A stretch of 64,000 nucleotides of DNA, taken from Eubacteriales bacterium (GTDB taxonomy: Bacteria; Bacillota; Clostridia; Oscillospirales; CAG-272). Location: assembly GCA_045535095.1 (NCBI GenBank), contig JAZSKY010000071.1, positions 2,095 to 66,094 on the forward strand, given 5' to 3'. A model generated the notes under the pieces. The model was not told where the DNA came from and made no database searches. It saw only the letters and a program-made list of their open reading frames with translations. Position numbers and translations under genes: made by a program. Within the stretch, counting starts at the first letter, position 1. Each line of letters begins with the position of its first letter. Shown here one piece after another: positions 1 through 64,000 of this stretch.

Positions 1-998
1 TTTTGAAGAGACTCGTACTCTATCATTTCCTCCTCTTCTACCATATCGACAAGGCCCTTTGCGTCCTCTATAAGCACGCTCGGTCTTATTTTACTAAGCA
101 GAAGAAGCTTTTGAGCGATATATCTTTCGGACTCATAATAGTCCTTTAAATAGACACATTCCTGATCGAAATATCTCGTTATGACCGTTTTGCCCTCGGA
201 GGTCAGGGTATCTATTGCCTCTACTACCGCGTCTGCGTCACAGCTTATCATAGATGCAACGTGCTCGGCAAGGCGCTTTTTCGGAATGAAGGCGTGTCCG
301 TTTCCGATAGCGTTCGAGGAGAGCGCGTAGGTCACGCACGACTTTATTCTATACGGAGAATTCTCGGCAACTCCAAGCGATTTTGCAAATTCGTCCGCGC
401 GCTCGAAGCCGATTCCGTATATCTCGTCGCAAAGGAGATAGGGGTTTTGCTTTATTATATCGACAGCGCCCGATCCCCACTTTTTAAATATCTTCATTAC
501 GGTCGCAGGGCCGAAATATTCGCGGCAGAAGAGCATCAGTCCTCTCATTCCGAACTGATTTTTGAAAGCTTCGCTTATTTCATTCGCCTTTTTCGGCTTG
601 ATTCCGGGAATATCGCAGAGCAGATGAGGCGCGTTTTCGATAACGTCAAGCGTCTCGCCGCCAAACATAGCAACTATCTTCTCCGCCGTCTTTTTGCCTA
701 TTCCCTTTACAACGCCCGACGCGAGATATTTTATCATCGCCGCGCCCGTTGCGGGAAGCTGCTTTTCGTAATAGACTACCCGAAACTGCTTTCCGTAGCT
801 CGGATGTGTCTCCCATTTTCCCTGCGCGCGGATCATTTCGCCCTCCTGCGTGCAAGGCATTATTCCGACTGCGGTGATAAGCTCCTCGTCGGTCTCAAGA
901 AGGCAAACAGTATAGCCGTTTTCCTTATTTTCATACATTACTGTCTCTACGCTTCCCTCGACTGTGAGAAGCTCTTTTTCGTCGAACAAAGATTCCAT
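1..998 (-). CDS. recD2: RecD2-type SF1B DNA helicase, N-terminal part. The gene runs off the left edge of the window.
   Basis: I translated the minus strand from the ATG at 998, which has GGAGGTG 7 nt upstream. The product reads MESLFDEKELLTVEGSVETVMYENKENGYTVCLLETDEELITAVG...KYLASGVVKGIGKKTAEKIV..., which resembles the RecD2 N-terminus. The frame stays open to position 1. It is absent from the ORF track because no stop codon lies in the window. Confidence 0.75.
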   Translation of the reverse strand, partial: MESLFDEKELLTVEGSVETVMYENKENGYTVCLLETDEELITAVGIMPCTQEGEMIRAQGKWETHPSYGKQFRVVYYEKQLPATGAAMIKYLASGVVKGIGKKTAEKIVAMFGGETLDVIENAPHLLCDIPGIKPKKANEISEAFKNQFGMRGLMLFCREYFGPATVMKIFKKWGSGAVDIIKQNPYLLCDEIYGIGFERADEFAKSLGVAENSPYRIKSCVTYALSSNAIGNGHAFIPKKRLAEHVASMISCDADAVVEAIDTLTSEGKTVITRYFDQECVYLKDYYESERYIAQKLLLLSKIRPSVLIEDAKGLVDMVEEEEMIEYESLQ

Positions 999-1019
999 AC
1001 CGTTTCACCTCCTATAATT

Positions 1020-1154
1020 TTATTTTTTGTTTTTCCGATCTTCCCTGTCTCTTCTTACGTCGTGCCACGCTTTATTAAAAAGCAGTCTCTGCAAAATATA
1101 GAGCGCGAAAACGAGAAGGATCGCAAGAAATATCTCTATTATAAGTTGCAGCAT
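1020..1154 (-). CDS. Hypothetical 44-aa single-pass membrane peptide
   Basis: ATG at 1154 is preceded by GAGGTGA. My translation is MLQLIIEIFLAILLVFALYILQRLLFNKAWHDVRRDREDRKNKK, a hydrophobic helix followed by a basic tail. It sits between metK and recD2. It is too short for the ORF track. Confidence 0.3.
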   Translation of the reverse strand: MLQLIIEIFLAILLVFALYILQRLLFNKAWHDVRRDREDRKNKK

Positions 1155-1201
1155 AGAAATTCACCTCGTAGTTCATTCTATGCCGCACCCTGTTTTTTTG
1201 A

Positions 1202-2380
1202 TTATCCTATAACCGCCGCTTTGATTTTATCGGCAACGTCGGTCTTTTCCCACGCTACGCCGAGATCCTCGCGTCCCATGTGACCGTATGCCGCAAGGGG
1301 TGCGTAGATAGGCTTACGAAGGTCAAATTTCTCGATAATTGCCGCAGGACGAAGGTCAACGATCTTTGATACTGCCTCGGAAATTGCCTCGTCAGAATAC
1401 TCGGACGTGCCGAATGTATCTATCATTACCGAAACCGGCTTTGCAACGCCGATCGCGTAAGCAAGCTGAACCTCGCACTTCTTTGCAAGTCCTGCCGCTA
1501 CGATATTCTTTGCAACGTATCTTGCAGCGTAAGCCGCGCTTCTATCAACCTTTGTCGGATCCTTACCCGAGAAAGCGCCGCCGCCGTGTCTGCCATATCC
1601 ACCGTAGGTGTCAACGATGATCTTTCTTCCGGTAAGTCCGCTATCGCCCTGAGGTCCGCCGATAACGAAGCGTCCCGTGGGGTTTACGTATATCTTGGTC
1701 TCGCTATCAAGAAGCTCTGCGGGAACGGTGGGGATTATTACCTCGTTTATAATATCCTCTCTGATCTTCTCCTGAGTTACCTCGGGATCGTGCTGGGAGG
1801 AGATAACAACGGTGTCAACTCTTACGGGCTTATCGTCCTCATATTCGACCGTAACCTGTGTCTTTCCGTCAGGACGGAGATATGCGAGCTTTCCGCACTT
1901 ACGCGCGTTTGTGAGCGCCTTTGCAAGCTTATGAGCGAGCGAAATGGGAAGAGGCATAAGCTCGGGAGTCTCGTCGGACGCATATCCGAACATCATTCCC
2001 TGGTCGCCTGCGCCAATATCGTACTTATCCTCGTCGCCGTTTTTAGCCTCGAGAGATTTATCAACTCCCTTTGCGATATCGGGCGACTGACTGTGTATTG
2101 CGCTGATGACAGCACAGGTATCGCAGTCAAATCCGTACTTTGCTCTATCGTATCCGATCTCTCTTACCGCCTCGCGGATGATGTCGTCATACTTTACGAC
2201 AGCGCTTGTGGTGATCTCTCCCATTACCGAAATTATGCCCGTAGTTGTGGTAGTTTCGCACGCAACACGCGCCATGGGATCCTGCGCCAGAATGGCGTCG
2301 AGTATCGAGTCGGAGATCTTATCGCAGATCTTATCGGGATGTCCCTCGGTTACAGATTCTGATGTAAAAAGTTTTTTCAT
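1202..2380 (-). CDS. metK: S-adenosylmethionine synthetase
   Basis: 392 aa. Contains [30 protein letters not shown] and GGGAFSGKD motifs. AGGAAGG RBS upstream. Confidence 0.97.
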
Positions 2381-2415
2381 TTTTTAGCCTTCCTTTATTT
2401 TTCTTGTTTTGGAGG

Positions 2416-2454
2416 CAAACAAAAGAGCGTCAGTCAGTTTCCCGCAGACGCTCG
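2416..2454 (-). terminator. Intrinsic terminator forming the expression platform of the SAM riboswitch
   Basis: On the minus strand: GAGCGTC, a 15-nt loop, GACGCTC, then TTTTGTTTG. It lies between the aptamer and the metK RBS. Confidence 0.7.
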
Positions 2455-2465
2455 CATTTATTTTG

Positions 2466-2557
2466 CTCTCATCTCTTAGGAATTGGCACCTTCCCGAAAA
2501 GGTCTCGGCAGGTTGCCGTAGGATCAACGGGCCTATCCCTCCCCTACTCTTGATGAT
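2466..2557 (-). promoter_or_regulatory. SAM-I (S-box) riboswitch aptamer
   Basis: The minus strand reads ATCATCAAGAGTAGGGGAGGGATAGGCCCGTTGATCCTACGGCAACC...GGTGCCAATTCCTAAGAGATGAGAG. This matches the S-box conserved cores and sits directly upstream of metK. Confidence 0.9.
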
Positions 2558-2633
2558 CTATTAGATTCAAGTAGAATTATAACACACAGAGTGTGCTATG
2601 TCAAGTATTTTGAAGCGGATTTTTTGATTTTTT

Positions 2634-3137
2634 TCAGGCAAAAACGCCAAACGCCGCGACCACTCCGTAGGACGCGAGAGTCATTATCACGCCTGCTATC
2701 ATAACTCCGAAAAGGCAGGAAAGAACCGCCTTCCAGAACTTCATATCGATAGTTGCGGCAACGAGAGAGCCTGTCCACGCACCCGTTACGGGAAGCGGAA
2801 TTGCAACGAAAAGGCAAACTCCCCAGAACGAGTACTTTTCTATCTTATCGCGGTTTTTATCGGCTTTTTTAGTGAGCCAAAGGGCAAATTTTCTGAGAAA
2901 TGCCACGCGACAGGACGAGAGATACTCTATTATCTTTTTAATAAAAAGGAGAATAAACGGAACCGGAATCATATTTCCGATAACGGCAAGAATATAATTC
3001 TGCCACCACGGAAGTCCGAGCGCCGCTCCAAGCGGTATTGCGCCTCTCAGCTCAATGATCGGGATCACCGAGCAAAGCATCACGCACAGCTCTTCTCCGA
3101 GAGTTTCAAGAAAAAACTGCTGTATGATCTCTTTCAT
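2634..3137 (-). CDS. Small membrane protein of the COG2426 / Sm_multidrug_ex family
   Basis: 167 aa with 4-5 TM segments. IIELRGAIPLGAALGLPWW motif and AGAGGA RBS. Confidence 0.6.
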   Translation of the reverse strand: MKEIIQQFFLETLGEELCVMLCSVIPIIELRGAIPLGAALGLPWWQNYILAVIGNMIPVPFILLFIKKIIEYLSSCRVAFLRKFALWLTKKADKNRDKIEKYSFWGVCLFVAIPLPVTGAWTGSLVAATIDMKFWKAVLSCLFGVMIAGVIMTLASYGVVAAFGVFA

Positions 3138-3148
3138 AAAATCCTCTT

Positions 3149-3736
3149 TTAAAGGTGTAGTATTTTAGAGAGCCTCTTATAAAGAAGCAGTGCTATACCC
3201 GAGCACAAAAGTCCCTTCACGATATTGAAAGGAACGACCGCGAAAAGCACGAAGGTTGCTTTATCGTGGATAAATCCCGTAACTGCCGCGCCTGCGGCGA
3301 TTATCGAGTCAAGCGGCATAAACGCCGAATACATCGGGAGCATAATATAGTAGTTGATAAGTCCGCCTACAATAGCAAGCGAGACTATTCCGATCGCCAT
3401 TCCGACGAGCGCGCCCTTCAGCGATTTTCTGTACTTATAAACGAGCGCCGCAGGTACTGTGAGACAGCATCCCGTGACGAAATTGGCAAATTCGCCGACA
3501 AATCCCGTCGTCGTTCCGTTTATCAGAATGTTAAGGACGTTCTTGACAAACTCCATAATGAGCGCCGCGAGCGGTCCCATTGCAAAGCCGCCCATCATTA
3601 TTACCGACTCGCTGAGGTCGAGCTCGTAAAAGCTCGGCGCGATGAAAACTATCGGAAATTCAAAGAGCATAACGAGCACTGAAAGCGCCGAAAGGAGTCC
3701 TATTTTTACTATGTATCTTACCCTTGTGTTTTTCAT
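3149..3736 (-). CDS. ribU: ECF-transporter S component, riboflavin transporter
   Basis: The ORF-track frame is trimmed to the ATG at 3736 (MKNTRVRYIVKIG...), which follows GGAGAAAG. The protein is polytopic and ECF-S-like. The FMN riboswitch directly upstream supports the substrate call. Confidence 0.8.
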   Translation of the reverse strand: MKNTRVRYIVKIGLLSALSVLVMLFEFPIVFIAPSFYELDLSESVIMMGGFAMGPLAALIMEFVKNVLNILINGTTTGFVGEFANFVTGCCLTVPAALVYKYRKSLKGALVGMAIGIVSLAIVGGLINYYIMLPMYSAFMPLDSIIAAGAAVTGFIHDKATFVLFAVVPFNIVKGLLCSGIALLLYKRLSKILHL

Positions 3737-3811
3737 TTTTCTTTCTCCTATATATAAAATATCGGAGAAAAGACAGTGCAATATTGCCGTAAATACGGGG
3801 AAATTAAAGTT

Positions 3812-3925
3812 CTATCTTTTCTCATCCGGCCTTTACCGTCGGTGCAGGAATTTCACCTGCTCGGCGCTTTTTAAGCGTTTGCGGACTCTACCGCCGGTGT
3901 GGAATTTCACCAATCTCTCAAAGTA
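3812..3925 (-). promoter_or_regulatory. FMN riboswitch (RFN element)
   Basis: The minus strand reads GGTGAAATTCCACACCGGCGGTAGAGTCCGC...CAGGTGAAATTCCTGCACCGACGGTAAAGGCCGGATGAGAAAAG. Both halves of the RFN consensus are present. Confidence 0.88.
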
Positions 3926-3935
3926 TAGTATATAA

Positions 3936-3966
3936 AAATTACGGCGGGCGGTTACCCGCCCGCCGT
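3936..3966 (-). terminator. Intrinsic terminator after tuf
   Basis: Minus strand: ACGGCGGGCGGG-TAA-CCGCCCGCCGT followed by AATTTTT. Confidence 0.85.
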
Positions 3967-3991
3967 ATGCGTTCAAGTTATATTATTAAAC

Positions 3992-5197
3992 TTACGCGAG
4001 GATCTCAGCAACAACGCCCGATCCTACGGTTCTACCACCCTCACGGATAGCGAAACGGAGTCCCTTTTCGATAGCGATAGGAGTGATAAGCTCAACGCTC
4101 ATATCAACGTTATCGCCAGGACGGCACATTTCAACGCCGTCGGGAAGAGTGATGGTTCCGGTAACGTCGGTAGTTCTGAAATAGAACTGAGGTCTGTAAC
4201 CAGCGAAGAAGGGCTTCTGACGTCCGCCTTCCTTCTCGGTAAGAACGTAAACCTGTCCAACGAACTTGGTGTGGGGCTGAACCGAACCGGGCTTACAGAG
4301 AACCTGTCCACGCTCGATCTCGTTCTTAGCTACGCCACGGAGAAGTGCACCGATGTTGTCACCAGCCTGAGCCTCGTCAACGATCTTGTGGAACATCTCA
4401 ACACCGGTAACGGTGGTGGAAGCCTTCTCGTCGGAAAGACCAACGATTTCGCAAACGTCACCGATCTTAACGGTACCACGCTCTACTCTACCGGTAGCAA
4501 CGGTACCACGTCCCGAGATCGAGAATACGTCCTCGACGGGCATAAGGAAAGGAAGATCGGACATACGGTCGGGAGTAGGAATGAAGGAGTCAACTTCGTT
4601 CATGAGCTCAAGGATAGGAGCGTACTCGGGCGAGCTGAGGTCGGTAGAAGCCGACTCAAGAGCGTCACGAGCAGAACCGCGAACGATACGAGTATCGTCG
4701 CCGGGGATGTCGGACTGCGAGAGAAGATCACGGATCTCCATGTCAACGAGGTCGAGAAGCTCATCGTCGTCAACGAGGTCGGTCTTGTTCATGAATACAA
4801 CGATTGCAGGAACGCCAACCTGACCAGCGAGAAGAACGTGCTCTCTGGTCTGCTGAAGAGGACCGTCGGTACCTGCAACAACAAGGATAGCGCCGTCCAT
4901 CTGAGCTGCACCGGTGATCATGTTTTTAACATAGTCAGCGTGTCCGGGGCAGTCAACGTGAGCGTAGTGACGAGCGTCGGTCTCGTACTCAACGTGACGG
5001 GTGTTAATTGTGATTCCTCTTGCTCTCTCTTCGGGAGCGTTGTCGATCTGGTCGTATGCCATGAACTCGACAGTGCCGGTCTTAAGACCGAGGGTCTTGG
5101 TGATAGCCGCAGTAAGGGTGGTCTTACCATGGTCAACGTGACCGATAGTACCAATGTTTACGTGCGGTTTGGTGCGTTCAAACTTAGCTTTTGCCAT
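3992..5197 (-). CDS. tuf: Elongation factor Tu
   Basis: 401 aa. [32 protein letters not shown], with DCPGH and NKTD motifs. Confidence 0.98.
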
Positions 5198-5244
5198 TGT
5201 AAATTACCTCCTGGATAATTATAATTTTTATTTTTATTTTTTAT

Positions 5245-7317
5245 TTATGCTTTTTTCTTTATGATCTCTTCCTGGATGCTTCTGGGCACTTCTGCGAAGT
5301 GGCTGGGCTCCATGGAATAGTTTCCGCGTCCCTGAGTAGAGGAACGAAGGTCGGTAGCATATCCGAACATCGTCGAAAGCGGAACTTCTGCGATGATTTC
5401 GGCAGTTCCCTTGTTGTCTTCCATGGAAACAACGTTTCCGCGGCGAGACGAGAAGCCACCGATTACGTTACCCATGTATTCCGAAGGAACAACGGTAACA
5501 ACCTTCATAATAGGCTCGGTAAGAACGGGGTCGGCCTTTCTCATAGCTTCCTTGAATGCCATAGATCCGGCAATCTTGAACGCCATTTCCGAAGAGTCAA
5601 CCTCGTGGTAAGAACCATCGTAAAGGGTGATCTTGATGTCAACAGTGTTATATCCTGCAACGACACCGGTGAGCATTGCGTCTCTGATACCTGCGTCAAC
5701 TGCGGATATATATTCCTTGGGTACTACGCCACCGACGATAGCGTCGATAAACTCGTATCCCTTGCCGGGCTCGTTAGGCTCGAGCTTGATCTTAACGTGA
5801 CCGTACTGACCCTTACCACCGGACTGTCTGACGAACTTACCTTCTGCCTCAACTGCCTTACGAGCGGTTTCCTTGTAGGATACCTGAGGCTTACCGATGT
5901 TAGCTTCTACCTTAAATTCTCTGAGAAGTCTGTCAACGATAACTTCGAGGTGGAGCTCACCCATTCCTGCGATAATAGTCTGACCGGTCTCCTCGTCAGT
6001 ATAGGTTCTAAAGGTCGGGTCTTCTTCTGCAAGCTTTGCAAGTGCGAGACCGATCTTCTCCTGTCCTGCCTTGGTCTTAGGCTCGATAGCAACCTTAATA
6101 ACGGGTTCCGGGAACTCCATCGACTCGAGGATTACCTCGTCAGCGCCCTCAAGGCAGAGGGTATCACCGGTCGTGGTGTTCTTAAGACCTACTACTGCGG
6201 CGATATCGCCTGCGTAGCAAACGTTTATATCCTTTCTGTCGTAAGCGTGCATCTGGAGAATTCTTCCCATACGCTCGCGCTGTTTCTTCGAGGAGTTGTA
6301 AACGGTGGTTCCTACCGGAATCGTACCCGAAAATACTCTGAAGAAGCAGAGTTTTCCAACATAGGGGTCGGTCATGATCTTGAACGCGAGAGCCGAGAAG
6401 GGTGCGTTATCGTCCGAAGGACGTTCAACCTCTTCACCGTCTTCGTTTATACCGCGGATAGCGGGAACGTCGAGAGGCGAGGGCATGAAGTCAACGATAG
6501 CGTCAAGAAGCTTCTGTACTCCCTTGTTCTTATAAGAGGTTCCGCAAACTACGGGTACAAGCTGGTTAGCTATAGTAGCCTTACGGAGTGCTGCCTTAAG
6601 CTCGTCAACCGTGATTTCCTCGTCCATAAGGAACTTCTCCATCAGGTCGTCGTCTGTTGCAGCGATGGCCTCTACCATCTTCTGTCTGTATTCTTCTGCG
6701 ATTTCTACCATATCAGCGGGAATCGGCTCAACTCTCATGTCTTTTCCGAGGTCATCGTAATAAACGTCTGCCTCCATGTTCATAAGGTCAACGATTCCTC
6801 TGAAGGTATCTTCTGCTCCGATGGGGAGCTGGATCGGTACCGGGTTCGTCTTAAGTCTGTCAACGAGCATTCCTACAACGCGGTAGAAATCGGCACCCAT
6901 TATATCCATTTTGTTGATGTAACACATTCTCGGAACGCGATACTTATCAGCCTGTCTCCAAACGGTTTCAGACTGAGGCTCAACTCCGCCCTTTGCGCAA
7001 AGAACGGTAACTGCTCCGTCAAGAACTCTGAGCGAACGCTCAACCTCTACGGTAAAGTCAACGTGTCCGGGGGTGTCAATGATGTTGACACGGCGGCCCT
7101 TCCAGAAACAGGTGGTTGCAGCCGAAGTAATGGTAATACCCCTTTCCTTCTCCTGCTCCATCCAGTCCATGGTTGCCGTACCCTCGTGGGTATCACCGAT
7201 CTTGTGATTTACACCGGTATAGTAGAGTATTCTTTCGGTCGTAGTCGTCTTTCCGGCGTCGATATGAGCCATGATTCCGATGTTACGAGTATTCTCAAGT
7301 GAATATTCTCTTGGCAT
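5245..7317 (-). CDS. fusA: Elongation factor G
   Basis: 690 aa. [24 protein letters not shown], with DTPGHVDF and NKMD motifs. Confidence 0.98.
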
Positions 7318-7410
7318 AGACTTTTTTCTCCTTTATTTTAATTCAAAGCGTAACATTTAATATTGTTTGTGGTTTTTTAGGCTGCTTCTTTAAAGACGCG
7401 GCCGCTACAA

Positions 7411-7881
7411 TTAATATCTGTAATGTGCAAACGCTTTGTTAGCCTCTGCCATTCTGTGCGTTTCGTCTTTTTTCTTGATTGCGCCACCCATATTGTTGGC
7501 AGCATCCATGATCTCGCCAGCAAGACGCTCAGCCATCGTCTTCTCGCTACGAGTTCTGGCAAAATTTCTGATCCAACGAAGTCCAAGGGTCTGTCTTCTC
7601 TCGGGTCTTACTTCCATAGGAACCTGGTAAGTAGAACCACCAAGACGGCGAGCCTTAACCTCGAGAACCGGCATTACGTTTTCGAGAGCTTCGGTGAAAA
7701 CCTCAAGTCCGCTTCTGCCCGTCTTTTCTTCAACGGCCTTGAATGCGTCATATACGATCTTCTGAGCCACGCCTCTCTTACCGTCATACATGATGTTATT
7801 GATAAGCTTGGTTACGAGCTTAGAATTATACACCGGATCCGGTAATACGTCTCTTTTGGAAATTTGTCCTCTTCTCGGCAC
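7411..7881 (-). CDS. rpsG: 30S ribosomal protein S7
   Basis: Start re-set to the GTG at 7881, which follows GGAGGGAAG. This gives (M)[19 protein letters not shown] and 156 aa. The track's longer ATG start adds a non-S7 leader. Confidence 0.95.
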
Positions 7882-8062
7882 TGTACTTCCCTCCTTCATA
7901 ATAATAAATGATATCATAGGTACTCGAAAGATTTCTTCCGTAAATGCAAAGTCGATAATGTGATATAACTTTAAAGGTTATTTAAAATCAACAGTGTCGG
8001 CACTCTGCTTTAAACGATAAAGAATTTAATACCTTTTTTCGGATTTCTCCGAGGTTTAGAGC

Positions 8063-8479
8063 TTACTTCTTCTTAGCTCTCTTTGCGCCGTACTTAGAAC
8101 GGCTCTGCATACGTTTATCAACGCCCTGTGTATCAAGCGTACCGCGAATGATGTGGTAACGTACACCGGGAAGGTCACGAACTCTTCCTCCGCGAATAAG
8201 CACTACCGAGTGCTCCTGAAGGTTATGTCCGATTCCGGGGATGTAGGTCGTAGCTTCAAGTCCGTTGGTAAGTCTTACTCTGGCGATCTTACGAAGAGCC
8301 GAGTTAGGCTTCTTAGGGCTAGTGGTCGAAACCTTAGTGCAGACGCCTCTCTTCTGAGGGGAGCTCTGGTTGGTAGGCTCGTTCTTCAGAGTGTTGAAGC
8401 CCTTCTGCAAAGCTGCAGCCTTGGACAGATAAACCTTATCGTGTCTGCCTTGTCTGACAAGCTGGTTAAATGTTGGCAT
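8063..8479 (-). CDS. rpsL: 30S ribosomal protein S12
   Basis: 138 aa. [12 protein letters not shown]...[14 protein letters not shown]... Confidence 0.98.
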
Positions 8480-8574
8480 GTGGCACCTCCTTACTGTTGA
8501 TCTTAAGTTTAAAATTATATCGCTGACAGTGCAAATCTATGGGCTGACATAACTTTACACCATAAGACTTTAAG

Positions 8575-8603
8575 ATTATACCATTTTTCTTTCAAAATGT
8601 CAA
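8575..8603 (-). promoter_or_regulatory. Sigma-A-type promoter of the str operon
   Basis: Minus strand: TTGACA (8603-8598), a 17-nt spacer, then TATAAT (8580-8575). It lies about 95 nt upstream of rpsL. Confidence 0.7.
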
Positions 8604-8711
8604 GTATATTTTTGAAGCAAAATATTTTCTACAATTTGCACAACTTTTGTGCCTCGCAGTATATTAACTTGCACAATTTTTGCATCTTTTATACAAAAAA
8701 TGAACTTTTTA

Positions 8712-8742
8712 ACAAAAAATGCGAACGCCAAGCGGCGTTCGC
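8712..8742 (-). terminator. Intrinsic terminator after the lipoprotein gene
   Basis: Minus strand: GCGAACGCC-GCTT-GGCGTTCGC followed by ATTTTTTGTT. Confidence 0.8.
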
Positions 8743-8777
8743 ATCCTTTATTATTATAACAAACTACTAAATCGGGA

Positions 8778-10478
8778 TCAAAACTCGAGGTCGGGGATAA
8801 CCGGTTCTGCGTTCATTACACCGTGCCAGGTCATATACTGGTTATAGTAGGATATGGGCATTTCCTTCTTCGTGGACATTGCCGCTGCGTAGTAGGGGTC
8901 TGCCTTGAGCCAGTCGTTGAGCGACTTATAGAACTCGTCGAAGGTCATCATCTTACCGGTGTTTTCGTTGAGAGCGTCGGTATAGGTTGCAACCTTGAGC
9001 CAAAGCTCATCGTAGAGCATCTCGAGGTGATTGCTGAGATCGGCAACCGAAATACCGTCAACGGGATCGAGAGTGTAGTCAAGCTCGAATCCGATGGTGG
9101 GGCTGAGAATTGTCTCTCCGGACATCTGCTTTGCAAGCGCCCAGTCGTTTGCCGAAAGCTCAAGCTCGACTGCGGTCATATCCGAGGACTGCTTGGTGAG
9201 GAAGAGGTTTCCGACTCTGTATCTGTTCATCTCGTATCCCGAGTTTTCGATCTTGGTGACCATCTTGCCGGTGATATCGAGAGTGTAGTGGGTATCGAGA
9301 ACTCCGTAGAGGAGAGTGTTGACGAAGTTTGCGTTAGTCGAGAAGAGCGAAAGTACCTTGAACGCTCTGTCGGGAGCGGACGAGTACGAGCAAACGCCGT
9401 ACATTGAGCCAAATACCGACTCGGTATCTGCCACGGGCGAGCAAACGGGGATAGCGTAATAATCCTCGGTGTACTCTGCGATGGTTACGGGGTTACCCTT
9501 AACGTATCCTGCGGCAAAGTCCTTGGAAAGATCGACGGTGTCGGTCATTTCGGGAAGAACTGCGCCGAGCGCGTCAAGCGCGCATATAGTCTCGATGTGG
9601 GACGAAACGATATTCTCGGAGAGAATGCTTACGGGTGTGAAGATACCGGTAGAGAGCGCGGACTGGTCAACACCGGGCATATAGTGTCCGATAACGCTGT
9701 TTCTGCCCGACATTCCGTAGAATCCCATATCGGAGATATTGTAGAGCGGAATAACGCCCTCTTCCTTCTCAGCAACCTTGAGAATGTAGTCGCTGATAGA
9801 GGTGATGTTCTTGATGCTGTCAGAGGCAACCGTTCCGTACTTGGTGTAAAGAGCCTTGTTTACGAGAAGATACTCGTACTCTCCGTAAACAGAGTTTCCG
9901 GGGATAGCGTAGGTAGAGCCGCTGTAATTACCGAATTCACGAATGTTTGCAGGTATGTAGGACGAGATAAGAGTTCCCTCTCCGTCAACCGAGGTCATAC
10001 AGTCGGATCCGCCGATTCCGTAGAGCCAGCCGTTGTTAGCGTACTCACGGATCATAAGGGGATCGGTTACGAGAAGTATATCTACCTGATTTTCGTACGG
10101 CTCGAGATACTTGATCTCCTCGCGTCCGAATTCGTTAACGGTATAGGATTCTCCGCTTATAATGGACGAGCCGAGAGTTCCCTCGTAATCGGCATCCTGA
10201 AGCTTCTGCATCTTATCGTCCATTGCAGCGCGGTACTGATCGGGTGTATAAAATTCAAGCTCGACAGCTATGTTGTAAAGCTGGCTGGTGATCGAGGTAA
10301 GCTCCTTTTCTACGAGCTTCTCAGCCTCTGCCGTGGGTATTTCATCGGCGATCATAGCTATTACGACAGTCATTGCGTTAGCAGAGCTTCTCTTCGAGGT
10401 ATATTCGTCATTACAACCAACGAGAGTCATAACGAGCATTGCTGCGAGAAGAAGCATGGCAACGATTCTCTTTTTCAT
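8778..10478 (-). CDS. Large extracellular solute-binding lipoprotein (family-1 ABC SBP-like), orphan
   Basis: 566 aa. Lipobox LVGC after the signal peptide MKKRIVAMLLLAAMLVMT. Size and composition resemble LplA-type sugar-binding proteins. No permease genes are adjacent. Confidence 0.5.
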   Translation of the reverse strand: MKKRIVAMLLLAAMLVMTLVGCNDEYTSKRSSANAMTVVIAMIADEIPTAEAEKLVEKELTSITSQLYNIAVELEFYTPDQYRAAMDDKMQKLQDADYEGTLGSSIISGESYTVNEFGREEIKYLEPYENQVDILLVTDPLMIREYANNGWLYGIGGSDCMTSVDGEGTLISSYIPANIREFGNYSGSTYAIPGNSVYGEYEYLLVNKALYTKYGTVASDSIKNITSISDYILKVAEKEEGVIPLYNISDMGFYGMSGRNSVIGHYMPGVDQSALSTGIFTPVSILSENIVSSHIETICALDALGAVLPEMTDTVDLSKDFAAGYVKGNPVTIAEYTEDYYAIPVCSPVADTESVFGSMYGVCSYSSAPDRAFKVLSLFSTNANFVNTLLYGVLDTHYTLDITGKMVTKIENSGYEMNRYRVGNLFLTKQSSDMTAVELELSANDWALAKQMSGETILSPTIGFELDYTLDPVDGISVADLSNHLEMLYDELWLKVATYTDALNENTGKMMTFDEFYKSLNDWLKADPYYAAAMSTKKEMPISYYNQYMTWHGVMNAEPVIPDLEF

Positions 10479-10537
10479 TACTTTATTTCCTCCTTGAAGT
10501 AAAACCGCTTCGCGGTACAGATGTTTACAACATTACT

Positions 10538-10566
10538 ATTTTACACTATCGCAGCGATTCTGTCAA
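10538..10566 (-). promoter_or_regulatory. Sigma-A-type promoter for the lipoprotein gene
   Basis: Minus strand: TTGACA (10566-10561), a 17-nt spacer, then TAAAAT (10543-10538). Confidence 0.6.
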
Positions 10567-10747
10567 GATGTCCCGCCTCGCTATCGCGGGGTATTTTCGG
10601 GGATATTGGGCGCAATTTTAAAGTATTAACACTTTATTCATTCATTTTGAACAATAAACGGCTGCCCGATTTCAACAAAATTACCACTGACGTTGTGAAA
10701 CAGTAACAAATTTACGGTACTGTAATTGTATGTTATGCCGATTTTAA

Positions 10748-11857
10748 TTACGGATCGAGATAATCCTTGAGACGCTTGGAGCGGCTGGGGTGACGGAGCT
10801 TACGGAGAGCCTTTGCCTCTATCTGACGGATACGCTCTCTTGTGATGTTGAACTCCTTACCAACCTCCTCGAGTGTTCTCGCGCGACCGTCGGTAAGACC
10901 GAAGCGGAGCATAAGAACGTGCTCTTCTCTTGGGGTGAGGGTGTGAAGCACCTCGAGAAGCTGCTCTCTGAGCATCGTCTGAGAAACTGCCTCGGAGGGA
11001 GCGGGCGAATCGTCGTCCTGAATGAAGTCTCCGAGGTGGCTGTCCTCTTCCTCGCCTATCGGCATTTCAAGAGAAACAGGATCGAGCGCGATCTTCGAGA
11101 TCTCGCGTACCTTCTCGGGGGAAATTTCCATCTTCTTTGCTATCTCGTCGATAGTGGGCTCGTGTCCAAGCTCCTGAAGAAGCTGGCGCGAAACTCTCGA
11201 AACCTTATGAATGGTCTCAACCATGTGAACGGGAATTCTTATCGTTCTTGCCTGATCGGCGATAGCTCTCGTTATTGCCTGTCTTATCCACCACGTAGCG
11301 TAAGTAGAGAACTTGTATCCCTTGCGGTAGTCAAACTTTTCAACCGACTTAAGAAGTCCGAGGTTACCCTCCTGAATGAGGTCGAGGAAGGAAAGTCCTC
11401 TGCCCGAATGTCTCTTTGCAATGCTTACAAGGAGACGGAGGTTTGCTTCAACGAGATCGTTCTTCGCCTTTTCGTCGCCCTCAAACATCTTCTGGGCAAG
11501 CTCTGCCTCGCGCTCTGCGCTGAGAAGCGCGACCTTACCGATCTCCTTGAGATACATTCTTACGGGGTCATCGATAGCAAGACCCTCCTGCGCGAGCATC
11601 TTTTCCATATCCTCGGCAGATTCGTACTGCTCGATCTCGCTTTCGATCTCGCTTGCGTCACCGTGCTTGATGTATCCGTCTATTTCGTCGTCGGATATAT
11701 CGTCGTTGATATCGAAGGACTGCTCGAGTCCGTCGAGTCCGAGATCATCGTCGTCAAGCGAGGAAACGAGCTCGCTTTCAGAGTAGCACGCCTGCGTGTC
11801 GCCCTTGCCGATGATGTCATGCACGTCGATAATATTGTCTTCGTCGTGAATTTTCAT
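10748..11857 (-). CDS. rpoD: Primary RNA polymerase sigma factor
   Basis: 369 aa. Acidic N-terminus, then regions 1.2-4, including [17 protein letters not shown] and [20 protein letters not shown]. Confidence 0.96.
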
Positions 11858-11944
11858 TTATTTTCTTCCTTTCCCGAGAAGCAGAGCTTCTCTTTTCTTT
11901 TGTTTTTTACGTTTGATTTATTTTTTCGTCCTTTCGGGCGATAT

Positions 11945-13705
11945 TTACTGCTTTGCCTTCTCGCGCTTCATTTTTATAATGTCGTCGATTCCAAGCTCGC
12001 TTCTGTCCTTTGAAGTGCGAAGCGTTTCTCTGCACTCTGCAATTACTCCGACGGTATTATTAGTCAGAGCGCGTCTTGTGATGCAGAGCTTGGTCACGCG
12101 CTCGATCTCCTCGACCTCGAGGTATTCACCGAGTGCGCCTTGAAGCGCCTGTCCGTCGATCGACTCGCCGCCGATGATCTCAAGCATCGCACCGATAACC
12201 TTCTTTCCGAACGAGGTGAACATCTCGTCCGCAGTTATGGGATCGCCCTTTTTCTCAAGCTCGATGGCGTATTCGGGGTGCATAAGCAAAATACCGATGA
12301 TAGCGTTTTCTGCCGACGCCGCCTTCGGATTTTTCACGAAATCGGGATTGACTCTGTCCCCGTAGCCCTCGCTCGAGGTCATTATCTTGCGGCTCTCGTC
12401 CTTTTCGGCGTTTCTTCTGCGAGTTGCCATAATTCTCTCAACGTCGCGCTTCATCGCGTCGGGTGTAATTCCGAGCTTCGGGGCGGCGTGATAGATGTAT
12501 ATTTCTCTTTCCGCGGCAGAATAGGTCTGCGCTATCAGCTTTTCACATTCGTCAAGCGCCTTTATCTTATCGGCGGTTGCCGAGAAATCGTACTTCCCGA
12601 GGATCTTGCCGAATTTATATTCAAACTCGGTCTGCGATCCCTCGATTATCTTGCGGAATGCCTCCGAGCCGAATTTCTTTATGTATTCGTCGGGGTCCTT
12701 TGCACCGTTCATACGGAGTATCTTCGTCTCGACTCCGACCTCGCCGAGCAGTCTGAACGCCTTATCGGCGGCATTCTGTCCCGCCTCGTCGCTATCGTAC
12801 GAGATAATAACCTTTTTCGTGTATCTCTTGAGCATTCTCGCGTGCTCGGGAGTGATAGCAGTGCCGAGCGTTGCGACTGCGTTTGTAAATCCGGCGCAGT
12901 GCAGTGCGATAACGTCCATATATCCCTCGCAGAGTATTATCTGCTCGGAGCAGTAATTTTTCGCAAAATTCATTGCAAAGAGGTTTCTGCTCTTTTTGAA
13001 GGCGGGGGTATCGGACGAGTTAAGGTATTTCGGCTTCGAGTCGTCCATAACTCTGCCGCCGAATGCGATAACGTCTCCCGTTGTGCTGAGTATCGGGAAT
13101 ATTACCCTGTTTCTGAAATAATCGTACGGTCTGCCCGTTTTCTGACTCACTCCGCAAAGGAAGGCGGACGCCATTTCGTGATCGCGGTATCCCTTTGAGC
13201 GAAGAAGGTCGGTCAGCGCGCCGAAGCTGTTGGGCGCAAAGCCGAGACCGAAATGTCTTATGTGCGAATTGGAGAGTCCTCTTTTTTTAGTGAGGTACTC
13301 GTATCCCTCTCTGCCCTCCTCGGACATCAGCTTTTCGTGGAAGAACCTTGCGGCTATCTTATTCATTTCAAGAGTACGCTCTCTGCGGAGAGATTCCTTC
13401 TTATCCTGCGTACTCTCGTTTATCGTGATTCCAACGCGCTTTGCGAGAAATTCGAGCGCGCCGCGATAGTCGAGATTTTCAGCCTTGCGGACGAAGTTTA
13501 TAACGTCTCCGCCTGCTCCGCAACCGAAGCAGTAGAAGTTACCCTCTCCCGAAAAGACGGTGAACGAGGGAGATTTTTCGCTGTGAAAGGGGCAAAGACC
13601 GACCTGATTCGAGCCTGCGCGCTTCAGCGTGACGTACTGTGAGATAACGTCCTCGATATTATTTCTGAATTTTATTTCCTCAATAACTGCCTGCTCGATA
13701 GCCAT
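11945..13705 (-). CDS. dnaG: DNA primase
   Basis: 586 aa. Zinc ribbon CPFHSEKSPSFTV...YCFGCGAGGD and a TOPRIM domain (EGYMDVI). Confidence 0.96.
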   Translation of the reverse strand: MAIEQAVIEEIKFRNNIEDVISQYVTLKRAGSNQVGLCPFHSEKSPSFTVFSGEGNFYCFGCGAGGDVINFVRKAENLDYRGALEFLAKRVGITINESTQDKKESLRRERTLEMNKIAARFFHEKLMSEEGREGYEYLTKKRGLSNSHIRHFGLGFAPNSFGALTDLLRSKGYRDHEMASAFLCGVSQKTGRPYDYFRNRVIFPILSTTGDVIAFGGRVMDDSKPKYLNSSDTPAFKKSRNLFAMNFAKNYCSEQIILCEGYMDVIALHCAGFTNAVATLGTAITPEHARMLKRYTKKVIISYDSDEAGQNAADKAFRLLGEVGVETKILRMNGAKDPDEYIKKFGSEAFRKIIEGSQTEFEYKFGKILGKYDFSATADKIKALDECEKLIAQTYSAAEREIYIYHAAPKLGITPDAMKRDVERIMATRRRNAEKDESRKIMTSSEGYGDRVNPDFVKNPKAASAENAIIGILLMHPEYAIELEKKGDPITADEMFTSFGKKVIGAMLEIIGGESIDGQALQGALGEYLEVEEIERVTKLCITRRALTNNTVGVIAECRETLRTSKDRSELGIDDIIKMKREKAKQ

Positions 13706-13738
13706 ATCTTTTCCTCCTTTCAGGAATTTTTAGTATTT

Positions 13739-14671
13739 TCAGATTCCGAGCATCGGATAGACTGCCGCATTTATGTAGTCGGCAACTCTTATCTGTGCGT
13801 CGGTGAAGGCTTCGTTTTCCTTCTGTGCAAGTCCTATAACGTAGTGCTTGCCATTTTCGTCGGGATAGAAATCGGTAGTGCCGATCTCGTCAAGTACGAT
13901 TTTTCCTGCCTCGGAGAGCTTAAAGAGGTCTCTGTCTCCCTCTACTGCCCAAAGCAGGGTTGCAGGATCCCACGAAGCGCGTCCTATCGAATTGTGGAAG
14001 CCTATGAACGCCATAGTGAGCGGATGGCTCTCGCCAAGTATTTCTACTGCGCGCTTGCCCGTTATCATAGTGAGCGCCACCTCAAAGGGGAGCGTGTATA
14101 TCTCGTTTCTGCAAAGCTTAAAGACCTTCTGCGACGCCTCTGCATCAACCTTTACGTTAAATTCGGGACGGTTCTTTCCGTTTTCGTCAGGCTCAAATCC
14201 GCCCGCCATAAGAACGAGGCGCGAGCATTTTTCCTCCATAAGAGACGCTCCGTCAAGATGACTTATCTCGTCTGCCGTACTTTCAAGAAGTCCTGCGATA
14301 TTGGTGAGCGGTCCTATCGCGCAGAGGGTGACCTCTCCGTCCGACTCTGCAAGCGTTTTTCTGAGAAGCTTTACCGCGCTCTGTACGGGAGAAGTGTCCC
14401 CTTCCTTACCGAACGTTTCGTATATCTTACAAACGTATTTATCTCCTCTCGGGTTCTCGGTGGACATCTGTCCCATTATCGGAGGCTCTTCTCCGTATGC
14501 GCGGTAAAGTCCGATAATTCCCGCCGAAGCGTAGGGCGAGGGGTGGGATATGGTTATTGCAAGCGGATCTACGATTCCCTTTCTCTTTGAGGCTATCATA
14601 TAGGATATAGCCATCATATCGTCGCAGTCACTTCATACGTCGGTATCAAGTATAAGCTTTATAGGTTTCAT
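13739..14671 (-). pseudogene. Inosine-uridine-preferring nucleoside hydrolase family gene interrupted by an in-frame TGA
   Basis: GGAGGAAAGACA then ATG at 14671 gives MKPIKLILDTDV, then TGA (14635-14633), then SDCDDMMAISY... in the same frame. The stop replaces the Gly of the DTDxGxDD motif. The track only shows the 292-aa part downstream of the stop. Confidence 0.75.
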
Positions 14672-14889
14672 TGTCTTTCCTCCGCTCTGTCGCGCATAGC
14701 GATATTACTACACTATATAATATACGCATTTTTTTCAAAAAACCCTTTTTTTCATTATAACGACTTATTTTGTCAAATAAAGTCCTCTTTTCAAATATTT
14801 ACAGTTAGTTCACAAATTTCTACCCTATTATGATTTAAAATCTTTATATAATAGATTTATTAGGTCACACGCGAAAGGACGGCAAGGTT

Positions 14890-15987
14890 TTGATAAAGGT
14901 ACAAAATCTCACAAAACGCTACGGAAGCTATACTGCAATAAAGGACGTTTCCTTTAAAATAGATAGCGGACACATATACGGACTCCTCGGCGCCAACGGT
15001 GCCGGAAAATCCACGACGATGAATATTATAACGGGCGCGATAGCTCCCACCTCGGGAAGAGTCTCTGTCTGCTCGTATGATCTTTTCACGCAGAGCGAAA
15101 AGGCGAAGGCGTGCATCGGCTATCTGCCCGAGACGCCTCCCCTTTACACCGATATGACTCCGCGCGAGTATCTCTCCTTCGTGGCAGAGGCGCGAGGATT
15201 TGTGAAGGACGCACCGTCTCACATCGAGGAAATCGCCGAGAAAACGGGAATCTCGCACGTGCTTGACAGACTTATAAAGAATCTCTCAAAGGGATATAAG
15301 CAGAGAGTCGGCATAGCTCAGGCTCTTATCGGAGATCCTCAAATAATCATTCTTGACGAGCCGACCTCAGGTCTTGATCCTATGCAGATAATCGAAATAC
15401 GCGAGCTTATTTCCTCGCTCTCTCCCGAGCATACCGTTATAATCTCAAGCCACATTCTCTCCGAAATAGAGGAGGTCTGCGACAGAGTTATAATCATATC
15501 GGACGGACGCGTGATTGCCTGCGGCAGTCCCGACGAGTTAAGACAAGAGCTTCTCGGTCCCGACACTCTCGTTATCGAGACGAGGGCGTCCGCTATGCAG
15601 ACTGCCGAAATACTCAAATCCGTCGGCATTACCGAAAAGGTAAATATCTGCGAGACCGAAAACGGTACTTGCAAGGCAGAGGCCGAGATCACCGACTCGC
15701 CCGAAATACGCGAAAAGATATTCTTTGCCTTTTCAAGCGCAAAGAAGGCTCTTCTAACGCTTGATATAAAGAGTCCGAGCCTCGAGGACGTATTTCTCCT
15801 TGCAACCGGCGAGGAAAAGGACGTCGGCGAAGATGACGGCGAAAATGAGACGAAAAGCGAGGGCGCGCTCCCCTCTATCGTAGAATTTCTCCGAAAGAGC
15901 GCAAAAAACAGTAACAGCGACGACGGGGACGACGAGGACGGCGATGATGACGACGAGTCATACAGACCTCTCTTCGGACGCAGATAA
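14890..15987 (+). CDS. ABC transporter ATP-binding protein (ABC-2/GldA-like) with an acidic C-terminal tail
   Basis: TTG start. Walker A GANGAGKST, signature LSKGYKQR and Walker B IIILDEP. The last ~70 aa are rich in D and E. Confidence 0.9.
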   Translation: MIKVQNLTKRYGSYTAIKDVSFKIDSGHIYGLLGANGAGKSTTMNIITGAIAPTSGRVSVCSYDLFTQSEKAKACIGYLPETPPLYTDMTPREYLSFVAEARGFVKDAPSHIEEIAEKTGISHVLDRLIKNLSKGYKQRVGIAQALIGDPQIIILDEPTSGLDPMQIIEIRELISSLSPEHTVIISSHILSEIEEVCDRVIIISDGRVIACGSPDELRQELLGPDTLVIETRASAMQTAEILKSVGITEKVNICETENGTCKAEAEITDSPEIREKIFFAFSSAKKALLTLDIKSPSLEDVFLLATGEEKDVGEDDGENETKSEGALPSIVEFLRKSAKNSNSDDGDDEDGDDDDESYRPLFGRR

Positions 15988-16004
15988 AGAAAGGAAATTT
16001 TGAT

Positions 16005-16871
16005 ATGCTTGCCGTTTACAAACGCGAAATGAAAAGCTTTTTTGACGGACTTACCGGATATATCTCGATTGCCTTCTTTCTTCTGTTTGCAGGTATATTC
16101 GTAAGCGTTACGAATCTTTTCGTCGGAACGTCCTCAATAGAGGCGTCCTACTCACTCACGGTTTTCGTGTATCTTATTGCGATACCGATACTGACTATGA
16201 AAATAATGTCCGAGGAGAAAAGGGGCGGAAGCTTTATTCTTCTTCGTACCCTTCCCTTCAAAACGCGCGACTATATTATCGGAAAATACCTTGCGCTCGT
16301 TACGATGATATTTATTCCGAGCGCTATCATCTTCTCATACACCGCGCCTCTCGCGCTTTACGGAAGAGTTAATATGCTTGCCGCATTTTCGGGCACTCTT
16401 GCCCTCTTTCTGTGCGGATGTGCGCTTGCCGCTATCGGACTTTTCATTTCCTCACTGACAGACTCGGCGGTAGTCTCGGCGCTCCTCTGCTTCGGAGCTA
16501 TGCTCACCGTTTATTTCACACCGACGCTCACTATGCTTATCCCGACGGGCGCGATAGCATCTCTTCTTATATTCTCGCTTATGATAGTTGCCATCTCCTT
16601 TATAATCTACCGCCTCGCATCGAGCGACACCTTCGCTCTTTCGTGCGCGATAGTTATGGAGATAATACTTCTCATAATCTATTTTGCAAAGTCCGAGCTG
16701 CTTGAGGGTGCTGTGGCAAAGGTCCTTTCGTGCATCGCGGTAACGAGCCGTCTTGACTCGTTTACTACGTCCGCGATACTCGACCTTCCCTCTCTGCTTT
16801 ATTTCATCACCGTCTCGCTTGTTTTCGTATTCTTCGCTCACGAAGTATCCGAAAAGGCGCGTCTCGGTTAA
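16005..16871 (+). CDS. ABC-2 type permease (GldF-like)
   Basis: 288 aa with about 6 TM segments, directly after the ATPase. Confidence 0.8.
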   Translation: MLAVYKREMKSFFDGLTGYISIAFFLLFAGIFVSVTNLFVGTSSIEASYSLTVFVYLIAIPILTMKIMSEEKRGGSFILLRTLPFKTRDYIIGKYLALVTMIFIPSAIIFSYTAPLALYGRVNMLAAFSGTLALFLCGCALAAIGLFISSLTDSAVVSALLCFGAMLTVYFTPTLTMLIPTGAIASLLIFSLMIVAISFIIYRLASSDTFALSCAIVMEIILLIIYFAKSELLEGAVAKVLSCIAVTSRLDSFTTSAILDLPSLLYFITVSLVFVFFAHEVSEKARLG

Positions 16872-16886
16872 AAGGAGGGGAAAACT

Positions 16887-18377
16887 GTGAAAAGACAAGA
16901 AAACAGAGGCTCTTACGGACCTCTTGGCGTTATAACCATCGCGGCGGTGCTTCTTATAGCACTCGGCGTCAATCTCCTTTTCGGACTCCTGCCCGACAGC
17001 ATTTTAAGATCGGATATATCGACAGAGCGCCTTACCCACGTCTCAGACGAGGCAAAGGACTATCTTGCGAAAAACCTCAGCGGCGAGATAGAGATTTATC
17101 TCGTTGCCGAGTCGGGAATGGAGGATATTTCGCTTTCCGAATTTCTTTCCCGTCTTTCCTCGCTCGACGAGAGAATGACGTTTTCTGCGGTAGATCCCAC
17201 CGTCAAAAGATCGTTCCTTGAAAATCTTACGGGCGAGTCTCCCGACGAGATAGTGAACAACACGCTTATCGTACGCGGAGAAAAATACGGCTCTGTAAAG
17301 ACTGTCGATCCCTATACCCTTTACAGCTACGAGGTATTTCTTATCGACGCAGACCTTGGAGAATACGTCTCCTACGGAGAATATCCGTACAGAGAGTTTA
17401 CCTCGGTTTACGCATCGCTCAGCGAGTATTTCAGCAGCGGATACGCCTACTACGAGCAGCGCTTCAACGGTGAGACCGCGATAATTTCGGCTATCGACTA
17501 CGTCCTTACCGATCCCGCAAAGCTGCCCAAGATCTATTTCACCGCGCTTCACGGAGAAATACCGACAAGCGAGTCGCTTGCCGAGCAGCTTGAGCTTTCA
17601 AATCTCCCGTCCGAGTCGCTGAACATCGCTGATACTATTCCGAGTGACGCGGGAGTTATCGTAATGAATTCGCCCTCAAACGATATTACAGAGACAGAGG
17701 CTTCTCTTCTTTCCTCCTATCTCGCGCTCGGCGGAAAGCTTTTCGTTATAACCGACTACACGAAGGTGGCATCTCTTGAAAATCTTGCCAAGGTGCTTGA
17801 GACCTACGGTCTTTCGGCGCGCTCCGGCGAGCTTTTTGAGACAAAATCCGAATATCATCTGTCGGGATATCAGAATTCTATTCTCCCCGATTTTTCCCCT
17901 CTTGCCGCGCTTTACGGCGTTGACAACTACTATTTCCTCGCGCGCTCGGCTCACTCTCTCGGAGTCACCGAGACCCAAGGAGTAACTCACACTCATCTTC
18001 TGAAAACGACAGAGAGCGCGTACTACGAGTTCATAGAAAACGGGGAGACGAAAAAGAGCGAGCCATCGCAGTTTTCTATTGCCATCTCCGCCATTAAAAA
18101 CGGAGGCGGAGAGGTAGTATGGTTTGCATCTCCCTATATGCTCACAAAGGAGGATTCCGACCTTGTGGGCGGCGGAAACTATATCCATTTCACGGCAATT
18201 CTCTCCTCTCTCTGCGACAAGCAGAGCGCAAGCTTCGCAACGAGAGCGATGGAGGAGGACACCCTCACGATAAGCGCAGGTCAGGCAGGCTTCTGGGCGG
18301 TAATTATCATCGCGGTAATTCCTGCCGCGGTAATTACTGCAGGTACTGTCAGAGTTATGCGCAGAAAGAGGTCGTGA
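16887..18377 (+). CDS. GldG-like ABC-transporter auxiliary protein (ABC_transp_aux family)
   Basis: GTG start after AAGGAGGGG. 496 aa with N- and C-terminal TM anchors around a large exported domain. It is the third gene of the ATPase/permease/aux triad. Confidence 0.65.
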   Translation: MKRQENRGSYGPLGVITIAAVLLIALGVNLLFGLLPDSILRSDISTERLTHVSDEAKDYLAKNLSGEIEIYLVAESGMEDISLSEFLSRLSSLDERMTFSAVDPTVKRSFLENLTGESPDEIVNNTLIVRGEKYGSVKTVDPYTLYSYEVFLIDADLGEYVSYGEYPYREFTSVYASLSEYFSSGYAYYEQRFNGETAIISAIDYVLTDPAKLPKIYFTALHGEIPTSESLAEQLELSNLPSESLNIADTIPSDAGVIVMNSPSNDITETEASLLSSYLALGGKLFVITDYTKVASLENLAKVLETYGLSARSGELFETKSEYHLSGYQNSILPDFSPLAALYGVDNYYFLARSAHSLGVTETQGVTHTHLLKTTESAYYEFIENGETKKSEPSQFSIAISAIKNGGGEVVWFASPYMLTKEDSDLVGGGNYIHFTAILSSLCDKQSASFATRAMEEDTLTISAGQAGFWAVIIIAVIPAAVITAGTVRVMRRKRS

Positions 18378-18378
18378 T

Positions 18379-19302
18379 TTGAAGAAGCTACGAACCCTTT
18401 GCGTCCTTATTATACTCTGCTTTATAATTTTCGGCGCGTACGTTATCATTCCCCGTCTTTCAGACAAGGGCGACGGCAGTGCCGAAAAGGACGCATATCT
18501 TTACGTTGACCAGAACGACGTCTCACACATCACCGCATTTTCATTTGTCGGCGGTGAGAGCGAGCTTTCCTTCAAAAAGGAAAACGGCGTCTGGGTATAT
18601 CAGAAAAACAAAACTCTCCCGATAAACGCGGTCATTCTGGAGTCTGCGCTTGACAGTCTTGACGTGATCCTTGCAACGAAGATAGTCAGCGAAAGCGGCG
18701 ACGACCTCGCGCAGTACGGACTTGAAAGTCCGCTTTATACTCTCACTATCGAGACCTCTCACGGCAAAAAGTGCTATCTCTTCGGCGATCTTATCGAGTC
18801 CAAAGGACTTCGCTATATGATGGAGGAGGACGCACACACGGTATATCTTACCGAGGACGATATCGTTGAGGCGTTTTCGCTTGAGGTGTCCGACTGCCTT
18901 GCGTCCGACACGCTGACTCTCCCTGAAAAAGAGGACGTTGCATTTGTGACAACAAAATGCGGCGAGTTCTCGCGCACCGAAAGGGGCGAGGAAAACGTCG
19001 CTCTGACAGACGCGCTCTCTTCCCTTTCGCTTGAAAGATGGGTAGATTTCGGATCGGACAAGTTCGATATTTTCGGACTTGCAGACGACGAATATATACT
19101 CGTTACCGTCGAGTCAAGCGACGGCAATATCACGAAAATCAGATTCGGACTCGGCGAGACCGAGGAGTTCATATACGCGCTCGTTGAAAACGAAAGCGGC
19201 GTATTTTCCGAGATGATATATCTTATAGAGTCCGAAAACAAGGACTGTTTAAACTCACACCTTCGCGCCGCTCTTGAGTCGCGCGGGACTATCGGAGAAT
19301 AG
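18379..19302 (+). CDS. DUF4340-like exported protein
   Basis: TTG start 1 nt after the preceding TGA. 307 aa with an N-terminal TM. A gene of this type usually follows GldG-like genes. Confidence 0.55.
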   Translation: MKKLRTLCVLIILCFIIFGAYVIIPRLSDKGDGSAEKDAYLYVDQNDVSHITAFSFVGGESELSFKKENGVWVYQKNKTLPINAVILESALDSLDVILATKIVSESGDDLAQYGLESPLYTLTIETSHGKKCYLFGDLIESKGLRYMMEEDAHTVYLTEDDIVEAFSLEVSDCLASDTLTLPEKEDVAFVTTKCGEFSRTERGEENVALTDALSSLSLERWVDFGSDKFDIFGLADDEYILVTVESSDGNITKIRFGLGETEEFIYALVENESGVFSEMIYLIESENKDCLNSHLRAALESRGTIGE

Positions 19303-19305
19303 TAA

Positions 19306-20634
19306 ATGACAATTCAGTTATCAGATCACTTTACGGTGGGGCGACTTCTTCGCTTCACCGTACCGTCAATAATAATGATGGTATTCACCTCTATCTACGG
19401 AGTTGTGGACGGATATTTCGTATCGAATTTCGTAGGAAAAACGCCTTTTGCGGCGGTAAATTTCATATTCCCGTTTATTATGATACTCGGTACTGTCGGC
19501 TTTATGTTCGGCGCGGGCGGTAGCGCTCTCGTTTCCAAAACGATGGGCGAGGGAGAGACCAAAAAGGCAAACGAGATATTTTCTCTGCTCGTCTATACCG
19601 CCTTTATCCTCGGTATCATAATCACTCTTCTCGGACAGCTTCTCCTCCGCCGTGCCGCCATCTTTCTCGGTGCCCAAGGTCAGCTTCTCGAGGACTCGGT
19701 GCTTTACGGAAGGATAATCCTTTGCGCTCTGCCTACATTCGTTCTTCAAATGGCGTTCCAGAGCTTTTTCGTCACCGCCGAAAAGCCGACTCTCGGTCTT
19801 ATTGCTACTCTCAGTGCAGGCGTTACCAATATGGTGCTTGACGCTCTGCTCGTTGCGATAATACCTCTCGGACTCGTCGGCGCCGCTCTTGCAACCTCGC
19901 TCAGCCAGGTCGTTGGCGGAATCTTCCCTCTTATCTATTTCGGAAGAAAGAACAACAGTCCGCTCCGTCTCACGAAAGCAAAATTCGACGGACGCGCCCT
20001 TCTCCGCACCTGCACAAACGGCTCGTCCGAGCTTATGAGCAACATCTCAATGTCGCTCGTTTCGATGCTATACAACGTTCAGCTTTTAAAGTACGCAGGC
20101 GAAAACGGAATCGCGGCGTACGGCGTTATGATGTACGTAAACTTCGTATTTATCTCGATGTTTATCGGATATTCGATAGGATGCGCACCTATTGTCGGAT
20201 ACCATTTCGGCGCGCGAAACCACGATGAGCTCAAGGGACTTCTCAAAAAGAGCATCGGCATAATTTTGATCTCGTCGGTTGCGATGTTCGTCCTTGCGAT
20301 AGTCCTTGCGAGTCCGATGTCGAAAATGTTCGTCGGATACGACAGGGATCTGTTTGAAATGACTCTCCGCGGCTTCAAGGTGTTCTCCGCGTCCTTCCTT
20401 TTTGCAGGATTTGCGATATTCAGCTCGGGATTTTTCACCGCCCTGAACGACGGTCTGACCTCGGCTATAATCTCCTTCCTCAGAACGCTCGTTTTCCAGA
20501 TAGCCGCAGTTATGCTCCTTCCTCTTATATGGGAGCTTGACGGAATATGGATCTCGATAATCGTTGCAGAGGCAATGGCGGTTTTAGTCTCTGTTTTGTT
20601 TATGATAGCAAAAAAGAAGAAATTTGGATATTAA
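19306..20634 (+). CDS. MATE family efflux transporter
   Basis: 442 aa, 12-TM architecture. The N-terminus LLRFTVPSIIMMVFTSIYGVVDGYFVSNFVG is typical of MatE proteins. Confidence 0.88.
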   Translation: MTIQLSDHFTVGRLLRFTVPSIIMMVFTSIYGVVDGYFVSNFVGKTPFAAVNFIFPFIMILGTVGFMFGAGGSALVSKTMGEGETKKANEIFSLLVYTAFILGIIITLLGQLLLRRAAIFLGAQGQLLEDSVLYGRIILCALPTFVLQMAFQSFFVTAEKPTLGLIATLSAGVTNMVLDALLVAIIPLGLVGAALATSLSQVVGGIFPLIYFGRKNNSPLRLTKAKFDGRALLRTCTNGSSELMSNISMSLVSMLYNVQLLKYAGENGIAAYGVMMYVNFVFISMFIGYSIGCAPIVGYHFGARNHDELKGLLKKSIGIILISSVAMFVLAIVLASPMSKMFVGYDRDLFEMTLRGFKVFSASFLFAGFAIFSSGFFTALNDGLTSAIISFLRTLVFQIAAVMLLPLIWELDGIWISIIVAEAMAVLVSVLFMIAKKKKFGY

Positions 20635-20640
20635 ACAAAA

Positions 20641-21041
20641 AAACTCCCCTCGCTTAGCGTGATGTCCTTAACGGACATCACGCATCGATATAAATCCCTT
20701 ACGGGATTTTCGATATACGCCTTCGGCGTTCGATATGTGCTGCGCACTCGATATGTTTGCTGCGCAAACGAGGGATTTATATCATATCGAATTGGAGCGA
20801 AGCGACAATATATCGAGTTCGAGCAAAGCGAGAACATATCGAGTCAACGAAGTTGACATATCGACGTAAAGAAAAACAAGAGCAAGAATATAAGGTTTTC
20901 TCCTTGTACTCTTGCTCTATTTCTATCGTTATAAGGGTTTGGGCTTAGCTATTCTGCATTTGTCAGTACAAATGCGATGCTCGCACTTAACGGCGGTTTT
21001 CAAATTCTCCGTTAAGGACATCGCGCCAAAGCGAGGGGAGT
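20641..21041. repeat. Nested palindromic repeat element with about 33-nt terminal inverted repeats and a 4+4 array of TCGATAT/ATATCGA heptamers
   Basis: Left arm ACTCCCCTCGCTTAGCGTGATGTCCTTAACGGA (20643-20675). The right arm (21008-21041) has reverse complement ACTCCCCTCGCTTTGGCGCGATGTCCTTAACGGA. TCGATAT occurs at 20685, 20710, 20730 and 20748. ATATCGA occurs at 20784, 20810, 20836 and 20858. Every spacer is a mini-hairpin. Confidence 0.8.
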
Positions 21042-21048
21042 ATCTTTT

Positions 21049-21990
21049 TTAAAGTCCGAAAAGGGTGAGTATTATCGGAATCGTTGCTATCGAGATAGCG
21101 TGTGAAATGAGCGCCATTCCTGCCGCTACCGAGGTATCCTTTCCGTATGCCGCAGGGACAACAACCGTATTGAGTCCGAGGGGCATAGCCTCGGCGCAAA
21201 GCATACAGATAAAATAGTACTCGGGAATATCGAGAGACAAGAGTTTTGTAACTGCCAGATATACGCCGCCGAAGGCAAGGGGCAAAACAACGAGTCGCAC
21301 GATCGAAATGAAGTAAATGCTCTTTATTTTAAGCACCTTTTTGACGTCCATATTTGCAAAGGTCATACCGGTAATTATCATCGCAAGAGGGGACATACAG
21401 CTTCCGCAGGTATTTACCGCGCTGACTATGAAATCGGGGAGTCTGAGTCCCGAAATTCCGATAAGAGCGCCGATAAGAAGGGCTATGAACATAGGGTTGA
21501 CAAGCGCCTTTATTTTATCCTTAAAGCCTCCGTCCTCCCTGCCCATCAGCAGAGCGGGCACTCCCCAGACGTATATGAAGGTCCAAAGCGGCAGAGTGAA
21601 GATGATATAGTACATCTCATACTGCGGAAAAAGTGCGGTGACTATCGGGATTCCCATAAATCCGAAGTTCGCAAAGGCGAGTCCGTAGGTGTATATCTTC
21701 TGTATGTATTTATCGCGGCTCGCTATTTTCGCGCAAAGCATCGCGATAAATATTCCGATTACCGTAATTACGGTAGAAAAAAGGAGTATTCTCCACGCCG
21801 CGCCCAGCTTTTCGGGGGTGAAGTTCGTAATGAAGGTACCCATAACGAGGGCGGGAATGAAGATTGTGCTTTCGAGCTTCGAGAGAACTCCCGGCGCCTC
21901 AGGCCCTACCGCCTTGAATTTCGATACCGCAAATCCTATGATAATAAACAGCGCAAGCACTGCCATTTGCTTTAGTGATATAATTAGCAT
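21049..21990 (-). CDS. AEC (auxin efflux carrier) family permease
   Basis: 313 aa, about 10 TM segments, with an AEC-like N-terminus MLIISLKQMAVLALFIIIGFAVSK. Confidence 0.75.
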   Translation of the reverse strand: MLIISLKQMAVLALFIIIGFAVSKFKAVGPEAPGVLSKLESTIFIPALVMGTFITNFTPEKLGAAWRILLFSTVITVIGIFIAMLCAKIASRDKYIQKIYTYGLAFANFGFMGIPIVTALFPQYEMYYIIFTLPLWTFIYVWGVPALLMGREDGGFKDKIKALVNPMFIALLIGALIGISGLRLPDFIVSAVNTCGSCMSPLAMIITGMTFANMDVKKVLKIKSIYFISIVRLVVLPLAFGGVYLAVTKLLSLDIPEYYFICMLCAEAMPLGLNTVVVPAAYGKDTSVAAGMALISHAISIATIPIILTLFGL

Positions 21991-22184
21991 TTTTCTTTTT
22001 AAATTCCTATTTCTATTTTTATTCTTACGGGTATTATATACTTATTTATCCGCATTGTAAATAGCTTTGGTCAAAATAGTCAAAAAAGTTTTTATTTATT
22101 GTGCATTTTGCTACTTGTATTAGATATGATAAAATTATAAAATGTAACTGAGCGAGGATTCATTTTATAAAAAGGAGACAAGCT

Positions 22185-23495
22185 ATGAACACGGTTAAAT
22201 TTAATTCCGAAAAGACTCTCGGCAGGATAAAACCGATGCACGGAGTCAACAACGGGCCGATAACAAGGGCAGGCACGAGCAACTTTGACGCCTTTCGCGA
22301 GGCAGGTATTCCCTTTGTCAGAACGCACGACGCCTCCCTCTACGCAGGCTACGGCGGAGAGCATACCATCGACATTGCCGCAATATTCCCCGACTTTGAT
22401 GCCGACGTGTGCGACGAGGCGTCCTACGATTTTGCCTGCACCGACAAATATATTTCGGATATTCAGAGCCTTTCCGAGACCTTTTACCGACTCGGCACGA
22501 GAATCGAGCATGAGGTTAAAAAGTACCACATATACGCGCCGAAGGATCCCTTCAAGTGGGCGCAGATATGCGAGCATATAATCCGCCACTACACCGAGGG
22601 CTGGGCAAACGGATTCAACTACAAAATGACCTACTGGGAGATCTGGAACGAGCCCGATCTCTACAACAAATGCTGGATCGGTACTGACGAGCAGTTTTTC
22701 GAGCTTTATACTGTCGCTTCAAAGCACCTAAAGTCCTGCTTTTCCCACCTCAAGATCGGCGGCCCTGCGGTAACCGGACCGAAAAAGGCGTACAACGAGG
22801 CGTTTATTAAATATGCCGTGGAAAACGGCGCAGTTCTCGACTTTTTCTCCTATCATTGCTACGGAACCTGCCCTGAGGACTACGTAAGAAGAATCGGTGA
22901 CGTCAACGCGATCCTCGACAAGTACGGGGTAAAATGCGAGAAGATCCTCAACGAATGGAACTACGTAAAGGCATGGAGCGGCCCCGATGTCACCTACGGA
23001 TTCAGAGTCCAGCGATCCTCCAAGGGCGGCGCTTTCACCGCATCGGTAATTGCCGCTTGTCAGAAATCGGACCTCGATATGCTTATGTACTACGACGCGC
23101 GTCCTACCATCTGGAACGGCCTCTTCAACGATTTTAACGAAAAGGGCAAGCAGTACTTTGCGCTCTATTTCTTTAACAAGCTCTACGAAATGGGGCTCGA
23201 AACCGAATCGATCGTCAACGGCGAAAAAATCTACGCGATCTCGGCAAAGGGTGATGACGGCAAAAAAGGATTTTACATCGTTACGTACAACGACGATGAC
23301 AGCGCCGAAAACGAGATCGAGTACAGTCTCGAAATCACGGGACTTTCCTTCCCTTGCAAGGCGTCATTCTATCTCACCGACTCGCAAAATGACGGCGCGC
23401 TTATAAAAGAGGAGACGCTCTCGGCGGACAGCTACTGCGTGTCACTTAAAACAGAGAAAAACTCGATAGTTTATATTGAAACCGAAACAATTTAA
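22185..23495 (+). CDS. Clan GH-A TIM-barrel glycoside hydrolase (GH39-like)
   Basis: 436 aa with no signal peptide. YWEIWNEPD acid/base motif. AAGGAGA RBS. Confidence 0.6.
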   Translation: MNTVKFNSEKTLGRIKPMHGVNNGPITRAGTSNFDAFREAGIPFVRTHDASLYAGYGGEHTIDIAAIFPDFDADVCDEASYDFACTDKYISDIQSLSETFYRLGTRIEHEVKKYHIYAPKDPFKWAQICEHIIRHYTEGWANGFNYKMTYWEIWNEPDLYNKCWIGTDEQFFELYTVASKHLKSCFSHLKIGGPAVTGPKKAYNEAFIKYAVENGAVLDFFSYHCYGTCPEDYVRRIGDVNAILDKYGVKCEKILNEWNYVKAWSGPDVTYGFRVQRSSKGGAFTASVIAACQKSDLDMLMYYDARPTIWNGLFNDFNEKGKQYFALYFFNKLYEMGLETESIVNGEKIYAISAKGDDGKKGFYIVTYNDDDSAENEIEYSLEITGLSFPCKASFYLTDSQNDGALIKEETLSADSYCVSLKTEKNSIVYIETETI

Positions 23496-23501
23496 ATCAA
23501 A

Positions 23502-23536
23502 ACGGACGGTGCAAATGCACCGTCCGTTATTTTTTA
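23502..23536. terminator. Bidirectional intrinsic terminator between convergent genes
   Basis: ACGGACGGTGC-AAA-(T)GCACCGTCCGT flanked by an A-run and TTATTTTTT. Confidence 0.85.
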
Positions 23537-24802
23537 AAGTGAAGAAAACATAGCCTTGATCTCGCGGCTGTTTTTCGCAGCATCGTGATATTTTCGGGCT
23601 GTTTCAAGTCCGTTTTCTGCCGCGCGGCGACGAAGGTCTGCGTCGTCAAATGCTGCAGAAAGCGTCTTTTCAAGCTCGTCTTGCGACGTGCAGGTAATTG
23701 CCGCGTCATTCTTTATAAGATGCTCCATCGAGGCAACCTCTTTCGGCCCGTAGGCGAAAAGAGGTATTCCGCTTGCGAGACTGTCGGCGATCTTGGTGGA
23801 GACCGAGTGCTTTACAAGGTCGATGCTCTTTTCGTCAAACGCCTCGGTATGCAGAAGCATATCGGACACGCGAAGGGTTTCCTCGAACTCCCTACCCGAG
23901 ATAAATCCGCAAAGTGAGATCGACTTTATGCCGTCAAAAGCTCGCAGAATATCGGGATTTTTCTCGCCTGTATAAATTTTGAGCGAGTAGCTTGCACCAA
24001 GCGTTTCGTTTAGTCTATCGAGCGCTCTGCCTATTTCGGCAAGCGAGACATGTCTGTTGCACGAAATATTTCCGAAATAGCATATTGCCTTCGGAGCGTC
24101 GCTGACACTTATGCTTTCCGAGACTCCGTAGCTATTTCCCGTCATAACAACGCTTGCAGGAACTCCGAATTTTTTCTCATAAAGCTCTTTTATATCGTCG
24201 CATATCGTTATAAGGTGCGACGTTTTTTTCATCAGCTTATCGGTCTTTTTTCTAAGAAGAAAGAGCTGAAGCTTGCCCAGAAGACCTTTGGGCTCGTTCA
24301 CGAAATAATAATCGTCACAAATATAGGTTATTATCGGAATATTTAATTTTTTCGATATTTTAAGCGCTATATCGTATATAAATTTCGCGTATCCGGGTGA
24401 CAAAAATATCGCCGTCGGCGCTTCCCTTTCAAGCCACGCGGAAAGATCCTTCGTGAAGTAGTGGGAGAGAGACCACGCGCAATCTCTTATAAAATTCTTG
24501 AAATCCGAGCGGGCTCCCTGCTTTTTATTAAAGTCGGCGGCCTTTGAATTATCATAAAGTGTATGCTGCTCGGTTTCCGGGAAAACAACGCTTCCGTTCA
24601 CCTTGAACTTAACGAACGAGGTTAAAATATCATAATCAGTTGTTCGGTAGTAGGAATTACATTTATCCGTATCGGGCGTAGATGGGTATATATAGAATTG
24701 ACAAAGCTCGCTTTTTTCAAACTGACTAAAAAGCGTTGACAACGTCTTTCCCATATTATTATACGTAGATATTGGATTGTGAGATAAGATCAGAATCTTC
24801 AT
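23534..24802 (-). CDS. Glycosyltransferase (GT4-like)
   Basis: Start re-set to MKILILSHNP (ATG 24802) after AGGAAAG. The C-terminal half has a GT1/GT4 EX7E-type region (LHTEAFDEKSIDLVKHSVSTKIADSLASGIPLFAYG). Confidence 0.75.
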   Translation of the reverse strand: MKILILSHNPISTYNNMGKTLSTLFSQFEKSELCQFYIYPSTPDTDKCNSYYRTTDYDILTSFVKFKVNGSVVFPETEQHTLYDNSKAADFNKKQGARSDFKNFIRDCAWSLSHYFTKDLSAWLEREAPTAIFLSPGYAKFIYDIALKISKKLNIPIITYICDDYYFVNEPKGLLGKLQLFLLRKKTDKLMKKTSHLITICDDIKELYEKKFGVPASVVMTGNSYGVSESISVSDAPKAICYFGNISCNRHVSLAEIGRALDRLNETLGASYSLKIYTGEKNPDILRAFDGIKSISLCGFISGREFEETLRVSDMLLHTEAFDEKSIDLVKHSVSTKIADSLASGIPLFAYGPKEVASMEHLIKNDAAITCTSQDELEKTLSAAFDDADLRRRAAENGLETARKYHDAAKNSREIKAMFSSL

Positions 24803-24859
24803 AAAGCTTTCCTGTAAATTGCAGATTTTACGCCAGTTTATCTCAACCGACAATTATAT

Positions 24860-25159
24860 TCAGAAAATCATTTTATTTTTTGAATTAGAATAAAGTTTTT
24901 CATCTTTTTCGTGCTCATACATACTGTGAACACTTTCGTCAGCAACAATTTCGTTGCCACATACTCGGAATCTGTAATATGACTTCAAAACATCCATATC
25001 CGTAATGCGATAAAACGATGAACAAGTATCACCATCAGGGATTGCCGGATATATGTAAAATTGACACAATTCCGATTTTTGAAAAGATGAAAAAAGGGAG
25101 ATAAAAGTCTTTCCCATATTAAATTGTGTACTCATGGGAACATGACTAATGATTAACAC
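24860..25159 (-). pseudogene. N-terminal remnant of a paralogous or allelic copy of the downstream GT4-like gene
   Basis: The 99-aa ORF MLIISHVPMSTQFNMGKTFISLFSSFQKSELCQFYIYPAIPDGDTCSSFYRITDMDVL aligns residue for residue with aa 3-60 of the 23534-24802 product (ILILSHNPISTYNNMGKTLSTLFSQFEKSELCQFYIYPSTPDTDKCNSYYRTTDYDIL), then stops. Confidence 0.7.
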
Positions 25160-25940
25160 CTTCCCTTTGTCCGACCTTATTTAACCTTTTACTATATATT
25201 TTTCTTCTTTTTGTAACGCTATGTATTGTATACCATAAAACCAATGCGCAAGATTCCAACCTACTATATCCCACCGCTATATATGAATTAAACAGCATTT
25301 TTGCCGATTTCACCCGATTGCTAGATTTAGAATTCGAACAAATACGATATACCAACAAAGGCTCATTTATACCATAAGCAACTTTATGTTCACGTAACAC
25401 ACAAAGCCAAACATAATAATCTTCATGCATATTGTCATTTGGCATTTTAATCTTCCGCATAATTGAAGTCCGAATCATAACTGACGAGCAAGACATTAAG
25501 TTCTTATGAAGTAATGTATTGTAGTCCAACATCTCAATTGCAGTCATAACATATTCATATGGTTTACCCTCTTCATCTATAAATGCAGAAGCTGTATAAC
25601 ACACTGCCATATCTGGGTATTTCTTCGATAACATCAACTGTTTTTCAAGTTTCTCAGGCATCCAAAGATCATCACTGTCTAAAAAAGCGATCCATTCTCC
25701 TCTCGCCAACTCCACAGCACGATTACGTGTGTAAGATGCTCCACTATTTTTCTCATTTTGTAAAAATCTTATCCGGTTATCTACAGATGCCATTTCTCGA
25801 AGAATATCCGCTGTACAGTCTTTAGAGCCATCGTCAATAACAATTAACTCCCAATCTTGAAACGTCTGCAATTGAACGGATTTAATAGAATCGCGAATAG
25901 TCTTAGCTGCGTTATATGCAGGCATAACTATACTTACCAC
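25146..25940 (-). CDS. Family 2 glycosyltransferase
   Basis: GTG start. IVMPAYNAAKTI...ELIVIDDGSKD...FLDSDDLW. Confidence 0.88.
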   Translation of the reverse strand: MVSIVMPAYNAAKTIRDSIKSVQLQTFQDWELIVIDDGSKDCTADILREMASVDNRIRFLQNEKNSGASYTRNRAVELARGEWIAFLDSDDLWMPEKLEKQLMLSKKYPDMAVCYTASAFIDEEGKPYEYVMTAIEMLDYNTLLHKNLMSCSSVMIRTSIMRKIKMPNDNMHEDYYVWLCVLREHKVAYGINEPLLVYRICSNSKSSNRVKSAKMLFNSYIAVGYSRLESCALVLWYTIHSVTKRRKIYSKRLNKVGQREGVNH

Positions 25941-25958
25941 ACTAACACCACCATTTCA

Positions 25959-26804
25959 TTAAACACTTTTAACAATACTTGCTTCGTTATCAATAGTTAT
26001 GTAAGAATAATTGAAATCTTCTGTGTCCCGATAGACTAATGACCCAAATCCTTTTTGGACCACAGGAACACACAATCTCAACAAGCAAATAATCAAAGCC
26101 GTTAAATATTCAAAATGTATTTTTTTATTCAAAGAAGTTGCTATGTACTTTGCCATATCTGAGGTACATACATAAGTATGATTCTGCGGGAAATACACTC
26201 CGCATAAACCACTATCTATACTTAACTTTACAAACGAACTTAAATTGTCAATATAAATCATACTTCTCTCATTCTTCACATTTGGAAAAATGGGCGATTT
26301 CTTAACAATCTTAACAACCGTCTGAAAATTTCCTTTACATCCTTTACCATACACCATAGGTGGTCTAAGAACACACACCTTAAAACTCTCATCCTCAAGT
26401 TTCATTATACCCTCTTCAGCCTGCAACTTAGATTTTCCATAATGGCTCTTGGGCTTTGGCAGAGTTTCTTTTGTAATAACTCCGGTGTGCATTCCGTAAA
26501 CGCTCATAGAGCTAAGGAAAACAAATTGTTTAACTCCATCATGCTTAGCTTTTTTTGCAGTTTCAACAGCAAGATCTCTATTAATTTCGTAATAGAAGCA
26601 AGCATTTTTTTTGGTTTCTTTTTGATGAGCTATTCCTGCGACATGAAAGACACTATCGTACTCCGAAAAATTTTTTTCTCGCCAGCTACCATCGATCATA
26701 TCAACGGTTTCGATGATATATTCATCGTGACAATTTTCCTTTATATAATTTTCAAAGGAAGTGCCTATATAACTGTTTGCACCGGTAATCAATATTTTTT
26801 TCAT
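25959..26804 (-). CDS. NAD-dependent sugar epimerase/dehydratase (short SDR)
   Basis: 281 aa. MKKILITGANSYIG Rossmann motif and YGKSK catalytic motif. Confidence 0.8.
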   Translation of the reverse strand: MKKILITGANSYIGTSFENYIKENCHDEYIIETVDMIDGSWREKNFSEYDSVFHVAGIAHQKETKKNACFYYEINRDLAVETAKKAKHDGVKQFVFLSSMSVYGMHTGVITKETLPKPKSHYGKSKLQAEEGIMKLEDESFKVCVLRPPMVYGKGCKGNFQTVVKIVKKSPIFPNVKNERSMIYIDNLSSFVKLSIDSGLCGVYFPQNHTYVCTSDMAKYIATSLNKKIHFEYLTALIICLLRLCVPVVQKGFGSLVYRDTEDFNYSYITIDNEASIVKSV

Positions 26805-27451
26805 TTCGATACCAATTCTTCATTTCTCTCTTCTTGCTTCTTCATCTCTCCGGTACCGCCCTCTACGACTCCGTCAGATTTCAAGACACTGACAACCGTA
26901 CCGAAAAGGCACTTTATATCCATTGCCATTCCCTTGAAAGCCCCCGAATTAAGCGCCTCGGTGTATTCGCCGTCAAGTCTTGCTTTGACCTCTATTTCAA
27001 GCTCGTCACGACCGTTTATCTGCGCCCACCCCGTAAGACCGGGCTTTATGTCATTAGCACCGTACTTATCGCGCTCCTCTATGAGATCGTACTGATTCCA
27101 AAGAGCGGGTCTCGGACCGCAAATGCTCATATCTCCAAGAAATATATTGAACAGCTGCGGCAGCTCATCTATCGATGCTTTACGAATAAATTTCTGCCAC
27201 TTGCTCAGCTGATTTTTGTTCTCAAACTGGTGCGTAGGCATATCCTTGGGCACACTTGTAGGCATACTTCTGAACTTTAATATAGTAAACGTTTTCTTAT
27301 GTATTCCAATTCTGTTTTGCCTGAATATTACAGGTCCCGGAGAATCAATTTTTATAATTATTGATACCACAAGCATTGGCAGGGCAAGAAATATTATTGC
27401 AATTCCTGACGCAAGAATATCTACAAGTCTTTTTATAAAACTCTTATACAT
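26801..27451 (-). CDS. Initiating undecaprenyl-phosphate sugar phosphotransferase (small PglC/WbaP-C type)
   Basis: 216 aa. IKRLVDILAS...SPGPVIFRQNRIG...FKFRSM...DELPQLFN...GDMSICGPRP. Confidence 0.9.
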   Translation of the reverse strand: MYKSFIKRLVDILASGIAIIFLALPMLVVSIIIKIDSPGPVIFRQNRIGIHKKTFTILKFRSMPTSVPKDMPTHQFENKNQLSKWQKFIRKASIDELPQLFNIFLGDMSICGPRPALWNQYDLIEERDKYGANDIKPGLTGWAQINGRDELEIEVKARLDGEYTEALNSGAFKGMAMDIKCLFGTVVSVLKSDGVVEGGTGEMKKQEERNEELVSK

Positions 27452-27547
27452 TGTAAATTACCGTCCAATAATCAAATCGCAAAGGTTGACCTCGCGTGTA
27501 TTTCTTATAATCCAAGTTGTGCGAAGAGTTCCCTCTTCGCACAAAAG

Positions 27548-28516
27548 TCAAGTTTCTTTTTTATCGTAGAACAGTCGAATGACGAGTCCTTCAAGCTCCT
27601 TGGGATCGACTCTGAATTCCATATATTTTTCGCCGACCGTGTTTTCTCCGACGGGAGATACGATCTCGCGGAACTCGTAGTCGGAATATCTGCCGACGAA
27701 CGCGCTCATTGCGTCCAGACTGCAGTCTGTGACCATATATTCGGAAAGATCCTTATACGCTCCGATAATGAAGCTATCGTTCGAATCGAGCGTTCTTTTA
27801 AGAGAATCCATAAAGCCCTTCATGTATTCCTCTTGACGCTTCATTCTCGACACGTTAAGCTGATCACCGACGTCCTGTCTTGTGCGCACGAAATCGAGTG
27901 CCTGCTTTCCGAAAAGGGTTACAGTTCCCTTCTCAATTCCCGTTTCCTCGGGGAATTCATCGGTTACGTTTACGGTTACGCCTCCGACAGAGTTGTTCAG
28001 AATAGCAACCGCGTCCATCGTGAGCGAAATATAATTATCTATCTCAAGTCCGTAAAGGAACTCGGATACGGTAGCTCTGACGTTTTCACAGCTATCCTTA
28101 AGTCCGCTTCCGTAGGTATGCGAAAGAGCAAGCTGACCGTACGCCTTACCTGCGTACTTACCGCCGAGTCCTATCGTCGGCATATCGAGCATGGTATCGC
28201 GGTTGAGACAAAGAATGCTATACGTTTTCTCGCTTTCGTTGAAGATAAGCAGAGCGATCATATCGGCCTCACCGTCATTTCTGTACGAATGACTGTCCTC
28301 GGCCTTTCCCTCTTTATCAACACCGATCAGCAGAAACACGTTGATATCCTGCTTAGGAAAATATTTTACGCCGTCTATTTCGAGCGTTTTTGATTCGGCA
28401 TCGTCCACACTGTCGGATCGGTTACCGCCTCTCAGCATCTGCGCGATACTGAAAACCATCAAAGCAAGCAGCAAAAGGACAGTAATGCCGGAGATAACGT
28501 TTCTCCTATTCAGCAC
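27548..28516 (-). CDS. LytR-CpsA-Psr (LCP) family glycopolymer transferase
   Basis: 322 aa with an N-terminal TM. LLIGVDK...EADMIALLIFNESEKTYSILCLNRDT. Confidence 0.85.
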   Translation of the reverse strand: MLNRRNVISGITVLLLLALMVFSIAQMLRGGNRSDSVDDAESKTLEIDGVKYFPKQDINVFLLIGVDKEGKAEDSHSYRNDGEADMIALLIFNESEKTYSILCLNRDTMLDMPTIGLGGKYAGKAYGQLALSHTYGSGLKDSCENVRATVSEFLYGLEIDNYISLTMDAVAILNNSVGGVTVNVTDEFPEETGIEKGTVTLFGKQALDFVRTRQDVGDQLNVSRMKRQEEYMKGFMDSLKRTLDSNDSFIIGAYKDLSEYMVTDCSLDAMSAFVGRYSDYEFREIVSPVGENTVGEKYMEFRVDPKELEGLVIRLFYDKKET

Positions 28517-28539
28517 TGCTAATTCTCCTTTTTGTCTGA

Positions 28540-29304
28540 TTATTTGCTCTTTCTTACTGCGCGTCTGTTAGCTACGATTACCGCTACGATAAGAAGCGCG
28601 GATACTGCGGCAACTACCGCCCATACGTACGAAAGATCGAAAACGCCGGTCTCGGGCGAATCCGGTCTGCCCTCGCCCTCGATGAATATTGCAACGGGGC
28701 AGAAATTCTCGAACGTTCCGGTGACAGTACCGTCTCCGTTATTTACAACGCTTTCAATGGGAGCCCACGCGCCGTTTTTATAGGTCATAATAAAGACCTC
28801 TTCCTCAGGAGCGATCGAGATATCGAAGGTGATATCAAGTGTCGTTCCCGCAGGTGCGAGTGCTGCCTCAAGGTTATCGCAAATAACGCTTACGTCAAAG
28901 AGATCCTTGACCACGAGGTCGTCTCCGTCCTTGCCGTTACCAAGCTTCGATGCAACGAGAAGGTTAAGCTCTTCGCTGAGCGTGGAAAGACGGGTATCCT
29001 GATCGTTAAGATCAGCATAAACGTCAAGAAGCAGTTCTAACGCCTCTGCAATTTCGGGGTATGCGTTAGAGGTGCTTGCCTCGGAAACGGGAGTTACAAC
29101 GAGACAGTCCTCGTACACCTTGCGGTCATGCTCTTCACTGCCTACGTTTCCAACGATCTCGCCTACAAGTCCTGTGGCGGGATCCGAGAGAACGATCTCG
29201 GGCGCTCCTTTATAAGATATACTGGGCACGAAATTACTCGCAAAAACGGTCATCGGAACGAGAACCATTACAAGTACCATAGCCAAAGAGAGAAGTTTTT
29301 TCAT
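28540..29304 (-). CDS. Secreted surface protein with an (S/P)PxTG-type sorting signal
   Basis: Signal peptide MKKLLSLAMVLVMVLVPMTVFA. The C-terminus is SPETG followed by a hydrophobic stretch and RRAVRKSK. Confidence 0.55.
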   Translation of the reverse strand: MKKLLSLAMVLVMVLVPMTVFASNFVPSISYKGAPEIVLSDPATGLVGEIVGNVGSEEHDRKVYEDCLVVTPVSEASTSNAYPEIAEALELLLDVYADLNDQDTRLSTLSEELNLLVASKLGNGKDGDDLVVKDLFDVSVICDNLEAALAPAGTTLDITFDISIAPEEEVFIMTYKNGAWAPIESVVNNGDGTVTGTFENFCPVAIFIEGEGRPDSPETGVFDLSYVWAVVAAVSALLIVAVIVANRRAVRKSK

Positions 29305-29331
29305 AATCGGTCTCCTTTATAAGATCTCGGG

Positions 29332-30048
29332 TTACTTACTGTTTAAAATATCGTTTTCGACAGAGTTTATATAGTCCACTGCGCCATCTCCGAGCGCCCC
29401 TACAAGTATCTCTATCGCTTTATCTATATTAGGACGCCTACTACTCATATTATGAGCGTCGCTTCCCAAAAGATGAACTATTCCGCATTTAAAGGTCTTT
29501 ATTGCCCTTTTTCTCGTGGACCGTCTGACGAAAAAGTCCGTTCCCATCTGAACTGTTACGGGAAGAGATGCGAGTGAGTCAAACGAAACGCAAGAATGAA
29601 ATCTGCCGATATATCTGTCGATATGGGCGATTATCGGCACAAGTCCCTTTTTCCCGTGGATCTCGGAAAGCTCGGAGAGCATTCTTTTCGTCCAGCGCGA
29701 AAAGGGCATTTCGATCATTATAAGATCTGTGTCTGATATTGCAAGAGAGGAAAGATATTCGCAGTCGCTCATTCCCTCGAAATATTTTACCTCGGCACCG
29801 AGAAGAAGCCTCGGGAGGCTCTCTCCGCTTTCCGCGATCGCCCTCTCAAGCGTTGCAAGAGACTCTGCTCTTCGCTTTAAAAAATCCTCAGGGCGCTCTT
29901 TATCGGGGTAAAAATGGGGAGTCAGTACTACCGTGCCGACACCTTGAGACGCTTCTGCACGAAGCATCTCAAGCGACGTCTCGACGCTCGGGCTTCCGTC
30001 GTCCATACACGGAAGAATGTGAGTGTGAAAATCAACTACGCTCTTCAT
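29332..30048 (-). CDS. PHP-family protein-tyrosine phosphatase (CpsB/YwqE type)
   Basis: 238 aa. VDFHTHILPCMDDGS and GSDAHN motifs. Confidence 0.9.
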   Translation of the reverse strand: MKSVVDFHTHILPCMDDGSPSVETSLEMLRAEASQGVGTVVLTPHFYPDKERPEDFLKRRAESLATLERAIAESGESLPRLLLGAEVKYFEGMSDCEYLSSLAISDTDLIMIEMPFSRWTKRMLSELSEIHGKKGLVPIIAHIDRYIGRFHSCVSFDSLASLPVTVQMGTDFFVRRSTRKRAIKTFKCGIVHLLGSDAHNMSSRRPNIDKAIEILVGALGDGAVDYINSVENDILNSK

Positions 30049-30051
30049 TGC

Positions 30052-31605
30052 TTATTTACTGCTTGTATCTGTGTTTGTGGTCTTGGGAAGAGCCGCGGTG
30101 GTCTTGGAGTAACCGTAGTAGCCCTTATAGTAGCCCTTCTTGTAGCCGTACTTTCCGTAATATCTGCGTCCCGACTCAACCACACGGTTGATAACTATAC
30201 CGAGTATTCTCGAATCGACGAAGTCGAACTGATTTACAGAGTTTACGAACGAGTGGCGGTTACAGTAGTTCTGGCTGACTACGAGAACCATACCGTCAAC
30301 GAACTTAGCGGCAACGAGTGCGTCACTGACCTCCTCAACGGGAGTAAGGTCGATGATGATGTAATCGTAACGCTCTCTGAGAGTGTCAAGCATATCGGTC
30401 ATCTTTGCAGATGCGAGAAGCTCTACCGGGTTAGGCGGATTGTGTCCTGCCGCGATAACGTCAAACTCAAAATCGGAGAACTTTTTGCCTGTGCTCTGAA
30501 TTATGTCCTCAAGAGGTGTTTTATCTGCAAGGTAGTTGGAAAGTCCGGGGACCTTCTTGACCTTCAGCTTATTTGCAAGCGAGGGACGTCTCATATCGCC
30601 GTCGATAAGAAGGATCTTCTTGCCGAGCTGAGAAAGAGAGAAAGCGAGGTTTGCCGCGGTAATACTCTTTCCTTCTCCGAGAAGCGCACTCGAAACGCCG
30701 ATGACGTGGCATTTCTTGTCGTCTGCGAAGGAGAACTGGATCTTGGTACGGAGAAGCTTATACGCCTCGGTAGCCGAGAAGCTGATTCCGTCTCCGAGAA
30801 CGACTCCGCCGCGCGAGTTGACGAACGACTTGGAGTAGTAACCGCTCTTGTTCTTTGTAACAGTCGTCATATCGGGAACGGCTGCAAGAATGGGATAGTC
30901 GCAGCTTTCGGTAATATCTTCCTCGGTACGAATGGTGTTATCGAATATTTCAATAAGCACGATGATTCCCACAGATACCACGAGACCGAAGATAAATCCG
31001 AGCATCGTGTTGAGCGTCATATTGGGAGAAGAGGGCGCGGAAGGTATTATTGCATAGTCAACGATCTTTGCCGACGTACCCTCAACGATACTCGTTATCT
31101 TGTTGGGGAGAATATGAGCTATCGCGTTTGCGATAACCTCGGTCTCCTCGGGATTTGTTCCTGTGACCGTTACCTCGAATACGGCGGTATCGCCAACTGC
31201 CGACGAGGTAATCATATTACTGAGCTGCGCAGGTGTGTAGCTCAGTCCTGCATAATCAATAACGTCGTTAAGGCAGGATCTCGACTGAAGGATAACGATA
31301 TAGGTCTCAACGAGCTTCTGCGATGCAGAAAGGTCAGACTGCGAAATGTTGAGCGAAACGTCGTTAAGCGAGACCGCGCTGTTATTTACGTAAAACTTTG
31401 CGGACGAGCTATATTTCGGCGCAACAAAAAGGGTTGTGAAAAGGAGAACGATCATAGCGCAAAGAACGCACGAAACTCCTATTATCCAGAATCTCTTCCA
31501 GAGAGCCTTTCCGAGTCTGATGAGGTCTATCTCCCTTGCGGCGGGAGTTGTTTTTGCCTGCTTTTTACTGAGTGAGCTTTCCATATTTCTTTGTTTTCCT
31601 CGCAA
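30052..31605 (-). CDS. Fused Wzz chain-length regulator / BY tyrosine autokinase (CpsC-CpsD fusion)
   Basis: 517 aa. Two TM segments flank a Wzz-like loop. Walker A SSALLGEGKS. C-terminal tyrosine cluster RRYYGKYGYKKGYYKGYYGY. Confidence 0.9.
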   Translation of the reverse strand: MRGKQRNMESSLSKKQAKTTPAAREIDLIRLGKALWKRFWIIGVSCVLCAMIVLLFTTLFVAPKYSSSAKFYVNNSAVSLNDVSLNISQSDLSASQKLVETYIVILQSRSCLNDVIDYAGLSYTPAQLSNMITSSAVGDTAVFEVTVTGTNPEETEVIANAIAHILPNKITSIVEGTSAKIVDYAIIPSAPSSPNMTLNTMLGFIFGLVVSVGIIVLIEIFDNTIRTEEDITESCDYPILAAVPDMTTVTKNKSGYYSKSFVNSRGGVVLGDGISFSATEAYKLLRTKIQFSFADDKKCHVIGVSSALLGEGKSITAANLAFSLSQLGKKILLIDGDMRRPSLANKLKVKKVPGLSNYLADKTPLEDIIQSTGKKFSDFEFDVIAAGHNPPNPVELLASAKMTDMLDTLRERYDYIIIDLTPVEEVSDALVAAKFVDGMVLVVSQNYCNRHSFVNSVNQFDFVDSRILGIVINRVVESGRRYYGKYGYKKGYYKGYYGYSKTTAALPKTTNTDTSSK

Positions 31606-31746
31606 ATGTATATATTATCTCATAGTAATCCGAGATATCATTTTGATTATAACACATAATATATAAAAAATCAATAGCAAAAGAAAAAAATAAAAGCACT
31701 TTTACCGCTTTTTTCGCGCATCAAAAGTGCTTTTTACCATTTTTAG

Positions 31747-33744
31747 TCAGTTTTCCGTTTTTCCTTCGGCTTTTTTCATTTCCTCTAAGTTTTCGAAATT
31801 TTTATTTATTTCCTCGGGATCTTTAAAGCTTGGAACGGTCTGTCTCACCGCATTCTTTATCACAATGCTGTCGGGGCTTTCCTTATACTCGTCGAGAGCC
31901 GCTTTGAGTATCGCGAGCTTCGCCTCTACGTCCTCTCTCGAAAGAGGTGCATCTCTCTCGATAAATATCTTATCGTTTTCGGTCTTATCGAGCGCCTCGC
32001 TCTTGATGAGAAGCTCCTCGTAAAGCTTTTCACCGGGGCGGAGTCCTATCTCCTTAAGCTCGATATCAACGCCCGGTTCAAGTCCCGAAAGCTTGATCAT
32101 ATTGACGGCAAGGTCGTATATCTTGATCGGCTTTCCCATATCGAGAACGAAAAGCTCTCCGCTTTCTGCCATAGCGCCCGCCTGCATAACGAGCTGGCTC
32201 GCCTCGGAAATAATCATAAAATATCTGATTATTCGCTTGTCGGTGACGGTAACCGGTCCGCCGTTATCTATCTGACGCTTAAACAGCGGAATTACCGATC
32301 CGTTCGATCCAAGCACGTTACCGAATCTTACTGCCGCAAAGCTTGTCTCGCTATCGCGTCGGCACTGAATGACCATCTCGCAAATACGCTTGGACGCACC
32401 CATTACGTTAGTGGGGTTTACCGCCTTATCGGTCGATATAAGTATAAACTTCTTTACTCCGTACTTCTCTGCCATATCGGCGGTATTGTACGTTCCGAAA
32501 ACGTTATTCTTGATCGCCTCGCACGGACTGTTTTCCATAAGCGGAACGTGCTTATGCGCCGCTGCGTGGAAAACCACGTCGGGACGGTATTTGTCAAAGA
32601 GATATTCAAGGCATATTCTGTCTCTTACCGAGCCTATCTCGACAGAAAGGTCGAGACCGTCTCCGTAGTTTCTTTTAAGCTCCTGCTGAATGTCGTACGC
32701 ATTGTTTTCGTAAACGTCAAAAATAACGAGCTTCTTCGGCGAGCAGGTCGCGATCTGACGGCAGATCTCACTTCCGATAGAGCCGCCACCGCCTGTTACG
32801 AGAACCGTTTTTCCTGCGTAACTACGGCGCGTTTCTTCAAATTCAAGCTTGACCGTCTCTCTGAAAAGAAGGTCCTCGATCTTTACGTCACGTATCTTCT
32901 TTATATCAACCTCTCCGTTGACGAGCTGGTATATTCCGGGCAGAGTACGAAGGCGGCAAGACGTCTTATTGCACTCAACGAGAATGTCTCCTCTCGTCTT
33001 TGCAGACGCCGACGGAATAGCGAAGATTATCTCCTCGACCCTATACTTTTCAACCGCCGCGACAATACGCTCGCGCGATCCTACGATCGGTACTCCGCTT
33101 ATATTTTTTCCATGCTTCTGCTTATCGTCATCAATAAAGCAAACTACGTTGTTTTGTGAAAACGGGCTATCGCGAAGCTCTCTTAAAGTGGATACTCCCG
33201 CAGAGCCTGCGCCGATTATCATCGTGCGTTTTTTAGGTATTCTCGAAGCCTTTTCATGCGCAGGATCTCCTGTACCCTTCTTATAGCGATGCATCTTTTT
33301 GCGAACGTATCTATACAAAAATCTCGATAAGAAAACGAGTGTTGAAAGCACCACGAAGTTCAGCGGCCAGAAGCTTCTCGGCACCGAAAGTGCGGTGAAA
33401 TAATGCAGAGCGGTCTGTGCCGCGGTCGCTCCGAGAGATGCGATGAATATCGAAAGCGCTTCCCTTTCGCCCGCGTATTCCCAAAGGCTGTTATAGAGTC
33501 CGAATATCGCAAAAATCAAGATAGTTACGAAAACAGTCAAGGGAAGAAGCTTCATTACGTTCCAGAAAGGCTCGAACTTTATCAGCGAGTAGGTCGTAAA
33601 CTCGAGTCTTATCCAAAGTGCCGCAATAGAGGACAAAATGAAGATAAGAGTATCGAGGCATACGAGAACGGCCCTTCTCGCGAAGCGCTTTCCGTTGAAA
33701 ACGGAACTGTTTTTTAAGGATATCATACTTAATATTTTCTCCAA
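31747..33744 (-). CDS. Membrane-bound UDP-sugar 4,6-dehydratase (CapD/PglF/EpsC type)
   Basis: 665 aa. Four N-terminal TM segments, then two Rossmann regions (IIGAGSAG, VTGGGGSIGSE). An alternative start at 33726 would avoid the overlap with the upstream gene. Confidence 0.88.
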   Translation of the reverse strand: MEKILSMISLKNSSVFNGKRFARRAVLVCLDTLIFILSSIAALWIRLEFTTYSLIKFEPFWNVMKLLPLTVFVTILIFAIFGLYNSLWEYAGEREALSIFIASLGATAAQTALHYFTALSVPRSFWPLNFVVLSTLVFLSRFLYRYVRKKMHRYKKGTGDPAHEKASRIPKKRTMIIGAGSAGVSTLRELRDSPFSQNNVVCFIDDDKQKHGKNISGVPIVGSRERIVAAVEKYRVEEIIFAIPSASAKTRGDILVECNKTSCRLRTLPGIYQLVNGEVDIKKIRDVKIEDLLFRETVKLEFEETRRSYAGKTVLVTGGGGSIGSEICRQIATCSPKKLVIFDVYENNAYDIQQELKRNYGDGLDLSVEIGSVRDRICLEYLFDKYRPDVVFHAAAHKHVPLMENSPCEAIKNNVFGTYNTADMAEKYGVKKFILISTDKAVNPTNVMGASKRICEMVIQCRRDSETSFAAVRFGNVLGSNGSVIPLFKRQIDNGGPVTVTDKRIIRYFMIISEASQLVMQAGAMAESGELFVLDMGKPIKIYDLAVNMIKLSGLEPGVDIELKEIGLRPGEKLYEELLIKSEALDKTENDKIFIERDAPLSREDVEAKLAILKAALDEYKESPDSIVIKNAVRQTVPSFKDPEEINKNFENLEEMKKAEGKTEN

Positions 33745-34913
33745 ACCATTTTATCTACTACTCCCGTGTAGCTCTGGATGATCTTCACAACCTTGGTCGA
33801 GACGTTTTCCTCTGTGTAATCGGGTACGGGGATACCGAAGTCTCCCGACCCGTTCATTGCGACAGTCGTGCAGACCGCCTGAACGAGGCTCTTTTCGTCG
33901 ATGCCTGCAAGAGTGAAGCACGCCTTATCAAGCGCCTCGGGGCGCTCGGTGGAGGTTCTTATACATATTGCGGGGAAGGCGCGTCCTATCGAGGTAAAGA
34001 AGCTCGACTCCTCGGGGAGCGTGCCGCTATCCGAGATGACCGCAAATGCGTTCATCTGAAGGTTGTTATAGTCGTGGAAGCCGAGGGGGTCGTGTCTTAT
34101 TACTCTTCTGTCAAGCTCGAAGCCGGACGCCTCGAGTCTCTTCTTACTACGCGGATGACAGGAGTAAAGAATGGGCATATCGTATATCTCGGCAATCTTA
34201 TTTATCGCCGTAAATAAGGACAAAAAGTTCTTTTCGGTGTCGATATTCTCTTCTCTGTGTGCCGAGAGGAGAATGTACTTTTTCTTCTCAAGTCCAAGGC
34301 GCGAGAGAATGTCGCTACCGTCAATGTCTGCAAGATTTGCGCGAAGCACCTCTGCCATAGGCGAGCCTGTAACGTAGGTGCGCTCCTTGGGGAGTCCGCA
34401 CTCGTGGAGATACTTTCTCGCATGCTCGGAATATGCGAGGTTGACGTCCGAAATTATATCAACGATACGTCTGTTGGTCTCCTCGGGCAGACATTCGTCC
34501 TTGCATCTGTTTCCTGCTTCCATGTGGAAGATCGGAATATGGAGTCTCTTTGCCGCTATTGCCGAGAGGCAGGAGTTTGTGTCTCCGAGAATGAGCAGAG
34601 CGTCCGGACGAGTCGCGCTCATAAGCTTATAAGAGCAGCTTATTATATTTCCGACCGTCTCGCCGAGATCGTCGCCAACTGCGTCCATATAGACCTCGGG
34701 ATCGTCAAGCTTCAGATCTCTGAAAAATATTCCGTTAAGATTGTAATCGTAGTTCTGTCCGGTATGGGCAAGAATACAGTCAAAATACTTGCGGCACTTT
34801 GAAATTACCGCAGAAAGACGGATAATTTCGGGGCGTGTGCCGACTATTATGAGAAGCTTTAATCTTCCGTCGTTTTTGAAATTAACGTCCGAATAGTCTC
34901 TTTTGATCTCCAT
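33729..34913 (-). CDS. fnlC: UDP-N-acetylglucosamine 2-epimerase (non-hydrolysing, Cap5G/FnlC type)
   Basis: 394 aa. LLIIVGTRPEIIRL...HMEAGNR. It is linked to the CapE/CapF homologues. Confidence 0.8.
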   Translation of the reverse strand: MEIKRDYSDVNFKNDGRLKLLIIVGTRPEIIRLSAVISKCRKYFDCILAHTGQNYDYNLNGIFFRDLKLDDPEVYMDAVGDDLGETVGNIISCSYKLMSATRPDALLILGDTNSCLSAIAAKRLHIPIFHMEAGNRCKDECLPEETNRRIVDIISDVNLAYSEHARKYLHECGLPKERTYVTGSPMAEVLRANLADIDGSDILSRLGLEKKKYILLSAHREENIDTEKNFLSLFTAINKIAEIYDMPILYSCHPRSKKRLEASGFELDRRVIRHDPLGFHDYNNLQMNAFAVISDSGTLPEESSFFTSIGRAFPAICIRTSTERPEALDKACFTLAGIDEKSLVQAVCTTVAMNGSGDFGIPVPDYTEENVSTKVVKIIQSYTGVVDKMVWRKY

Positions 34914-34914
34914 T

Positions 34915-35373
34915 TTATTTCCTACACTTTCTTATTACAATATAGCATAAAAACGCCGCGAGCATACCGAGAAGCGCGCCTGAAAAGTCGATCAGAACGT
35001 CGCTGACAAGGCTTGTGCGACCTGTAAAGGTCTGGATATATTCATCAATAACCGCCACCGCGAGAGTTCCGAAAAGCCCACAGCTGAGGAGCTTTACGCC
35101 CGAAAACTCGGTCAGCGCTCTCACAAGAAGGAATGTCAGCGCTCCCAAAAGAGCGAACTCGGTGAGGTGCGCTCCCTTTCGCACGATATAATTTACGTCA
35201 GCGTCCTCTCCGAATAAAAAACGTATAGCGCTGTCAAATATCTCGGAAAATCTTCCGCTTGCTTCTCTCGACTCTTCTCCGCTCTTCATCGAGTTTGAAA
35301 ATATAAACACGACGGTCAGCAGAGTCAGCACCGCAAGGATAACAAGTAGCGTTTTTTGCTTTGTTTTGTTCAA
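34915..35373 (-). CDS. VanZ-like membrane protein
   Basis: 152 aa, 4 TM segments. RKGAHLTEFALLG...DEYIQTFTGRTSLVSDVLID. Confidence 0.75.
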   Translation of the reverse strand: MNKTKQKTLLVILAVLTLLTVVFIFSNSMKSGEESREASGRFSEIFDSAIRFLFGEDADVNYIVRKGAHLTEFALLGALTFLLVRALTEFSGVKLLSCGLFGTLAVAVIDEYIQTFTGRTSLVSDVLIDFSGALLGMLAAFLCYIVIRKCRK

Positions 35374-35374
35374 T

Positions 35375-36571
35375 TTATACTACCTCAAAAAAAGTATCGG
35401 GTCTGTCCTTATCGAAAAGCTCGTTTGCCCACATAAGGGTCACGAGGTTTTCGCTATCGCTCAGATTTATCACGTTATGCGTGTATCCGGGGAGCATGTG
35501 CAGCATTTCGAGCTTGTCGCCGCTGACCTCAAAGCTCAGCACCTCGTCACTGCCGATCTTTCTCATCTGAACGAGTCCTCTGCCTGAAACCACGAGGAAA
35601 AATTCCCACTTGGTGTTATGCCAATGCTGTCCCTTCGTGATACCCGGCTTTGACACGTTGACAGAAAACTGTCCGCAGTTTAAGGTTTTAAGCACCTCTG
35701 TAAAGCTGCCTCTGTCGTCTCTGTTCATCTTCAACTCAAAGGAGATCTTCTCCTTTGGAAGATAGGAAAGATATGTGGAATACAGCTTTTTCTCAAACGA
35801 TCCGCACGGTATTTCGGGGACGATGAGAGTTCTTGGCTGCTCGCTGAATTTATAGAGAAGCTCTGCTATATATCCGAGCTTGACTTTGTGAGTTATCGGT
35901 GCGGCGCAGTATTTTCCTCCGTCTGTGAGTACGGTATTTATGCCGTCAAACTCACAGCGATGCTCCTTGCCGACAAGCGCGAGCATCATCTCGTCAACGA
36001 GATCGTCTATGTAAAGAAGCTCGAGAGAGACCGAGGGATCGTTTACGGTTATCGGAAGATCGTTTGCAACGTTATGGCAGAAGGTTGCGACCGCGCTGTT
36101 ATAGTTCGGTCTGCACCACTTTCCGAAAAGGTTGGGAAATCTGTAAACGAGTACCTTTGCGCCCGTTTTTTCGGCGTAATCGAAGAAAAGCTCCTCACCC
36201 GCCTTTTTACTGCGTCCGTAGTCGCTATCGTAGCGTCCGACGAGAGTTGCCTGAATAGAGCTTGAAAGCATTATCGGGCATCTGTTTTCGTATTTTCCGA
36301 GGGTTTCGAGCAGTTTTTTAGCAAAATAGCAGTTTCCCTGCATAAATTCCTCGGGATTTTGAGGACGGTTCACGCCTGCAAGGTTGAATACGAAGTCGGC
36401 ATTTTGACAAGCCTCTTCAAGAAGCTCGTCTGACGAGTCGATATCGTAAAGATATATTTCGTCTATCTGAAGGTCGGGGTGAGTTCTGTCCTTCCCTTCC
36501 TTTATGTTTTTAAGGGCTTCCGCGAGATTTTTTCCGACAAATCCCGAGGCTCCCGTTATGAGTATATTCAT
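35375..36571 (-). CDS. fnlB: Cap5F/FnlB-type reductase (SDR plus C-terminal cupin)
   Basis: 398 aa. NILITGASGFVGKNL...FPNLFGKWCRPNYNSAVATFCH...DDRGSFTE...SKPGITKGQHWHNTK. It is collinear with S. aureus Cap5F as I recall that sequence. Confidence 0.85.
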   Translation of the reverse strand: MNILITGASGFVGKNLAEALKNIKEGKDRTHPDLQIDEIYLYDIDSSDELLEEACQNADFVFNLAGVNRPQNPEEFMQGNCYFAKKLLETLGKYENRCPIMLSSSIQATLVGRYDSDYGRSKKAGEELFFDYAEKTGAKVLVYRFPNLFGKWCRPNYNSAVATFCHNVANDLPITVNDPSVSLELLYIDDLVDEMMLALVGKEHRCEFDGINTVLTDGGKYCAAPITHKVKLGYIAELLYKFSEQPRTLIVPEIPCGSFEKKLYSTYLSYLPKEKISFELKMNRDDRGSFTEVLKTLNCGQFSVNVSKPGITKGQHWHNTKWEFFLVVSGRGLVQMRKIGSDEVLSFEVSGDKLEMLHMLPGYTHNVINLSDSENLVTLMWANELFDKDRPDTFFEVV

Positions 36572-36581
36572 AAATTATCCC

Positions 36582-37628
36582 TTAATATTTTATTCCCATA
36601 GAGTCAAGCTCGTCTCTTATATACTGAAGCGAGAGCAGCTTTTCCTTGACCTCCTCGGTGCCGAGAAGCTGGGTATTATGAGAATTGAACTCGGTGAGCG
36701 TATTACGAGCGGTGTCACCTTCTCTGAAATATTTATCGTAGTTAAGTCCGCGCTTGTCGCAGGGTACGCGGTAAAAATCGCCCATATCTATCGCGTTTGC
36801 GCACTCCTCGTTGGTGAGAAGGGTCTCGTACATCTTCTCGCCGTGACGGATTCCGATGACCTTGATGTTGTCCTTATTTCCGCCGAAAAGCTCGCAGACA
36901 GCCTCCGCCTGAGTCTTGATCGTGCAGGCAGGCGCTTTCTGGACGAGAATATCACCGCTCGATCCATGCTCGAAAGCGAACAGAACGAGATCGACCGCCT
37001 CGTCGAGCGACATAATGAAGCGAGTCATCGTAGGATCGGTGATGGTTATCGGTTGACCGTTTTTTATCTGGTCGATCCAGAGCGGAATAACCGATCCGCG
37101 CGAGCACATTACGTTTCCGTATCTCGTGCAGGCGATCTTTGTCTTTTCGGGCGAGACTGTGCGCGATTTTGCAACGATCACCTTTTCCATCATCGCCTTG
37201 GACGTTCCCATTGCGTTAACGGGGTACGCCGCCTTATCGGTCGAAAGACAGATTATCGACTTAACACCCGCGTCTATCGCGGCAGTAAGCACGTTTTCGG
37301 TACCGAGGACGTTGGTCTTGACCGCCTCGATCGGAAAAAATTCGCAGGAAGGAACCTGCTTGAGCGCCGCCGCGTGGAATATGTAGTCCACCCCGTGCAT
37401 CGCGTTCTTGACCGACTGAATGTCGCGCACGTCACCTATATAGAACTTGATCTTTTCGGCAGCCTCGGGCATTTTAGCCTGAAATTCGTGACGCATATCG
37501 TCCTGCTTCTTCTCGTCGCGCGAGAAAATGCGGATCTCTCCTATGTCGGTTTGTAAAAAGCGGTTGAGTACGGCATTACCGAACGATCCCGTTCCGCCTG
37601 TTATCATTAGGGTTTTGTTTGTGAACAT
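36582..37628 (-). CDS. fnlA: UDP-GlcNAc 4,6-dehydratase/5-epimerase (Cap5E/FnlA type)
   Basis: 348 aa. LMITGGTGSFGNAVLNRFL...IRIFSRDEKKQDDMR...AALKQVPSCEF...GTSKAMMEK. Confidence 0.9.
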   Translation of the reverse strand: MFTNKTLMITGGTGSFGNAVLNRFLQTDIGEIRIFSRDEKKQDDMRHEFQAKMPEAAEKIKFYIGDVRDIQSVKNAMHGVDYIFHAAALKQVPSCEFFPIEAVKTNVLGTENVLTAAIDAGVKSIICLSTDKAAYPVNAMGTSKAMMEKVIVAKSRTVSPEKTKIACTRYGNVMCSRGSVIPLWIDQIKNGQPITITDPTMTRFIMSLDEAVDLVLFAFEHGSSGDILVQKAPACTIKTQAEAVCELFGGNKDNIKVIGIRHGEKMYETLLTNEECANAIDMGDFYRVPCDKRGLNYDKYFREGDTARNTLTEFNSHNTQLLGTEEVKEKLLSLQYIRDELDSMGIKY

Positions 37629-37647
37629 ATTTAATTTCCTCTTTCAA

Positions 37648-38574
37648 TCAAACATACTCTTTGTAAGACTTTTTCATATCTGCGACCACAAAGTAGTGGT
37701 GTCCCTGCCTTTTTTCGGGTGGCGGCGGAGTCATATAATCGCCGTATATTCTTGTGAGATAAGCGTCGTAATCCTGTGGTAGCGTAACAGTTACACCCTC
37801 AAAAACACCTTGTGTTCCTTCGCCGAAAATCTCTTTCGGCATAATTTCCCTGCTCCCCCATATTCCTCCAAACAACACAACTGTTTTACTTTTGCCATAA
37901 TCTTTACGGCGAAAGAGTCTTTCTCGTTTAGCGATTGTTTTTTGTATGTTCGGATACATGAGCAAAATGAGACCATTCACAAACTTTTTAAGTACCGTCT
38001 GTTTTGCGTTCGGAGCATAAAAAACATTCGATATTCGTTTGCTATATATTTTCTTTTTAAACGAAACTATTCTTTGAACTATTTTTTTGTCGGATATTCC
38101 GTCAAGCGGAAAAACATCCATATAGACCCCGTGATGTATCTTCAAATACTTAGAGCTTGTTTCAATGTACGTCGTATTAGAATTTCTGATTTTTCCATAG
38201 GACATTGGATATTGTGGGTCAGTTTCAGCAGTTTGGAAAAACAAAAACTCCGGCAATTCCTTTGATGCGATTTTAGAGAATTTTTCATAATCCTCCCGCG
38301 GCATTCCAACGTCGATATCATCATCCCACGGTATAAACCCTCGGTGTCTAACGGCACCCAGACATGTGCCTCCGACAAGAAAATACTGTAAGTTATTTTT
38401 TGAGCAAATGTCAATAAAAATCTTAAGCATATCAAGTTGTATCTGTTTCAGTTCGTTTATATCAAGATTATTTGCTTTATTTTCCAATTCAAAGCACCTC
38501 CTATTCGGTCTTCGTTTGTTATGAAAGACGTTTATCGCTTTTTTCCATATCCGAAGCCTCTTACTTAAACCCAA
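37648..38574 (-). CDS. licD: LicD-family phosphotransferase
   Basis: 308 aa. YFLVGGTCLGAVRHRGFIPWDDDIDVGMPREDY. Confidence 0.85.
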   Translation of the reverse strand: MGLSKRLRIWKKAINVFHNKRRPNRRCFELENKANNLDINELKQIQLDMLKIFIDICSKNNLQYFLVGGTCLGAVRHRGFIPWDDDIDVGMPREDYEKFSKIASKELPEFLFFQTAETDPQYPMSYGKIRNSNTTYIETSSKYLKIHHGVYMDVFPLDGISDKKIVQRIVSFKKKIYSKRISNVFYAPNAKQTVLKKFVNGLILLMYPNIQKTIAKRERLFRRKDYGKSKTVVLFGGIWGSREIMPKEIFGEGTQGVFEGVTVTLPQDYDAYLTRIYGDYMTPPPPEKRQGHHYFVVADMKKSYKEYV

Positions 38575-38614
38575 TTAGCATCAATCAGTGAGCTTTGCGC
38601 CAAAAAATCTTCAA

Positions 38615-39646
38615 CTAACCGTTACAAGCATTACCGTTTTTAGCCCTGTAATACAAATCAAAAACAAGCATAATTAAATTGTATGCTCTAATTTTCAACA
38701 ACATTAGCAGCAGCTTTTCTTTTTTTATAGTTTTAATTTTATAGCGTCTGATATGCTCGTCATTCGCTATTTTTTTTATTAGTGTTTTTATTGAGCTCTT
38801 TGCAACATCGTTGCTTCTCGAATAATAATGGTGTATTTCTCCGAGTAACGCTGTGAGATACCTGTTTTCAAGCCGAAGAATAGATTCATCTGAACACTGT
38901 CTATCATACATGCTATCTCTTATTTTAGAGTATATTTTTTTATCTATTTCGTATATCTCTTTGTGAAACGATCTTACCAAAGATGTTTCACTACTGTTTT
39001 TACAATAATGATAAAACGACAGATTACTCAAGTATGCGTTTTCAGCCAAACCCATCATCTCGGTGTTGAAATACGTATCTTCGCCAATGTTCATAGAAGT
39101 ATCAAACTTCACACCGTAATACTTTATGAGATTTGTTCTGTACAACTTGCACCACGGACCACACAAACAATCCAGTGGAATTTCTTTTCCCCACATTTCT
39201 AATAATTCTTTGATTGCAAAAACACCGTTTTTCTTAATATTGGTAACTTCTACTTTTTCGATAGAATCACAATTACAATACTCGTGTATAACTCCGGAAA
39301 CAAATATGTCGACTCCCGTTTCTTCAATATTGTTAATGGCATATTCGAGAAAATCGCTATCTATATAATCATCAGAATCAACAAATGTGATATATTCCCC
39401 TGTTGCGATCTTTAATCCTTCGTTTCGCGCCGAGGAAACTCCTCCATTGGATTTATGGACAACCTTCACGCGAGAATCCTTCTTAGCATATTCATCACAG
39501 ATGTCCGGCGATTTATCAGTAGATCCATCATCAACTAGTATGAGTTCAAAGTCGTTAAACGTCTGCGAGAGCACACTGTCAACGCATTTATTAATATATT
39601 TTTCTCTGTTATATACAGGTATTATAACACTTACTGCTGGGTTCAT
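38615..39646 (-). CDS. Family 2 glycosyltransferase
   Basis: VSVIIPVYNREKYI...LILVDDGSTD...FVDSDD. Confidence 0.88.
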   Translation of the reverse strand: MNPAVSVIIPVYNREKYINKCVDSVLSQTFNDFELILVDDGSTDKSPDICDEYAKKDSRVKVVHKSNGGVSSARNEGLKIATGEYITFVDSDDYIDSDFLEYAINNIEETGVDIFVSGVIHEYCNCDSIEKVEVTNIKKNGVFAIKELLEMWGKEIPLDCLCGPWCKLYRTNLIKYYGVKFDTSMNIGEDTYFNTEMMGLAENAYLSNLSFYHYCKNSSETSLVRSFHKEIYEIDKKIYSKIRDSMYDRQCSDESILRLENRYLTALLGEIHHYYSRSNDVAKSSIKTLIKKIANDEHIRRYKIKTIKKEKLLLMLLKIRAYNLIMLVFDLYYRAKNGNACNG

Positions 39647-39706
39647 GTTATTTTCTCCTTGCTCCGTACATCATAGCTTTATTATTTTCTTTGCAAATTT
39701 TAGGGT

Positions 39707-40690
39707 TCAAGTTAATTTATTAATAAATTTTGACACCCAAGCATAAAGTCTTTTCGAAAAATAATACAGCCTTATCTTAATCCTGTCTTTTACGGTTAAA
39801 AACTTATAGCACTTACGAATACTTCTTTTGTTGAAATCAAGAAATCCATATACATCATTCATTATTTCATCGTGATTTTCCCAATTATTTTTGTAATAAT
39901 CGGTTATCGTCTGAAGTGCGTGAATCACCGTATTAGCCAAACACTTTTCAGCAAGATGCGGGAAAGAGTTTTTGCTAAACTCATAATGATCCTTCATTGC
40001 CAGGTAAATGTGATAACATCTGTTCGGTTTCTTAGATAGCGTCGTGCTACTCTGGTTGACCCGATAATTATAATAAGGTTTCGTTAAAAAACCAACGTTT
40101 CTCTTCGCGTTAAGAAAAGGAACATAGGAAACCGCCAGGTCTTCGTATATTCTTCCTTCGGGAAACCTATACTCATCCAAGCACTCTCTTCTATACAGCT
40201 TCATCCACGGTTGTCCGCCGATTTCATCTGTCATTGTTTTTTCAACGATTGCTTTTGACGAGCAAACGGTTTTGTCCGGATAGTACTGAAACTCTGTAGA
40301 TATAATCTGACCGTCCCGTACTCTGTTAGCTGCACAAAAAACTATGTCCAAGTTTTTCTCGAACATAAATCCAAGCATATCTTCGTACATTGTCGGCTCT
40401 ATCCAATCGTCGCTATCTACAAAAGAAATTATTTCGCCGGTCGCCATTTCAAGCGCAATGTTTCGGGCGACCGACTGCCCCGCGTTTTCTTTATGTATTA
40501 CAACAACTCTTTCGTCGTTATTCTTGTAATAATCACATATTTCTCCGCTTTTGTCGGTAGAGCCATCGTCTATCAGTATTACTTCGAGGTTCTTATAGGT
40601 TTGATTCAAAACAGACTTCAAACATTGATCGATATATTTTTCTACATTATAGACCGGGATTATTACGGTAATCGTTGGACAACTCAACAC
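39707..40690 (-). CDS. Family 2 glycosyltransferase
   Basis: ITVIIPVYNVEKYI...VILIDDGSTD...FVDSDD. Confidence 0.88.
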   Translation of the reverse strand: MLSCPTITVIIPVYNVEKYIDQCLKSVLNQTYKNLEVILIDDGSTDKSGEICDYYKNNDERVVVIHKENAGQSVARNIALEMATGEIISFVDSDDWIEPTMYEDMLGFMFEKNLDIVFCAANRVRDGQIISTEFQYYPDKTVCSSKAIVEKTMTDEIGGQPWMKLYRRECLDEYRFPEGRIYEDLAVSYVPFLNAKRNVGFLTKPYYNYRVNQSSTTLSKKPNRCYHIYLAMKDHYEFSKNSFPHLAEKCLANTVIHALQTITDYYKNNWENHDEIMNDVYGFLDFNKRSIRKCYKFLTVKDRIKIRLYYFSKRLYAWVSKFINKLT

Positions 40691-40720
40691 AACCCACTCT
40701 CCACATAAAATTTCAAATCT

Positions 40721-41863
40721 TTATAACACTTTATTTTTAATATTCGCCTTACTGCACGGACCGCTTACAAACAACTCTATATTTTCAACATTATGCAGAC
40801 TCCCGGCGAGTTTAACAAAACGTCTAGCGGCATCTTCTCCATTCCACTCGTCTATTATCGTGTGATATGCCGCACGCCCGAGTCGTTTTTGCTCTTCCGA
40901 ATGGTCAAGTAGATATTTTACTTTTTTATACAGATCTTCGACGTTTTCGGATTCGTAAATAATACCGTTCTCACCGTCACGAACAAGAAACGGTGTTGCA
41001 CCTGCCGCGCGGCTCGATACGACCGCACAACCGCTATTCATAGCCTCGTTCAGTACCGCGCCCCAGCCCTCTTTTTTATCAGACGTGAACAAAAACACGC
41101 CCGCTTTCTCCATATAGCAACGAACTCTTTCGGGTGCCATAGACCCTAAAAGCTCAACGCAGTCTGACAGATCATATTCACTTATCATAGACGTAATGAC
41201 GTTTTCAAAATCGCCGCGACCTATCATTTTGAGCTTGAAGCTGTACCCTTCTTGTTTGAGTCGTGCCACTACTTTTATAACGTCGTCAGGATGCTTCCAA
41301 TCAATAAAACGACCGCACCATAAAATTTCAGTAGAGGATTTTTGATCCAACAGTGCCGTAACATCGTACGTCTTAGTTTCCGGAAAATATCCCCATTTAT
41401 AAGTTTTGTTTTTAAAAAGGCCGAATTTCGCATAATCAGATGCGGTATATGCACTAGCGCAAAGCATATATATGGGACTCTTATGCGGATTCCACTTGCG
41501 CCATCTCACAAGTCTCGGAAAGTATTTGATCGGCTCTATTCCTTCTTTCAAAGGGCGCTCTGCATATCGAAATACTATCTTTTTGTTTTTGATTCTCTCC
41601 TTGACCCAATCGTTTGGTGCGGCGCCAATGATAACTGCATCAGCCGAATTCACGAACTCCCGGCAAGCGGTCGCGCACTCCTCAGACTTGTATGCAAGCC
41701 TGACATAAGCAGGAACGTTGTTATTGACGTATCCAAGCTTCTTACGCTCAATTCCCATTTCGGAGGTAGCAACAAAAATATATTCATCGCATAAATTATT
41801 CATCTCATCCGAAAACGGTTTTTGATGATGATTGAAATAGTTACTGATAAATGCGACTTTCAT
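40721..41863 (-). CDS. Family 4 (GT1-fold) glycosyltransferase
   Basis: 380 aa. The C-terminal half has FLFTSDKKEGWGAVLNEAMNSGCAVV (EX7E). Confidence 0.8.
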   Translation of the reverse strand: MKVAFISNYFNHHQKPFSDEMNNLCDEYIFVATSEMGIERKKLGYVNNNVPAYVRLAYKSEECATACREFVNSADAVIIGAAPNDWVKERIKNKKIVFRYAERPLKEGIEPIKYFPRLVRWRKWNPHKSPIYMLCASAYTASDYAKFGLFKNKTYKWGYFPETKTYDVTALLDQKSSTEILWCGRFIDWKHPDDVIKVVARLKQEGYSFKLKMIGRGDFENVITSMISEYDLSDCVELLGSMAPERVRCYMEKAGVFLFTSDKKEGWGAVLNEAMNSGCAVVSSRAAGATPFLVRDGENGIIYESENVEDLYKKVKYLLDHSEEQKRLGRAAYHTIIDEWNGEDAARRFVKLAGSLHNVENIELFVSGPCSKANIKNKVL

Positions 41864-41877
41864 ATTATCGGTCTCGC

Positions 41878-43050
41878 CTACCTTTCTATAACTCTATATC
41901 CTTCCATTGCGCCAACAAACATTAAAACAATCAAGAAAAAGTATGGATTTGCCACTATTACAGGCTCGACCGCACAGTTAAGCATTACTGCTATAAACAA
42001 GCACTGCATCACACAGTATGTAGTGTTTTCTCCACGCTCGTTCGAAATGCGTCTGAACACAAAAAATCTTTTTATATAATAAATAGTCAAGCCGACGATC
42101 AGAACGAAAGGTATTATTCCAACCTCTCCGTAAACGTCTATCCACAAATTATGTCTGAAGCTGTTTTTAGGACTTCCGAAAGGATGCTCTAACCACACCC
42201 CGTCCTTAAACATACTCGACCAAGCCGAAAGTCTTCCTGCCGGATCATCGTATCGTTGTACGATCTTCAGCGAAAGAAACCAGTCTGTAATTCCGCCCCA
42301 GTTGAAAGAAAACGCCATAATTATAAGCAGTAAAAAGAGGGTCCCAACTAACAAAGACAAAACTTTGATTGTCGGCGATACGCGCGTAGAAGCTGCGGCG
42401 GAGACAGCCTTAAACAGAACAACAAGGGCGACTATTACCAAAAGCGTTCTGTTTGCCAGAAACAACGAAAACGAAAGCGTAGAAATCAAAATAGCAGCTG
42501 CAAGCACCTTGTATCTAGCCCGTGCCTTAGAAAACAGCGTTCCTATGCTGATACCCGTTGCAAAAGTATAGAACATTCCCGTTACTGTTGCCGATACGAT
42601 TTCATTTCTCCAGATATCCACCGCTACTCTCTGATAACTGTATGTATTATACAGGTTTGAATTCAAATACGCAAAAATATTCAGAGTTCCGTGCAAAAGC
42701 ATGCCCGCTGACAATACAAGAACTATTGTAAGCAGTGGGTTTCGTGCGTTTGATGTTTCAACGTAAATCTTTCCAACGAAATATGCCGCCCACGGGCCTA
42801 TCAAATACTTGACCATGTTTTCTATGTTATATCCGTGCCAGTAGGTGTGGATCAAAAAATACGACACAGAAAACAGCATCAAAAATAAAACAGGAAGCGA
42901 TATCTTTATTTTATTGAAATTTAAAAATAATACTATCACCGACATAAAAGCGAAAATATATCCGCCCTTATTAAACAGTGAAATTGAAAAACAAAACAGT
43001 GCAGCAATAAGCAATATCTCGCCAACTGTTAATTTGTGCCTTACCTTCAT
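41878..43050 (-). CDS. wzy: O-antigen/capsule repeat-unit polymerase (Wzy / O-antigen ligase family)
   Basis: 390 aa, about 10-11 TM segments with one larger loop. It lies inside the glycosyltransferase block. Confidence 0.65.
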   Translation of the reverse strand: MKVRHKLTVGEILLIAALFCFSISLFNKGGYIFAFMSVIVLFLNFNKIKISLPVLFLMLFSVSYFLIHTYWHGYNIENMVKYLIGPWAAYFVGKIYVETSNARNPLLTIVLVLSAGMLLHGTLNIFAYLNSNLYNTYSYQRVAVDIWRNEIVSATVTGMFYTFATGISIGTLFSKARARYKVLAAAILISTLSFSLFLANRTLLVIVALVVLFKAVSAAASTRVSPTIKVLSLLVGTLFLLLIIMAFSFNWGGITDWFLSLKIVQRYDDPAGRLSAWSSMFKDGVWLEHPFGSPKNSFRHNLWIDVYGEVGIIPFVLIVGLTIYYIKRFFVFRRISNERGENTTYCVMQCLFIAVMLNCAVEPVIVANPYFFLIVLMFVGAMEGYRVIER

Positions 43051-43053
43051 TTG

Positions 43054-44259
43054 CTATTCCTTTGCTAATATTCTGCGATATATATCTATATATCGATCAA
43101 TCATAGTTTCCTTTGAATGCTCGCGACGCGCGTTATTCACAACGTCAGATTTCGGCTTTTCTTTCAATATTTCGTCCAGCTTATCCTTCATTAAATCAAC
43201 ACGCGCAAAATCAACAACGTCCCCCATGCCGCTCGGTATCGTTTCCTTAACCCCTCCGATGTCAAAACCAACAACAGGAGTTCCGCAAGAGGTTGCCTCC
43301 AGACACACCGTAGGATAGTTATCGTTTCTGCTACACATTATTAAAGCATCTGATGCCGAATAAATTTCCGCAAGCATATTCTGATCATTGATTTTGCCCA
43401 GGGAAACGATATTCTTTTTATCCGTTTTGAAATCTTCTCCGACGAAAACAAACTTGTATGGCTTTTCCTCGCAAGCTTGTGCAAGCGCCAGCGCAAAATC
43501 GAATCCTTTTAACTCGGAGAAATACGGTGCAACAAATAGAACCACCTTATCATCGCCTACATCCAGATCCGAGAAAATACGCTCTCTTGCTTCCTCCCTC
43601 GGGTAAAAAATACTTTCATTATCTATTCCGTTATGAAGCGTGATTATATTTTTATCTTTAAGAGCGCCGCTTTTCTGCGCTCTTGCGCGGATCCAATCCG
43701 AGCAACCGACGATCGTAAGATTCTCCCAGCCTTCATATTGACGGTGCATTTTTTTCCAAGAAGACGAAGTGCGGTCAAACAGTAGCGATTTTGTTTCTTG
43801 CCTTAGTTTGGGACAATCGGTGCAGCCGCTAATCCACTGATCGCAATCATCTGCATATCCGCAATTACCCGTGTACATGAACTCGGCGTGGAGAGTAATC
43901 ACGGTAGGAATGTTTGATTTTTTCAAAAAAGCGAGAAGTCTGTAAATGTTACAAAAATAACCGTTTATGCATTGCAAATGAACTATATCCGGACGCTCTT
44001 TACGAATTTTTCGAATCAGCAATGACGTGGATATATGACAAGCGCCATACATAAGTCCTGTAATTCTGGAGATCAAGTTATTAGCCTTGCCAAGCAAATC
44101 ACCGCAAATTCTCACAGTGCCGTCTGCATTCACTTTTTTTCCTCGCCCGTATATAACGACAGACTCAAAACCACGACGCAGCAGTCCTTCGTGAATATCT
44201 CTTGTGATTTTACCTGTACTTCCCTTTGCATAAACACAGTTTATTTGCAATATTTTCAT
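43054..44259 (-). CDS. Family 4 glycosyltransferase
   Basis: Start re-set to MKILQINCVYAKGSTGKI (ATG 44259). EX7E region IMCSRNDNYPTVCLEATSCGTPVVG. The track's 38-aa N-terminal extension overlaps the upstream gene and looks non-coding. Confidence 0.8.
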   Translation of the reverse strand: MKILQINCVYAKGSTGKITRDIHEGLLRRGFESVVIYGRGKKVNADGTVRICGDLLGKANNLISRITGLMYGACHISTSLLIRKIRKERPDIVHLQCINGYFCNIYRLLAFLKKSNIPTVITLHAEFMYTGNCGYADDCDQWISGCTDCPKLRQETKSLLFDRTSSSWKKMHRQYEGWENLTIVGCSDWIRARAQKSGALKDKNIITLHNGIDNESIFYPREEARERIFSDLDVGDDKVVLFVAPYFSELKGFDFALALAQACEEKPYKFVFVGEDFKTDKKNIVSLGKINDQNMLAEIYSASDALIMCSRNDNYPTVCLEATSCGTPVVGFDIGGVKETIPSGMGDVVDFARVDLMKDKLDEILKEKPKSDVVNNARREHSKETMIDRYIDIYRRILAKE

Positions 44260-44353
44260 ATCAAAAATCGCGTAGAGACAAACAAATCCAACGCTTCTCT
44301 CACAAAATATTTTGCGCAACGCTAAAAACGCGCGTACATAGTTCATTATACCA

Positions 44354-45511
44354 TCAAAGCACACCAAAGTCAATGATTTTTGTTATATTTTTTCGTAAAA
44401 AAATACATTTTGATACAAAAATGTGCCATATATACGGATAAAATACGTACAGCTTGGAAATACACATGGTAGCATCTCTGTTAGCGGTTGCACCTACGGT
44501 GTAGTCAAGATAAAGAACGTAGTACAAAATGCCTTCGCCGTAGTAGGTGTTAGCATTTCCGGGGACCGTTGCTCCGAACACAATACCGTACTTATAGCTT
44601 TCACTGTCGTTTACAGCGATATTCTGGTAATCGTAGAAGGTGAAACGGAATGCGGTTTCACTTGCATCTGCAAGATCTTTTCTTATTGCAAGAGAATTTT
44701 CGGTCTGCGAGGTGAAGCCATGGCGCTTCAGACCACTGACACCGGCACTCTTTGCAGCCCACGATCCGCTGTTGATAACGTAATCGGTATCAGCATCGGT
44801 GGTCATACCAACAAACTGGAAGGGCATATTGGTACCAACCGTTGAATCTTTATTATCATCAAGATTCGTGTCCGTGGAAAAGTTGTCGATCATAATTCCG
44901 TATTCGGAACCGGTGATAGTATTACCTTTGCTGTTATAGAAGCACATGTCCTCTACCATCAGCTTGATGTAACCGTCCTTAGTGAAGTAAACGGCTATCG
45001 TGCCGGTCTCCATGTTCTGAACCTCAAGAGTCTCGATAACCGATACGAGGTCGGTTTCTGAAACCTTGGACTCCACACCGTCAACGACCTTATCAAGTCT
45101 GAGCTTGGGGTAAGAGTTGTTATCCAGCATTACGTAATAGTAGTAATAGGTACCGCTGGAAAGGTTGTCGATGTCGTTTACACCGAAGATGATACCCTTG
45201 TTTCTGCAAGACTGCATAAAAGAGCCTATCGGCATTTCAAGCGCAATTTCACCTTCGCCAACGGTACCGCTCTTCTGTACGACAGCCTTACCGGTCTTTG
45301 CCCCCCTTGTTGCCCTGTGCAAAGGTGATGGTGTATATGCCATCTTCTTTGGTGAGCTTAGGAGATTTTGTTCCACTAACAAGCGTGTAACCGTCTTCTT
45401 CAGGCGTGGTCTCGGTTTCAGACGCCGGAGTAGTGGAAGCGACAATGCTGAGCGGTATCATCGAAAGAACGAATGACAACACAAGCAGCATTGAAATAAG
45501 TCTCTTTTCAT
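44354..45511 (-). pseudogene. Secreted protein gene disrupted at a C6/G6 homopolymer, and probably again at its 5' end
   Basis: The signal-peptide ORF (45491-45288, MLLVLSFVLSMIPLSIVAS...) ends just after GGGGGG (plus-strand CCCCCC at 45301-45306). The 363-aa frame continues with GAKTGKAVVQKSG in another phase, and one G fewer would fuse them. The strong RBS-ATG at 45511 (GAGGAGG) is 20 nt upstream of ATG 45491, so it is out of frame. Confidence 0.65.
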
Positions 45512-45923
45512 AATAATTTCCTCCTCTTTAGAATTTACAGTCGGCAAGTTGAGTGGATTTTATGATTTTTGCCGTCCGTAGTTATGAATTGAGATTCTTA
45601 TACATCGTCAATTATATCATATTTTGGGCTAAAAGTCAACGAAAAGGGCGTGTTTTTCGGCTTGGTTTTGATTTTTTGGCATTATGAATATATCGGGCGC
45701 AACTTTCTTGTATATATTACACAAAGCATTTGGAGAATTTTGTAAACGGGAAAGAGGAGCGTTCTGTTTTTATGCTTTTTGGGAAGAAAAGTGCTACATT
45801 TTCATTATATTCACGTGAGAAATTACCTTTTTTCACCTAATCAGAGTACGGCGTCGGTGTGCTTGTCCTTTTTCTTCTCGCTCGCTGCTCGGCGGGCGTG
45901 GATAAGAATGAGATACTTTTTCA

Positions 45924-45963
45924 GACAAAACAACCCCCGATGCAGAGATCTTCCGCATCGGGG
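45924..45963 (-). terminator. Intrinsic terminator ending the pilus operon
   Basis: Minus strand: CCCCGATGC, an 11-nt loop, GCATCGGGG, then GTTGTTTTGTCTG. Confidence 0.75.
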
Positions 45964-45969
45964 TTTGGC

Positions 45970-46554
45970 TCAATATGCCGTATCGCAAAAAACGATCAGA
46001 TATTCAAACGAATAGACGTTTTTTATGAACAGTGTAAGGGGCGCTTCCTCGCGCGAGAGGGCGTCCTTATTTGCGTGTCTTGCGCTACGGATAGCGCTTA
46101 TTTCAAGGGTGTATCTATTGCCCTCCGTATCGGTATAGATAACAGTATCGCCAAGCGAAAGAGAGCGGTAAAAGTCGAACTGACCCTTCTCTGCGGTCGC
46201 GCCGATCTTCAGAGAGCCGTCGTAAATGCTTCCGTCAAAGAGGCAGGGGTATCTTGATACCCTTCCCCACGATGCACCGACGGGGAGCGCAGCTCCGTAC
46301 TGAGGCATCTCAATAATGCCGACGAAATCGGTTCCGTCCACCGACAGAGCGGACATCGTGTTATCCCGTCTTTCCTCGATGGGCGCTTCCTTCGGCTCGG
46401 GGATAAGTTCGAGCAGAGCGCTCGCGTAGCTCTCTGCTTTTTCAGCGTTTCGCGCGATACCGATCCTCCACGCGGCAAAGGAGATCGCCGCGCAAACGAT
46501 CAGGCACGCTCCGACTGCAACGCAAAGGGTACGGACAGATTTTACAGATTTCAT
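45970..46554 (-). CDS. Sortase-like protein in which the catalytic His, Cys and Arg motifs are not recognisable
   Basis: 194 aa with an N-terminal TM. FVGIIEMPQYGAALPV...GSLKIGATAEKG...GDTVIY...PLTLFIKNV aligns by eye with the class C sortase next door (GYLEIDRIGVELPV...LSAHRG...GDTFRI...CTLFTCTP), but T replaces H and IK replaces TC. Confidence 0.5.
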   Translation of the reverse strand: MKSVKSVRTLCVAVGACLIVCAAISFAAWRIGIARNAEKAESYASALLELIPEPKEAPIEERRDNTMSALSVDGTDFVGIIEMPQYGAALPVGASWGRVSRYPCLFDGSIYDGSLKIGATAEKGQFDFYRSLSLGDTVIYTDTEGNRYTLEISAIRSARHANKDALSREEAPLTLFIKNVYSFEYLIVFCDTAY

Positions 46555-47507
46555 ACGCTCTTCCTCTTTCCGAGGAGTCCGACTGCAACGAGTACGCTAC
46601 CCGAGGCTATCATCAGAAGAAGATACGCAAGCGTATTTGACGTATCGCCCGTATCGGGAGGCGTATCGGGATAACCCGGGCTATCGGGGTCGTAGGTATT
46701 GGTCAGAACGAAGGCTCCGTCCCTCTTTTCGATGCTTGCGGTATAGCCGCTCGGGACGTTTCGCTCGGCGACAGTCCAGCTCGAGCCGTCGTTTTCGGCG
46801 CTCCAGCTGTACGTCCAGTTATTTGATGCCGAAAGAGTTGCCTTTTTATAGCTTTTTCCGTCGCGGAAGATCTCAATTTCAACGCTCTTCGGGCGGTCAC
46901 GACCCTCGTCACCCTTCCAAAGCTTTACTACCTTGATCTCGATCTTCTCGTCCGAATCTACGGGAGGAAGAAGCTCGGTTTTGGCGTAAATGGGGACGTT
47001 ATACTGCCACTTTCCGTCCACTCCCGCGTCAGGAAGAGAGATGAGTACGGGGGCGCAGCCATAGCTTTCAGAGTCTATTACCGTCTGTCCGACTGTGGCA
47101 AAATAAAGTCCGCAATCGAGCGAGGAGAACGTGACCTCTCCCCTATCGTTTGTGATCTGCTCGCTATCACACTCTACCCCGTTTGCAACGATATACGATT
47201 CGAGCGTCGAGGAGACTACCCGCCATTCACTCGACGAGCGGATCCCGTTTAAAATGAGTCCCGTACCGCTGAATTTTCCGCTGAGAGTATAGCGCACGTC
47301 GGGCGAAACGTCGGCGATCTTATAGAGCTTTACTTCAATATTTGCAAAGTCGATCACACCGTACTCATAGGTAATATTAAGCTCGCATTTTTGATTTGTA
47401 TCTATAAGCTGAACGGCATCTCCCGTCGGAGCGGAAATCACGCAAAAAGGCACGAGAATTGCGCAAAAACAGATTAAAGTTGCAATTATCACTATTCTTT
47501 TTCGCAT
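46551..47507 (-). CDS. Basal/minor pilin with a Cna-B domain and a PPDTG sorting signal
   Basis: 318 aa with a signal peptide. VKLWKGDEGRDRPKSVEIEIFRDGK...WTYSW...VPSGY. The C-terminus is PPDTG plus a TM and KRKSV. Confidence 0.75.
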   Translation of the reverse strand: MRKRIVIIATLICFCAILVPFCVISAPTGDAVQLIDTNQKCELNITYEYGVIDFANIEVKLYKIADVSPDVRYTLSGKFSGTGLILNGIRSSSEWRVVSSTLESYIVANGVECDSEQITNDRGEVTFSSLDCGLYFATVGQTVIDSESYGCAPVLISLPDAGVDGKWQYNVPIYAKTELLPPVDSDEKIEIKVVKLWKGDEGRDRPKSVEIEIFRDGKSYKKATLSASNNWTYSWSAENDGSSWTVAERNVPSGYTASIEKRDGAFVLTNTYDPDSPGYPDTPPDTGDTSNTLAYLLLMIASGSVLVAVGLLGKRKSV

Positions 47508-48373
47508 TGTTTTTCCTCCTTGTTTGGTGTGACTTTATTAGTATTTTTATTCTTCGGTGGCTCTCTGTACTTAACGAGCAGATGGATAAGAAGCACGAAA
47601 AGCATGGGCGCGGCAACTGCCGGAGTTACCACGAGAGGCTCTATTCTGAAGGCTTCGTTTGAAACGTAAATAACCGATTTTTCCTTAACCGTTTCGATAC
47701 GCTTACCGCGCACGAGAAGTCTATGCGTATTGATTCCGTAGGGTGTGCAGGTAAAGAGCGTACAGTAGTCCTCGCCCTCGATTATCCGCAGATCGGACAC
47801 CTCATCCGGCCTTATGACCTTTACCATATCGACCTGATAGGTCAGCACCTCGTCAAGAATTATTATGCGGAATGTATCTCCCTTTTCCATTCTGTCAAGG
47901 TCTGTAAAGAGCTTTGAGGAGGGCAGTCCTCTATGCGCCGACAGAACGCTGTGCGTGCTTTCTCCGCCGACGGGAAGGCTCGTTCCCTCAAGATGTCCGA
48001 CACCCATATTCAGAACGCTGTCCGACGTGCCGTGATAGACGGGAAGCTCGACGCCTATTCTGTCTATTTCAAGGTATCCCATCATTCCGTTGCCCGTGAT
48101 GTTGAGAGCCTCGTTGTAGCCCGAAATACTGCCGTAATTCGACAGAGGATTTTTCGTGTTGTAAAGCGCGTCGTTATACGCGCGAGCGTCGCTACGCAGT
48201 TTTTCATACTCCTCTGCGCTCATCTGATTTAAAACCGACTCGTAGTCAACGATAGCGCGGCTTTGCGTCTTACTGTTCCAGTAGTCGCTGATAGTCGGAT
48301 ATAACAGAATGCAGACGCCTATCAAAAAACCAAGCGTCAAAAAAATCACTGTTTTGTGCCTTTTCATAAGCAT
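47492..48373 (-). CDS. srtC: Class C (pilin-polymerising) sortase
   Basis: 293 aa. LSAHRGLP, TLFTCTPYGINTHRLLVRG, and a C-terminal TM. Confidence 0.92.
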   Translation of the reverse strand: MLMKRHKTVIFLTLGFLIGVCILLYPTISDYWNSKTQSRAIVDYESVLNQMSAEEYEKLRSDARAYNDALYNTKNPLSNYGSISGYNEALNITGNGMMGYLEIDRIGVELPVYHGTSDSVLNMGVGHLEGTSLPVGGESTHSVLSAHRGLPSSKLFTDLDRMEKGDTFRIIILDEVLTYQVDMVKVIRPDEVSDLRIIEGEDYCTLFTCTPYGINTHRLLVRGKRIETVKEKSVIYVSNEAFRIEPLVVTPAVAAPMLFVLLIHLLVKYREPPKNKNTNKVTPNKEEKQCEKE

Positions 48374-48395
48374 CTCCTCTCCGTTATATTTGTAA

Positions 48396-48423
48396 GGGAG
48401 GAAAGGAGATCTCCTCTCCTCCC
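48396..48423 (-). promoter_or_regulatory. Strong hairpin between the major pilin and sortase genes
   Basis: Near-perfect palindrome GGGAGGAAAGGAGATCTCCTCTCCTCCC (14 bp with one mismatch). Its pyrimidine arm is complementary to the sortase SD GGAGAGGAG at 48374-48382. Confidence 0.35.
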
Positions 48424-48444
48424 CTACACGTTTAAAAGGTCAAA

Positions 48445-50235
48445 TCAGTCGTTATAAACCGACATCTTCTTATGAGTGATAAGAAGAACTGCAAATCCCA
48501 TAACGAGAAGCGTACCGATAGTGATCATCCAGAAGGTGCCCATTCCACCGGTGGAAGGAAGCACTACGCCCTTGCTGTTGTGAACAACAGTAGAGGTAAG
48601 GTCATATCTGATCTCCTTGTGAATGCCGTCCTCAGTCTGAATGTCTGCAACGTTTCCTTCGGTATCAGCAAATACGGAGAACGCTCTGGTTCCCTTTCCA
48701 ACCTCGAGCGGAACGGGATCTACGATAGCGTTATATCCTGCGGGAGCCTCAACCTCCTTGATGTAGTAGGTGCCTTCCTTAAGACCAAGAATAACGATCT
48801 TACCGTTGATAGGAGTTACTGCGTAGTTGTCCTGAGTTTCGCCGTTAAGGTACTCTGCAAGACCTGCTGCGTATATAGCTCTCGTTGTATCCTTGTTAGC
48901 GCCGCTGATGCCCTCGATAGCGGTGTAAAGGCTATCTACTACGTAAACGCCGTCAACGTCGGTAGGAATGATAAATACGGGAGTGGTGCATGTCTCGTCG
49001 CTGTAAATGCGGAACTTTGCGCCTGCAAGGTTCTTGCCGGTTGCGTAATCGTCCTTGAGAAGTCCGATACCGTAAACGTAGGTTACAACCTCATCGGGAG
49101 TGGTGTAATCGGTCTCGTTTGCGCTCGTCCAGGAAGCGTATGCCTTGTTGAAACGGTTGCCGTGGGTGGTGCTTCCGATAGAAGCGTTAGCCTCAACAAC
49201 TGCATCGTAAGTAATCTCTACCATAGAGGGAGAAGTGAACTTGGATGCTGCGTTTTCGGGGTAGGTAAGCGAGTAGGAAACGTCTTCACCCGATCCCTGA
49301 GTCTTAAGAGTGTGTCCCTCAAGCCACGGAATGGTGATACGGAAGAGGTCTTCGCCAAGGTGTACGAGGTACCACTGTGCGTCGTTTTCGTCACGCTCTG
49401 CTTCAGCAATATCGCTCCAGTCGCCGAGATAGTCCCAGCCATCGGTGTTTTCTCCACCCTGCGAGAGATAGTATCCGTGGGGAAGATACTCGCCGCCTAC
49501 CGAAACCGTGAAGCTTTCGAACTCAACCCAGATAGCGTCGCCCTTTTCATCGTGGATCTGGTAGTACAGGATCTTCTTGTCGCCACTGTAATTGGTAGCC
49601 TCGAAGGAAACCTTGTACTCAACCTTGTCGCCGATGTTTGCGCTGTTGCTGTCGCCCCAGATAGGCTGGTCGTTTTCGTCAACGCCGATCTTGATCTGCT
49701 TGTTGAAATTGTTACCGGGAGCCTGGTTCTTATCGATGATCTCAACGTCGGGGGTGTTGGAGTTGATGGTTACTGCTGCGCCGAGAGAGCTGGTTACGAG
49801 GTAGTATCCGTAAGGAAGATCCTCGAACTTAACCTCTGCGTCGGTTGCTACTACGGGAGCAGCGGCAGCGGTGTAGCTTCCGTCCTTTACAAGCTTCGTG
49901 AGGTAATCAACGAGCTTGGCATCGTCAGCGCCTTCCTTCTTGGAAACCGAGCCGGTATTTTCGTTGTAAACGAAATAGGTGTTCTCGGTCTTTCCGTCAG
50001 CGCCGAAGAGAACTGCAAAGAACTGGCTGTCTTCTGTGATGCTGTAAGATACAGCGTCGGTGTTACCCTCGTCATCTACGCTGATGCTTGCATCGAAGAT
50101 CTTGTAGATAGTGTAGGTCTCGTCAACGGTTGCGTTGGTTATGGTAATAGAACCGGTATTTTCTTCAGCGAAAACAGAGATGCCGAGAGAAAGAACGATT
50201 GCTGCTACCATAACAAGGGATAAAAGTTTTTTCAT
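48445..50235 (-). CDS. Major (backbone) pilin, SpaA-type, LPSTG-anchored
   Basis: 596 aa with a signal peptide. E-box-like YYIKEVEAPAGY. The C-terminus is LPSTGG plus a TM and HKK. Confidence 0.85.
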   Translation of the reverse strand: MKKLLSLVMVAAIVLSLGISVFAEENTGSITITNATVDETYTIYKIFDASISVDDEGNTDAVSYSITEDSQFFAVLFGADGKTENTYFVYNENTGSVSKKEGADDAKLVDYLTKLVKDGSYTAAAAPVVATDAEVKFEDLPYGYYLVTSSLGAAVTINSNTPDVEIIDKNQAPGNNFNKQIKIGVDENDQPIWGDSNSANIGDKVEYKVSFEATNYSGDKKILYYQIHDEKGDAIWVEFESFTVSVGGEYLPHGYYLSQGGENTDGWDYLGDWSDIAEAERDENDAQWYLVHLGEDLFRITIPWLEGHTLKTQGSGEDVSYSLTYPENAASKFTSPSMVEITYDAVVEANASIGSTTHGNRFNKAYASWTSANETDYTTPDEVVTYVYGIGLLKDDYATGKNLAGAKFRIYSDETCTTPVFIIPTDVDGVYVVDSLYTAIEGISGANKDTTRAIYAAGLAEYLNGETQDNYAVTPINGKIVILGLKEGTYYIKEVEAPAGYNAIVDPVPLEVGKGTRAFSVFADTEGNVADIQTEDGIHKEIRYDLTSTVVHNSKGVVLPSTGGMGTFWMITIGTLLVMGFAVLLITHKKMSVYND

Positions 50236-50327
50236 GGTAAAAAATCCTTTCTAAAATAAAATTTTCTTAATTTGTGTGTCGGATCAGTTTGGCGCATAAA
50301 CAGTTTTTACGCCACTTTGCGGAGGCC

Positions 50328-52622
50328 TTACCCCGATGACCTCCTTTCGCGCTTATGCCTCAAGCTGAGTCCGTATATCAGCGGAATTATCATAAACAAA
50401 ATTCCGCAGAATATATAAATCTGATTACCCCTTCCGCCCGTTGCGGGGAGCTCTACTAATTTTCCTGTGTTTTTATTCGTAACCTTCCAGTTTCCGTCCG
50501 ATGCTCCCTTGTACATAAATTTGTCGCTATGAGATGAACCGTATGTATCGTAAAGCAGAAGGTCGGGGTTGTCCGTATAATTCAGGGTTATCCTCATTGA
50601 ATTCTGGGTGTCACCAAAGGTGATATCATAAGGGCGGGGTGCGGCGATCTCACTCAAGGTGTACGTTCCCGGAAGAAGATTTTCAAAGGAAACTCTTCCG
50701 TTTTCGTCCGAGATTATTTCTATTGGTGTAAACGAGTTATCGTTATATTTCGTCAGACTGAACACGGCTCCCTTTATCGCAAAGCCGAAGTCCTCGTCTA
50801 TTTTGGTGAAATGAATATCGTAGAGAAGTCCTCTTACGTACGGGACCTGAAAATTCATACGCAAAGACGTGTTCGGATCGTCAGAAAAATGATAAATAAG
50901 AGTTGCGGATCTGTTCGTCGGATAGACGTGATCGCAGTTTGAAATTGAGCAGGAGGTGTTCAGACACTCAAGACAGCTCTTATCGTTTTTCAGTCTGATC
51001 TTATAAACAAGCTGAGCCGCGTTTCTTTGCCACTCCTCGCCCGAGTCCTCCGACGCGACCAACATCTCCAGATGATTCGGATGCCAGGTCAGCACACCGT
51101 TTTCAAAGGTTGGCAGATCGGTATAGTCGCCTGCGAGAACTCCTACGAACTCGATATTATCGCCCATTGTATCAACAACGCTTTCGAGTACCGTATCTAT
51201 AACCGAGATGCGTTCAAATCCGCTTCCGCCGTTTGAGGTCATCATACTTTCGGTCATCTGAATATATACGGGGTTTGATGCAGAGGTTCCCTGATAGTCC
51301 TTAACGTTCGCAACAACGATTGCCTGAGACGAATCGGGAATCTGAAGCAGTATCTTTCCGTTTTTCATACCCTTATTAGAGTATCTTGTGATTACGCCAC
51401 TTTCAGAGAGCAGCTGGGTCTTACTGTCATTCCAGATCTGTATTACCATATAGAAGCTTGAGCTTGCAGATCCGGTCGGATTTACAAACAGCTGCGAGGG
51501 GTTTCCCTGGCTAAGAGAGGTGATCTCGCCCACCGATCCGTTTGCCGCGGACGCATAGTAGGTTCCGTATTCAAACACCGTATTCCACGAGAGCTTTTTA
51601 TCAATGCTCAGGTACACGAGAAACTCGTTTTCGACAGCGGTCGGAACGACGTTCTTCTGCACGAGCACGTTTTCATTACCGATCTTATGTATCTCCTCGC
51701 GACCAAGATATCCGCCCGAAACGATCTGCCACGAATTCTTATCGGTCGTTGTCAGAAACGAGCCTATAATATCGGTGCTACCGCTACTTTCGAGCATCAC
51801 ATCAACGCTGTCAAGCGAAAGCTCGGGTTGGCGCGAGTCGATATTTACGTATCCGACAATTCTCGGATCGTCTATCGGAAGGATAACCTCGGACACCGCG
51901 TTCTCCCAGTCTCCGCCGACTGCAAGAATCTGCTGTGAGGAGGATGCTGTGACAATTAAAATCTTATCCGCTTTCGTATTTTCGTCGGCATCAAGGAATA
52001 AGATGTTTCCGATCTTACCGACGTTTTCGTCGGGAGACAGGAATATTCCTCTTTCCTCCAGACGCCGAAGCATAACGTACACACCCGAGCTTATCGGAAT
52101 CAATTCACGCGGAATGCCTGCATAATCAAGGCAGAATGCAACGAACATAGCCGACCAGTCTCCATACGGGTTACCGTACCACTGACCGTAGCGCGTAATT
52201 CCCTGCTTTGTAATACCGTCGTCTGCAAGACTGTAATTTCTTTCGCTTTCGGTGTATCCGATCTGCGATCTGGCGATCAGAGCGAGGTTATCCGCCCATC
52301 GCGCGTAATACTGATTTGGCAGGGTTGCCTCCCAGTCCTCCGCCGTCTCCACGTCCGCCTTGGGATCGGAGTAGCAGGAAATGCTGTGAAGATGCTCTAC
52401 CTTTTCGCATATCAGAGTGTCACTCCGGAAGCATTCCTCGCTATGGCGATGCTCGGTATAGCCGCAGGTTGCATCGTTTGCAATCGCAACTCCCGTCCTA
52501 CGCAGATTCCATACGGTTGCAAACGCTATGAGAAGGGACAGTGCCGTAAGTGCGGCTACGATGCGTCGAAAGCGTCTTTTTTCACTATTCAGTTGTACAA
52601 GGTACTGTTCAACGACACCCAT
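50328..52622 (-). CDS. Pilus tip adhesin with an N-terminal Cys/His motif and a CHAP-like module, LPATG-anchored
   Basis: 764 aa. CGYTEHRHSEEC...CEKVEHLHSISC. YGQWYGNPYGDWSAMFVAFCLDYAG. C-terminal GTYTLSEIAAPRPY and LPATGG plus a TM and RHKRERR. Confidence 0.7.
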   Translation of the reverse strand: MGVVEQYLVQLNSEKRRFRRIVAALTALSLLIAFATVWNLRRTGVAIANDATCGYTEHRHSEECFRSDTLICEKVEHLHSISCYSDPKADVETAEDWEATLPNQYYARWADNLALIARSQIGYTESERNYSLADDGITKQGITRYGQWYGNPYGDWSAMFVAFCLDYAGIPRELIPISSGVYVMLRRLEERGIFLSPDENVGKIGNILFLDADENTKADKILIVTASSSQQILAVGGDWENAVSEVILPIDDPRIVGYVNIDSRQPELSLDSVDVMLESSGSTDIIGSFLTTTDKNSWQIVSGGYLGREEIHKIGNENVLVQKNVVPTAVENEFLVYLSIDKKLSWNTVFEYGTYYASAANGSVGEITSLSQGNPSQLFVNPTGSASSSFYMVIQIWNDSKTQLLSESGVITRYSNKGMKNGKILLQIPDSSQAIVVANVKDYQGTSASNPVYIQMTESMMTSNGGSGFERISVIDTVLESVVDTMGDNIEFVGVLAGDYTDLPTFENGVLTWHPNHLEMLVASEDSGEEWQRNAAQLVYKIRLKNDKSCLECLNTSCSISNCDHVYPTNRSATLIYHFSDDPNTSLRMNFQVPYVRGLLYDIHFTKIDEDFGFAIKGAVFSLTKYNDNSFTPIEIISDENGRVSFENLLPGTYTLSEIAAPRPYDITFGDTQNSMRITLNYTDNPDLLLYDTYGSSHSDKFMYKGASDGNWKVTNKNTGKLVELPATGGRGNQIYIFCGILFMIIPLIYGLSLRHKRERRSSG

Positions 52623-52652
52623 AATGCCCTTTCCTTTTAGTGTTTTAAAATC

Positions 52653-53246
52653 CTATGTCTTAAAAACTCCTATGCTCTTAAACGGCCATACTCTGAAAAA
52701 GACCTTTCCGACTATCTGATCCTTCGGAATACAACCGATAAGTGTATTGCGCGAGTCAACAGAGCTTTCGCGCATATCTCCTATTACAAAATACTGCTCG
52801 GGCGGTACCTGATAGGGAAATTCAAGGTCACATTCGCCAAGCGACGCGTTACTGACGTACGGCTCGTCAAGCTTTTCGCCGTTTAAGTAAACGGTGCCGT
52901 CAACGTCTATCTCGATCCAGTCGCCCGGAAGTCCGATAACGCGCTTTATAAGGAGCTTGTTATTCCACGTAAATCCGCAAAGATCTCCGCGTTCAAAACG
53001 CGTTGTCTTTGTGAGAAGAACTATGTCGCCACCCGACAAAGTCGGCTCCATACTCGTTCCCTCTATTTGAAGAACGGGTAAAAGAAGGGTCGCGACAAGC
53101 ACCGCAACTGCGGCAACTACGGTCAAAACGTAGATAGTTCCGCGCAGCGCCTTGTTGTACGCCTTCTGGCGGCGGTACCTTTTTCTCTCGGTTTCGACCT
53201 GCTTTTTAGTGGGGAGCGAGACCTCCCTGTTTTTTCTTTTCAGCAT
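52653..53246 (-). CDS. Type I signal peptidase (pilus-operon associated)
   Basis: 197 aa. EGTSMEPTL (Ser box), LIKRVIGLPGD (Lys box) and GDMRESSVDSR. Confidence 0.9.
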   Translation of the reverse strand: MLKRKNREVSLPTKKQVETERKRYRRQKAYNKALRGTIYVLTVVAAVAVLVATLLLPVLQIEGTSMEPTLSGGDIVLLTKTTRFERGDLCGFTWNNKLLIKRVIGLPGDWIEIDVDGTVYLNGEKLDEPYVSNASLGECDLEFPYQVPPEQYFVIGDMRESSVDSRNTLIGCIPKDQIVGKVFFRVWPFKSIGVFKT

Positions 53247-53252
53247 CTTATC

Positions 53253-53594
53253 TCACCCGTTTTCCGCAAGAGTCTTGGCGTTTTCTACGATCTTTTCAGC
53301 CTCTTCCCTTGCCAGAGCAAGTATTCTTTCCTTTTCGGCATTTGCCTCGTCGAGCATACTTTTTATCTCGCTAAGATACTGATCTGCGGCGCTCTGCGCA
53401 CTTTTGAAGCAGTCGTTGATCTCAAGAACTGCCTCGGCGATATTTCCCGCCTCGCTGATGCGAAGTCGCTTATCTGCAAGCGCGTCCTCAAGGGCGCTTT
53501 TTTCCTCGTTAAGGCTATCCACCTGAAGCTGAAGCTGATATATGATATCTATAAGCTGCGCCCTGCCAAGGCGCCTGAATTCCTTGTCCGTCAT
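53253..53594 (-). CDS. Hypothetical coiled-coil protein
   Basis: 113 aa, heptad-rich (LQLQVDSLNEEKSALEDALADKRL...). It is the first gene after a consensus promoter. I recognise no family. Confidence 0.5.
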   Translation of the reverse strand: MTDKEFRRLGRAQLIDIIYQLQLQVDSLNEEKSALEDALADKRLRISEAGNIAEAVLEINDCFKSAQSAADQYLSEIKSMLDEANAEKERILALAREEAEKIVENAKTLAENG

Positions 53595-53627
53595 ATTACA
53601 AACGTCCTTTCTGCTTTTTATCCTATT

Positions 53628-53656
53628 ATTATATCACCTTCGTCATTTTTTGTCAA
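53628..53656 (-). promoter_or_regulatory. Consensus sigma-A promoter of the pilus operon
   Basis: Minus strand: TTGACA (53656-53651), a 17-nt spacer, then TATAAT (53633-53628). It lies about 34 nt upstream of ATG 53594. Confidence 0.75.
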
Positions 53657-53676
53657 CCAAAATCGAAAAAAGTGAC

Positions 53677-54849
53677 TTAAAATTCCAGGGTATCGACCTT
53701 ATCAAGAAGCATGCCGAGCATTTCCTTGCATCTTGCAATTCTTGCAGGGCTATCCGCCTCGTCGGGGTGACGGAGAGAGCGGCGGAGTATTCTTGTGTAT
53801 CCGATTACCTTTGCCTTCTCGAGCACCGCGCGGCAGAGCTTATCATCCGACGTGCCAAGGTACATTCCAAGCGCGGTATTAAAGAATTTTTCGGACGTTT
53901 CGTGAGTATATCCGAAGAATCTCTCGGTCGTGCTATGATCGTGCTCTGCGTAGCCGATAGCCGCGTTGAACATCGAGCCGATCTCGAAAATGGGGTGTCC
54001 CATACAAAGGGTATCCATATCAATAAGAAGCCCCTCGCCGTTTTGTACCATAACGTTATTTGTGTGATAATCGCCGTGAAGGAGGGTGTTCTGCTTCGGA
54101 ATCGCCTCTATCAGCGCGCGAAGCTTGTCGCCCTGCTCCTTCGGAAGATGGGGAGATACGAATTCTGCCCAACCGAGCGCGATCTCCTTCATATCGGGGA
54201 CCTCTCCGTCCTCGACCTCGACCGCGTGTATGCTACGGAGCATATCAACGTAATATTTTGCCGCCTCGGATATATCGTCCTGATTATCCCTTATAAGCTT
54301 CGTTACACTAACTGCGTTCAAAAGCTCGGTAACGGTGCCGTATCCCTCGTCAACTCTGACGATTCCGTACGGAATTGCGGTATTTATGCCAAGAATGAAG
54401 GCGCGTCTTGCGTTTTCTCTTTCCTGCTTTATCTCAGGGAGGGCGTCCTTTGCGAAATAAATCTTGAGTATGGTTTCGTCGTCATATCTGTAAACCGCTC
54501 CGTTTGCTCCCTTCGCGATAAACTCACAGCCCTCGACGCTCATTTTTCTATACGCCTTTTCGATAGTCAGCATATCGGTAAAGCCTGTCATATCAAAAAC
54601 CTCGTAAACGTCGGGAGCGACGTTTATAATGGCGAGCTTCGGCTCTTCCTTGCGAAGTCTGAGTATCACACGCAGTCCTGCGCTCGACACATATTCAAGC
54701 TTATCGGCATCGAGAACGGTATGCTTTCCGGGATTTTCGCTCTTGATACTGAATATCATTTCCTCTGCCTCGCCGGCATTAGTGGCGTCTATTCTTCCCT
54801 CAAGCGCGATATACAAAATGCTTTTATCTATTCGGTATGTAATATTCAT
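53677..54849 (-). CDS. STAS domain fused to an APH/choline-kinase-type phosphotransferase domain
   Basis: 390 aa. The N-terminal ~100 aa are STAS (LEYVSSAGLRVILRLRK...VYEVFDMTGFTDMLTIE). The remainder is kinase-like (GANGAVYRY..., LLHGDYHTNNVMV, LIDMDT). Confidence 0.8.
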   Translation of the reverse strand: MNITYRIDKSILYIALEGRIDATNAGEAEEMIFSIKSENPGKHTVLDADKLEYVSSAGLRVILRLRKEEPKLAIINVAPDVYEVFDMTGFTDMLTIEKAYRKMSVEGCEFIAKGANGAVYRYDDETILKIYFAKDALPEIKQERENARRAFILGINTAIPYGIVRVDEGYGTVTELLNAVSVTKLIRDNQDDISEAAKYYVDMLRSIHAVEVEDGEVPDMKEIALGWAEFVSPHLPKEQGDKLRALIEAIPKQNTLLHGDYHTNNVMVQNGEGLLIDMDTLCMGHPIFEIGSMFNAAIGYAEHDHSTTERFFGYTHETSEKFFNTALGMYLGTSDDKLCRAVLEKAKVIGYTRILRRSLRHPDEADSPARIARCKEMLGMLLDKVDTLEF

Positions 54850-55418
54850 TATTTGTCTTCCTTTCCAAAAACAAGACCCGTGAGCGTGTTATATTCGATC
54901 CACGCGGACGTATCCGAGAGACGGGAGGTGAGATGCGCAACCGAGCGGTAATACCACGCCTGCTCGGAGGCATCCTTCTGATTGAATCTCTGCCACATCT
55001 TCTCTCCCTCGACCTTGAAATCGCGATAGATAGCGCGCATATTTGCGAGCTTATCGCCAAGCCAAAGGGCTAAAACGTCGGTATCGTCTGTGTTTTTGAG
55101 AATTTCGAGAGTCTCCTCCTTGCGTATTCTCCAAGTTTCCGAGGGATCGATCTCTTCTCTTTTGTTCTCGGTCTCTGCCGCGACAAGCTCTCTTACGCGA
55201 CTGCCGAATTTCTCCTCGATCTCATCAAGAGTGATTCCCGCATCCTCTACAACGTCGTGCAGAGCGGCGGCGGCTATAACTCTCTGATCGCAGGTGATAG
55301 TTCCTACGATAACTGCCGCCTCCATAGGGTGAAGAATATAAGGGGCGTCACTTTTCTTACGTCGCATTCCGTCGTACGCCTTAACCGCAAATACGACTGC
55401 CTCGCTTGCAAGCTCCAT
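54849..55418 (-). CDS. HD-domain protein resembling RelA/SpoT-type (p)ppGpp hydrolases (small alarmone hydrolase-like, HD_4)
   Basis: 189 aa. PYILHPMEAAVIV and AAALHDVVEDAGITLDEIEEKFGSRVRELV. TAATG overlaps at both ends. Confidence 0.7.
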   Translation of the reverse strand: MELASEAVVFAVKAYDGMRRKKSDAPYILHPMEAAVIVGTITCDQRVIAAAALHDVVEDAGITLDEIEEKFGSRVRELVAAETENKREEIDPSETWRIRKEETLEILKNTDDTDVLALWLGDKLANMRAIYRDFKVEGEKMWQRFNQKDASEQAWYYRSVAHLTSRLSDTSAWIEYNTLTGLVFGKEDK

Positions 55419-55708
55419 TACTCGATCACCAGAATATCGGCAAAGCCGGTCATTTCAAATACTTCCATAACAAGCTCGCAAACGTTTGTGAGCTTCATCG
55501 ACGATTTGAGCTTTTTCTGTGCGGAGAGGAGGACGCGGAGTCCTGCGCTCGATACGTATTCAAGTCCTGCGCAGTCGATAGTGAGACTGTCTATGCCGCA
55601 GATATGTGAGTTAATAAAGCCGTCAAGCTCGGGGGACGTAACTGTATCAAGGCGTCCGATAACGCTGACCTTCAGCGCGGACGCGTTCTTTTCAAACTTA
55701 ATTTCCAT
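55418..55708 (-). CDS. STAS-domain anti-sigma-antagonist-like protein
   Basis: 96 aa. LEYVSSAGLRVLLSAQKKL...VMEVFEMTGFADILVIE. Confidence 0.88.
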   Translation of the reverse strand: MEIKFEKNASALKVSVIGRLDTVTSPELDGFINSHICGIDSLTIDCAGLEYVSSAGLRVLLSAQKKLKSSMKLTNVCELVMEVFEMTGFADILVIE

Positions 55709-55719
55709 TATTTTTCTCC

Positions 55720-56319
55720 TTATGCAAACTTTTTAACTATAACGATGCTTACACAGCTTCCCTTTACGCCTACGATAACGTCGTCGGAGGCGGAAGCGAT
55801 CACAGACTTTTCAAGCTCGTCCCATTCTTCTGCCTTTTCGGTGGGGCTTACAGAGCTTCTGTACCGGTCAAGACTCCAGTAGTAGGAGAAGTCCATACCG
55901 CCCGAGAATCCCGATGCCATACGCGCGTGGTCGGTCGATGCGGCAATAGCCTCCATACTCTCGCTATCAAGGAAAAGGTCCTCAACTGCCGAGCGGATCT
56001 TTCCGACGATTCCGACAGCGGCGGCGTTTTTCTTATTCTTTGAAACCTTGATAAGCTCTTCCTTCTTCTCTGCGGTCATCTCGGAGAGCTTTATGGAAAC
56101 ACTCAGAGTGCATACGCCGTTTTCATACTCGAACCACATCTCGCCGTCAAAATCGTCAACGATGCTCGGGAGCATTCCGTCGGTCTCCTCGCAGAGCAGA
56201 CGAAGCTGAAGTGTCTGCTTATGATTTAGTCCGATATACGCCGCAAATCTCTCGCTTTCGTCGAGAATTGCCGCAAGGTCCTTAGTGCCTTTTTCTATTT
56301 TGCATACGTTTGATTTCAT
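55720..56319 (-). CDS. Hypothetical protein inside the partner-switching operon
   Basis: 199 aa, soluble, with an RBS. Its N-terminal ~80 aa loosely resemble the start of RsbW/SpoIIAB-type HATPase proteins (LQLRLLCEETDGML...GVCTLSVSI), but no ATP-binding boxes are visible. Confidence 0.6.
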   Translation of the reverse strand: MKSNVCKIEKGTKDLAAILDESERFAAYIGLNHKQTLQLRLLCEETDGMLPSIVDDFDGEMWFEYENGVCTLSVSIKLSEMTAEKKEELIKVSKNKKNAAAVGIVGKIRSAVEDLFLDSESMEAIAASTDHARMASGFSGGMDFSYYWSLDRYRSSVSPTEKAEEWDELEKSVIASASDDVIVGVKGSCVSIVIVKKFA

Positions 56320-56340
56320 AAAAAGTCTCCCTTTCCCGTC

Positions 56341-56637
56341 TTATTCAATATCGAAAATGTCGGCAAATCCGGTCATTTCAAAAACTTCCATAACCTCTTC
56401 GCAAACGTTTCTAACCTTCATTGAGCCTATCTTCTGCATCTTCTTCTGTGCCGAGAGAAGAACGCGAAGTCCTGCGCTCGATATGTACTCTACACCCTTG
56501 AGATCAAGAATGAGATTTTTGGTGTCGCCTATATCCTCGTTTATCGTTTTATCAAGAGCAGGAGCGGTAACGGTATCGAGTCTGCCTACGATCTCGATGA
56601 TCGTCTCCTGCGCGTTTTTTATTATTTCTATTGTCAT
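56341..56637 (-). CDS. STAS-domain anti-sigma-antagonist-like protein
   Basis: 98 aa. VEYISSAGLRVLLSAQKKM...VMEVFEMTGFADIFDIE. Confidence 0.88.
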   Translation of the reverse strand: MTIEIIKNAQETIIEIVGRLDTVTAPALDKTINEDIGDTKNLILDLKGVEYISSAGLRVLLSAQKKMQKIGSMKVRNVCEEVMEVFEMTGFADIFDIE

Positions 56638-56650
56638 TTTCCTTGTCTCC

Positions 56651-59485
56651 TTATATCTTTTTGATCATAGTCAGAATGTTTTCGCCGTTTTCGTACGCGT
56701 AGCTGAGGGTATCCATGGTTTTCTTCGTGATGAAGATACCGAGTCCGCCTATCTCGCGCTCGTCTGCAGAGAGAGTAGTGTCGGGATCGGGCTTCTTCAG
56801 AGGATCGAAGGGGATTCCCCTGTCTGCCATACGGAAGGTGATATTTCGGCTTTCACCGTCGAAGGCAATAGAGATATCCACGTCGCCTTCTCCGCCCTCG
56901 TAAGCATAGTGAGCAACGTTGACAAATATTTCTTCGATCGCAACGCATATTGCAGTCTGCGCCTTCATAGGACATTCAAATCCCGAGAGCGTTTCCTCAA
57001 CAAAGGAAATAACGTCGCCGAGTGCCTCGGTCTTCGCCGGGAACGTTTTATTTATCATTTGCTCACCTCCTTTTTTGGGTTTAAAATCAAGCATAAGCAT
57101 CGTAATATCGTCAAACTGCGGAGATTCTCCGACAAATTCGTCAATATTTGCTTTAAGCATAGGTAAAAGCTCGGTCGCTTCCGTGGAAGCGTTTTTATTC
57201 ATAAAGTCAAGGAGTCTCTCCTCACCATAGAGCTTGTTTTCGGTGTTGGTCGCCTCGGGCACGCCGTCTGTGTAGAGGAAGATCCTATCTCCCGCCTCAA
57301 GCGTTATCTCGCCCATTTTGTAGCAGATGCCCTCCATACCTGCAAGAACGAAGCCTGCGCGTGTCTTGAGGTATTCAAACGAGCCGTCCGCACGCTTCAG
57401 AAGGGGCGGATTATGTCCTGCGTTTGCAAACTGTACCTTTCCGCTCGAAAGATCGAGAATGCCCATCCAAGCGGTGACGAACATACCCGACTCGTTATTT
57501 TCGCAAAGCTTTTCGTTCGCCTTGGTGAAAATATCGTTTACCGCCATACCGCTTTCTGCAAGGTCCTTGATGATCGTTTTCGCGGTCATCATAAACATTG
57601 CGGCAGGTATTCCCTTGCCCGAAACGTCGGCGGCAAGGAATGCTACCGTATTATCGCTCAGCTTATAGAAATCGTAGAAGTCTCCTCCGACCTCCTTTGC
57701 GGCGATCATTTCGGCATAAATGCGGTACTCATCGTCCTTCGGGAAGTTGGTCGGGAGTGCGGAAAGCTGTATCTGCTTTGCGTACTCAAGCTCCTTGTCG
57801 ATACGCGCCGCCGCCTCTGCAATATAGCGCTTGAGGGTTGCAACGGTGGAGTTGATGTCGTCCGAAAGCGAGGAAAATTCCTCGTTCGAGCGAACGTTTA
57901 CCTCTACGCTGAGGTCACCCTCGGTGATACGTCCGAGCGTATCGTTTATTTTCTTTAAGTTATTGATGATGACTCTCTTTATGAGTATGTAGATGAACAC
58001 GAACAGCGCGGCAAATATAAGCACCTGCATAAAGACGCTCGTATAAAGAGATGCGTCGCGCATGAACATTGCCTCGGACTCGGGCATTGCCGCGATAATA
58101 CAGTAGCCTTCAACGAACTTGAAAACATACATATATTTTTCGCTCTCGGCGCTGTTTGTGTCCACAATATCCGCAGGATAAAGGTCGGTTGCGGTACTAC
58201 CCGTCTCCATTTCGAGGGAAGGAGTGATTCCGATAGTGGAAATGTGACGTCCCGAATACTCGTTATCAATTACAAGATTGAGCTTATCGTCGCAAACGGC
58301 AACGAGGCCGCCCGTTCCGACGTGTCTGTTCTTGGTGACGTCAACCACGAACTCGTTGAGCATTGCGTGGAACTGCTCCGCGTCGTATCCGACCTGAATG
58401 AATCCGCCGCCCTGAAGTCTTACCGCCGCGTATTTTCTCCATTCGGACTCGTCTTTTCCGCGTCGGCTATACTCCTGAACGAAGGAGTCTTGTATTTTGA
58501 GCATATCAACGAATTCCTTTGACTGCTCTTTACTGTTCATATCGTAAACGCCTATAACGTCATCTTCATTTGAGTCTATTATAATGCCGCTATCGTCAAC
58601 TACGTTGATCTCCTCGACACCGTACTTCTGAACGAGAAGGTCGAGATCGCTAAATCCGCTCTCGTACTCGATCTTAACCTTTTCGGCAATATCGAGAAGC
58701 TGTGCGTCCGATTTTTCCTTGATGTCGGTCTCGACGTCGTCCATTGCGGCGGTAAAGACCTCCTTGGTCTCGATCTTTACCATTCTGTTCTGAAGAATAT
58801 AGGTGAAGGAGCTCGTTACCAAATATGCAATAACGATACAGAGAAGAAGCCATCTCTGGAAGGTGTTTGCGATTCTTTCGCTTCCCTTTTTACGGGTGAA
58901 GCGCTCGTGACTGAGAAGGGATACTATGATGATGGCGCATCCGACAGCCACAGCGTTTCCGAGTATCATCGGGAAGGTTGCACCTTTGACAAATTCAAAG
59001 GCGTATGAGGAATCCTTCATATTCGTCAAGAATATAAGGATCATGTGGATAACCTCGCAGACAACGGCGATACAAACTCCGTATCCCCACGTCGGCTTCT
59101 TGTTATCAAACATAAGCTTACGAAGTCCTGCCGCCATAAAGCCTGCGAGAACTGTCGCTACGCTACACGCAAGGCGCGTATATTCTCCTCCGCCCCAGAA
59201 TACCGAGAACCAGCGGTAAAGTCCGCCGATAAATCCCGAGATTATACCTGCGGGCGCGCCGAAGATAAGTCCTGCCGAAAGGGGCGCCGCATCACGGACG
59301 TTCACCGTCGTTCCGAGCCAGTCCACGCCATAGCTTGACGCAAAGGCTGAAACGCCGCCGAAAAGAAGTCCGATAATTATCTGCTTTACCGCGTAAGGCA
59401 GCTTCTTTAAGGGTGTGTACTTATCCGCAATATATACTGCAAGGACAAGAAGACAGTTAATTAATACCGGAATTGCAAGTCTCAT
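56651..59485 (-). CDS. Membrane sensor with 5TMR-LYT-like N-terminus, extracytoplasmic domain, HAMP, PP2C (SpoIIE) phosphatase and C-terminal RsbW-type HATPase kinase domain
   Basis: 944 aa. VNVRDAAPLSAGLIFGAPAGIISG (LytS-type TM module). HAMP around ITEGDLSVEVNVRSNEEF. PP2C GGDFYDF...ADVSGKGIPAAMFM...LYTDGVPE...FDDITMLM. The last ~135 aa are HATPase_c_2-like (AIEEIFVNVAHYAY...DRGIPFDP...GGLGIF). Confidence 0.85.
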   Translation of the reverse strand: MRLAIPVLINCLLVLAVYIADKYTPLKKLPYAVKQIIIGLLFGGVSAFASSYGVDWLGTTVNVRDAAPLSAGLIFGAPAGIISGFIGGLYRWFSVFWGGGEYTRLACSVATVLAGFMAAGLRKLMFDNKKPTWGYGVCIAVVCEVIHMILIFLTNMKDSSYAFEFVKGATFPMILGNAVAVGCAIIIVSLLSHERFTRKKGSERIANTFQRWLLLCIVIAYLVTSSFTYILQNRMVKIETKEVFTAAMDDVETDIKEKSDAQLLDIAEKVKIEYESGFSDLDLLVQKYGVEEINVVDDSGIIIDSNEDDVIGVYDMNSKEQSKEFVDMLKIQDSFVQEYSRRGKDESEWRKYAAVRLQGGGFIQVGYDAEQFHAMLNEFVVDVTKNRHVGTGGLVAVCDDKLNLVIDNEYSGRHISTIGITPSLEMETGSTATDLYPADIVDTNSAESEKYMYVFKFVEGYCIIAAMPESEAMFMRDASLYTSVFMQVLIFAALFVFIYILIKRVIINNLKKINDTLGRITEGDLSVEVNVRSNEEFSSLSDDINSTVATLKRYIAEAAARIDKELEYAKQIQLSALPTNFPKDDEYRIYAEMIAAKEVGGDFYDFYKLSDNTVAFLAADVSGKGIPAAMFMMTAKTIIKDLAESGMAVNDIFTKANEKLCENNESGMFVTAWMGILDLSSGKVQFANAGHNPPLLKRADGSFEYLKTRAGFVLAGMEGICYKMGEITLEAGDRIFLYTDGVPEATNTENKLYGEERLLDFMNKNASTEATELLPMLKANIDEFVGESPQFDDITMLMLDFKPKKGGEQMINKTFPAKTEALGDVISFVEETLSGFECPMKAQTAICVAIEEIFVNVAHYAYEGGEGDVDISIAFDGESRNITFRMADRGIPFDPLKKPDPDTTLSADEREIGGLGIFITKKTMDTLSYAYENGENILTMIKKI

Positions 59486-59497
59486 TCGGTCACCTCG

Positions 59498-60457
59498 TTA
59501 TTTAAGCAGCAGTATCAGATCCCAGACGTAGCTGGCAATCAGATTTCCGATAATACCGAGTGCCATAAGCAGAACCATATATATAAGCATACTGCTCTTG
59601 CTTATCGAGTTTTTCGCGATATTATAGTAGAAGCTGAAATGTCCCTGCATATTATCCTCGCGGCTCTGCTGCCACTGATAGGTTATAACGTCCTCGCTGT
59701 CGTAGGATGCGGGAAGATATTCCCTATACAGATTCTCCTCAAGGCGTCTGATACGGTAGCAGCCTGCATCGTTAAGCTCATAGCTTTCGTCAATAGAGAT
59801 GGTAATTACCGCCTTTTTGAGCTTCTGACGGTGGAAAGATCCTATTCGTGTGATCTCCTCGGGCAAAAGTCTCGACTCGTTGATACGAACCGAATATCCG
59901 TATTTTTCGGAAATTACCGGAGTTGTGAGAAGGTCTCTGAGTCTGTCTATCGCGTTTCCGACACTTGCGCGCGATCTGAAGATGCCGTCCAGAGTCTTAT
60001 GGGGCATACGCCAGATGAAATACGCTTCGTCGTTGTCGAGATACTCGCCGAGTCCCTCAAGGTCAAAGGTGAGAAGTGTGCCGTCTGCAAGAGACCTCGT
60101 TTCGTATTTGAGTGTGCTTATATGTACTATATCCACCGTTTTGCCGTTATAAGCAATTTCGGAGGTGTGTATATTTTTCTTAAAGTCAACAATACACGCC
60201 GCGCTGAAGGTCGCCTGCAATATTTTAGTATCGTTAAAAAGCAAGGAGAGATCTTCTATTTCGTCACACGAAACAGTAAACGGGATATAAACGCTGACGC
60301 ATTTACTCGCCTTTACTCCGCGTATGCGCAGAGCGAAATCGACGTAGCTTTTTCCCTTGGGATTTAACCAGTCGTTGATGTAAACGGTGCTCGTATCGTC
60401 ACCGTCAACCCAGACAGCCCAGCCGTCGTCGGCGTATTTTTTATATTTTTTAGCCAT
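59498..60457 (-). CDS. Hypothetical C-terminally membrane-anchored protein, first gene of the partner-switching operon
   Basis: 319 aa. I recognise no motif. There is a single C-terminal TM (MLIYMVLLMALGIIGNLIASYVW). Its stop lies 12 nt before the GAGGTGA-ATG of the sensor gene. Confidence 0.6.
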   Translation of the reverse strand: MAKKYKKYADDGWAVWVDGDDTSTVYINDWLNPKGKSYVDFALRIRGVKASKCVSVYIPFTVSCDEIEDLSLLFNDTKILQATFSAACIVDFKKNIHTSEIAYNGKTVDIVHISTLKYETRSLADGTLLTFDLEGLGEYLDNDEAYFIWRMPHKTLDGIFRSRASVGNAIDRLRDLLTTPVISEKYGYSVRINESRLLPEEITRIGSFHRQKLKKAVITISIDESYELNDAGCYRIRRLEENLYREYLPASYDSEDVITYQWQQSREDNMQGHFSFYYNIAKNSISKSSMLIYMVLLMALGIIGNLIASYVWDLILLLK

Positions 60458-60472
60458 TTCCTTTGCTCCCTT

Positions 60473-60742
60473 CTATATTATTTTTCTTCCTGCAACGTAT
60501 TTTGCAGTTACTTTCTTATCGTCAAGTCCGAGATAAACGGCGCGCTCCATTCTCTCTGCGAGAGTCAGACTCTGCACCTGCTCAAGCACGCTATCGTCAA
60601 GAACGACGGCGTCAAATTCATAGCCCCCCTCAAAGCTTCCGACCTTTCCGAAGAATGCTCCGCCTCCCTTGGTGGCAAGGTAGAACGCTTCCGAAAAGAC
60701 GAGAGGGCGATACGCCTCGTCAACTTGATGAAATGTCTGAAA
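60473..60742 (-). pseudogene. 3'-terminal remnant of an amidohydrolase (guanine-deaminase/chlorohydrolase-like) gene
   Basis: My translation is FQTFHQVDEAYRPLVFSEAFYLATKGGGAFFGKVGSFEGGYEFDAVVLDDSVLEQ...KYVAGRKII*. This is a typical C-terminus for that superfamily. The frame is closed by TAA at 60745-60743, and there is no start codon or N-terminal ~340 aa. Confidence 0.65.
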
Positions 60743-60749
60743 TTACTTT

Positions 60750-61088
60750 TTACGCCTTCTTTGCAGAAGCGATCTTCTGAACAAACAAAGCGATAAGCAG
60801 AACAACGAACAGAGCCGCGCCTATCTTGTGAACGATCGAGAGAGCGGCAATTCCGTGAGACGCCTTGATGATAATTCCGCTGATGAGCGCGACTAAGTAG
60901 CAAGCTCTCATAATGATCTCGAGTGCGGGAATCTTCCAGCTCTTTTTAGTCAGAACGGTGTACGCCACGAGAACGAGAACGCCAACGAGCGAGAGTGCGA
61001 TGTGTGCGGTCATTCCGGTTGCTCTGAGTAAGAAAAGCAGTACGCCTATCGCGAGAAGAACGGGGGTGAAAATAAGGTCCTTTTTCAT
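60750..61088 (-). CDS. Hypothetical 4-TM membrane protein
   Basis: Start re-set to MKKDLIFTPVLL (ATG 61088) after AAAGGAG. 112 aa. Confidence 0.55.
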   Translation of the reverse strand: MKKDLIFTPVLLAIGVLLFLLRATGMTAHIALSLVGVLVLVAYTVLTKKSWKIPALEIIMRACYLVALISGIIIKASHGIAALSIVHKIGAALFVVLLIALFVQKIASAKKA

Positions 61089-61107
61089 AATTTTAACTCC
61101 TTTTATT

Positions 61108-61791
61108 TTATTTATCAGTTTTTTTCTTGCCGAGTCTGTCAAGTCCGAGGAAGATAAATCCTACGAGAACGAACGCGGCAGCGAGAATACCGATCCACAT
61201 AAGAACACCGTTCACGCCCTGCGTATCAAGATTTACGAAGAAATAGGGATAGATCAGGGGTGTTGTGGAGGTGGGAATCAGTATAGAAGAGTCAAATCTC
61301 AAAATGATCGCCTGAATGAGAAGGAAGATCACGTAAGCAAGAGGAAACGCTATCGACGAGACAGGATAATACCACTTGCATTTTCCACGCTCGTAGAAGA
61401 GAAACCAGTCTGCTATGTACATAATGGGGAGAACCACGTGGAAAATAAGACTTCCTATACGCCAGTTAAGCTGGGGATCGCGTCCCTCTGCGCCTGCAAG
61501 CATAATGTTGAACACAAGGAAAGTGAGCAAAATGCCGAGCATTCCGATAAATTTGAGTATAGGCGCCGCGCTGACGAAGCTGTCCGACGGCTTCTTTACC
61601 GTCTGAATAAGAGCCGCGAGCATAACGCCGATACAAAGGAAATTACTGATGTTTGTGAAGTGTACGTAGAAGTCCCAGCGTATCTGATTTATATTGTCAA
61701 ATATACCAAGACTTGCGATAGTTCCGACAAATCCCAAGGTGAGATATACGGTCTGATAAATGAGCTGTGCCGTTCTGTTTTTGATCATTTT
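61108..61791 (-). CDS. Pr6Pr/FAR-17a-like integral membrane protein
   Basis: Start re-set to MIKNRTAQLIYQ (ATG 61791) after AAAGGAG. 227 aa, 6 TM segments. HFTNISNFL motif. Confidence 0.55.
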   Translation of the reverse strand, partial: KMIKNRTAQLIYQTVYLTLGFVGTIASLGIFDNINQIRWDFYVHFTNISNFLCIGVMLAALIQTVKKPSDSFVSAAPILKFIGMLGILLTFLVFNIMLAGAEGRDPQLNWRIGSLIFHVVLPIMYIADWFLFYERGKCKWYYPVSSIAFPLAYVIFLLIQAIILRFDSSILIPTSTTPLIYPYFFVNLDTQGVNGVLMWIGILAAAFVLVGFIFLGLDRLGKKKTDK

Positions 61792-61871
61792 TTTCTCCTT
61801 TCGTAAAACAAAAAACACTTTCCCTATGATACTGTCCATTCTAACACGAAAGCTGTGACAAACCTCTTACA

Positions 61872-61902
61872 AATAAAAGAAAAAGCCGTCAAAAAGACGG
61901 CT
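61872..61902 (-). terminator. Intrinsic terminator after the response-regulator gene
   Basis: Minus strand: AGCCGTC-TTTTT-GACGGCT followed by TTTTCTTTTATTT. Confidence 0.8.
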
Positions 61903-61915
61903 TATTTTAATAAAA

Positions 61916-62698
61916 TTATTTATTTCTTTTTCTTTCCCAAAGAAGTCCGCAGGTGTTCTCTGCCCAGCTGTACTGATACATATACTCGCCAAGAAATTCG
62001 GGCTTTCCGCATTTCAGGTAATTATAATAATCACAGTCGATCTTCTCGGGATTTATCGAATAGAGATAATTGTTTCTCTCGAAAACGCCTCCCATTCCGA
62101 CAGAGTCGAGCGTCTGTCTGAGGTCGCGGAAGAGCTGGTGGATATAGTTATGATTTTTCTGCTCCTCGTCATTCTCCCAAAGCGCAACTCCGATCTCGGC
62201 AACCGTGACTCCCGCTCCGTTTCTGTCGATCAGAAAGGCAAAAAGCTCCTTTGTCTTTGAGCGCTTGAAGGTCAGCTTTTCTCCGTTTGCATACACCTCG
62301 AAAGTTCCGAAGCAGGACGCAACGAGCGGCTTTTCCTTGCGGCGTATTCCCTTGATATTGTCGATCTCTGCCTGAACGTCAGAGGCGGAAACCGGCTTCA
62401 TAAGATAGCCTGACGCGTGAAGCCTGAACGCAGGAATGGCATATTCCTCGTATCCCGTGCAAAAAACGATCTTACAGTCGGGACAGAATGAGACTATCTT
62501 CTCGGCGAGCGCAAGTCCGCCCATTCCTCGCATATTTATATCCAAAAATGCGACGTCTATCGGGTTTTCCCTGACAAAGCCGAGCGCTTCCTCACAGTCG
62601 GAAAATTTACTTAGCTCGGTAATATCGTCCGACGCCTCAATAGCTGACGCAAGTGCTCTCAGCATAAGTATCTCGTCATCAACTGCGATTGCGATCAT
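61916..62698 (-). CDS. Two-component response regulator (receiver plus winged-helix/SARP-like output)
   Basis: 260 aa. IAIAVDDE...DVAFLDINMRGMGG...KPV. The C-terminus FEVYANGEKLTFKRSKTKELFAFL is OmpR/SARP-like. Confidence 0.8.
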   Translation of the reverse strand: MIAIAVDDEILMLRALASAIEASDDITELSKFSDCEEALGFVRENPIDVAFLDINMRGMGGLALAEKIVSFCPDCKIVFCTGYEEYAIPAFRLHASGYLMKPVSASDVQAEIDNIKGIRRKEKPLVASCFGTFEVYANGEKLTFKRSKTKELFAFLIDRNGAGVTVAEIGVALWENDEEQKNHNYIHQLFRDLRQTLDSVGMGGVFERNNYLYSINPEKIDCDYYNYLKCGKPEFLGEYMYQYSWAENTCGLLWERKRNK

Positions 62699-62701
62699 TT
62701 T

Positions 62702-64000
62702 TCACACCTCCTTGGGAATAGTTATAGTTACCTTCGTGCCAACGTCCTTCGTGCTTTCAATTTCAAGCTCGCCGTTGACCATCGCCTTGAGTCGTCCGCG
62801 AATGTTACGTATTCCAACGTGTGCTCGCTCGTCAAGAAGGACGCTCGTATCAAAGCCTACTCCGTCGTCCTCTACCGAAACGCAGTAGCTCGTCTCCGTT
62901 TCGTAGGAGACGACGCGGATAGTGCCTCCTCTCGGGAGCTTCATAAGTCCGTGCTTTATAGCGTTTTCGACTATCGGCTGAATGGTGAGCGCAGGAATGT
63001 GGAAGTCCACCGAATTCATCTCAAACGAGAAGGTCATATCGGGGAAACGGACGTTTTCAATGCTGATATAGTGGCGCACGTGCTCCATTTCCTGAGACAT
63101 AAGGATCGGCTTCGGATTATCAAGCTCTCCGAAATTCCCCCTTAAATACCGGGCAAAATTATGCACAAGCTCGCCTGCCTTAGGCGGATCTATGCTACAA
63201 AGCTGCTCAATGCTTCCGAGCGTATTATATATGAAATGGGGACGTATCTGGCTCATCATAGTAGAGATTCTGCTCTCTGTGAGCTTCGCGTTCAGAACGA
63301 GCTTTTCGGTCTCAAGCTCCTTTGCCTTCGCTATTGCGTTGATACTGCGCGGTATGATTCTCAGAAGCGCAAGTATCGCAACTATAAAGAAGAGTATAAA
63401 CACGTAGGCAGAGACAAGTCCGCCCTTCCAGAGTCCGACGTCGGTCATAACGGTGTCAACTCCAAAGGCGGCGATAGGAAGCGTGAGTCCGACGTATAGC
63501 CAGCGCTCCCTTCCCTTTGCAAGGAAAATTTCTTTCAAAATACATCCGAGTAGTGCGATAGCGGACGTCGCCTGCGCTATTACCCACCAGAGCCAGAGGT
63601 CATAGAAAAGAAGATCTGTAAAGATGGGGAGCATAAGAAGGATCGCGTCACACGCCGCAAGAAGAGAGACGGTCGCCGTGCCAAGCGGCTTTGTGTTCTT
63701 TAACAAATGCACGATAGCTATCGAAAGAAATAGCATATAGAACATCATCGAGCATCCGAGAATGATCGTGTTCGACACAACCGATTCGTTTTTGAAGGAC
63801 GTTCCCCTTGCGCTATACGAGAGGTATGTTCCCGCAAAGAGAATTACCGCGCCAAGCACCCAGATTATCTTACTGTTCTTTATATGAATAAGGATTGAAA
63901 AGAGGGCTGTTCCGAGGAACACGAAGGAAACGATAACGAACAGAAGTCCGACGTCTCTTTGCGAGTCTCCGCTTGCAAGGACCCCTTTTTCAAACTCAAA
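62702..64000 (-). CDS. Sensor histidine kinase of the LytS/YehU (His_kinase, PF06580-type) class. The N-terminus lies outside the window.
   Basis: QIRPHFIYNTLGSI H-box and an HATPase C-terminus (NAIKHG...VEDDGVGF). The frame remains open upstream of the track's GTG at 63922 to the window edge (…LFVIVSFVFLGTAL). Confidence 0.85.
   Translation of the reverse strand, partial: FEFEKGVLASGDSQRDVGLLFVIVSFVFLGTALFSILIHIKNSKIIWVLGAVILFAGTYLSYSARGTSFKNESVVSNTIILGCSMMFYMLFLSIAIVHLLKNTKPLGTATVSLLAACDAILLMLPIFTDLLFYDLWLWWVIAQATSAIALLGCILKEIFLAKGRERWLYVGLTLPIAAFGVDTVMTDVGLWKGGLVSAYVFILFFIVAILALLRIIPRSINAIAKAKELETEKLVLNAKLTESRISTMMSQIRPHFIYNTLGSIEQLCSIDPPKAGELVHNFARYLRGNFGELDNPKPILMSQEMEHVRHYISIENVRFPDMTFSFEMNSVDFHIPALTIQPIVENAIKHGLMKLPRGGTIRVVSYETETSYCVSVEDDGVGFDTSVLLDERAHVGIRNIRGRLKAMVNGELEIESTKDVGTKVTITIPKEV

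Follow-up and report, generated by a model that had tools for sequence, protein, structure and literature searches.

A heptamer-hairpin array between a MATE and an AEC gene is probably an orphan copy of a mobile repeat family of gut Clostridia

The 64-kb stretch of DNA analyzed here (the window) carries an element between the stop codons of two convergent genes, one encoding a MATE protein (stop codon at 20632-20634) and the other an AEC protein (21049-21051). Its two outer arms (20643-20675 and 21008-21041) pair with each other and are bordered by an A-run on the left and a T-run on the right; inside them, four copies of the heptamer TCGATAT are followed by four copies of the inverted heptamer ATATCGA, and all seven spacers between heptamers are hairpins (Table 1). 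Heptamer pairs 8-30 nt apart occur six times in the window, all within the element, as against 0.05 expected, which is about 120 times chance. The preliminary description of this DNA had placed the heptamer arrays, the hairpin spacers, the arms and the A- and T-runs exactly where we find them, far beyond chance; of the further hairpins that it listed, those at 20657-20683 and 20879-20918 are present, and so is the third, although at 20956-20975 rather than at 20955-20974.

Table 1. Layout of the element, in window coordinates; the strand is given where one was assigned
Feature	Position	Strand	Description
Putative host bidirectional terminator, left half	20637-20655		A-run 20637-20643 and stem arm CTCCCCTCGCTT 20644-20655; pairs with 21029-21040
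Left terminal inverted repeat, long form	20656-20675		AGCGTGATGTCCTTAACGGA; about 18 of 20 positions complement 21008-21027 (counted from the sequence)
End hairpin	20657-20683		GCGTGATGTCC-TTAAC-GGACATCACGC; perfect 11-bp stem
First half-array	20685-20769		TCGATAT at 20685, 20710, 20730 and 20748 (spacings 25, 20, 18), each followed by a hairpin; Gut-1-like part (Gut-1 aligns with 20683-20759)
Hairpins of the first half-array	20692-20709, 20717-20729, 20737-20747, 20755-20769		
Center	20770-20783		GAGGGATTTATATC; second partner for 20687-20699 (GATATAAATCCCT), 13 nt, 100% complementary
Second half-array	20784-20864		ATATCGA at 20784, 20810, 20836 and 20858 (spacings 26, 26, 22); hairpins 20791-20809, 20817-20835 and 20843-20857 between heptamers
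Internal terminator-like hairpin	20868-20918	-	Hairpin 20879-20918, then T-run 20868-20878 on the minus strand
Long-form right body	20919-21007		Conserved spacer CGTTATAAGGGTTTGGGC, hairpin 20956-20975, hairpin 20986-21016 (overlaps the right repeat)
Right terminal inverted repeat	21008-21027		TCCGTTAAGGACATCGCGCC; homology with L164 ends at 21022
Putative host terminator, right half	21029-21050		Stem arm AAGCGAGGGGAG 21029-21040 and T-run 21041-21050, overlapping the AEC stop codon

The element has a strong potential to fold as either nucleic acid. As RNA, positions 20636-21056 gave z = -12.1 on the plus strand and -12.0 on the minus strand, with none of 100 shuffles as stable; as DNA, the core at 20682-20867 gave z = -5.6 and -6.5 for the two strands, and on both of them the minimum-energy structure is a ladder in which heptamer pairs with heptamer. 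Across copies, RNAalifold likewise pairs heptamers 1-8, 2-7, 3-6 and 4-5, in keeping with the earlier proposal that the two heptamer sets could form a stem studded with branch hairpins. We therefore picture the core (20685-20864), on the strength of these predictions, as a pair of inverted half-arrays, each with four units made up of an invariant heptamer and a hairpin of free sequence; once single-stranded, it would form a ladder with the four TCGATAT and the four ATATCGA paired as 7-bp rungs and with the hairpins emerging from perfect four-way junctions. The 5' arm of hairpin 1 can pair with the center as well, which allows a second conformation. This complementarity is kept across heptamer classes while its sequence covaries (AAATCCC, AAATTCC, CCGTTCC). 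In the heptamer rungs, G.U and A.C appositions numbered 5 and 9, with no strand preference.

A scan of the element for promoters and terminators found nothing above shuffled expectation. On the minus strand the center reads TGATATAAA, a lookalike of an extended -10 box that has no conserved counterpart in the GTGAAAT class. The internal terminator-like hairpin belongs to the element, since L164, L140 and L219 share its conserved sequence in different gene surroundings, and we infer that, with its T-run, it would keep transcripts coming from the AEC gene from running into the array. The outer stem goes unreported in the terminator scan, as its loop of 373 nt far exceeds the 3-8 nt of a standard terminator, which has a GC-rich stem and a U-run besides. 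We take it, in the light of the empty site of L193 described below, for a terminator that an insertion has split in two.

This element is part of a large family of repeats. A search anchored on AAATCCC-N3-7-GGGATTTATATCGA matched at least 119 loci, nearly all of them in metagenome-assembled genomes (MAGs) of Oscillospiraceae, Faecousia, Acutalibacteraceae and other Clostridia from gut and rumen; among the matches listed, one MAG holds at least 11 loci and another at least six. The canonical 4+4 plan is found in 49 copies. Block-wise RNAalifold on a MAFFT alignment gave no result for four of the seven spacers, whose loops were misaligned, and we therefore measured pairing spacer by spacer against shuffles, without a covariance model: in 412 distinct spacers, 87% and 91% of symmetric positions were Watson-Crick pairs, compared with 28% after shuffling (maximum 31.5% in 200 shuffles), and many compensatory pairs distinguish the spacer stems of different copies. 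The modules outside the core covary too. The end hairpin recurs with compensatory changes in L123, L125, L127, L137, L193 and L228, and the last hairpin of the long form reads CTTAACGG/CCGTTAAG in the window and CTTAGC.GAG/CTCGCTAAG in L164, again with compensatory changes. The element is hence a member of a large repeat family of gut Clostridia with covarying hairpins. BLAST of the element against the PLSDB plasmids and the INPHARED phages found nothing, an earlier scan of viral contigs for three TCGATAT returned mostly chance matches with only L024 and L046 as real loci, and no exact records of the two flanking proteins were found.

At least one member of this family has moved. A full-length relative, L164, is 85% identical to window positions 20654-21022, with homology beginning at 20654-20656, and it lies in a different gene context and inside a different split terminator; the left terminator half of the window (20637-20655) is outside the homologous region. 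The same layout of A-run and stem, then stem and T-run, with unrelated stems, surrounds the copies in the window, L164, L127 and L193. Flank complementarity among them is 12, 13, 15 and 22 nt, as against a maximum of 12 nt in 300 cross-locus controls. For L193 the empty site is available in the same species: L461 and L462 encode the same ABC-transporter protein (99% identical), share flanks of 96-97% nucleotide identity and read ...CAGAGCCAAATGC-ATC-GCATTTGGCTCTG..., and L193 carries about 345 bp inside that ATC loop. The insertion sits exactly within the 3-nt loop of an otherwise intact bidirectional terminator and demonstrates, in this homologue, mobility into a terminator loop. In addition, at the pfs locus an array is present in L241 and absent from L369-L373 (94% identical protein). 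Multiple copies, unrelated gene contexts, split terminators and the empty site of L193 together uphold the earlier suggestion that a mobile, MITE-like element has inserted into a bidirectional terminator. At the MATE-AEC locus of the window itself, no empty site was found among the nearest MATE orthologues (P0002-P0008; the nearest 83-87% identical), and a clean comparison is lacking there because these orthologues either have one or two extra genes before AEC (e.g., CBM9_2) together with an unrelated terminator, or have other neighbors altogether.

How the copies move is less clear. The terminal inverted repeats of the window copy are weaker in L193 and L127, and flanking AT/AT is seen in L193 only, the window, L164 and L127 showing no consistent duplication. 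In the 8-kb flanks, to which this survey of neighbors was confined, no transposase, recombinase or nuclease was associated with the family, and the chemistry of insertion is therefore inferred and the means of movement unexplained. Two of the criteria for a MITE, namely terminal inverted repeats and many unrelated contexts with filled and empty sites, are met; a third, a transposase-encoding autonomous relative, is not, as the only recurrent neighbor is a protein of about 113-120 aa matching PF05635 and TIGR02436 (15 out of 124 loci).

This protein and the arrays are linked. The ATG of the PF05635 gene lies a few tens of nucleotides or less past the last ATATCGA (17-19 nt in the four ORFs measured), and 61 out of 80 metagenomic relatives of the protein (46-76% identity) have an array just upstream. 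The latter number is a minimum, as arrays were counted by an exact 7-mer rule and all eight of the "negative" loci that were inspected carry arrays with degenerate heptamers. In L433 and L405 the gene is placed between the two half-arrays, and in L394 it is flanked by direct repeats of a half-array. Furthermore, heptamers change as the protein diverges: among protein pairs of at least 70% identity, 96-100% have the same heptamer class (ATATCGA, ATATCGC, ATATCAT, ATATCAC and others), as against only 0.4% of those at 40-49%. Protein and array are therefore associated, and the heptamer class shifts with protein divergence. Most likely, the heptamers are recognition sites of this four-helix-bundle protein, although direct binding is inferred. 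Heptamer class and protein might also co-diverge from mere linkage, without contact. No catalytic activity is known for PF05635, and no prior link between motif and protein was found in the literature on TCGATAT, Gut-1 and PF05635. The window copy is an orphan, since no PF05635 four-helix-bundle gene occurs within the 64 kb (the rest of the genome is not visible); its right body (20919-21007) contains no ORF and shows no similarity to such a gene.

A part of this architecture has been described before as a candidate RNA. The Rfam scan that the preliminary description had proposed gave no family hit at the gathering threshold, and matches to miRNA, snoRNA and CRISPR-DR models near E = 1 are noise; Gut-1 (RF01706), however, matched the plus strand with 28.6 bits (E = 0.0026), below its gathering cut-off of 50. 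The earlier statement that no known RNA family could be recognized has consequently to be corrected, the element being a sub-threshold relative of Gut-1. Right beside PF05635 genes, in L428, L433, L429 and L417, RF01706 scores above the cut-off. Gut-1, from gut metagenomes, has three or four variable hairpins, the first of them longer, joined by a 7-nt linker that does not vary, and the window element satisfies the criterion of at least three variable hairpins with an invariant heptamer linker; it differs in that the linker is UCGAUAU rather than GUGAAAU or GUGAUAU. The published motif covers one half only and was presented as a candidate sRNA without function, protein partner or mobility, and yet the 2010 alignment of Weinberg et al., viewed with its flanks, shows the inverted second half (PMC2864571). 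L262 and the flanks of that alignment have a forward half, a center complementary to hairpin 1 and an inverted half; the window has the same succession of forward half-array, center complementary to the 5' arm of hairpin 1 and inverted half-array, as do other heptamer classes. What has been called Gut-1 is one half, the first, of sister elements whose heptamers read GUGAAAU or GUGAUAU.

Taken together, we think it likely, although well short of certain, that positions 20656-21027 hold a long-form orphan from a family of mobile, mosaic repeats, inserted in the loop of the MATE-AEC terminator (stem 20644-20655/21029-21040), that the heptamers are most likely sites of a PF05635 protein and that orphan copies are non-autonomous. 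Full elements carry, next to or inside the array, the gene for the PF05635 protein, which is Avd-like, related to the 23S-rRNA IVS protein and pentameric in crystals, and orphan arrays would need, or be bound by, a protein whose gene lies at another place in the same genome. At the present locus the MATE transcript would gain the array as its 3' tail, and the host is probably little affected. A closed stem with A- and T-runs is restored, and the element brings its own terminator-like hairpin. We also entertain, as a conjecture that we find possible but would not yet bet on, that PF05635 proteins and heptamer-hairpin arrays (Gut-1 and its relatives) form an unrecognized two-part element, in which the small, non-enzymatic pentamer reads the heptamers of a folded single-stranded ladder and promotes copying or insertion into stable hairpin loops via host replication or repair. 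The targets would then be terminator loops in these genomes and 23S rRNA helix loops in classical intervening sequences, and the window copy, like other orphan arrays, would be non-autonomous progeny of such elements.

The most serious alternative is that the element is a structured RNA in the manner of Gut-1, serving as the 3' tail of an upstream gene or as a PF05635 leader, its ladder acting as a protein partner or sponge, an mRNA stabilizer or a termination insulator, and that its spread is secondary. The preliminary description had likewise considered a large structured ncRNA; kinship with an Rfam candidate RNA means that this is not excluded, and it may be complementary to mobility. Gut-1 itself was rated a likely RNA with covariation (PMC2864571), the RNA fold has a z of -12, and the internal hairpin with its T-run would shield the array from antisense transcription. 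In addition, the AAATCCC end lies 0-60 nt from a stop codon in 91 of 113 cases, 40 out of 54 copies in co-directional contexts are sense with the upstream gene, and the array keeps a fixed orientation to the PF05635 gene in most loci. Avd, a pentamer resembling PF05635 proteins, binds a specific structured RNA stem-loop (bioRxiv 10.1101/2023.10.23.563531); by analogy, this binding and the orientation bias favor a role as RNA. Against it, 14 of the 54 co-directional copies are antisense, as are six divergent copies, no conserved promoter or canonical terminator was found, and in L417 the downstream half gives a Gut-1 score on the minus strand as well. The loops, too, speak against it. On the strand with ATATCGA, cGNAg loops occur in 99 spacers (four on the opposite strand), cGNYAg in 56 (none), cGNRAg in 44 (four) and GCGAAGC in 32 (one). 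Loops of the types cGNAg and cGNNAg and the sequence GCGAAGC form extraordinarily stable DNA mini-hairpins, the RNA versions being much weaker (PMC13037366, PMC3201870). GNYA is as common as GNRA and triloops dominate, which follows the stability rule of DNA and not that of RNA, and the two halves are mirrored: each strand has one half with cGNAg/cGNNAg loops and one with their complements, which would not be expected of an RNA made from one strand. The window copy has the loops GTAA, GAA, GCA and GCA, each closed by C-G, on the minus strand of its first half-array, and GAA, AAA and GAA on the plus strand of its second, where tandem G.A mismatches and a GCGAAGC mini-hairpin also occur. We infer that folded single-stranded DNA, rather than RNA, is the selected form, and regard an RNA function as the primary one as rather unlikely, although it cannot be dismissed.

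Recognition of the heptamers could also take place in duplex DNA, with the array providing eight double-stranded operator sites for the PF05635 protein or another regulator; autoregulation would then operate at arrays next to the gene, and orphans would be a regulon or a chromosome-organizing site. Here the heptamer class tracks the protein clade, arrays stand immediately upstream of PF05635 genes, and the inverted 4+4 layout resembles multi-site transposon ends or plasmid centromeres. However, helical phasing is not kept, since heptamers are anywhere from 18 to 27 bp apart, both inside one copy and among copies, the spacers are strongly selected as stable-loop hairpins, which duplex binding does not need, and orphans follow stop codons or sit in terminators, not at promoters. 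We therefore consider duplex operators improbable. The array of protein-binding sites raised by the preliminary description is not excluded and may be complementary to the other roles, and the change of heptamers along with the adjacent PF05635 protein favors protein recognition sites. Practically no weight remains for an elaborate bidirectional terminator or a chance palindrome, without family or mobility: the outer stem with its A- and T-runs between convergent genes would suit it, but it is refuted by the at least 119 homologous loci, L164 and the empty and filled sites of L193, besides heptamer pairs at so many times chance.

Several known systems share parts of this design. MITEs and mosaic repeats such as Correia/CREE of Neisseria, BOX and RUP of pneumococcus, and REP/BIME and REPIN-RAYT of enterobacteria and Pseudomonas are likewise short, gene-less, multi-copy, intergenic, modular and located at the 3' ends of genes, and the long-form terminal inverted repeats and presence/absence polymorphism are also shared with them. 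As in RAYT-REP systems, a single-copy protein gene is flanked by co-evolving repeats; unlike in MITEs and RAYT systems, the partner is a four-helix-bundle protein and not a DDE or HUH transposase. In contrast to REP and MITEs, there is neither a unit of GTAG plus palindrome nor a consistent TA duplication, the target is a terminator hairpin loop, and the REP plan is reversed, as here the 7-nt linker is conserved and the palindromes are free. A REP/BIME-RAYT assignment was rejected, the units being a heptamer plus a variable palindrome with no HUH gene among the neighbors. So was a CRISPR array, as the preliminary description had also concluded in setting aside both CRISPR and an ordinary terminator: the repeats are only 7 nt long, run in both orientations and enclose palindromic spacers, as against direct repeats of 23-47 nt with unique spacers of about the same length in a CRISPR array. 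An integron attC was rejected too, since attC sites differ in their core sequences and in their layout of R''/R' (RYYYAAC/GTTRRRY) on a single bulged hairpin. Nevertheless, attC and the ssDNA initiation signals ssiA and G4 origin, with their mini-hairpins, resemble the family in that structure is conserved over sequence, with 7-nt inverted core motifs directly after stop codons, and in stable cGNAg and cGNNAg DNA loops, among them the CCGAAGG of ssiA. The family differs from these sites in its cores, which number eight rather than two, and in having housekeeping neighbors rather than cassettes; no integrase or primase context was seen at family loci, although integrases were not specifically searched for.

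Intervening sequences of 23S rRNA with a PF05635 protein are known from Leptospira, Coxiella and CPR bacteria. They have in common with the present family the protein family, a long interrupted stem in the loop of a stable hairpin and, in L433 and L405, a gene in mid-stem; by contrast, the host hairpins here are terminators and not rRNA helices, and the window copy has no ORF. The element is itself no such intervening sequence, as it lies between protein-coding genes, with no rRNA in the window, and not in helix 25 or 45; reasoning by analogy, the resemblance would be one of working principle only. The Avd protein of diversity-generating retroelements (DGRs) is pentameric, positively charged and of the same superfamily, and works with a structured nucleic acid encoded next to it, the DGR Spacer RNA (bioRxiv 10.1101/2023.10.23.563531). 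A DGR was rejected, since no reverse transcriptase is nearby; nor was a template repeat or variable repeat seen beside the arrays, and the 4+4 array and the many orphan copies are further differences.

Through these results Gut-1 gains hosts (Oscillospiraceae and relatives), a full inverted architecture, evidence of mobility and a candidate protein partner, and the PF05635 protein gains a specific candidate ligand, with a recognition code that can be read from the covariation of heptamer class and clade. If the pair turns out to be a mobile element that targets hairpin loops, it would also point to an origin for rRNA intervening sequences. The repeats are common in gut MAGs, where they will confuse the annotation of sRNAs, terminators and CRISPR arrays and can break assemblies. 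Separate GTAGGG...CCCTAC palindromes occur in the same genomes as the family arrays.

The element between the MATE and AEC genes belongs to a mobile, mosaic repeat family that is tied to a clade of PF05635 proteins, whose divergence its heptamers follow. The preliminary description had placed in this convergent gap four TCGATAT and four ATATCGA heptamers with hairpins in almost every spacer, enclosed by outer arms next to an A-run and a T-run. All of this holds: the heptamers are where they were claimed to be (see table), every spacer is a hairpin, and the flanked arms pair. Its leading interpretation, a MITE-like mobile element in a bidirectional terminator, is supported, and the finding is real. 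The element contains all six heptamer pairs spaced 8-30 nt apart in the 64 kb, where 0.05 would be expected; neither a further array nor a PF05635-type gene was found in the 64-kb window. RNA folding of the 421-nt region gave z = -12 on either strand, and DNA folding of the core gave a heptamer-heptamer ladder on both strands (z = -5.6 and -6.5).

Locations of the array element, related arrays and other repeats (window positions unless a comparison locus, L, is named)
Feature	Location	Strand	Remark
MATE stop codon	20632-20634		
TCGATAT, four	starts 20685, 20710, 20730, 20748		
ATATCGA, four	starts 20784, 20810, 20836, 20858		
Internal hairpin with T-run	20868-20918	T-run on minus	
AEC stop codon	21049-21051		
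Favoured loops, first half	20685-20783	minus	
Favoured loops, second half	20784-20864	plus	
GGACA/TGTCC sites	20657-20683, 21008-21027; L127, L193, L228		ends and internal hairpins in the L loci
Both half-arrays upstream of PF05635 gene			
PF05635 gene between half-arrays	L433, L405, L417		
Half-arrays swapped around PF05635 gene	L388, L414		
PF05635 gene flanked by direct repeats of half-array	L394		
Array-plus-PF05635 units near 5S rRNA/tRNA genes	L429 240-540; L428 582-1319; L436, L432, L421, L416 upstream regions		
GTAGGGA(C/A)...CCCTAC palindromes	L375 ~1925-2035; L369 ~1060-1190; L132 ~130-230; L160; L138; L222		
GGCTCCCCT..AGGGGAGC-TGTCAGCGAAGCTGACTGAGGGG (roughly)	L024 5077-5125; L218; L234 upstream region		small palindromic repeat
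TGCGGTGCCCGG...CGCTCC	L046 ~5495-5615; L123 array centre		~110-nt GC-rich insert
GCGGTAATT, three copies	18297-18335	+	15-nt period; junction of ORFs 16887-18377 and 18379-19302
FMN riboswitch	3810-3928 (minus strand)		90.1 bits, above Rfam gathering score; unrelated to element
SAM-I riboswitch	2466-2559 (minus strand)		66 bits, above Rfam gathering score; unrelated to element

A scan of viral contigs yielded two real homologues (L024 and L046), from which the conserved anchor ATATCGA-AAATCCC-loop-GGGATTT-ATATCGA was recognised. A search of GTDB, one genome per species, for this anchor gave at least 119 loci, almost all of them, among the matches listed, in MAGs from gut or rumen (Oscillospiraceae, Faecousia, Acutalibacteraceae and unclassified Clostridia), with at least 11 loci in one Faecousia MAG and at least six in another. 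With duplicates removed, the matches listed comprise 124 elements, 49 of which keep the exact 4+4 plan. Nothing similar was found in plasmid and phage collections. Because only four 'viral' contigs (IMG/VR), namely two pairs of duplicates (L024/L122 and L046/L121), carry a TCGATAT-class element, the element is essentially chromosomal.

The array hairpins are under selection. The heptamers hardly vary between copies. The hairpin stems do vary in sequence but remain paired, with Watson-Crick pairs at 87% and 91% of symmetric positions in 412 distinct spacers, compared with 28% after shuffling (maximum 31.5%), and with numerous double-sided changes (RNAalifold). Read on the element strand, defined as the one that starts with TCGATAT (minus in the window), the array runs (T)TTG, three units of TCGATAT plus hairpin, TCGATAT, GATATAAATCCC and a hairpin; after this hairpin come two units of ATATCGA plus hairpin, ATATCGA, AAATCCC-loop-GGGATTT and a last ATATCGA. 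The consensus fold from RNAalifold pairs heptamers 1-8, 2-7, 3-6 and 4-5, and since hairpins abut heptamers without a linker, 7-bp rungs alternate in it with perfect four-way junctions. A second conformation is also possible, as the centre complements the 5' arm of hairpin 1 and part of its heptamer (13/13 nt in the window copy). This three-way complementarity is repeated with different sequences (AAATCCC, AAATTCC, CCGTTCC) in other heptamer classes, that is, variants of the 7-base motif, and is present in 79 rows versus 17 (maximum 29) in cross-locus controls.

Copies in the same genome have common hairpin types in differing order, and variants include extra units and deletions between two AAATCCC repeats (L145). 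Other small elements are inserted in an array hairpin at L046, L123 and L218. The small palindromic repeat in L218 lies within hairpin 2; the GC-rich insert breaks the L046 and L123 arrays at two different positions, which suggests yet another small element targeting array hairpins.

In 91 of 113 cases a gene that reads toward the array ends with its stop codon 0-60 nt from the AAATCCC end, and the opposite end usually adjoins a bidirectional terminator at its T-run; co-directional contexts show an orientation bias of 40 versus 14. The short form consists of the array only. The long form (~330-370 bp), which includes the window copy, has in addition an end hairpin, further hairpins, terminal inverted repeats and a hairpin resembling a terminator that brings its own A-run and T-run. 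The pentamer GGACA/TGTCC is repeated in long-form modules (GTGTCC-TTAAG-GGACAC, AAAAGGACATAG...CTATGTCCTTTT, CTGTGTCCACAG) and may represent a second recognition motif, one confined to this form.

A family element can land in a terminator loop. In the species of L193, two contigs (99% identity in the flanking protein, 96-97% in the flanks) have an intact terminator, ...CAGAGCCAAATGC-ATC-GCATTTGGCTCTG..., and in L193 ~345 bp lie inside its 3-nt ATC loop with AT on each side; relatives at 83% identity likewise lack the element. The split-terminator layout is also seen at L127 and, less cleanly, at L187 and L228, and flanks at split terminators are complementary over 12-22 nt, the maximum in 300 controls being 12. 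The window copy has a second full-length counterpart, L164, which matches window 20654-21022 at 85% identity in a different gene context; it is bracketed by AAAAAACGACAAG...CTTGTCGTTTTTTT, the window copy being bracketed by AAAAAAACTCCCCTCGCTT...AAGCGAGGGGAG-T-run. At the pfs locus, L241 has an array after the stop codon and ahead of the terminator; it is missing from contigs whose protein is 94% identical, and more distant contigs have other small palindromic repeats in its place. Palindromes of the form GTAGGGA(C/A)...CCCTAC, separate REP/REPIN-like repeats of the same genomes that often form inverted doublets, occupy the L241 array site at the pfs locus.

No empty site was found at the window's own locus; in the nearest MATE orthologues the interval is occupied by one or two additional genes. 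A 209-aa CBM9_2-domain gene lies between MATE and AEC in the orthologous loci L242-L249 (83-87% MATE identity), joined in L249 by a 155-aa gene, and an ordinary bidirectional terminator follows; window 20635-21048 holds the element and none of these genes. We infer that insertion at the host locus re-forms a closed stem that has an A-run and a T-run, that the array forms a 3' tail on MATE transcripts, and that the internal hairpin with the minus-strand T-run should stop AEC transcripts.

Clustering of all flanking ORFs left one recurrent family unexplained by shared synteny, a protein of ~113-120 aa at 15 of the 124 loci in roughly seven independent contexts. Its gene reads away from the array, with the ATG 17-19 nt beyond the last ATATCGA in the four ORFs measured and 9-24 nt in the rest, as judged from upstream sequences. 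The protein matches PF05635 (23S_rRNA_IVP, E = 3e-21) and TIGR02436 (four helix bundle protein); the closest relative with a solved structure, 2RLD, is an uncharacterised protein whose entry contains five chains. Scanning metagenomes with these 15 proteins, aligned, gave 80 loci (46-76% identity). Under an exact-7-mer rule, 61 of them carry an inverted heptamer array just ahead of the gene, and all eight inspected 'negatives' of this rule have degenerate-heptamer arrays. Across protein clades the heptamers read ATATCGA, ATATCGC, ATATCGT, ATATCTC, ATATCAT, ATATCAC, ATATAAC or CATCACT. All eight heptamers of one element change together, and the heptamer class is common to 96-100% of protein pairs at 70% identity or more versus 0.4% at 40-49%. 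The variety of layouts around the gene points to recombination at the arrays.

Gut-1 (RF01706) alone among Rfam families gave a signal in the window element, scoring 28.6 bits where the cut-off is 50. With its flanks, the published Gut-1 Stockholm entry BAAZ01000095.1 has GUGAUAU units followed by four AUAUCAC and a centre complementing hairpin 1, a plan that locus L262 shares with GTGAAAT and ATTTCAC. Above-cut-off matches lie immediately upstream of PF05635 genes (L428, L433, L429), and another lies on the minus strand downstream of one (L417). The inverted second half in the flanks and the matches beside PF05635 genes imply that Gut-1 is half of sister elements with the same protein partner. 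Gut-1 was described as a candidate non-coding RNA, 'human gut only', without a function (PMC2864571), and no publication linking it to PF05635 was found in the literature. The element represents, with a new heptamer, a motif class already known but without an explanation; as far as we can tell, the full inverted architecture, the terminator-loop insertion and the PF05635 partner whose divergence the heptamers follow are new, and this context is directly testable.

The loops bear on whether the array acts as DNA or RNA. On the ATATCGA-reading strand cGNAg loops occur in 99 spacers, versus 4 on the opposite strand (cGNYAg, 56 versus 0; cGNRAg, 44 versus 4; GCGAAGC, 32 versus 1), and tandem G.A mismatches also occur in stems on that strand. 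As the favoured strand switches between halves, each strand carries one favoured half and one half of complements; the two half-arrays are mirror images down to the loops. The sequences d(GCGNAGC) and d(GCGNNAGC) form extraordinarily stable DNA mini-hairpins, whose RNA counterparts are much weaker, and such hairpins occur in single-strand DNA signals, including the G4 origin, ssiA (CCGAAGG) and N4 promoters (PMC13037366, PMC3201870). Because purine and pyrimidine are equally frequent at loop position 3 and triloops predominate, the DNA stability rule fits, and not the RNA GNRA/UNCG rule. We infer, without having demonstrated it, that folded single-stranded DNA is at least one form under selection. 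An RNA role stays alive: Avd, a pentameric relative of the partner protein, binds a dedicated RNA stem-loop (bioRxiv 10.1101/2023.10.23.563531), and the orientation bias of the arrays is compatible with co-transcription. These roles are not necessarily mutually exclusive.

We infer that the PF05635 protein recognises the heptamers, which would be presented to it as 7-bp rungs if the ladder forms or, in the alternative fold, as single-stranded linkers, and that orphan arrays, which lack an adjoining PF05635 gene, are non-autonomous copies. Insertion is likewise inferred to use single-stranded DNA, in which terminator loop and element mini-hairpins would both be exposed. No nuclease is associated with the family, which would leave the chemistry of insertion to host functions; this is the weakest link of the argument.

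Elsewhere in the window, the GCGGTAATT repeat may be a short in-frame tandem repeat. At comparison loci, several array-plus-PF05635 units immediately follow 5S rRNA or tRNA genes and the terminators of those genes, a proximity of interest because the PF05635 family is known from rRNA intervening sequences.

Follow-up and report, generated by a model that had tools for sequence, protein, structure and literature searches.

What does a partner-switching operon control when no sigma factor is encoded beside it? The question is raised by seven minus-strand genes (g1 to g7) at positions 53677-60457 of a 64-kb window, the whole stretch of DNA analysed, from an uncultured gut member of the Clostridia. 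Like the classical Bacillus subtilis switches RsbU/RsbV/RsbW-sigmaB and SpoIIE/SpoIIAA/SpoIIAB-sigmaF, they specify a PP2C (SpoIIE-family) phosphatase, a GHKL RsbW-type kinase and STAS domains with a conserved phospho-serine at the position equivalent to DSSGL. In contrast to those switches, the operon has no linked sigma factor; what it seems to control instead is an APH-type kinase fused to STAS and paired with a nucleotide hydrolase.

Products of the operon

The seven open reading frames have exactly the coordinates given in an earlier, sequence-only reading, and the tight packing described there was confirmed: successive gaps from g1 to g5 measure 12, 13, 21 and 11 nt, and 1-nt TAATG overlaps join g5 to g6 and g6 to g7 (Table 1). 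A search 5' of g1 identified no promoter. All of the earlier domain assignments were upheld, with Pfam and NCBIfam profile searches supporting both HD_4 and APH. The Pfam search found neither a sigma nor a classical anti-sigma domain among the seven products, and PADLOC gave zero matches for all seven.

Table 1. Genes of the operon and the predicted domains of their products
Feature	Position	Strand	Description
g1	59498..60457	-	319-aa orphan; N-terminal beta-sandwich-like domain, C-terminal membrane anchor at ~287-318
g2	56651..59485	-	944-aa membrane sensor; PP2C phosphatase plus RsbW-type serine kinase (Pfam)
g2 5TM-5TMR_LYT, residues 33-188	58922..59389	-	LytS-type membrane receptor module; Pfam PF07694, 6.7e-24
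g2 HAMP-like linker, residues 502-552	57830..57982	-	PF00672, 5.9e-4
g2 SpoIIE/PP2C phosphatase, residues 611-801	57083..57655	-	Pfam PF07228, 7.6e-50
g2 HATPase_c_2, residues 815-942	56660..57043	-	RsbW/SpoIIAB-type serine kinase; PF13581, 6.9e-24
g3	56341..56637	-	98-aa free STAS; predicted phospho-acceptor Ser54, codon 56476-56478
g4	55720..56319	-	199-aa orphan; tentative RsbW/SpoIIAB-like GHKL fold without ATP-binding motifs
g5	55418..55708	-	96-aa free STAS; predicted phospho-acceptor Ser54, codon 55547-55549
g6	54849..55418	-	189-aa single-domain HD_4 hydrolase, small alarmone hydrolase (SAH) type
g7	53677..54849	-	390-aa STAS-APH fusion, hub of the system; Pfam STAS 8.1e-12, APH 1.1e-19
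g7 STAS domain	54553-54843	-	predicted phospho-acceptor Ser56, codon 54682-54684
g7 APH-fold kinase	53953-54528	-	Lys129; HGDYHTNN 54055-54078; IDMD 54013-54024

Judged by its motifs, g2 joins a LytS-type receptor module to an intact PP2C domain and an intact RsbW-type serine kinase domain, and this one bifunctional protein is, as had been proposed, the operon's sole kinase/phosphatase. The catalytic motifs GGDFYD, DVSGKG, TDG, DDIT, EExFxN, DxGxxF and GGxG were kept in 54 of 54 orthologues, as were the N, G1 and G2 boxes of the HATPase_c_2 domain. A segment of about 245 aa, with hydrophobic helices at its edges (residues ~211-232 and ~478-500), precedes the HAMP-like linker, whose match scored 20.6 bits, under the Pfam cut-off of 25. 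Solved relatives of the SpoIIE/PP2C domain were Rv1364c, RssB, SiaA and SpoIIE, the best for the phosphatase half being Rv1364c (3KE6, 3e-16). Against NCBIfam, the kinase domain matched the RsbW and SpoIIAB models weakly, and the best match of g2 was the SiaA model at 67 bits; since the cut-off for that model is 700, g2 is not a SiaA orthologue. The LytS-type kinase BtsS, which has a 5TM-5TMR_LYT module, is reported to bind pyruvate (PMC10653868).

As the sequence-only reading had noticed, the three STAS domains share the motifs EY(I/V)SSAGLRV(L/I)L and EVF(E/D)MTGF(A/T)D. The second serine of the former aligns to the first serine of SpoIIAA DSSGL, which we take to be the phospho-acceptor Ser58; by this alignment all three domains carry a conserved, predicted phospho-acceptor serine. 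g3 matched both Pfam STAS (1.5e-17) and the NCBIfam anti-sigma-factor antagonist model (2e-20), and SSAGLR was present in each g3-orthologous copy detected; g5 (Pfam STAS 1.4e-11) aligns to g3 with 61% identity.

In g7 one such domain is fused to a predicted APH-fold kinase whose catalytic residues are intact. The STAS-APH family comprises 647 clusters at 50% identity (E<=1e-30), and residues S56, T88, G89, G114, K129, H258, D260, N265 and D277 were invariant across 35 sequences of 30-52% identity. g7 scored 115.6 bits against TIGR02172, under its cut-off of 228. Comparison with the PDB found no close solved kinase for the APH domain; the nearest, hygromycin kinase, is very distant (E 2e-6 over ~70 residues), followed by YihE, YtaA and choline kinase.

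The conserved unit and its optional genes

In the 49 related Oscillospirales loci whose flanking sequence sufficed (the close set), g2 occurred with g7 every time, accompanied by a free STAS gene in 48, by g1 directly upstream of g2 in 43, by HD_4 in 36 and by g4 in 12. The close clade always keeps its sensor, STAS-APH and free STAS genes together, and these frequencies, above all those of g2 with g7 and of the free STAS gene, place the arrangement far beyond chance. The seven genes had been presented as the unit, a description that did not survive: among 60 loci with g2, g3 and g7, only 10 had the full set, 36 had g2-g3-g6-g7, 10 had no HD gene, and 4 had g4-g5 without HD. The seven-gene operon is therefore the fullest form of a conserved system that is smaller at its core, HD_4 and the g4-g5 pair being optional. 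A distant locus (L115) reduces it to a minimal module of STAS, 5TMR-LYT-PP2C-HATPase sensor and STAS-APH. Further out, 11 of 30 distant loci had none of the window's partner genes nearby, so STAS-APH can work with unlinked partners; several of the 11 are kinase fusions or PHP carriers.

Two products, g1 and g4, belong to no family in Pfam, NCBIfam or PADLOC. g1 opens the conserved unit and was missing from the whole distant set. Its AF2 model has a pLDDT of 57 overall and of 80-92 for residues ~40-155, ends in a hydrophobic helix (residues 287-318), and gave no credible match in a fold search.

g4 and g5, found together in 14 of the 60 loci, form an optional module, and the gene immediately downstream of a distant g4 homologue (34-37% identity) is always a free STAS gene. 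g4 had no PDB sequence match, and its hhalign comparison with HATPase_c_2 was not significant. Foldseek searches with its AF2 model (pLDDT 60.7, pTM 0.62) nevertheless returned the anti-sigma kinases SpoIIAB and UsfX as nine of the ten top matches, with RsbW at rank 11 (probability 0.96-1.0, E 5e-3 to 5e-2). g4 may thus itself be an RsbW/SpoIIAB-like fold protein, on a model of moderate confidence that lacks sequence-profile support, and for this reason the earlier statement that the operon has no anti-sigma-like target or partner is not secure.

Candidate outputs

If the operon were a canonical partner switch, an alternative sigma factor encoded elsewhere would be captured by the g2 HATPase domain or g4 and freed by unphosphorylated STAS, and the kinase and hydrolase would be passengers or secondary targets. 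The NCBIfam matches of the g2 C-terminus and the likeness of the g4 model to anti-sigma factors fit this idea, as does the reported binding of SigF in vitro by Rv1364c, the closest solved g2 relative (PMC7693655); our view of the genome, moreover, spans 64 kb. However, with queries poorly suited to detecting ECF sigma factors, a sigma-70-family match occurred in just one of 160 related loci (1.88 Mb), 5 kb off on the opposite strand and not adjoining g7, so that the claim of no linked sigma factor holds for the other 159. The only sigma gene in the window, which encodes a 369-aa sigma-70-type protein and by eye is the housekeeping sigma, sits 43 kb away next to a dnaG-like gene. g4, for its part, has neither the N-box Asn nor the G1 and G2 boxes, and most operons do without it. 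Direct joining of the RsbW-type kinase domain to the STAS-APH protein is seen in other lineages: STAS-APH-HATPase_c_2 fusions recur (L117, L132, L120, and P0370 and P0371, clusters of 14 and 20 members), and the order HATPase_c_2-STAS-APH is found in P0362. A stand-alone RsbW-type kinase adjoins the g7 homologue in L089 and L124. Since the domain is recurrently fused to STAS-APH elsewhere and is membrane-tethered in g2, STAS-APH is its likely partner, and we consider control of an unlinked sigma factor unlikely.

The second candidate output is g6. It matched Pfam HD_4 (2.2e-19) and the hydrolase part of TIGR00691 (3.3e-21), and the motifs HP, HDxxED and DKLxN were kept in 57 of 57 orthologues. 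Its best PDB relatives are the stand-alone HD proteins 7QOE (1.8e-23), Lmo0812 (4YF1, 1.5e-18) and 7QOC, ahead of Rel/SpoT hydrolase domains and MESH1. HD_4 and STAS-APH are genuinely coupled, because HD_4 lies directly upstream of g7 in 56 of 74 close and 18 of 63 distant loci; one distant locus (L088) holds the bare pair. The HD_4 gene is absent from about a quarter of close operons and is therefore dispensable for the switch. A single HD_4-STAS-APH fusion sequence (P0448) has a junction resembling read-through of two neighbouring genes.

A PHP phosphoesterase lies directly downstream of the g7 homologue in 17 of 80 distant loci, never with HD_4. Where both sides could be evaluated (47 loci), 16 had HD only, 11 had PHP only and none had both (Fisher p=0.0085, without correction for phylogeny). 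We also found a STAS-APH-PHP fusion. The PHP partner is closest to 3E0F, Cv1693 (2YB1) and RNase AM, and the Cv1693 product complex holds AMP and phosphate (PMC9410882). Because this unrelated enzyme substitutes for HD_4 in other sub-lineages, a (p)ppGpp-specific role, as first suggested for g6, was not borne out, and the role of the hydrolase is probably not specific to (p)ppGpp.

APH-fold and eukaryotic-like kinases belong to one superfamily, and g7 might instead be a protein kinase, like YihE/SrkA or a CotS-type coat kinase, heading a kinase cascade, with HD_4 or PHP as a separate parallel output that lowers (p)ppGpp, for example. The family profile weakly matches YihE, YtaA (CotS-like) and the effector kinase SteC as well as small-molecule kinases, and g6 is a bona fide SAH-type protein with alarmone hydrolases among its closest solved relatives. 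However, the best matches of the APH region are the small-molecule kinases hygromycin-B kinase, choline kinase and APH(3'), and the linkage of two unrelated, never co-occurring phosphohydrolase families, together with the STAS-APH-PHP fusion, fits an opposed kinase/hydrolase pair acting on one substrate better than two unconnected outputs. We therefore hold the protein kinase alternative to be improbable.

That the genes are no single system at all, being an ordinary STAS/PP2C/RsbW cassette beside a housekeeping alarmone hydrolase and a resistance-type phosphotransferase, is strongly disfavoured: APH-family genes frequently confer resistance, orphan SAH genes exist (PMC9765508) and some operons lack HD_4, but g2 never parts from g7 in the close set, the TAATG junctions are translationally coupled, kinase-domain fusions recur, the STAS-APH fusion occurs in hundreds of clusters with an invariant phospho-acceptor serine, and g7 scored only ~17 bits against the APH(3') and APH(6) resistance models (cut-offs 205-325).

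Proposed mechanism and relation to known systems

We lean towards a sigma-independent module of the partner-switching kind, which would pass on a signal from the membrane through STAS-domain serines that are reversibly phosphorylated; its biochemical steps we infer throughout. A ligand or membrane cue, received by the 5TMR-LYT and extracytoplasmic parts of g2, would set its kinase/phosphatase balance through the HAMP-like linker. Ser56 in the STAS domain of g7 and Ser54 in both g3 and g5 would be phosphorylated by the kinase domain and dephosphorylated by the PP2C domain. Whether the g7 STAS domain is phosphorylated would decide if the attached kinase is on or off, and the free paralogues would compete for both g2 activities and for a place on the RsbW domain, giving the switch-like response that constitutes the partner-switching element. 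g4 could be an optional, kinase-dead RsbW-like partner of g5, and g1 a lineage-specific membrane-tethered accessory of the sensor. The output would be the APH-fold kinase, whose substrate is probably a small molecule, and the co-transcribed HD_4 hydrolase would target the same phospho-metabolite or one linked to it, most probably a nucleotide with a 3'-phosphoryl group.

Unlike the classical B. subtilis switches, this operon unites kinase and phosphatase in a single membrane sensor and has three STAS domains, of which one is enzyme-fused, and its output on the proposed reading is enzymatic, not transcriptional. Precedents for a bifunctional PP2C and RsbW protein exist. Vibrio fischeri SypE acts on Ser56 of the STAS protein SypA, again with no sigma factor known as output (PMC8256260); it differs from g2 in being cytoplasmic, with a central receiver domain that controls it; its partner SypA, which acts in biofilm control, is a free STAS protein, and the pair has neither a STAS-enzyme fusion nor a hydrolase. 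Mycobacterium tuberculosis Rv1364c is a sensor-PP2C-GHKL kinase-STAS fusion with the same PP2C-then-kinase order as g2, and both of its activities act on its own STAS domain (PMC7693655). Rv1364c is, however, soluble and linked to SigF regulation, whereas g2 has a 5TMR-LYT/HAMP membrane sensor and predicted STAS substrates that are separate, one of them kinase-fused.

In Pseudomonas aeruginosa SiaABCD and HsbR/HsbA/HsbD, the antagonist directly regulates a diguanylate cyclase, not a sigma factor (PMC8457831, PMC5085249). SiaA resembles g2 as a membrane HAMP-PP2C protein, but the kinase of these systems stands as a protein of its own, and so does the GGDEF enzyme under control; here the presumed regulated enzyme is an APH-fold kinase covalently fused to STAS. 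CapK/CapS likewise re-uses an anti-sigma-type kinase and a STAS-type substrate for a non-sigma output, either a DNA-binding repressor or activation of a VapC nuclease, but has no PP2C, is triggered by single-stranded DNA and serves anti-phage immunity (EMBO J 2026, PMC13373217). g6 resembles the SAHs (Mesh1, Lmo0812, 7QOE/7QOC) as a single-domain HD_4 protein with all hydrolase motifs; unlike g6, the SAHs described so far either are encoded by orphan genes or serve as antitoxins to toxic alarmone synthetases (PMC9765508).

A literature search found no study of any member of the large STAS-APH family, no description of a STAS-kinase or PP2C/RsbW module with an SAH or PHP enzyme coupled to it, and no paper on this architecture, in agreement with the earlier view that it has no characterised example. 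The missing sigma factor, which the sequence-only reading had treated as unusual, is not so: sigma-free switches already described include SypE/SypA, BtrUVW, RbaV and HmpUVW (PMC8256260), SiaABCD (PMC8457831), HsbD (PMC5085249) and CapK/CapS (PMC13373217), some of them with enzyme outputs. Since such switches and PP2C-RsbW fusions are both known, the partner-switch logic is not new. What is new, as proposed here, is the output: a STAS-gated APH-fold kinase that would be paired with a nucleotide 3'-phosphohydrolase.

Layout of the operon and its conserved core

Seven minus-strand open reading frames, g1 to g7, occupy exactly the positions assigned to them by the sequence-only reading (see table), with spacers of 12, 13, 21 and 11 nt between the first five genes and a 1-nt TAATG overlap at each of the last two junctions. 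Its domain calls for g2, g3, g5, g6 and g7 were all upheld by profile HMM searches against Pfam and NCBIfam.

Positions of the operon genes and neighbouring features in the window
Feature	Position	Strand	Length	Content
g1	59498-60457	minus	319 aa	orphan protein
g2	56651-59485	minus	944 aa	5TMR-LYT/HAMP/PP2C/RsbW-kinase sensor
g3	56341-56637	minus	98 aa	free STAS
g4	55720-56319	minus	199 aa	orphan protein
g5	55418-55708	minus	96 aa	free STAS
g6	54849-55418	minus	189 aa	HD_4
g7	53677-54849	minus	390 aa	STAS-APH
Promoter	53628-53656	minus		sigma-70-type
Coiled-coil protein gene	one of 53253-53594 / 52653-53246	minus	113 aa	weak DivIVA-like matches
Signal peptidase I gene	one of 53253-53594 / 52653-53246	minus		
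Short reading frame	~60508-60650	minus		amidohydrolase-type C-terminus-like, by eye
Genes upstream of g1	60750-63922			membrane proteins, response regulator/histidine kinase pair
Apparent pilus/adhesin cluster	45970-52622			sortase-dependent, by eye
Low-GC stretches	24001-28000 and 38001-46000			GC 0.35-0.42

When each GTDB species was represented by one genome, at least 116 relatives of g7 were detected, 80 of which were kept. These close relatives, 57-81% identical to g7, come from MAGs of uncultured Oscillospirales and other Clostridia from animal and human guts. Among 60 loci containing g2, g3 and g7, the order g2-g3-g6-g7 was found in 36, g2-g3-g7 in 10 and g2-g3-g4-g5-g7 in four. The seven-gene operon described from the sequence alone is present as stated in the window, but its full g2-g3-g4-g5-g6-g7 set recurs in only 10 of the 60. 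Where enough flanking sequence was available (49 close loci), g2 was always present, accompanied by a free STAS gene in 48, g1 in 43, HD_4 in 36 and g4 in 12. On these counts the core consists of the sensor, a free STAS protein and STAS-APH; g1 is a clade-specific first gene, and HD_4 and the g4-g5 pair are accessory. Some operons add a multi-pass membrane protein of 155-168 aa between g5 and g6/g7 (L021, 8795-9301; L031, 9418-9885), which matches no Pfam family, and gaps of a size similar to this insert occur in three further loci (L036, L041 and L069).

In a second, distant set of 80 metagenomic loci, with g7 relatives at 46-54% identity, the gene context was varied, yet the same partners recurred. 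Directly upstream of g7 lay HD_4 in 18 of 63 loci, a shorter PP2C(-HATPase) sensor in 12 and a free STAS gene in eight. One such locus, L115, is a minimal module of STAS, 5TMR-LYT-PP2C-HATPase and STAS-APH, and another, L088, is a bare pair of HD_4 and STAS-APH. In a third, L117, a g4-like/STAS pair is separated from the PP2C sensor by two genes (1855-3670) whose products, judged by eye, look like a VanZ/glyoxalase-like membrane protein and a VanX-type D-Ala-D-Ala dipeptidase, a possible sign of a link to the cell wall in this lineage.

A perfect sigma-70-type promoter (TTGACA, a 17-nt spacer and TATAAT, with TG upstream) lies 20 nt past the stop codon of g7 and is directed at the next gene, and we therefore place the end of the operon at g7. 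The coiled-coil protein and signal peptidase I genes follow this promoter. No terminator was found between it and g7, nor did a consensus scan upstream of g1 give a convincing site for the operon's own promoter. Across 52000-64000, a stretch that takes in all seven genes and the gap before g1, no riboswitch or other RNA element matched Rfam at E<=0.1. The short reading frame in this 290-nt gap (…GKVGSFEGGYEFDAVVLDDSVLEQVQ…) may be a gene remnant. Since the corresponding gap in the related locus L002 contains an unrelated 222-aa gene, we regard this edge of the operon as a variable site.

Further upstream, the window encodes two small membrane proteins, one of 130 aa and one of 243 aa that lacks a Pfam family, and a response regulator/histidine kinase pair. 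Close relatives often have homologues of them ahead of the operon, and the distant set has almost none, its sole response-regulator match, a weak one, being in L136; this probably reflects synteny, not membership of the system. Just downstream of the operon, translations judged by eye suggest a sortase-dependent pilus/adhesin cluster, with proteins of 764 and 596 aa that each end in an LPxTG-like motif and a membrane anchor, and three more genes that appear sortase-like. The low-GC stretches (against ~0.48 elsewhere) coincide with apparent glycosyltransferase and polysaccharide-synthesis genes and may represent a horizontally acquired surface-polysaccharide locus.

Partner-switching components and the orphan proteins

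Of the parts of a partner switch, the operon encodes STAS domains with a conserved serine, a GHKL RsbW-type kinase and a PP2C/SpoIIE phosphatase. Pfam and NCBIfam divide g2 into 5TM-5TMR_LYT, a sub-threshold HAMP, SpoIIE/PP2C and HATPase_c_2, with Pfam E-values of 7.6e-50 for SpoIIE and 6.9e-24 for HATPase_c_2. Its input side is made up of 5TMR-LYT, an extracytoplasmic segment and HAMP, and receiver and STAS domains are absent. The PP2C metal-binding motifs (GGDFYD, DVSGKG, (Y)TDG and DDIT) are retained in 54/54 orthologues, as are the N, G1 and G2 boxes of the kinase (EExFxN, DxGxxF and GGxG), and both domains look active from these residues.

The same searches identify g3 and g5 as STAS proteins and place a third STAS domain in g7. 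As had been noticed from the sequence, all three share the motifs EY(I/V)SSAGLRV and EVF(E/D)MTGF. The second serine of SSAGL aligns with the first serine of DSSGL in SpoIIAA, which we take to be the phospho-acceptor Ser58, and it is invariant in all orthologues as well as in 35 diverse STAS-APH members.

The strongest evidence on the relationship between the g7 STAS domain and the kinase comes from domain fusions. An RsbW-type kinase domain is fused to the C-terminus of STAS-APH in L117, L132 and L120 and in the family proteins P0370 and P0371 (90% clusters of 14 and 20 members, respectively), and to its N-terminus in P0362. Additionally, a stand-alone RsbW-type kinase gene adjoins g7 in L089 and L124. 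Because this domain is recurrently fused to STAS-APH, we infer that the g7 STAS domain is a substrate or partner of an RsbW-type kinase, which in the window forms part of g2.

Neither orphan, g1 nor g4, has a match in Pfam, NCBIfam or PADLOC. An anti-phage defence system was discarded, all seven proteins being without any PADLOC match. For g4, an AF2 model (pLDDT 60.7, pTM 0.62, residues 90-143 disordered) was compared with the PDB using Foldseek. Nine of the top 10 matches were SpoIIAB/UsfX anti-sigma kinases, and RsbW came eleventh; the match probabilities were 0.96-1.0, but E was 5e-3 to 5e-2 and TM 0.48-0.62, on a model of no more than moderate confidence. Homology to HATPase_c_2 at the sequence level was rejected, since hhalign against an alignment of g2-type kinase domains stayed under 1% probability, whether the g4 alignment was shallow or deepened by homologues of 34-37% identity. 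PDB profile searches and relaxed Pfam scans were also empty, which leaves a likeness of fold alone. The best local alignment sets the invariant helix LRLLxEExxGM opposite the N-box helix AIEEIFVN of the kinase; the other invariant motifs of g4 are NxAAxGxxGxxR and WDELExS. The N-box Asn and the G boxes (DxGxG in G1, GxGxG in G2) needed for ATP binding are absent and so, if the GHKL fold is right, g4 would not be an active kinase. Distant homologues of g4 are always directly upstream of a free STAS gene. We regard the possibility that g4 is a kinase-dead RsbW-like partner of g5 as about evenly balanced. The other orphan, g1, starts with a beta-rich domain and ends in a membrane helix; its AF2 model is poor past residue 155, and its Foldseek matches were noise (TM <0.25).

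The STAS-APH kinase and its alternative hydrolases

Pfam resolves g7 into STAS and APH (1.1e-19 for APH), and its kinase features comprise a Gly-rich loop, Lys129, HGDYHTNN and IDMD. HGDxHxxN and ID[ML]D are found in 79/79 orthologues, and Ser56 and T88/G89 of the STAS domain, together with G114, K129, H258, D260, N265 and D277 of the kinase, are invariant across 35 STAS-APH members of 30-52% identity, a pattern of conservation that makes the kinase domain look active. The protein falls well below the NCBIfam cut-offs for the resistance kinases APH(3') (17 bits against 205) and APH(6) (16.7 against 325). TIGR02172 is the nearest named family, with a score of 115.6 bits that misses its membership threshold of 228.2. 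The nearest solved kinases are Hygromycin-B kinase, YihE, YtaA and choline kinase; we dropped the idea of reading a substrate from them, every match being too remote to inform.

A large family is centred on the STAS-APH protein. Among 1.84 billion representatives, searched exhaustively, 647 clusters at 50% identity matched it with E<=1e-30, nearly all of them proteins of ~390 aa aligned over their full length. Three single MAGs carry two STAS-APH loci each: JAFOBC01 (L005 and L073), JAZLBM01 (L018 and L059) and CALAXC01 (L019 and L039). The two copies in JAFOBC01 are 81% and 59% identical to g7, and each is accompanied by a separate sensor and STAS, which suggests paralogous, insulated systems within one genome.

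The accessory gene g6 encodes a single HD_4 domain (2.2e-19, residues 7-142) without a synthetase domain. The RelA/SpoT hydrolase motifs ILHPM, ALHDVVED and LGDKLANMR are conserved in 57/57 orthologues, and the closest solved structures are the stand-alone HD proteins 7QOE (1.8e-23), Lmo0812 and 7QOC, with Rel/SpoT hydrolase domains and MESH1 coming next. The protein thus fits the small alarmone hydrolase (HD_4-only RSH) type and, judged by its motifs, looks active. A different protein, of ~290 aa and with a PHP domain, is encoded directly downstream of g7 in 17 of the 80 loci of the distant set; its closest solved relatives are 3E0F (6e-29), Cv1693 (2YB1) and RNase AM (7UG9). Cv1693 is a 3',5'-nucleoside bisphosphate 3'-phosphatase.

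These two proteins were never neighbours of the same g7. Of 47 distant loci that could be evaluated on both sides, 16 had HD_4, 11 had PHP, none had both and 20 had neither (Fisher p=0.0085, with loci counted without regard to phylogeny). Moreover, the kinase-fused form of STAS-APH occurred with PHP in 9/11 loci and with HD_4 in 0/16. HD_4 and PHP therefore appear to be alternative partners of the same kinase, drawn from two unrelated families with a common activity, the removal of 3'-phosphoryl groups from nucleotides. We take this as an argument that the hydrolase belongs to the output and that its role extends beyond the hydrolysis of (p)ppGpp; it also suggests that one nucleotide-type substrate would be shared by the kinase and the hydrolase.

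Rare fusions of the STAS-APH core, each a single sequence, were found in P0403 (668 aa), P0390 (516 aa) and P0375 (705 aa); the added part is an HD-CE, a YezG-like immunity-protein or a PHP domain, the last in P0375, the sole STAS-APH-PHP fusion. P0403, without an internal start remnant, looks like a true fusion. An HD_4-STAS-APH protein, P0448, was rejected as Rosetta-stone proof: it too is a single sequence, and its junction, where the HD C-terminus, a spacer of 12 residues and an ordinary MNV start are all preserved, looks like a read-through of adjacent genes. P0448 shows the adjacency of HD_4 and STAS-APH only.

A proposed switch without a linked sigma factor

The absence of a sigma factor from the operon, remarked on in the sequence-only reading, was borne out by Pfam, which detects no sigma domain in any of the seven products. 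The only sigma gene of the window, encoding a 369-aa sigma-70-type protein, adjoins a dnaG-like gene 43 kb away and by eye is a housekeeping factor. A linked sigma factor was rejected after tblastn of 160 related loci (1.88 Mb) with four sigma queries gave one match, 5 kb from g7 and on the opposite strand; the SigF, SigB and RpoE queries were approximate sequences, the window's own SigA served as positive control, and ECF factors are poorly detected in this way. The sigma partner of a classical switch is normally encoded in the same operon; no sigma match was adjacent to g7 in the 160 loci, and a partner encoded elsewhere in the genome is a less likely but conceivable alternative.

Sigma-free partner switches are established in SypE/SypA, BtrUVW, RbaV and HmpUVW (PMC8256260), and CapK/CapS is another (PMC13373217). 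In SiaABCD and HsbA-HsbD the antagonist governs a diguanylate cyclase (PMC8457831, PMC5085249). Fusions of PP2C and RsbW domains are likewise known, in SypE (PMC8256260) and in Rv1364c (PMC7693655), the best PDB relative of g2. Like these two, g2 has both catalytic domains in one polypeptide, and STAS would be the target. However, SypE has a receiver domain, and Rv1364c a sensor domain and a fused STAS, whereas g2 has 5TMR-LYT/HAMP and is not an orthologue of either. It also scores only 67.3 bits against the SiaA model (NF038263; cut-off 700), and the operon is without a GGDEF protein. Literature searches on STAS-APH, TIGR02172, and SAH with STAS, PP2C or phosphotransferase returned no description of the system, in agreement with the earlier remark that no characterised system of this architecture was known to that reader. 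Apparently new, then, are the fusion of STAS to an APH-fold kinase, its control module and the link to an SAH or PHP hydrolase.

On balance we lean, with some reserve, towards a general model of a STAS-gated, sigma-free kinase module. It is built on observed domain content, residue conservation, linkage and fusions, and each of its catalytic and regulatory steps is one that we infer. A membrane or ligand cue sensed by g2 would tilt this protein towards PP2C or towards RsbW-kinase activity, and the resulting balance would set the phosphorylation of the conserved serine on the STAS domains of g3, g5 and g7. In g7, phosphorylation or dephosphorylation of the STAS domain would in turn gate the attached APH-fold kinase, with the free STAS proteins competing for the same enzymes and so sharpening the switch. 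HD_4 would oppose or complement the kinase on a phospho-nucleotide.

A more specific proposal, which we consider rather improbable, is that STAS-APH is a nucleotide kinase making a 3'- (or 2'-) phosphorylated signal, with HD_4 or PHP as its dedicated degrading hydrolase. It is prompted by the mutually exclusive occurrence of HD_4 and PHP beside the same kinase and by the STAS-APH-PHP fusion. The HD_4 and PHP (Cv1693/RNase AM-type) families remove the 3'-phosphoryl from 5'-phosphorylated nucleotides. Such an arrangement would resemble RelA/SpoT in its opposed synthetase and hydrolase, but would differ in kinase fold and in being gated by STAS phosphorylation. If correct, it would constitute an unrecognised second-messenger or alarmone-like synthase/hydrolase pair under a membrane PP2C/RsbW sensor.

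Partner switching is known chiefly as the textbook form of sigma-factor control, and its non-sigma outputs are understood in only a handful of cases. Here the STAS receiver is covalently joined to an APH-fold kinase that is itself linked to a nucleotide 3'-phosphohydrolase, in a family that is common among Clostridia of the ruminant and human gut and has so far received no study at all. Thanks to the fusions and the alternative hydrolases, the hypothesis lends itself to direct tests on purified proteins. If the general model is true, it would add a new output class to PP2C/RsbW/STAS signalling, would give an orphan group of small alarmone hydrolases its first functional context, and could bring to light a new signal, based on nucleotides, in anaerobes that dominate the gut.

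Follow-up and report, generated by a model that had tools for sequence, protein, structure and literature searches.

A STAS domain fused to an APH/ChoK-type kinase, a probable enzyme output of sigma-less partner switching in gut and rumen Bacillota

The fusion gene and its operon

The gene studied here lies on the reverse strand at 53677..54849 of the window (the whole stretch of 64,000 nucleotides of a Eubacteriales contig that was analysed), where it forms one unbroken open reading frame of 390 amino acids plus stop and is the final gene of an operon. The first-pass annotation had read it as a complete STAS domain with the conserved serine, joined to an APH/ChoK-type kinase with Brenner and IDMDT motifs, and had called for a domain HMM check. 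Both halves were matched in Pfam, by PF01740 (STAS) at amino acids 3-99 (E 8e-12) and by PF01636 (APH) at amino acids 108-299 (E 1e-19). The real fusion of a STAS domain and an intact APH/ChoK-type kinase in this gene, which we call STAS-APH, is confirmed.

The STAS domain (amino acids 1-99, 54553..54849, reverse strand, as are all features below) is of the SpoIIAA/RsbV type: it scores above the cutoff of the anti-sigma-factor antagonist model TIGR00377 (60.1 bits against 53.45), the profile of the STAS-APH family matches SpoIIAA-type PDB chains (E 8e-15 to 1e-12), and it shares 39% identity with the neighbouring single-domain STAS protein. The motif VSSAGLRV occupies amino acids 54-61, and within it Ser56 (codon 54682..54684) aligns with the phospho-serine of SpoIIAA (the Ser58 position; PDB 1th8_B/1auz_A); from this alignment and from its conservation it is the predicted phospho-acceptor.

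The kinase domain (amino acids 105-390, 53680..54537), delimited by PF01636, TIGR02172 and Foldseek matches, carries a full catalytic set: K129, the ATP-anchoring lysine of strand beta3 (54463..54465, from conservation and reading of the sequence); E143; the catalytic loop or Brenner motif H258-G-D260-Y-H-T-N-N265 (HGDYHTNN, amino acids 258-265, 54055..54078); and D277 in the metal-binding motif I276-D277-M-D-T280 (IDMDT, amino acids 276-280, 54010..54024). TIGR02172 is the best NCBIfam match of this domain, at 115.6 bits; the cutoff is 228.2 and membership was rejected. In an AF2 model built from a 131-sequence alignment (mean pLDDT 97, pTM 0.89), a complete STAS fold, b1-b2-a1-b3-a2-b4-a3-b5 with pLDDT >95, is followed by a bilobal kinase-like fold that Foldseek matches to many APH, MTRK and ChoK structures with probability 1.0.

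The operon begins with a membrane sensor of 944 amino acids (56651..59485) in which Pfam finds four domains: 5TMR-LYT (amino acids 33-188, E 7e-24), HAMP (amino acids 502-552), a PP2C/SpoIIE phosphatase domain (amino acids 611-801, nt 57083..57655, E 8e-50) and an RsbW-type serine kinase domain, HATPase_c_2 (amino acids 815-942, nt 56660..57043, E 7e-24). The RsbW and SpoIIAB models of NCBIfam also match the sensor, both below cutoff. By its sequence, a single polypeptide with 5TMR-LYT and HAMP domains bears both the PP2C phosphatase and the RsbW-type kinase domain. There follow a single-domain STAS protein of 98 amino acids (56341..56637; YISSAGLRV; PF01740, E 1.5e-17), a 199-amino-acid protein without an assigned family (55720..56319), a second single-domain STAS protein of 96 amino acids (55418..55708; YVSSAGLRV; PF01740, E 1.4e-11), an HD_4 phosphohydrolase of the small alarmone hydrolase type with 189 amino acids (54849..55418; PF13328, E 2e-19) and, last, STAS-APH. 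Pfam, NCBIfam and PADLOC return no match for the 199-amino-acid protein, relatives of which adjoin RsbW-like/STAS genes in three other loci (L029, L059 and L073).

Genes of the operon are separated by 11-21 nt or, at two junctions, overlap in the sequence TAATG: the stop of the second single-domain STAS gene overlaps the HD_4 start, and the TAA stop of HD_4 overlaps the ATG of STAS-APH. Just past the STAS-APH stop codon lies a perfect sigma-70-type promoter (53628..53656; TTGACA-17-TATAAT with TG, 12/12 consensus match), which we take to open a further transcription unit and therefore to bound the operon on its 3' side. The operon contains no sigma factor gene, and PADLOC gave no anti-phage defence match for any of its proteins.

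Conservation of the fusion family

Relatives of STAS-APH number 7804 database proteins at E<=1e-5, and the 120 best of these are all of about 390 amino acids and all combine PF01740 with PF01636. At E<=1e-30 the protein matches 647 clusters (50% identity), and almost all of the best 150 cluster representatives at this identity are full-length fusions. Species-representative genomes, mostly of gut or rumen Bacillota, hold at least 597 STAS-APH loci; cultured carriers of the family include Coprococcus catus and Flavonifractor sp. An82, and the proteins are small and look soluble. Full-text literature searches found no publication on STAS-APH fusions or on TIGR02172.

An artefact of assembly or sequencing, or a chance match to the motifs, has a negligible probability here, given the thousands of independent full-length homologues, the conservation among fusions of the linker residues R101 and S104 and the high-confidence AF2 model; nothing was found in its favour. 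The same single reading frame and fused homologues dispose of the possibility, raised in the first-pass annotation, that the two halves are separate ORFs.

Conservation was counted over 131-133 fusions of 29-51% identity, alignment A1 among them. Ser56, K129 and D277 are each kept in 132 of 133 fusions and E143 in 125 of 133, while alignment A1 shows no variation at H258, D260 or N265. The other outcome that would have undone the earlier reading, a C-terminal domain lacking catalytic residues, is likewise not what we see: K129, E143, H258, D260, N265 and D277 are all present and either invariant or at least 90% conserved. The invariant catalytic residues rule out a pseudokinase, and by its residue set the kinase domain is predicted to be catalytically competent. 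This pattern of conservation, with the confident two-domain AF2 model, argues that the fusion itself, Ser56 and the kinase catalytic site are all under selection.

Partner-switching neighbours and the proposed switch

The genes that surround the fusion were compared in a sample of 80 species-representative STAS-APH loci. An additional STAS protein is present in all 80 of them, an RsbW-type kinase in 59 and a PP2C phosphatase in 40; in 72 loci at least one of RsbW-type kinase, PP2C, STAS or HD_4 lies directly beside the fusion, and eight loci are without any adjacent partner. Fifteen of the 80 encode STAS-APH-HATPase_c_2 as a single ORF, an architecture also found in P0122, P0130 and P0131. No sigma factor occurs among the recurrent neighbours in the 80 loci; our operon and this sample give no sign of the sigma factor control familiar from partner switching, though a sigma factor encoded at a distance may exist.

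In SpoIIAA/SpoIIAB/SpoIIE and RsbV/RsbW/RsbU, as here, a STAS protein of the same type with an equivalent serine is accompanied by an RsbW-type kinase and a PP2C phosphatase. STAS-APH differs from these Bacillus partner switches in that no sigma factor is found in its operon or in the 80 loci, its STAS domain is part of the same chain as an enzyme, and kinase and phosphatase share one polypeptide. The suggestion in the first-pass annotation that the kinase is controlled in cis by its own STAS domain fits with the retention of Ser56 in 132 of 133 fusions, with the PP2C and RsbW-type domains encoded in the operon, and with the RsbW-type kinase in 59 of 80 loci (in 15 of the 80 as part of the STAS-APH reading frame); we infer such control from these sequence data.

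We consider it probable that STAS-APH serves as the enzymatic output of a partner-switching module without a sigma factor, that Ser56 is its switch, and that it is paired with a nucleotide 3'-(pyro)phosphohydrolase. By homology with SpoIIAB, SpoIIAA and SpoIIE, the RsbW-type domain of the sensor would phosphorylate Ser56 and, on both free STAS proteins, the equivalent serine; the PP2C domain would dephosphorylate them, the sensor setting the balance of kinase and phosphatase activity. The STAS domain, for which rigid packing against the kinase is predicted, could then signal to the catalytic domain whether it is phosphorylated or bound to a partner. Canonical STAS proteins and All4160 suggest, by analogy, that the unphosphorylated form may be the active one.

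All4160 of Anabaena PCC 7120, a STAS-glycosyltransferase controlled by the HenR phosphatase and the Alr3423 kinase, is the closest, and an experimental, precedent for a phospho-switch in a fused STAS-enzyme (PMC13555669). In each protein a STAS domain with a phosphorylatable serine, predicted in STAS-APH, precedes a C-terminal enzyme, and control is (for STAS-APH would be) by a SpoIIE/PP2C phosphatase and an RsbW-type kinase, with no sigma factor. However, All4160 is a sugar transferase of cyanobacteria, whereas STAS-APH carries an APH/ChoK-type kinase and is found in gut/rumen Bacillota; it also differs in the fusion of phosphatase and kinase in one sensor, in the extra free STAS proteins and in its conserved phosphohydrolase partner. 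The use of partner switching that the first-pass annotation had called unusual is thus unusual neither in frequency (647 clusters and at least 597 loci) nor in principle, All4160 being the precedent.

Sigma-less switches in which the switch protein is free are also part of this background. In Pseudomonas, HsbR-HsbA is reportedly such a switch, with a STAS-like protein that has a non-sigma target. SypE-SypA of Vibrio fischeri is a sigma-less switch with a fused kinase-phosphatase regulator (PMC10120452) and, in SiaABCD, SiaC activates the diguanylate cyclase SiaD, so that the output is a nucleotide-messenger enzyme (PMC8457831). In all three, a STAS-like protein with a non-sigma target is the substrate of both an RsbW-type kinase and a PP2C phosphatase, and the context of STAS-APH is alike; in these systems, though, the switch protein acts in trans, whereas in STAS-APH it is fused to the enzyme, a kinase. 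Partner switching is usually read as sigma control; in this family, which spans hundreds of species of gut and rumen Bacillota, its kinase/phosphatase/STAS logic appears to be wired directly onto an enzyme, in a module often collapsed into a single polypeptide (STAS-APH-RsbW-type kinase or HD_4-STAS-APH). If confirmed, this would be a new output class for partner switching.

STAS-APH might conversely be an input, its kinase-like domain sensing a metabolite and its STAS domain titrating an RsbW-type domain, with HD_4 (through alarmone degradation) or a distant sigma factor as the output. Sensor-bearing STAS proteins of the RsbR type are well established, HD_4 is the commonest neighbour of the fusion, and the free STAS proteins of all 80 loci make competition for one RsbW-type domain plausible. 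Even so we find this arrangement unlikely: a pure ligand sensor would not need a catalytic set that is invariant across the family, HD_4 is missing from about half of the loci while the kinase is the constant element, and no conserved sigma factor gene lies nearby. Our preferred reading remains that of STAS-APH as the regulated enzyme.

Phosphohydrolase partners and the kinase substrate

HD_4 belongs to the cluster in 41 of the 80 loci and lies directly upstream of the fusion in 38. The PDB entry closest to the HD_4 protein of our operon is 7qoe (E 1.8e-23), RelH of Leptospira levettii, which hydrolyses (p)ppGpp and for which the metal ligands have been listed (PMC9293644). Alignment with 7qoe recovers the motifs ilHP, lHDvvED and gDKlaN, with the His, His-Asp and Asp metal-ligand residues present, and we predict that the neighbouring HD_4 protein is of the small alarmone hydrolase type. 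Full-text literature searches found no link of small alarmone hydrolases to STAS or APH, the RSH surveys consulted did not mention one, and the gene context is absent from the Treponema SAH paper.

The two enzymes are also found joined. HD_4-STAS-APH fusions form a family of at least 25 clusters from independent contigs, and HD_4-APH fusions exist without STAS (P0326 and P0378) or with a degenerate STAS domain (P0332). Across the HD_4-(STAS)-APH fusions the catalytic residues of both enzymes are invariant, the metal-ligand equivalents included. Two of the HD_4-STAS-APH loci (P0208 and P0288) have no PP2C or RsbW gene nearby, and the contexts of these two, of the HD_4-APH fusion P0332 and of an HD-CE fusion (P0163) showed no further conserved neighbour. 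Rigid docking of HD_4 on the STAS-kinase unit is not supported by an AF2 model of P0208, which, from an alignment of 29 sequences only, reached a pTM of 0.54 and left residues 213-219 as a disordered linker.

Other phosphohydrolases occupy the same place. TrpH/Cv1693-like PHP proteins are neighbours in six loci, and a STAS-APH-PHP fusion also exists; two loci have a PHP protein of another type directly upstream, and one has a Cof-type HAD phosphatase upstream. None of these nine PHP/HAD loci has an adjacent HD_4, and 30 of the 80 loci have no adjacent phosphohydrolase. The recruited enzymes (HD_4, two PHP types, HAD and HD-CE) are mutually non-homologous, and their repeated recruitment is what one would expect if a kinase and a phosphatase opposed each other on a single metabolite. 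We see in this pairing, which the first-pass annotation had missed, the strongest clue to what STAS-APH may do. Kinase and phosphohydrolase (HD_4 here, PHP or HAD elsewhere) would act on one phosphorylated small molecule as a switchable pair, as we infer from the conserved order of the genes, from their translational coupling and from the fusions; the linkage and fusion of STAS-APH to enzymes that strip phosphate from nucleotides hints at the same. HD_4 enzymes strip pyrophosphate and APH-type kinases add a single phosphate, so HD_4 and APH are not obviously exact opposites.

Comparison with known kinases places STAS-APH in a broad fold. APH(2''), APH(4), MTR kinase, maltokinase, choline kinase and TIGR02172 proteins share with it the bilobal fold, the Lys-Glu pair, HGDxxxxN and IDxD; these APH/ChoK-type enzymes have no STAS domain, however, and STAS-APH is 11-17% identical to their solved members and falls under the cutoff of TIGR02172 and far under those of all equivalogs. 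The best Foldseek matches are maltokinase, capreomycin and APH(2'') phosphotransferases, MTR kinase and a ChoK-family protein, at the same 11-17% identity. A sequence search of the PDB gave only a 50-residue catalytic-loop match, to a hygromycin-B kinase, and in a profile search the best kinase match (E 5e-7) covered the catalytic core only. As there is no close characterised kinase, the substrate class can be proposed by guilt by association only.

The Pfam name APH and the Foldseek matches to APH(2''), APH(3'), APH(4) and capreomycin phosphotransferases could suggest a resistance enzyme, modifying an aminoglycoside, macrolide or peptide antibiotic and carrying its STAS domain by chance. We judge this highly improbable, since STAS-APH reaches about 17 bits with NCBIfam models of resistance equivalogs (APH(3'), APH(6)), whose cutoffs lie at 205-325 (NF033068, 17.0 bits against 205; NF012171, 16.7 bits against 325; both rejected), identity to APH structures is 11-17%, and the family is chromosomal, vertically spread in anaerobic Bacillota and set in a signalling operon, not in a resistance or biosynthetic cluster.

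The fold is also common to protein kinases, and the APH-like domain could be one of the YihE/SrkA or CotS type, possibly with its own or a free STAS domain, or HD_4, as its target. There are weak matches to YihE (1zyl, E 9e-5), YtaA/CotS (2q83, 3e-4), NF008738 ('serine/threonine protein kinase', E 0.002) and SteC, and eight of the 80 loci, together with the HD_4-STAS-APH fusion loci, have no RsbW-type kinase nearby. These matches, however, are short, confined to the catalytic loop and far under the family cutoffs, and the best structural matches are small-molecule kinases. A Hanks-type Ser/Thr protein kinase was rejected outright, as HGDYHTNN and IDMD are present, HRDxKxxN, DFG and APE are absent and no Pkinase Pfam match was found; the HGDxHxxN motif lacks the Lys of eukaryotic-type protein kinases. 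In most loci an adjacent or fused RsbW-type kinase already supplies the STAS kinase, and the partners that recur are phosphohydrolases for small molecules or nucleotides rather than protein phosphatases. Protein phosphorylation by this domain therefore seems to us quite unlikely, and we return to a small-molecule substrate.

Two of the partner families, HD_4 and TrpH-like PHP, act on nucleotide 3'-(pyro)phosphates, and these known specificities suggest a substrate of nucleotide type. One possible form of the pairing, which we offer tentatively and hold to be doubtful as it stands, is that kinase and phosphohydrolase make and destroy a phosphorylated nucleotide so far unrecognised as a signal, for instance a 3'-phosphorylated pNp, ppGp or pppGp, at a level set by the sensor-driven phospho-switch of the STAS domain. 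The candidate partner would be HD_4 here and, elsewhere, the TrpH/Cv1693-like PHP 3',5'-bisphosphate-nucleotide phosphatase. If true, this would be a new alarmone-like messenger pathway, widespread among the Bacillota of gut and rumen, whose synthetase would have a kinase fold and no relation to RelA/SpoT enzymes; confirmation of the main reading might also reveal a new regulated nucleotide metabolite tied to the stringent response in abundant, poorly studied anaerobes. The neighbouring HD_4 protein has its domain in common with the small alarmone hydrolases RelH and Mesh1 and with the bifunctional Rel/SpoT enzymes and, like Rel, the HD_4-(STAS)-APH proteins join a hydrolase to a phosphoryl-transferring enzyme; the partner in these fusions is an APH-fold kinase, not a pyrophosphokinase of the RelA/SpoT type.

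The fused gene and its operon

STAS-APH (window 53677..54849, minus strand) is a single unbroken ORF of 390 aa in the ORF listing, and domain HMM searches (Pfam, NCBIfam) recover both halves that the first-pass annotation had read from the DNA. In Pfam the STAS domain spans aa 3-99 (E 8e-12), and aa 108-299 match the APH phosphotransferase family (E 1e-19). The claimed completeness of the STAS domain holds: the protein matches TIGR00377, the NCBIfam anti-sigma-factor-antagonist superfamily, above the model cutoff, and Ser56, within the VSSAGLRV motif, lines up with the serine that is phosphorylated in SpoIIAA (structures 1th8, 1auz). The C-terminal APH-type kinase is likewise confirmed, with HGDYHTNN (aa 258-265) and IDMDT (aa 276-280) read from the DNA. 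AlphaFold2 (131-sequence alignment; pLDDT 97, pTM 0.89) models a full STAS fold leading into a bilobal kinase, and the high pTM suggests that the two domains are held in a fixed mutual arrangement. A 469-aa ORF (53542..54951, plus strand) lies antisense to the entire gene; comparable long antisense ORFs lie over other window genes, and this one most likely reflects codon composition and does not represent a gene.

The operon, all on the minus strand, begins with a 944-aa membrane protein (56651..59485) carrying 5TMR-LYT, HAMP, PP2C/SpoIIE phosphatase (E 8e-50) and RsbW-type HATPase_c_2 Ser kinase (E 7e-24) domains. It continues with a free STAS protein (56341..56637), a 199-aa protein (55720..56319) that has no Pfam, NCBIfam or PADLOC match, a second free STAS protein (55418..55708), the HD_4 protein (54849..55418) and STAS-APH. 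Gaps are 11-21 nt and the final two junctions are TAATG overlaps; a perfect sigma-70 promoter beyond the STAS-APH stop codon begins the next unit. All three STAS domains share Y(V/I)SSAGLRV, the fused one being 39% identical to its free neighbour; no sigma factor was found in the operon by ORF listing and domain annotation of its genes. In the PDB the HD_4 protein comes closest to RelH from Leptospira levettii (7qoe; E 1.8e-23), which hydrolyses (p)ppGpp (PMC9293644), and the alignment contains the metal-binding motifs.

Relatives of the 199-aa protein (33-37% identity) adjoin RsbW-like and STAS genes in species loci L029, L059 and L073, and it may be a further partner of the switch. Upstream of the operon is a two-component pair (61916..63922, minus strand), a PF06580-type (LytS/YehU-like) histidine kinase and a response regulator; between pair and operon lie two unannotated membrane-protein-like ORFs (60750..61839) and an unassigned 319-aa ORF (59498..60457). 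Just downstream is a sortase-dependent pilus cluster (46551..53246, minus strand) of a Cna_B protein, a sortase, a SpaA-type pilin (LPSTG) and a tip-pilin-like 764-aa protein (LPATG), then a signal peptidase I gene. G+C is 0.35-0.42 at 24001..28000 and 38001..46000 against ~0.48 elsewhere in the window, and these stretches may be horizontally acquired gene clusters.

Spread and conservation of the family

The first-pass annotation had called such use of a partner-switching module unusual; in frequency the architecture is not. Exhaustive HMMER searching of 50%-identity cluster representatives gives 647 relatives at E<=1e-30, the best 150 being nearly all full-length fusions at 32-51% identity, and scanning a single genome for each species gives at least 597 loci, a lower bound. 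A word-indexed search finds 7804 similar proteins at E<=1e-5; every one of the best 120 is ~390 aa with STAS and APH, and source annotations of relatives read 'anti-sigma factor antagonist', 'phosphotransferase' or 'TIGR02172 family'. Carriers among the loci listed are mostly Oscillospiraceae, Acutalibacteraceae, Lachnospiraceae, Anaerovoracaceae/Mogibacterium, Erysipelotrichaceae and Christensenella, and Coprococcus catus and Flavonifractor sp. An82 are among those in culture. STAS-APH is a large conserved family, no oddity. It is real, widespread and uncharacterised, a known switch logic in new form; no publication on it was found in the literature searched.

Across 131-133 aligned fusions no substitution occurs at H258, D260 or N265; conservation is 132/133 for each of Ser56, K129 and D277 and 125/133 for E143, and at least 90% for the glycine-rich loop and for the SSAGLR loop of the STAS domain. 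Conservation of Ser56 and the catalytic residues shows purifying selection on both the predicted phospho-acceptor site and kinase catalysis, which rules out a pseudokinase as well as an assembly artefact; against a conserved full-length family with both sites so constrained, we give the idea of an artefact virtually no weight.

A proposed phospho-switch around the fused STAS domain

Gene context was compared by tblastn with the window proteins against 80 species-representative loci. STAS-APH is accompanied by an RsbW-type kinase in 59/80, PP2C in 40/80 and an additional STAS in 80/80; the fusion is alone in only 8/80. Recurring orders are PP2C-RsbW-HD_4-[STAS-APH]-(STAS), STAS-PP2C-RsbW-[STAS-APH] and STAS-(PP2C)-[STAS-APH]-RsbW. 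Fifteen of the 80 loci (L011, L023, L025, L029, L036, L037, L040, L043, L047, L048, L049, L053, L059, L074, L078) encode STAS-APH-HATPase_c_2 as a single ORF of 518-558 codons, often with a free STAS gene just upstream, so that by gene content the entire switch is shrunk to one polypeptide and one free STAS; the order HATPase_c_2-STAS-APH also occurs (database protein P0122). Recurrent co-occurrence and same-ORF fusions make a strong comparative case for the RsbW-type protein as cognate kinase of the fused STAS domain.

We propose, with moderate confidence in the scheme as a whole, a switchable kinase controlled from the sensor through Ser56 and acting jointly with HD_4. One sensor protein bears PP2C and RsbW-type domains, and these would decide whether Ser56 and the free STAS proteins are phosphorylated. 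The STAS domain would pass this state on to the kinase, the unphosphorylated form being, to judge from All4160 and from canonical STAS proteins, the active one; kinase and HD_4 enzyme together would control a phosphorylated metabolite, probably nucleotide-derived. One possible role of the free STAS proteins is competition for the same RsbW-type domain, which would amount to a true partner switch; another is regulation of HD_4. That the kinase-like domain is instead an input sensor we think unlikely.

All4160, an Anabaena STAS-glycosyltransferase, is the closest experimentally studied system: STAS phosphorylation by kinase Alr3423 represses its activity and the SpoIIE-type phosphatase HenR restores it (PMC13555669), and a 2021 review lists it as a STAS domain inside a larger non-transporter protein (PMC8256260). 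Switch logic is common to STAS-APH, All4160, SypE-SypA, HsbR-HsbA and SiaABCD, but enzyme, lineage, frequent RsbW-type kinase fusion and a conserved phosphohydrolase partner set STAS-APH apart. In SypE-SypA, SiaABCD and HsbR-HsbA, likewise sigma-less relatives, the switch protein is free.

Kinase substrate and phosphohydrolase partners

No characterised specificity could be assigned to the kinase domain from Foldseek, the family profile against PDB or NCBIfam. Foldseek matches (maltokinase; capreomycin, APH(2'') and APH(4) phosphotransferases; MTR kinase; a ChoK-family protein) all show 11-17% identity, the family profile reaches no better than E 5e-7 for the kinase, over the catalytic core only, and the top NCBIfam kinase-domain model, the uncharacterised APH-like TIGR02172, scores 115.6 bits, below its cutoff of 228.2. 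Resistance equivalogs score only ~17 bits against cutoffs >200, and an antibiotic resistance enzyme is thus scarcely credible; a protein kinase would be improbable too, rather more so than the input sensor.

Phosphohydrolases form a link that the first-pass annotation had missed. The cluster includes HD_4 in 41/80 species loci, and in 38/80 the HD_4 gene directly precedes the fusion. HD_4-STAS-APH fusions are a genuine protein family, with at least 25 clusters on independent contigs (lengths of 603-615 aa, identities of 49-78%) and a further lineage at 33% identity; PP2C and RsbW genes were absent near the fusion loci looked up. The AlphaFold2 model of such a fusion has pTM 0.54 and a disordered linker, which suggests a flexible tether for HD_4 and no fixed docking. 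Other HD_4-APH fusions (P0332, at L088 3833..5572; P0326; P0378) lack STAS or carry a degenerate one, with Ser -> Asn given for P0332, so that the hydrolase-kinase pairing can do without the phospho-switch; catalytic residues of both enzymes are invariant throughout these and the HD_4-STAS-APH fusions.

Among loci without adjacent HD_4, six have a TrpH/Cv1693-like PHP protein (L029, L031, L048 at 7137..8006, L049, L053, L074), which is also found as a STAS-APH-PHP fusion. Its top NCBIfam match, '3',5'-nucleoside bisphosphate phosphatase', scores 111-119 bits where the cutoff is 400, and its PDB relatives are 3e0f, 2yb1 and 7ug9. Two have a second PHP-like type directly upstream of STAS-APH (L008 8975..9976; L080 8963..9973), and in one a Cof-type HAD phosphatase overlaps the STAS-APH start (L012 1282..1971); one protein is an HD-CE-STAS-APH fusion. 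The phosphohydrolase partner thus appears to be swapped for unrelated enzymes in these species, and such exchange beside a constant kinase is what one would expect if kinase and phosphatase work against each other on one substrate. Exact opposition of the two is not required, given that HD_4 removes pyrophosphate and APH-type kinases add a single phosphate.

HD_4/RSH hydrolases take the 3'-pyrophosphate off (p)ppGpp and (p)ppApp, Mesh1 takes the 2'-phosphate off NADPH, and Cv1693/TrpH-type PHP enzymes take the 3'-phosphate off pNp. Both partner families therefore act on ribose-phosphorylated nucleotides, which points, by association only, to a nucleotide-type substrate for the kinase. A new nucleotide messenger, made by the STAS-APH kinase and broken down by its PHP or small alarmone hydrolase partners, is a speculative idea that we hold to be doubtful. 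A stand-alone RelA_SpoT synthetase gene (363 aa; L086 1948..3039) lies ~5 kb upstream of one HD_4-STAS-APH fusion, a single case that may be coincidence.
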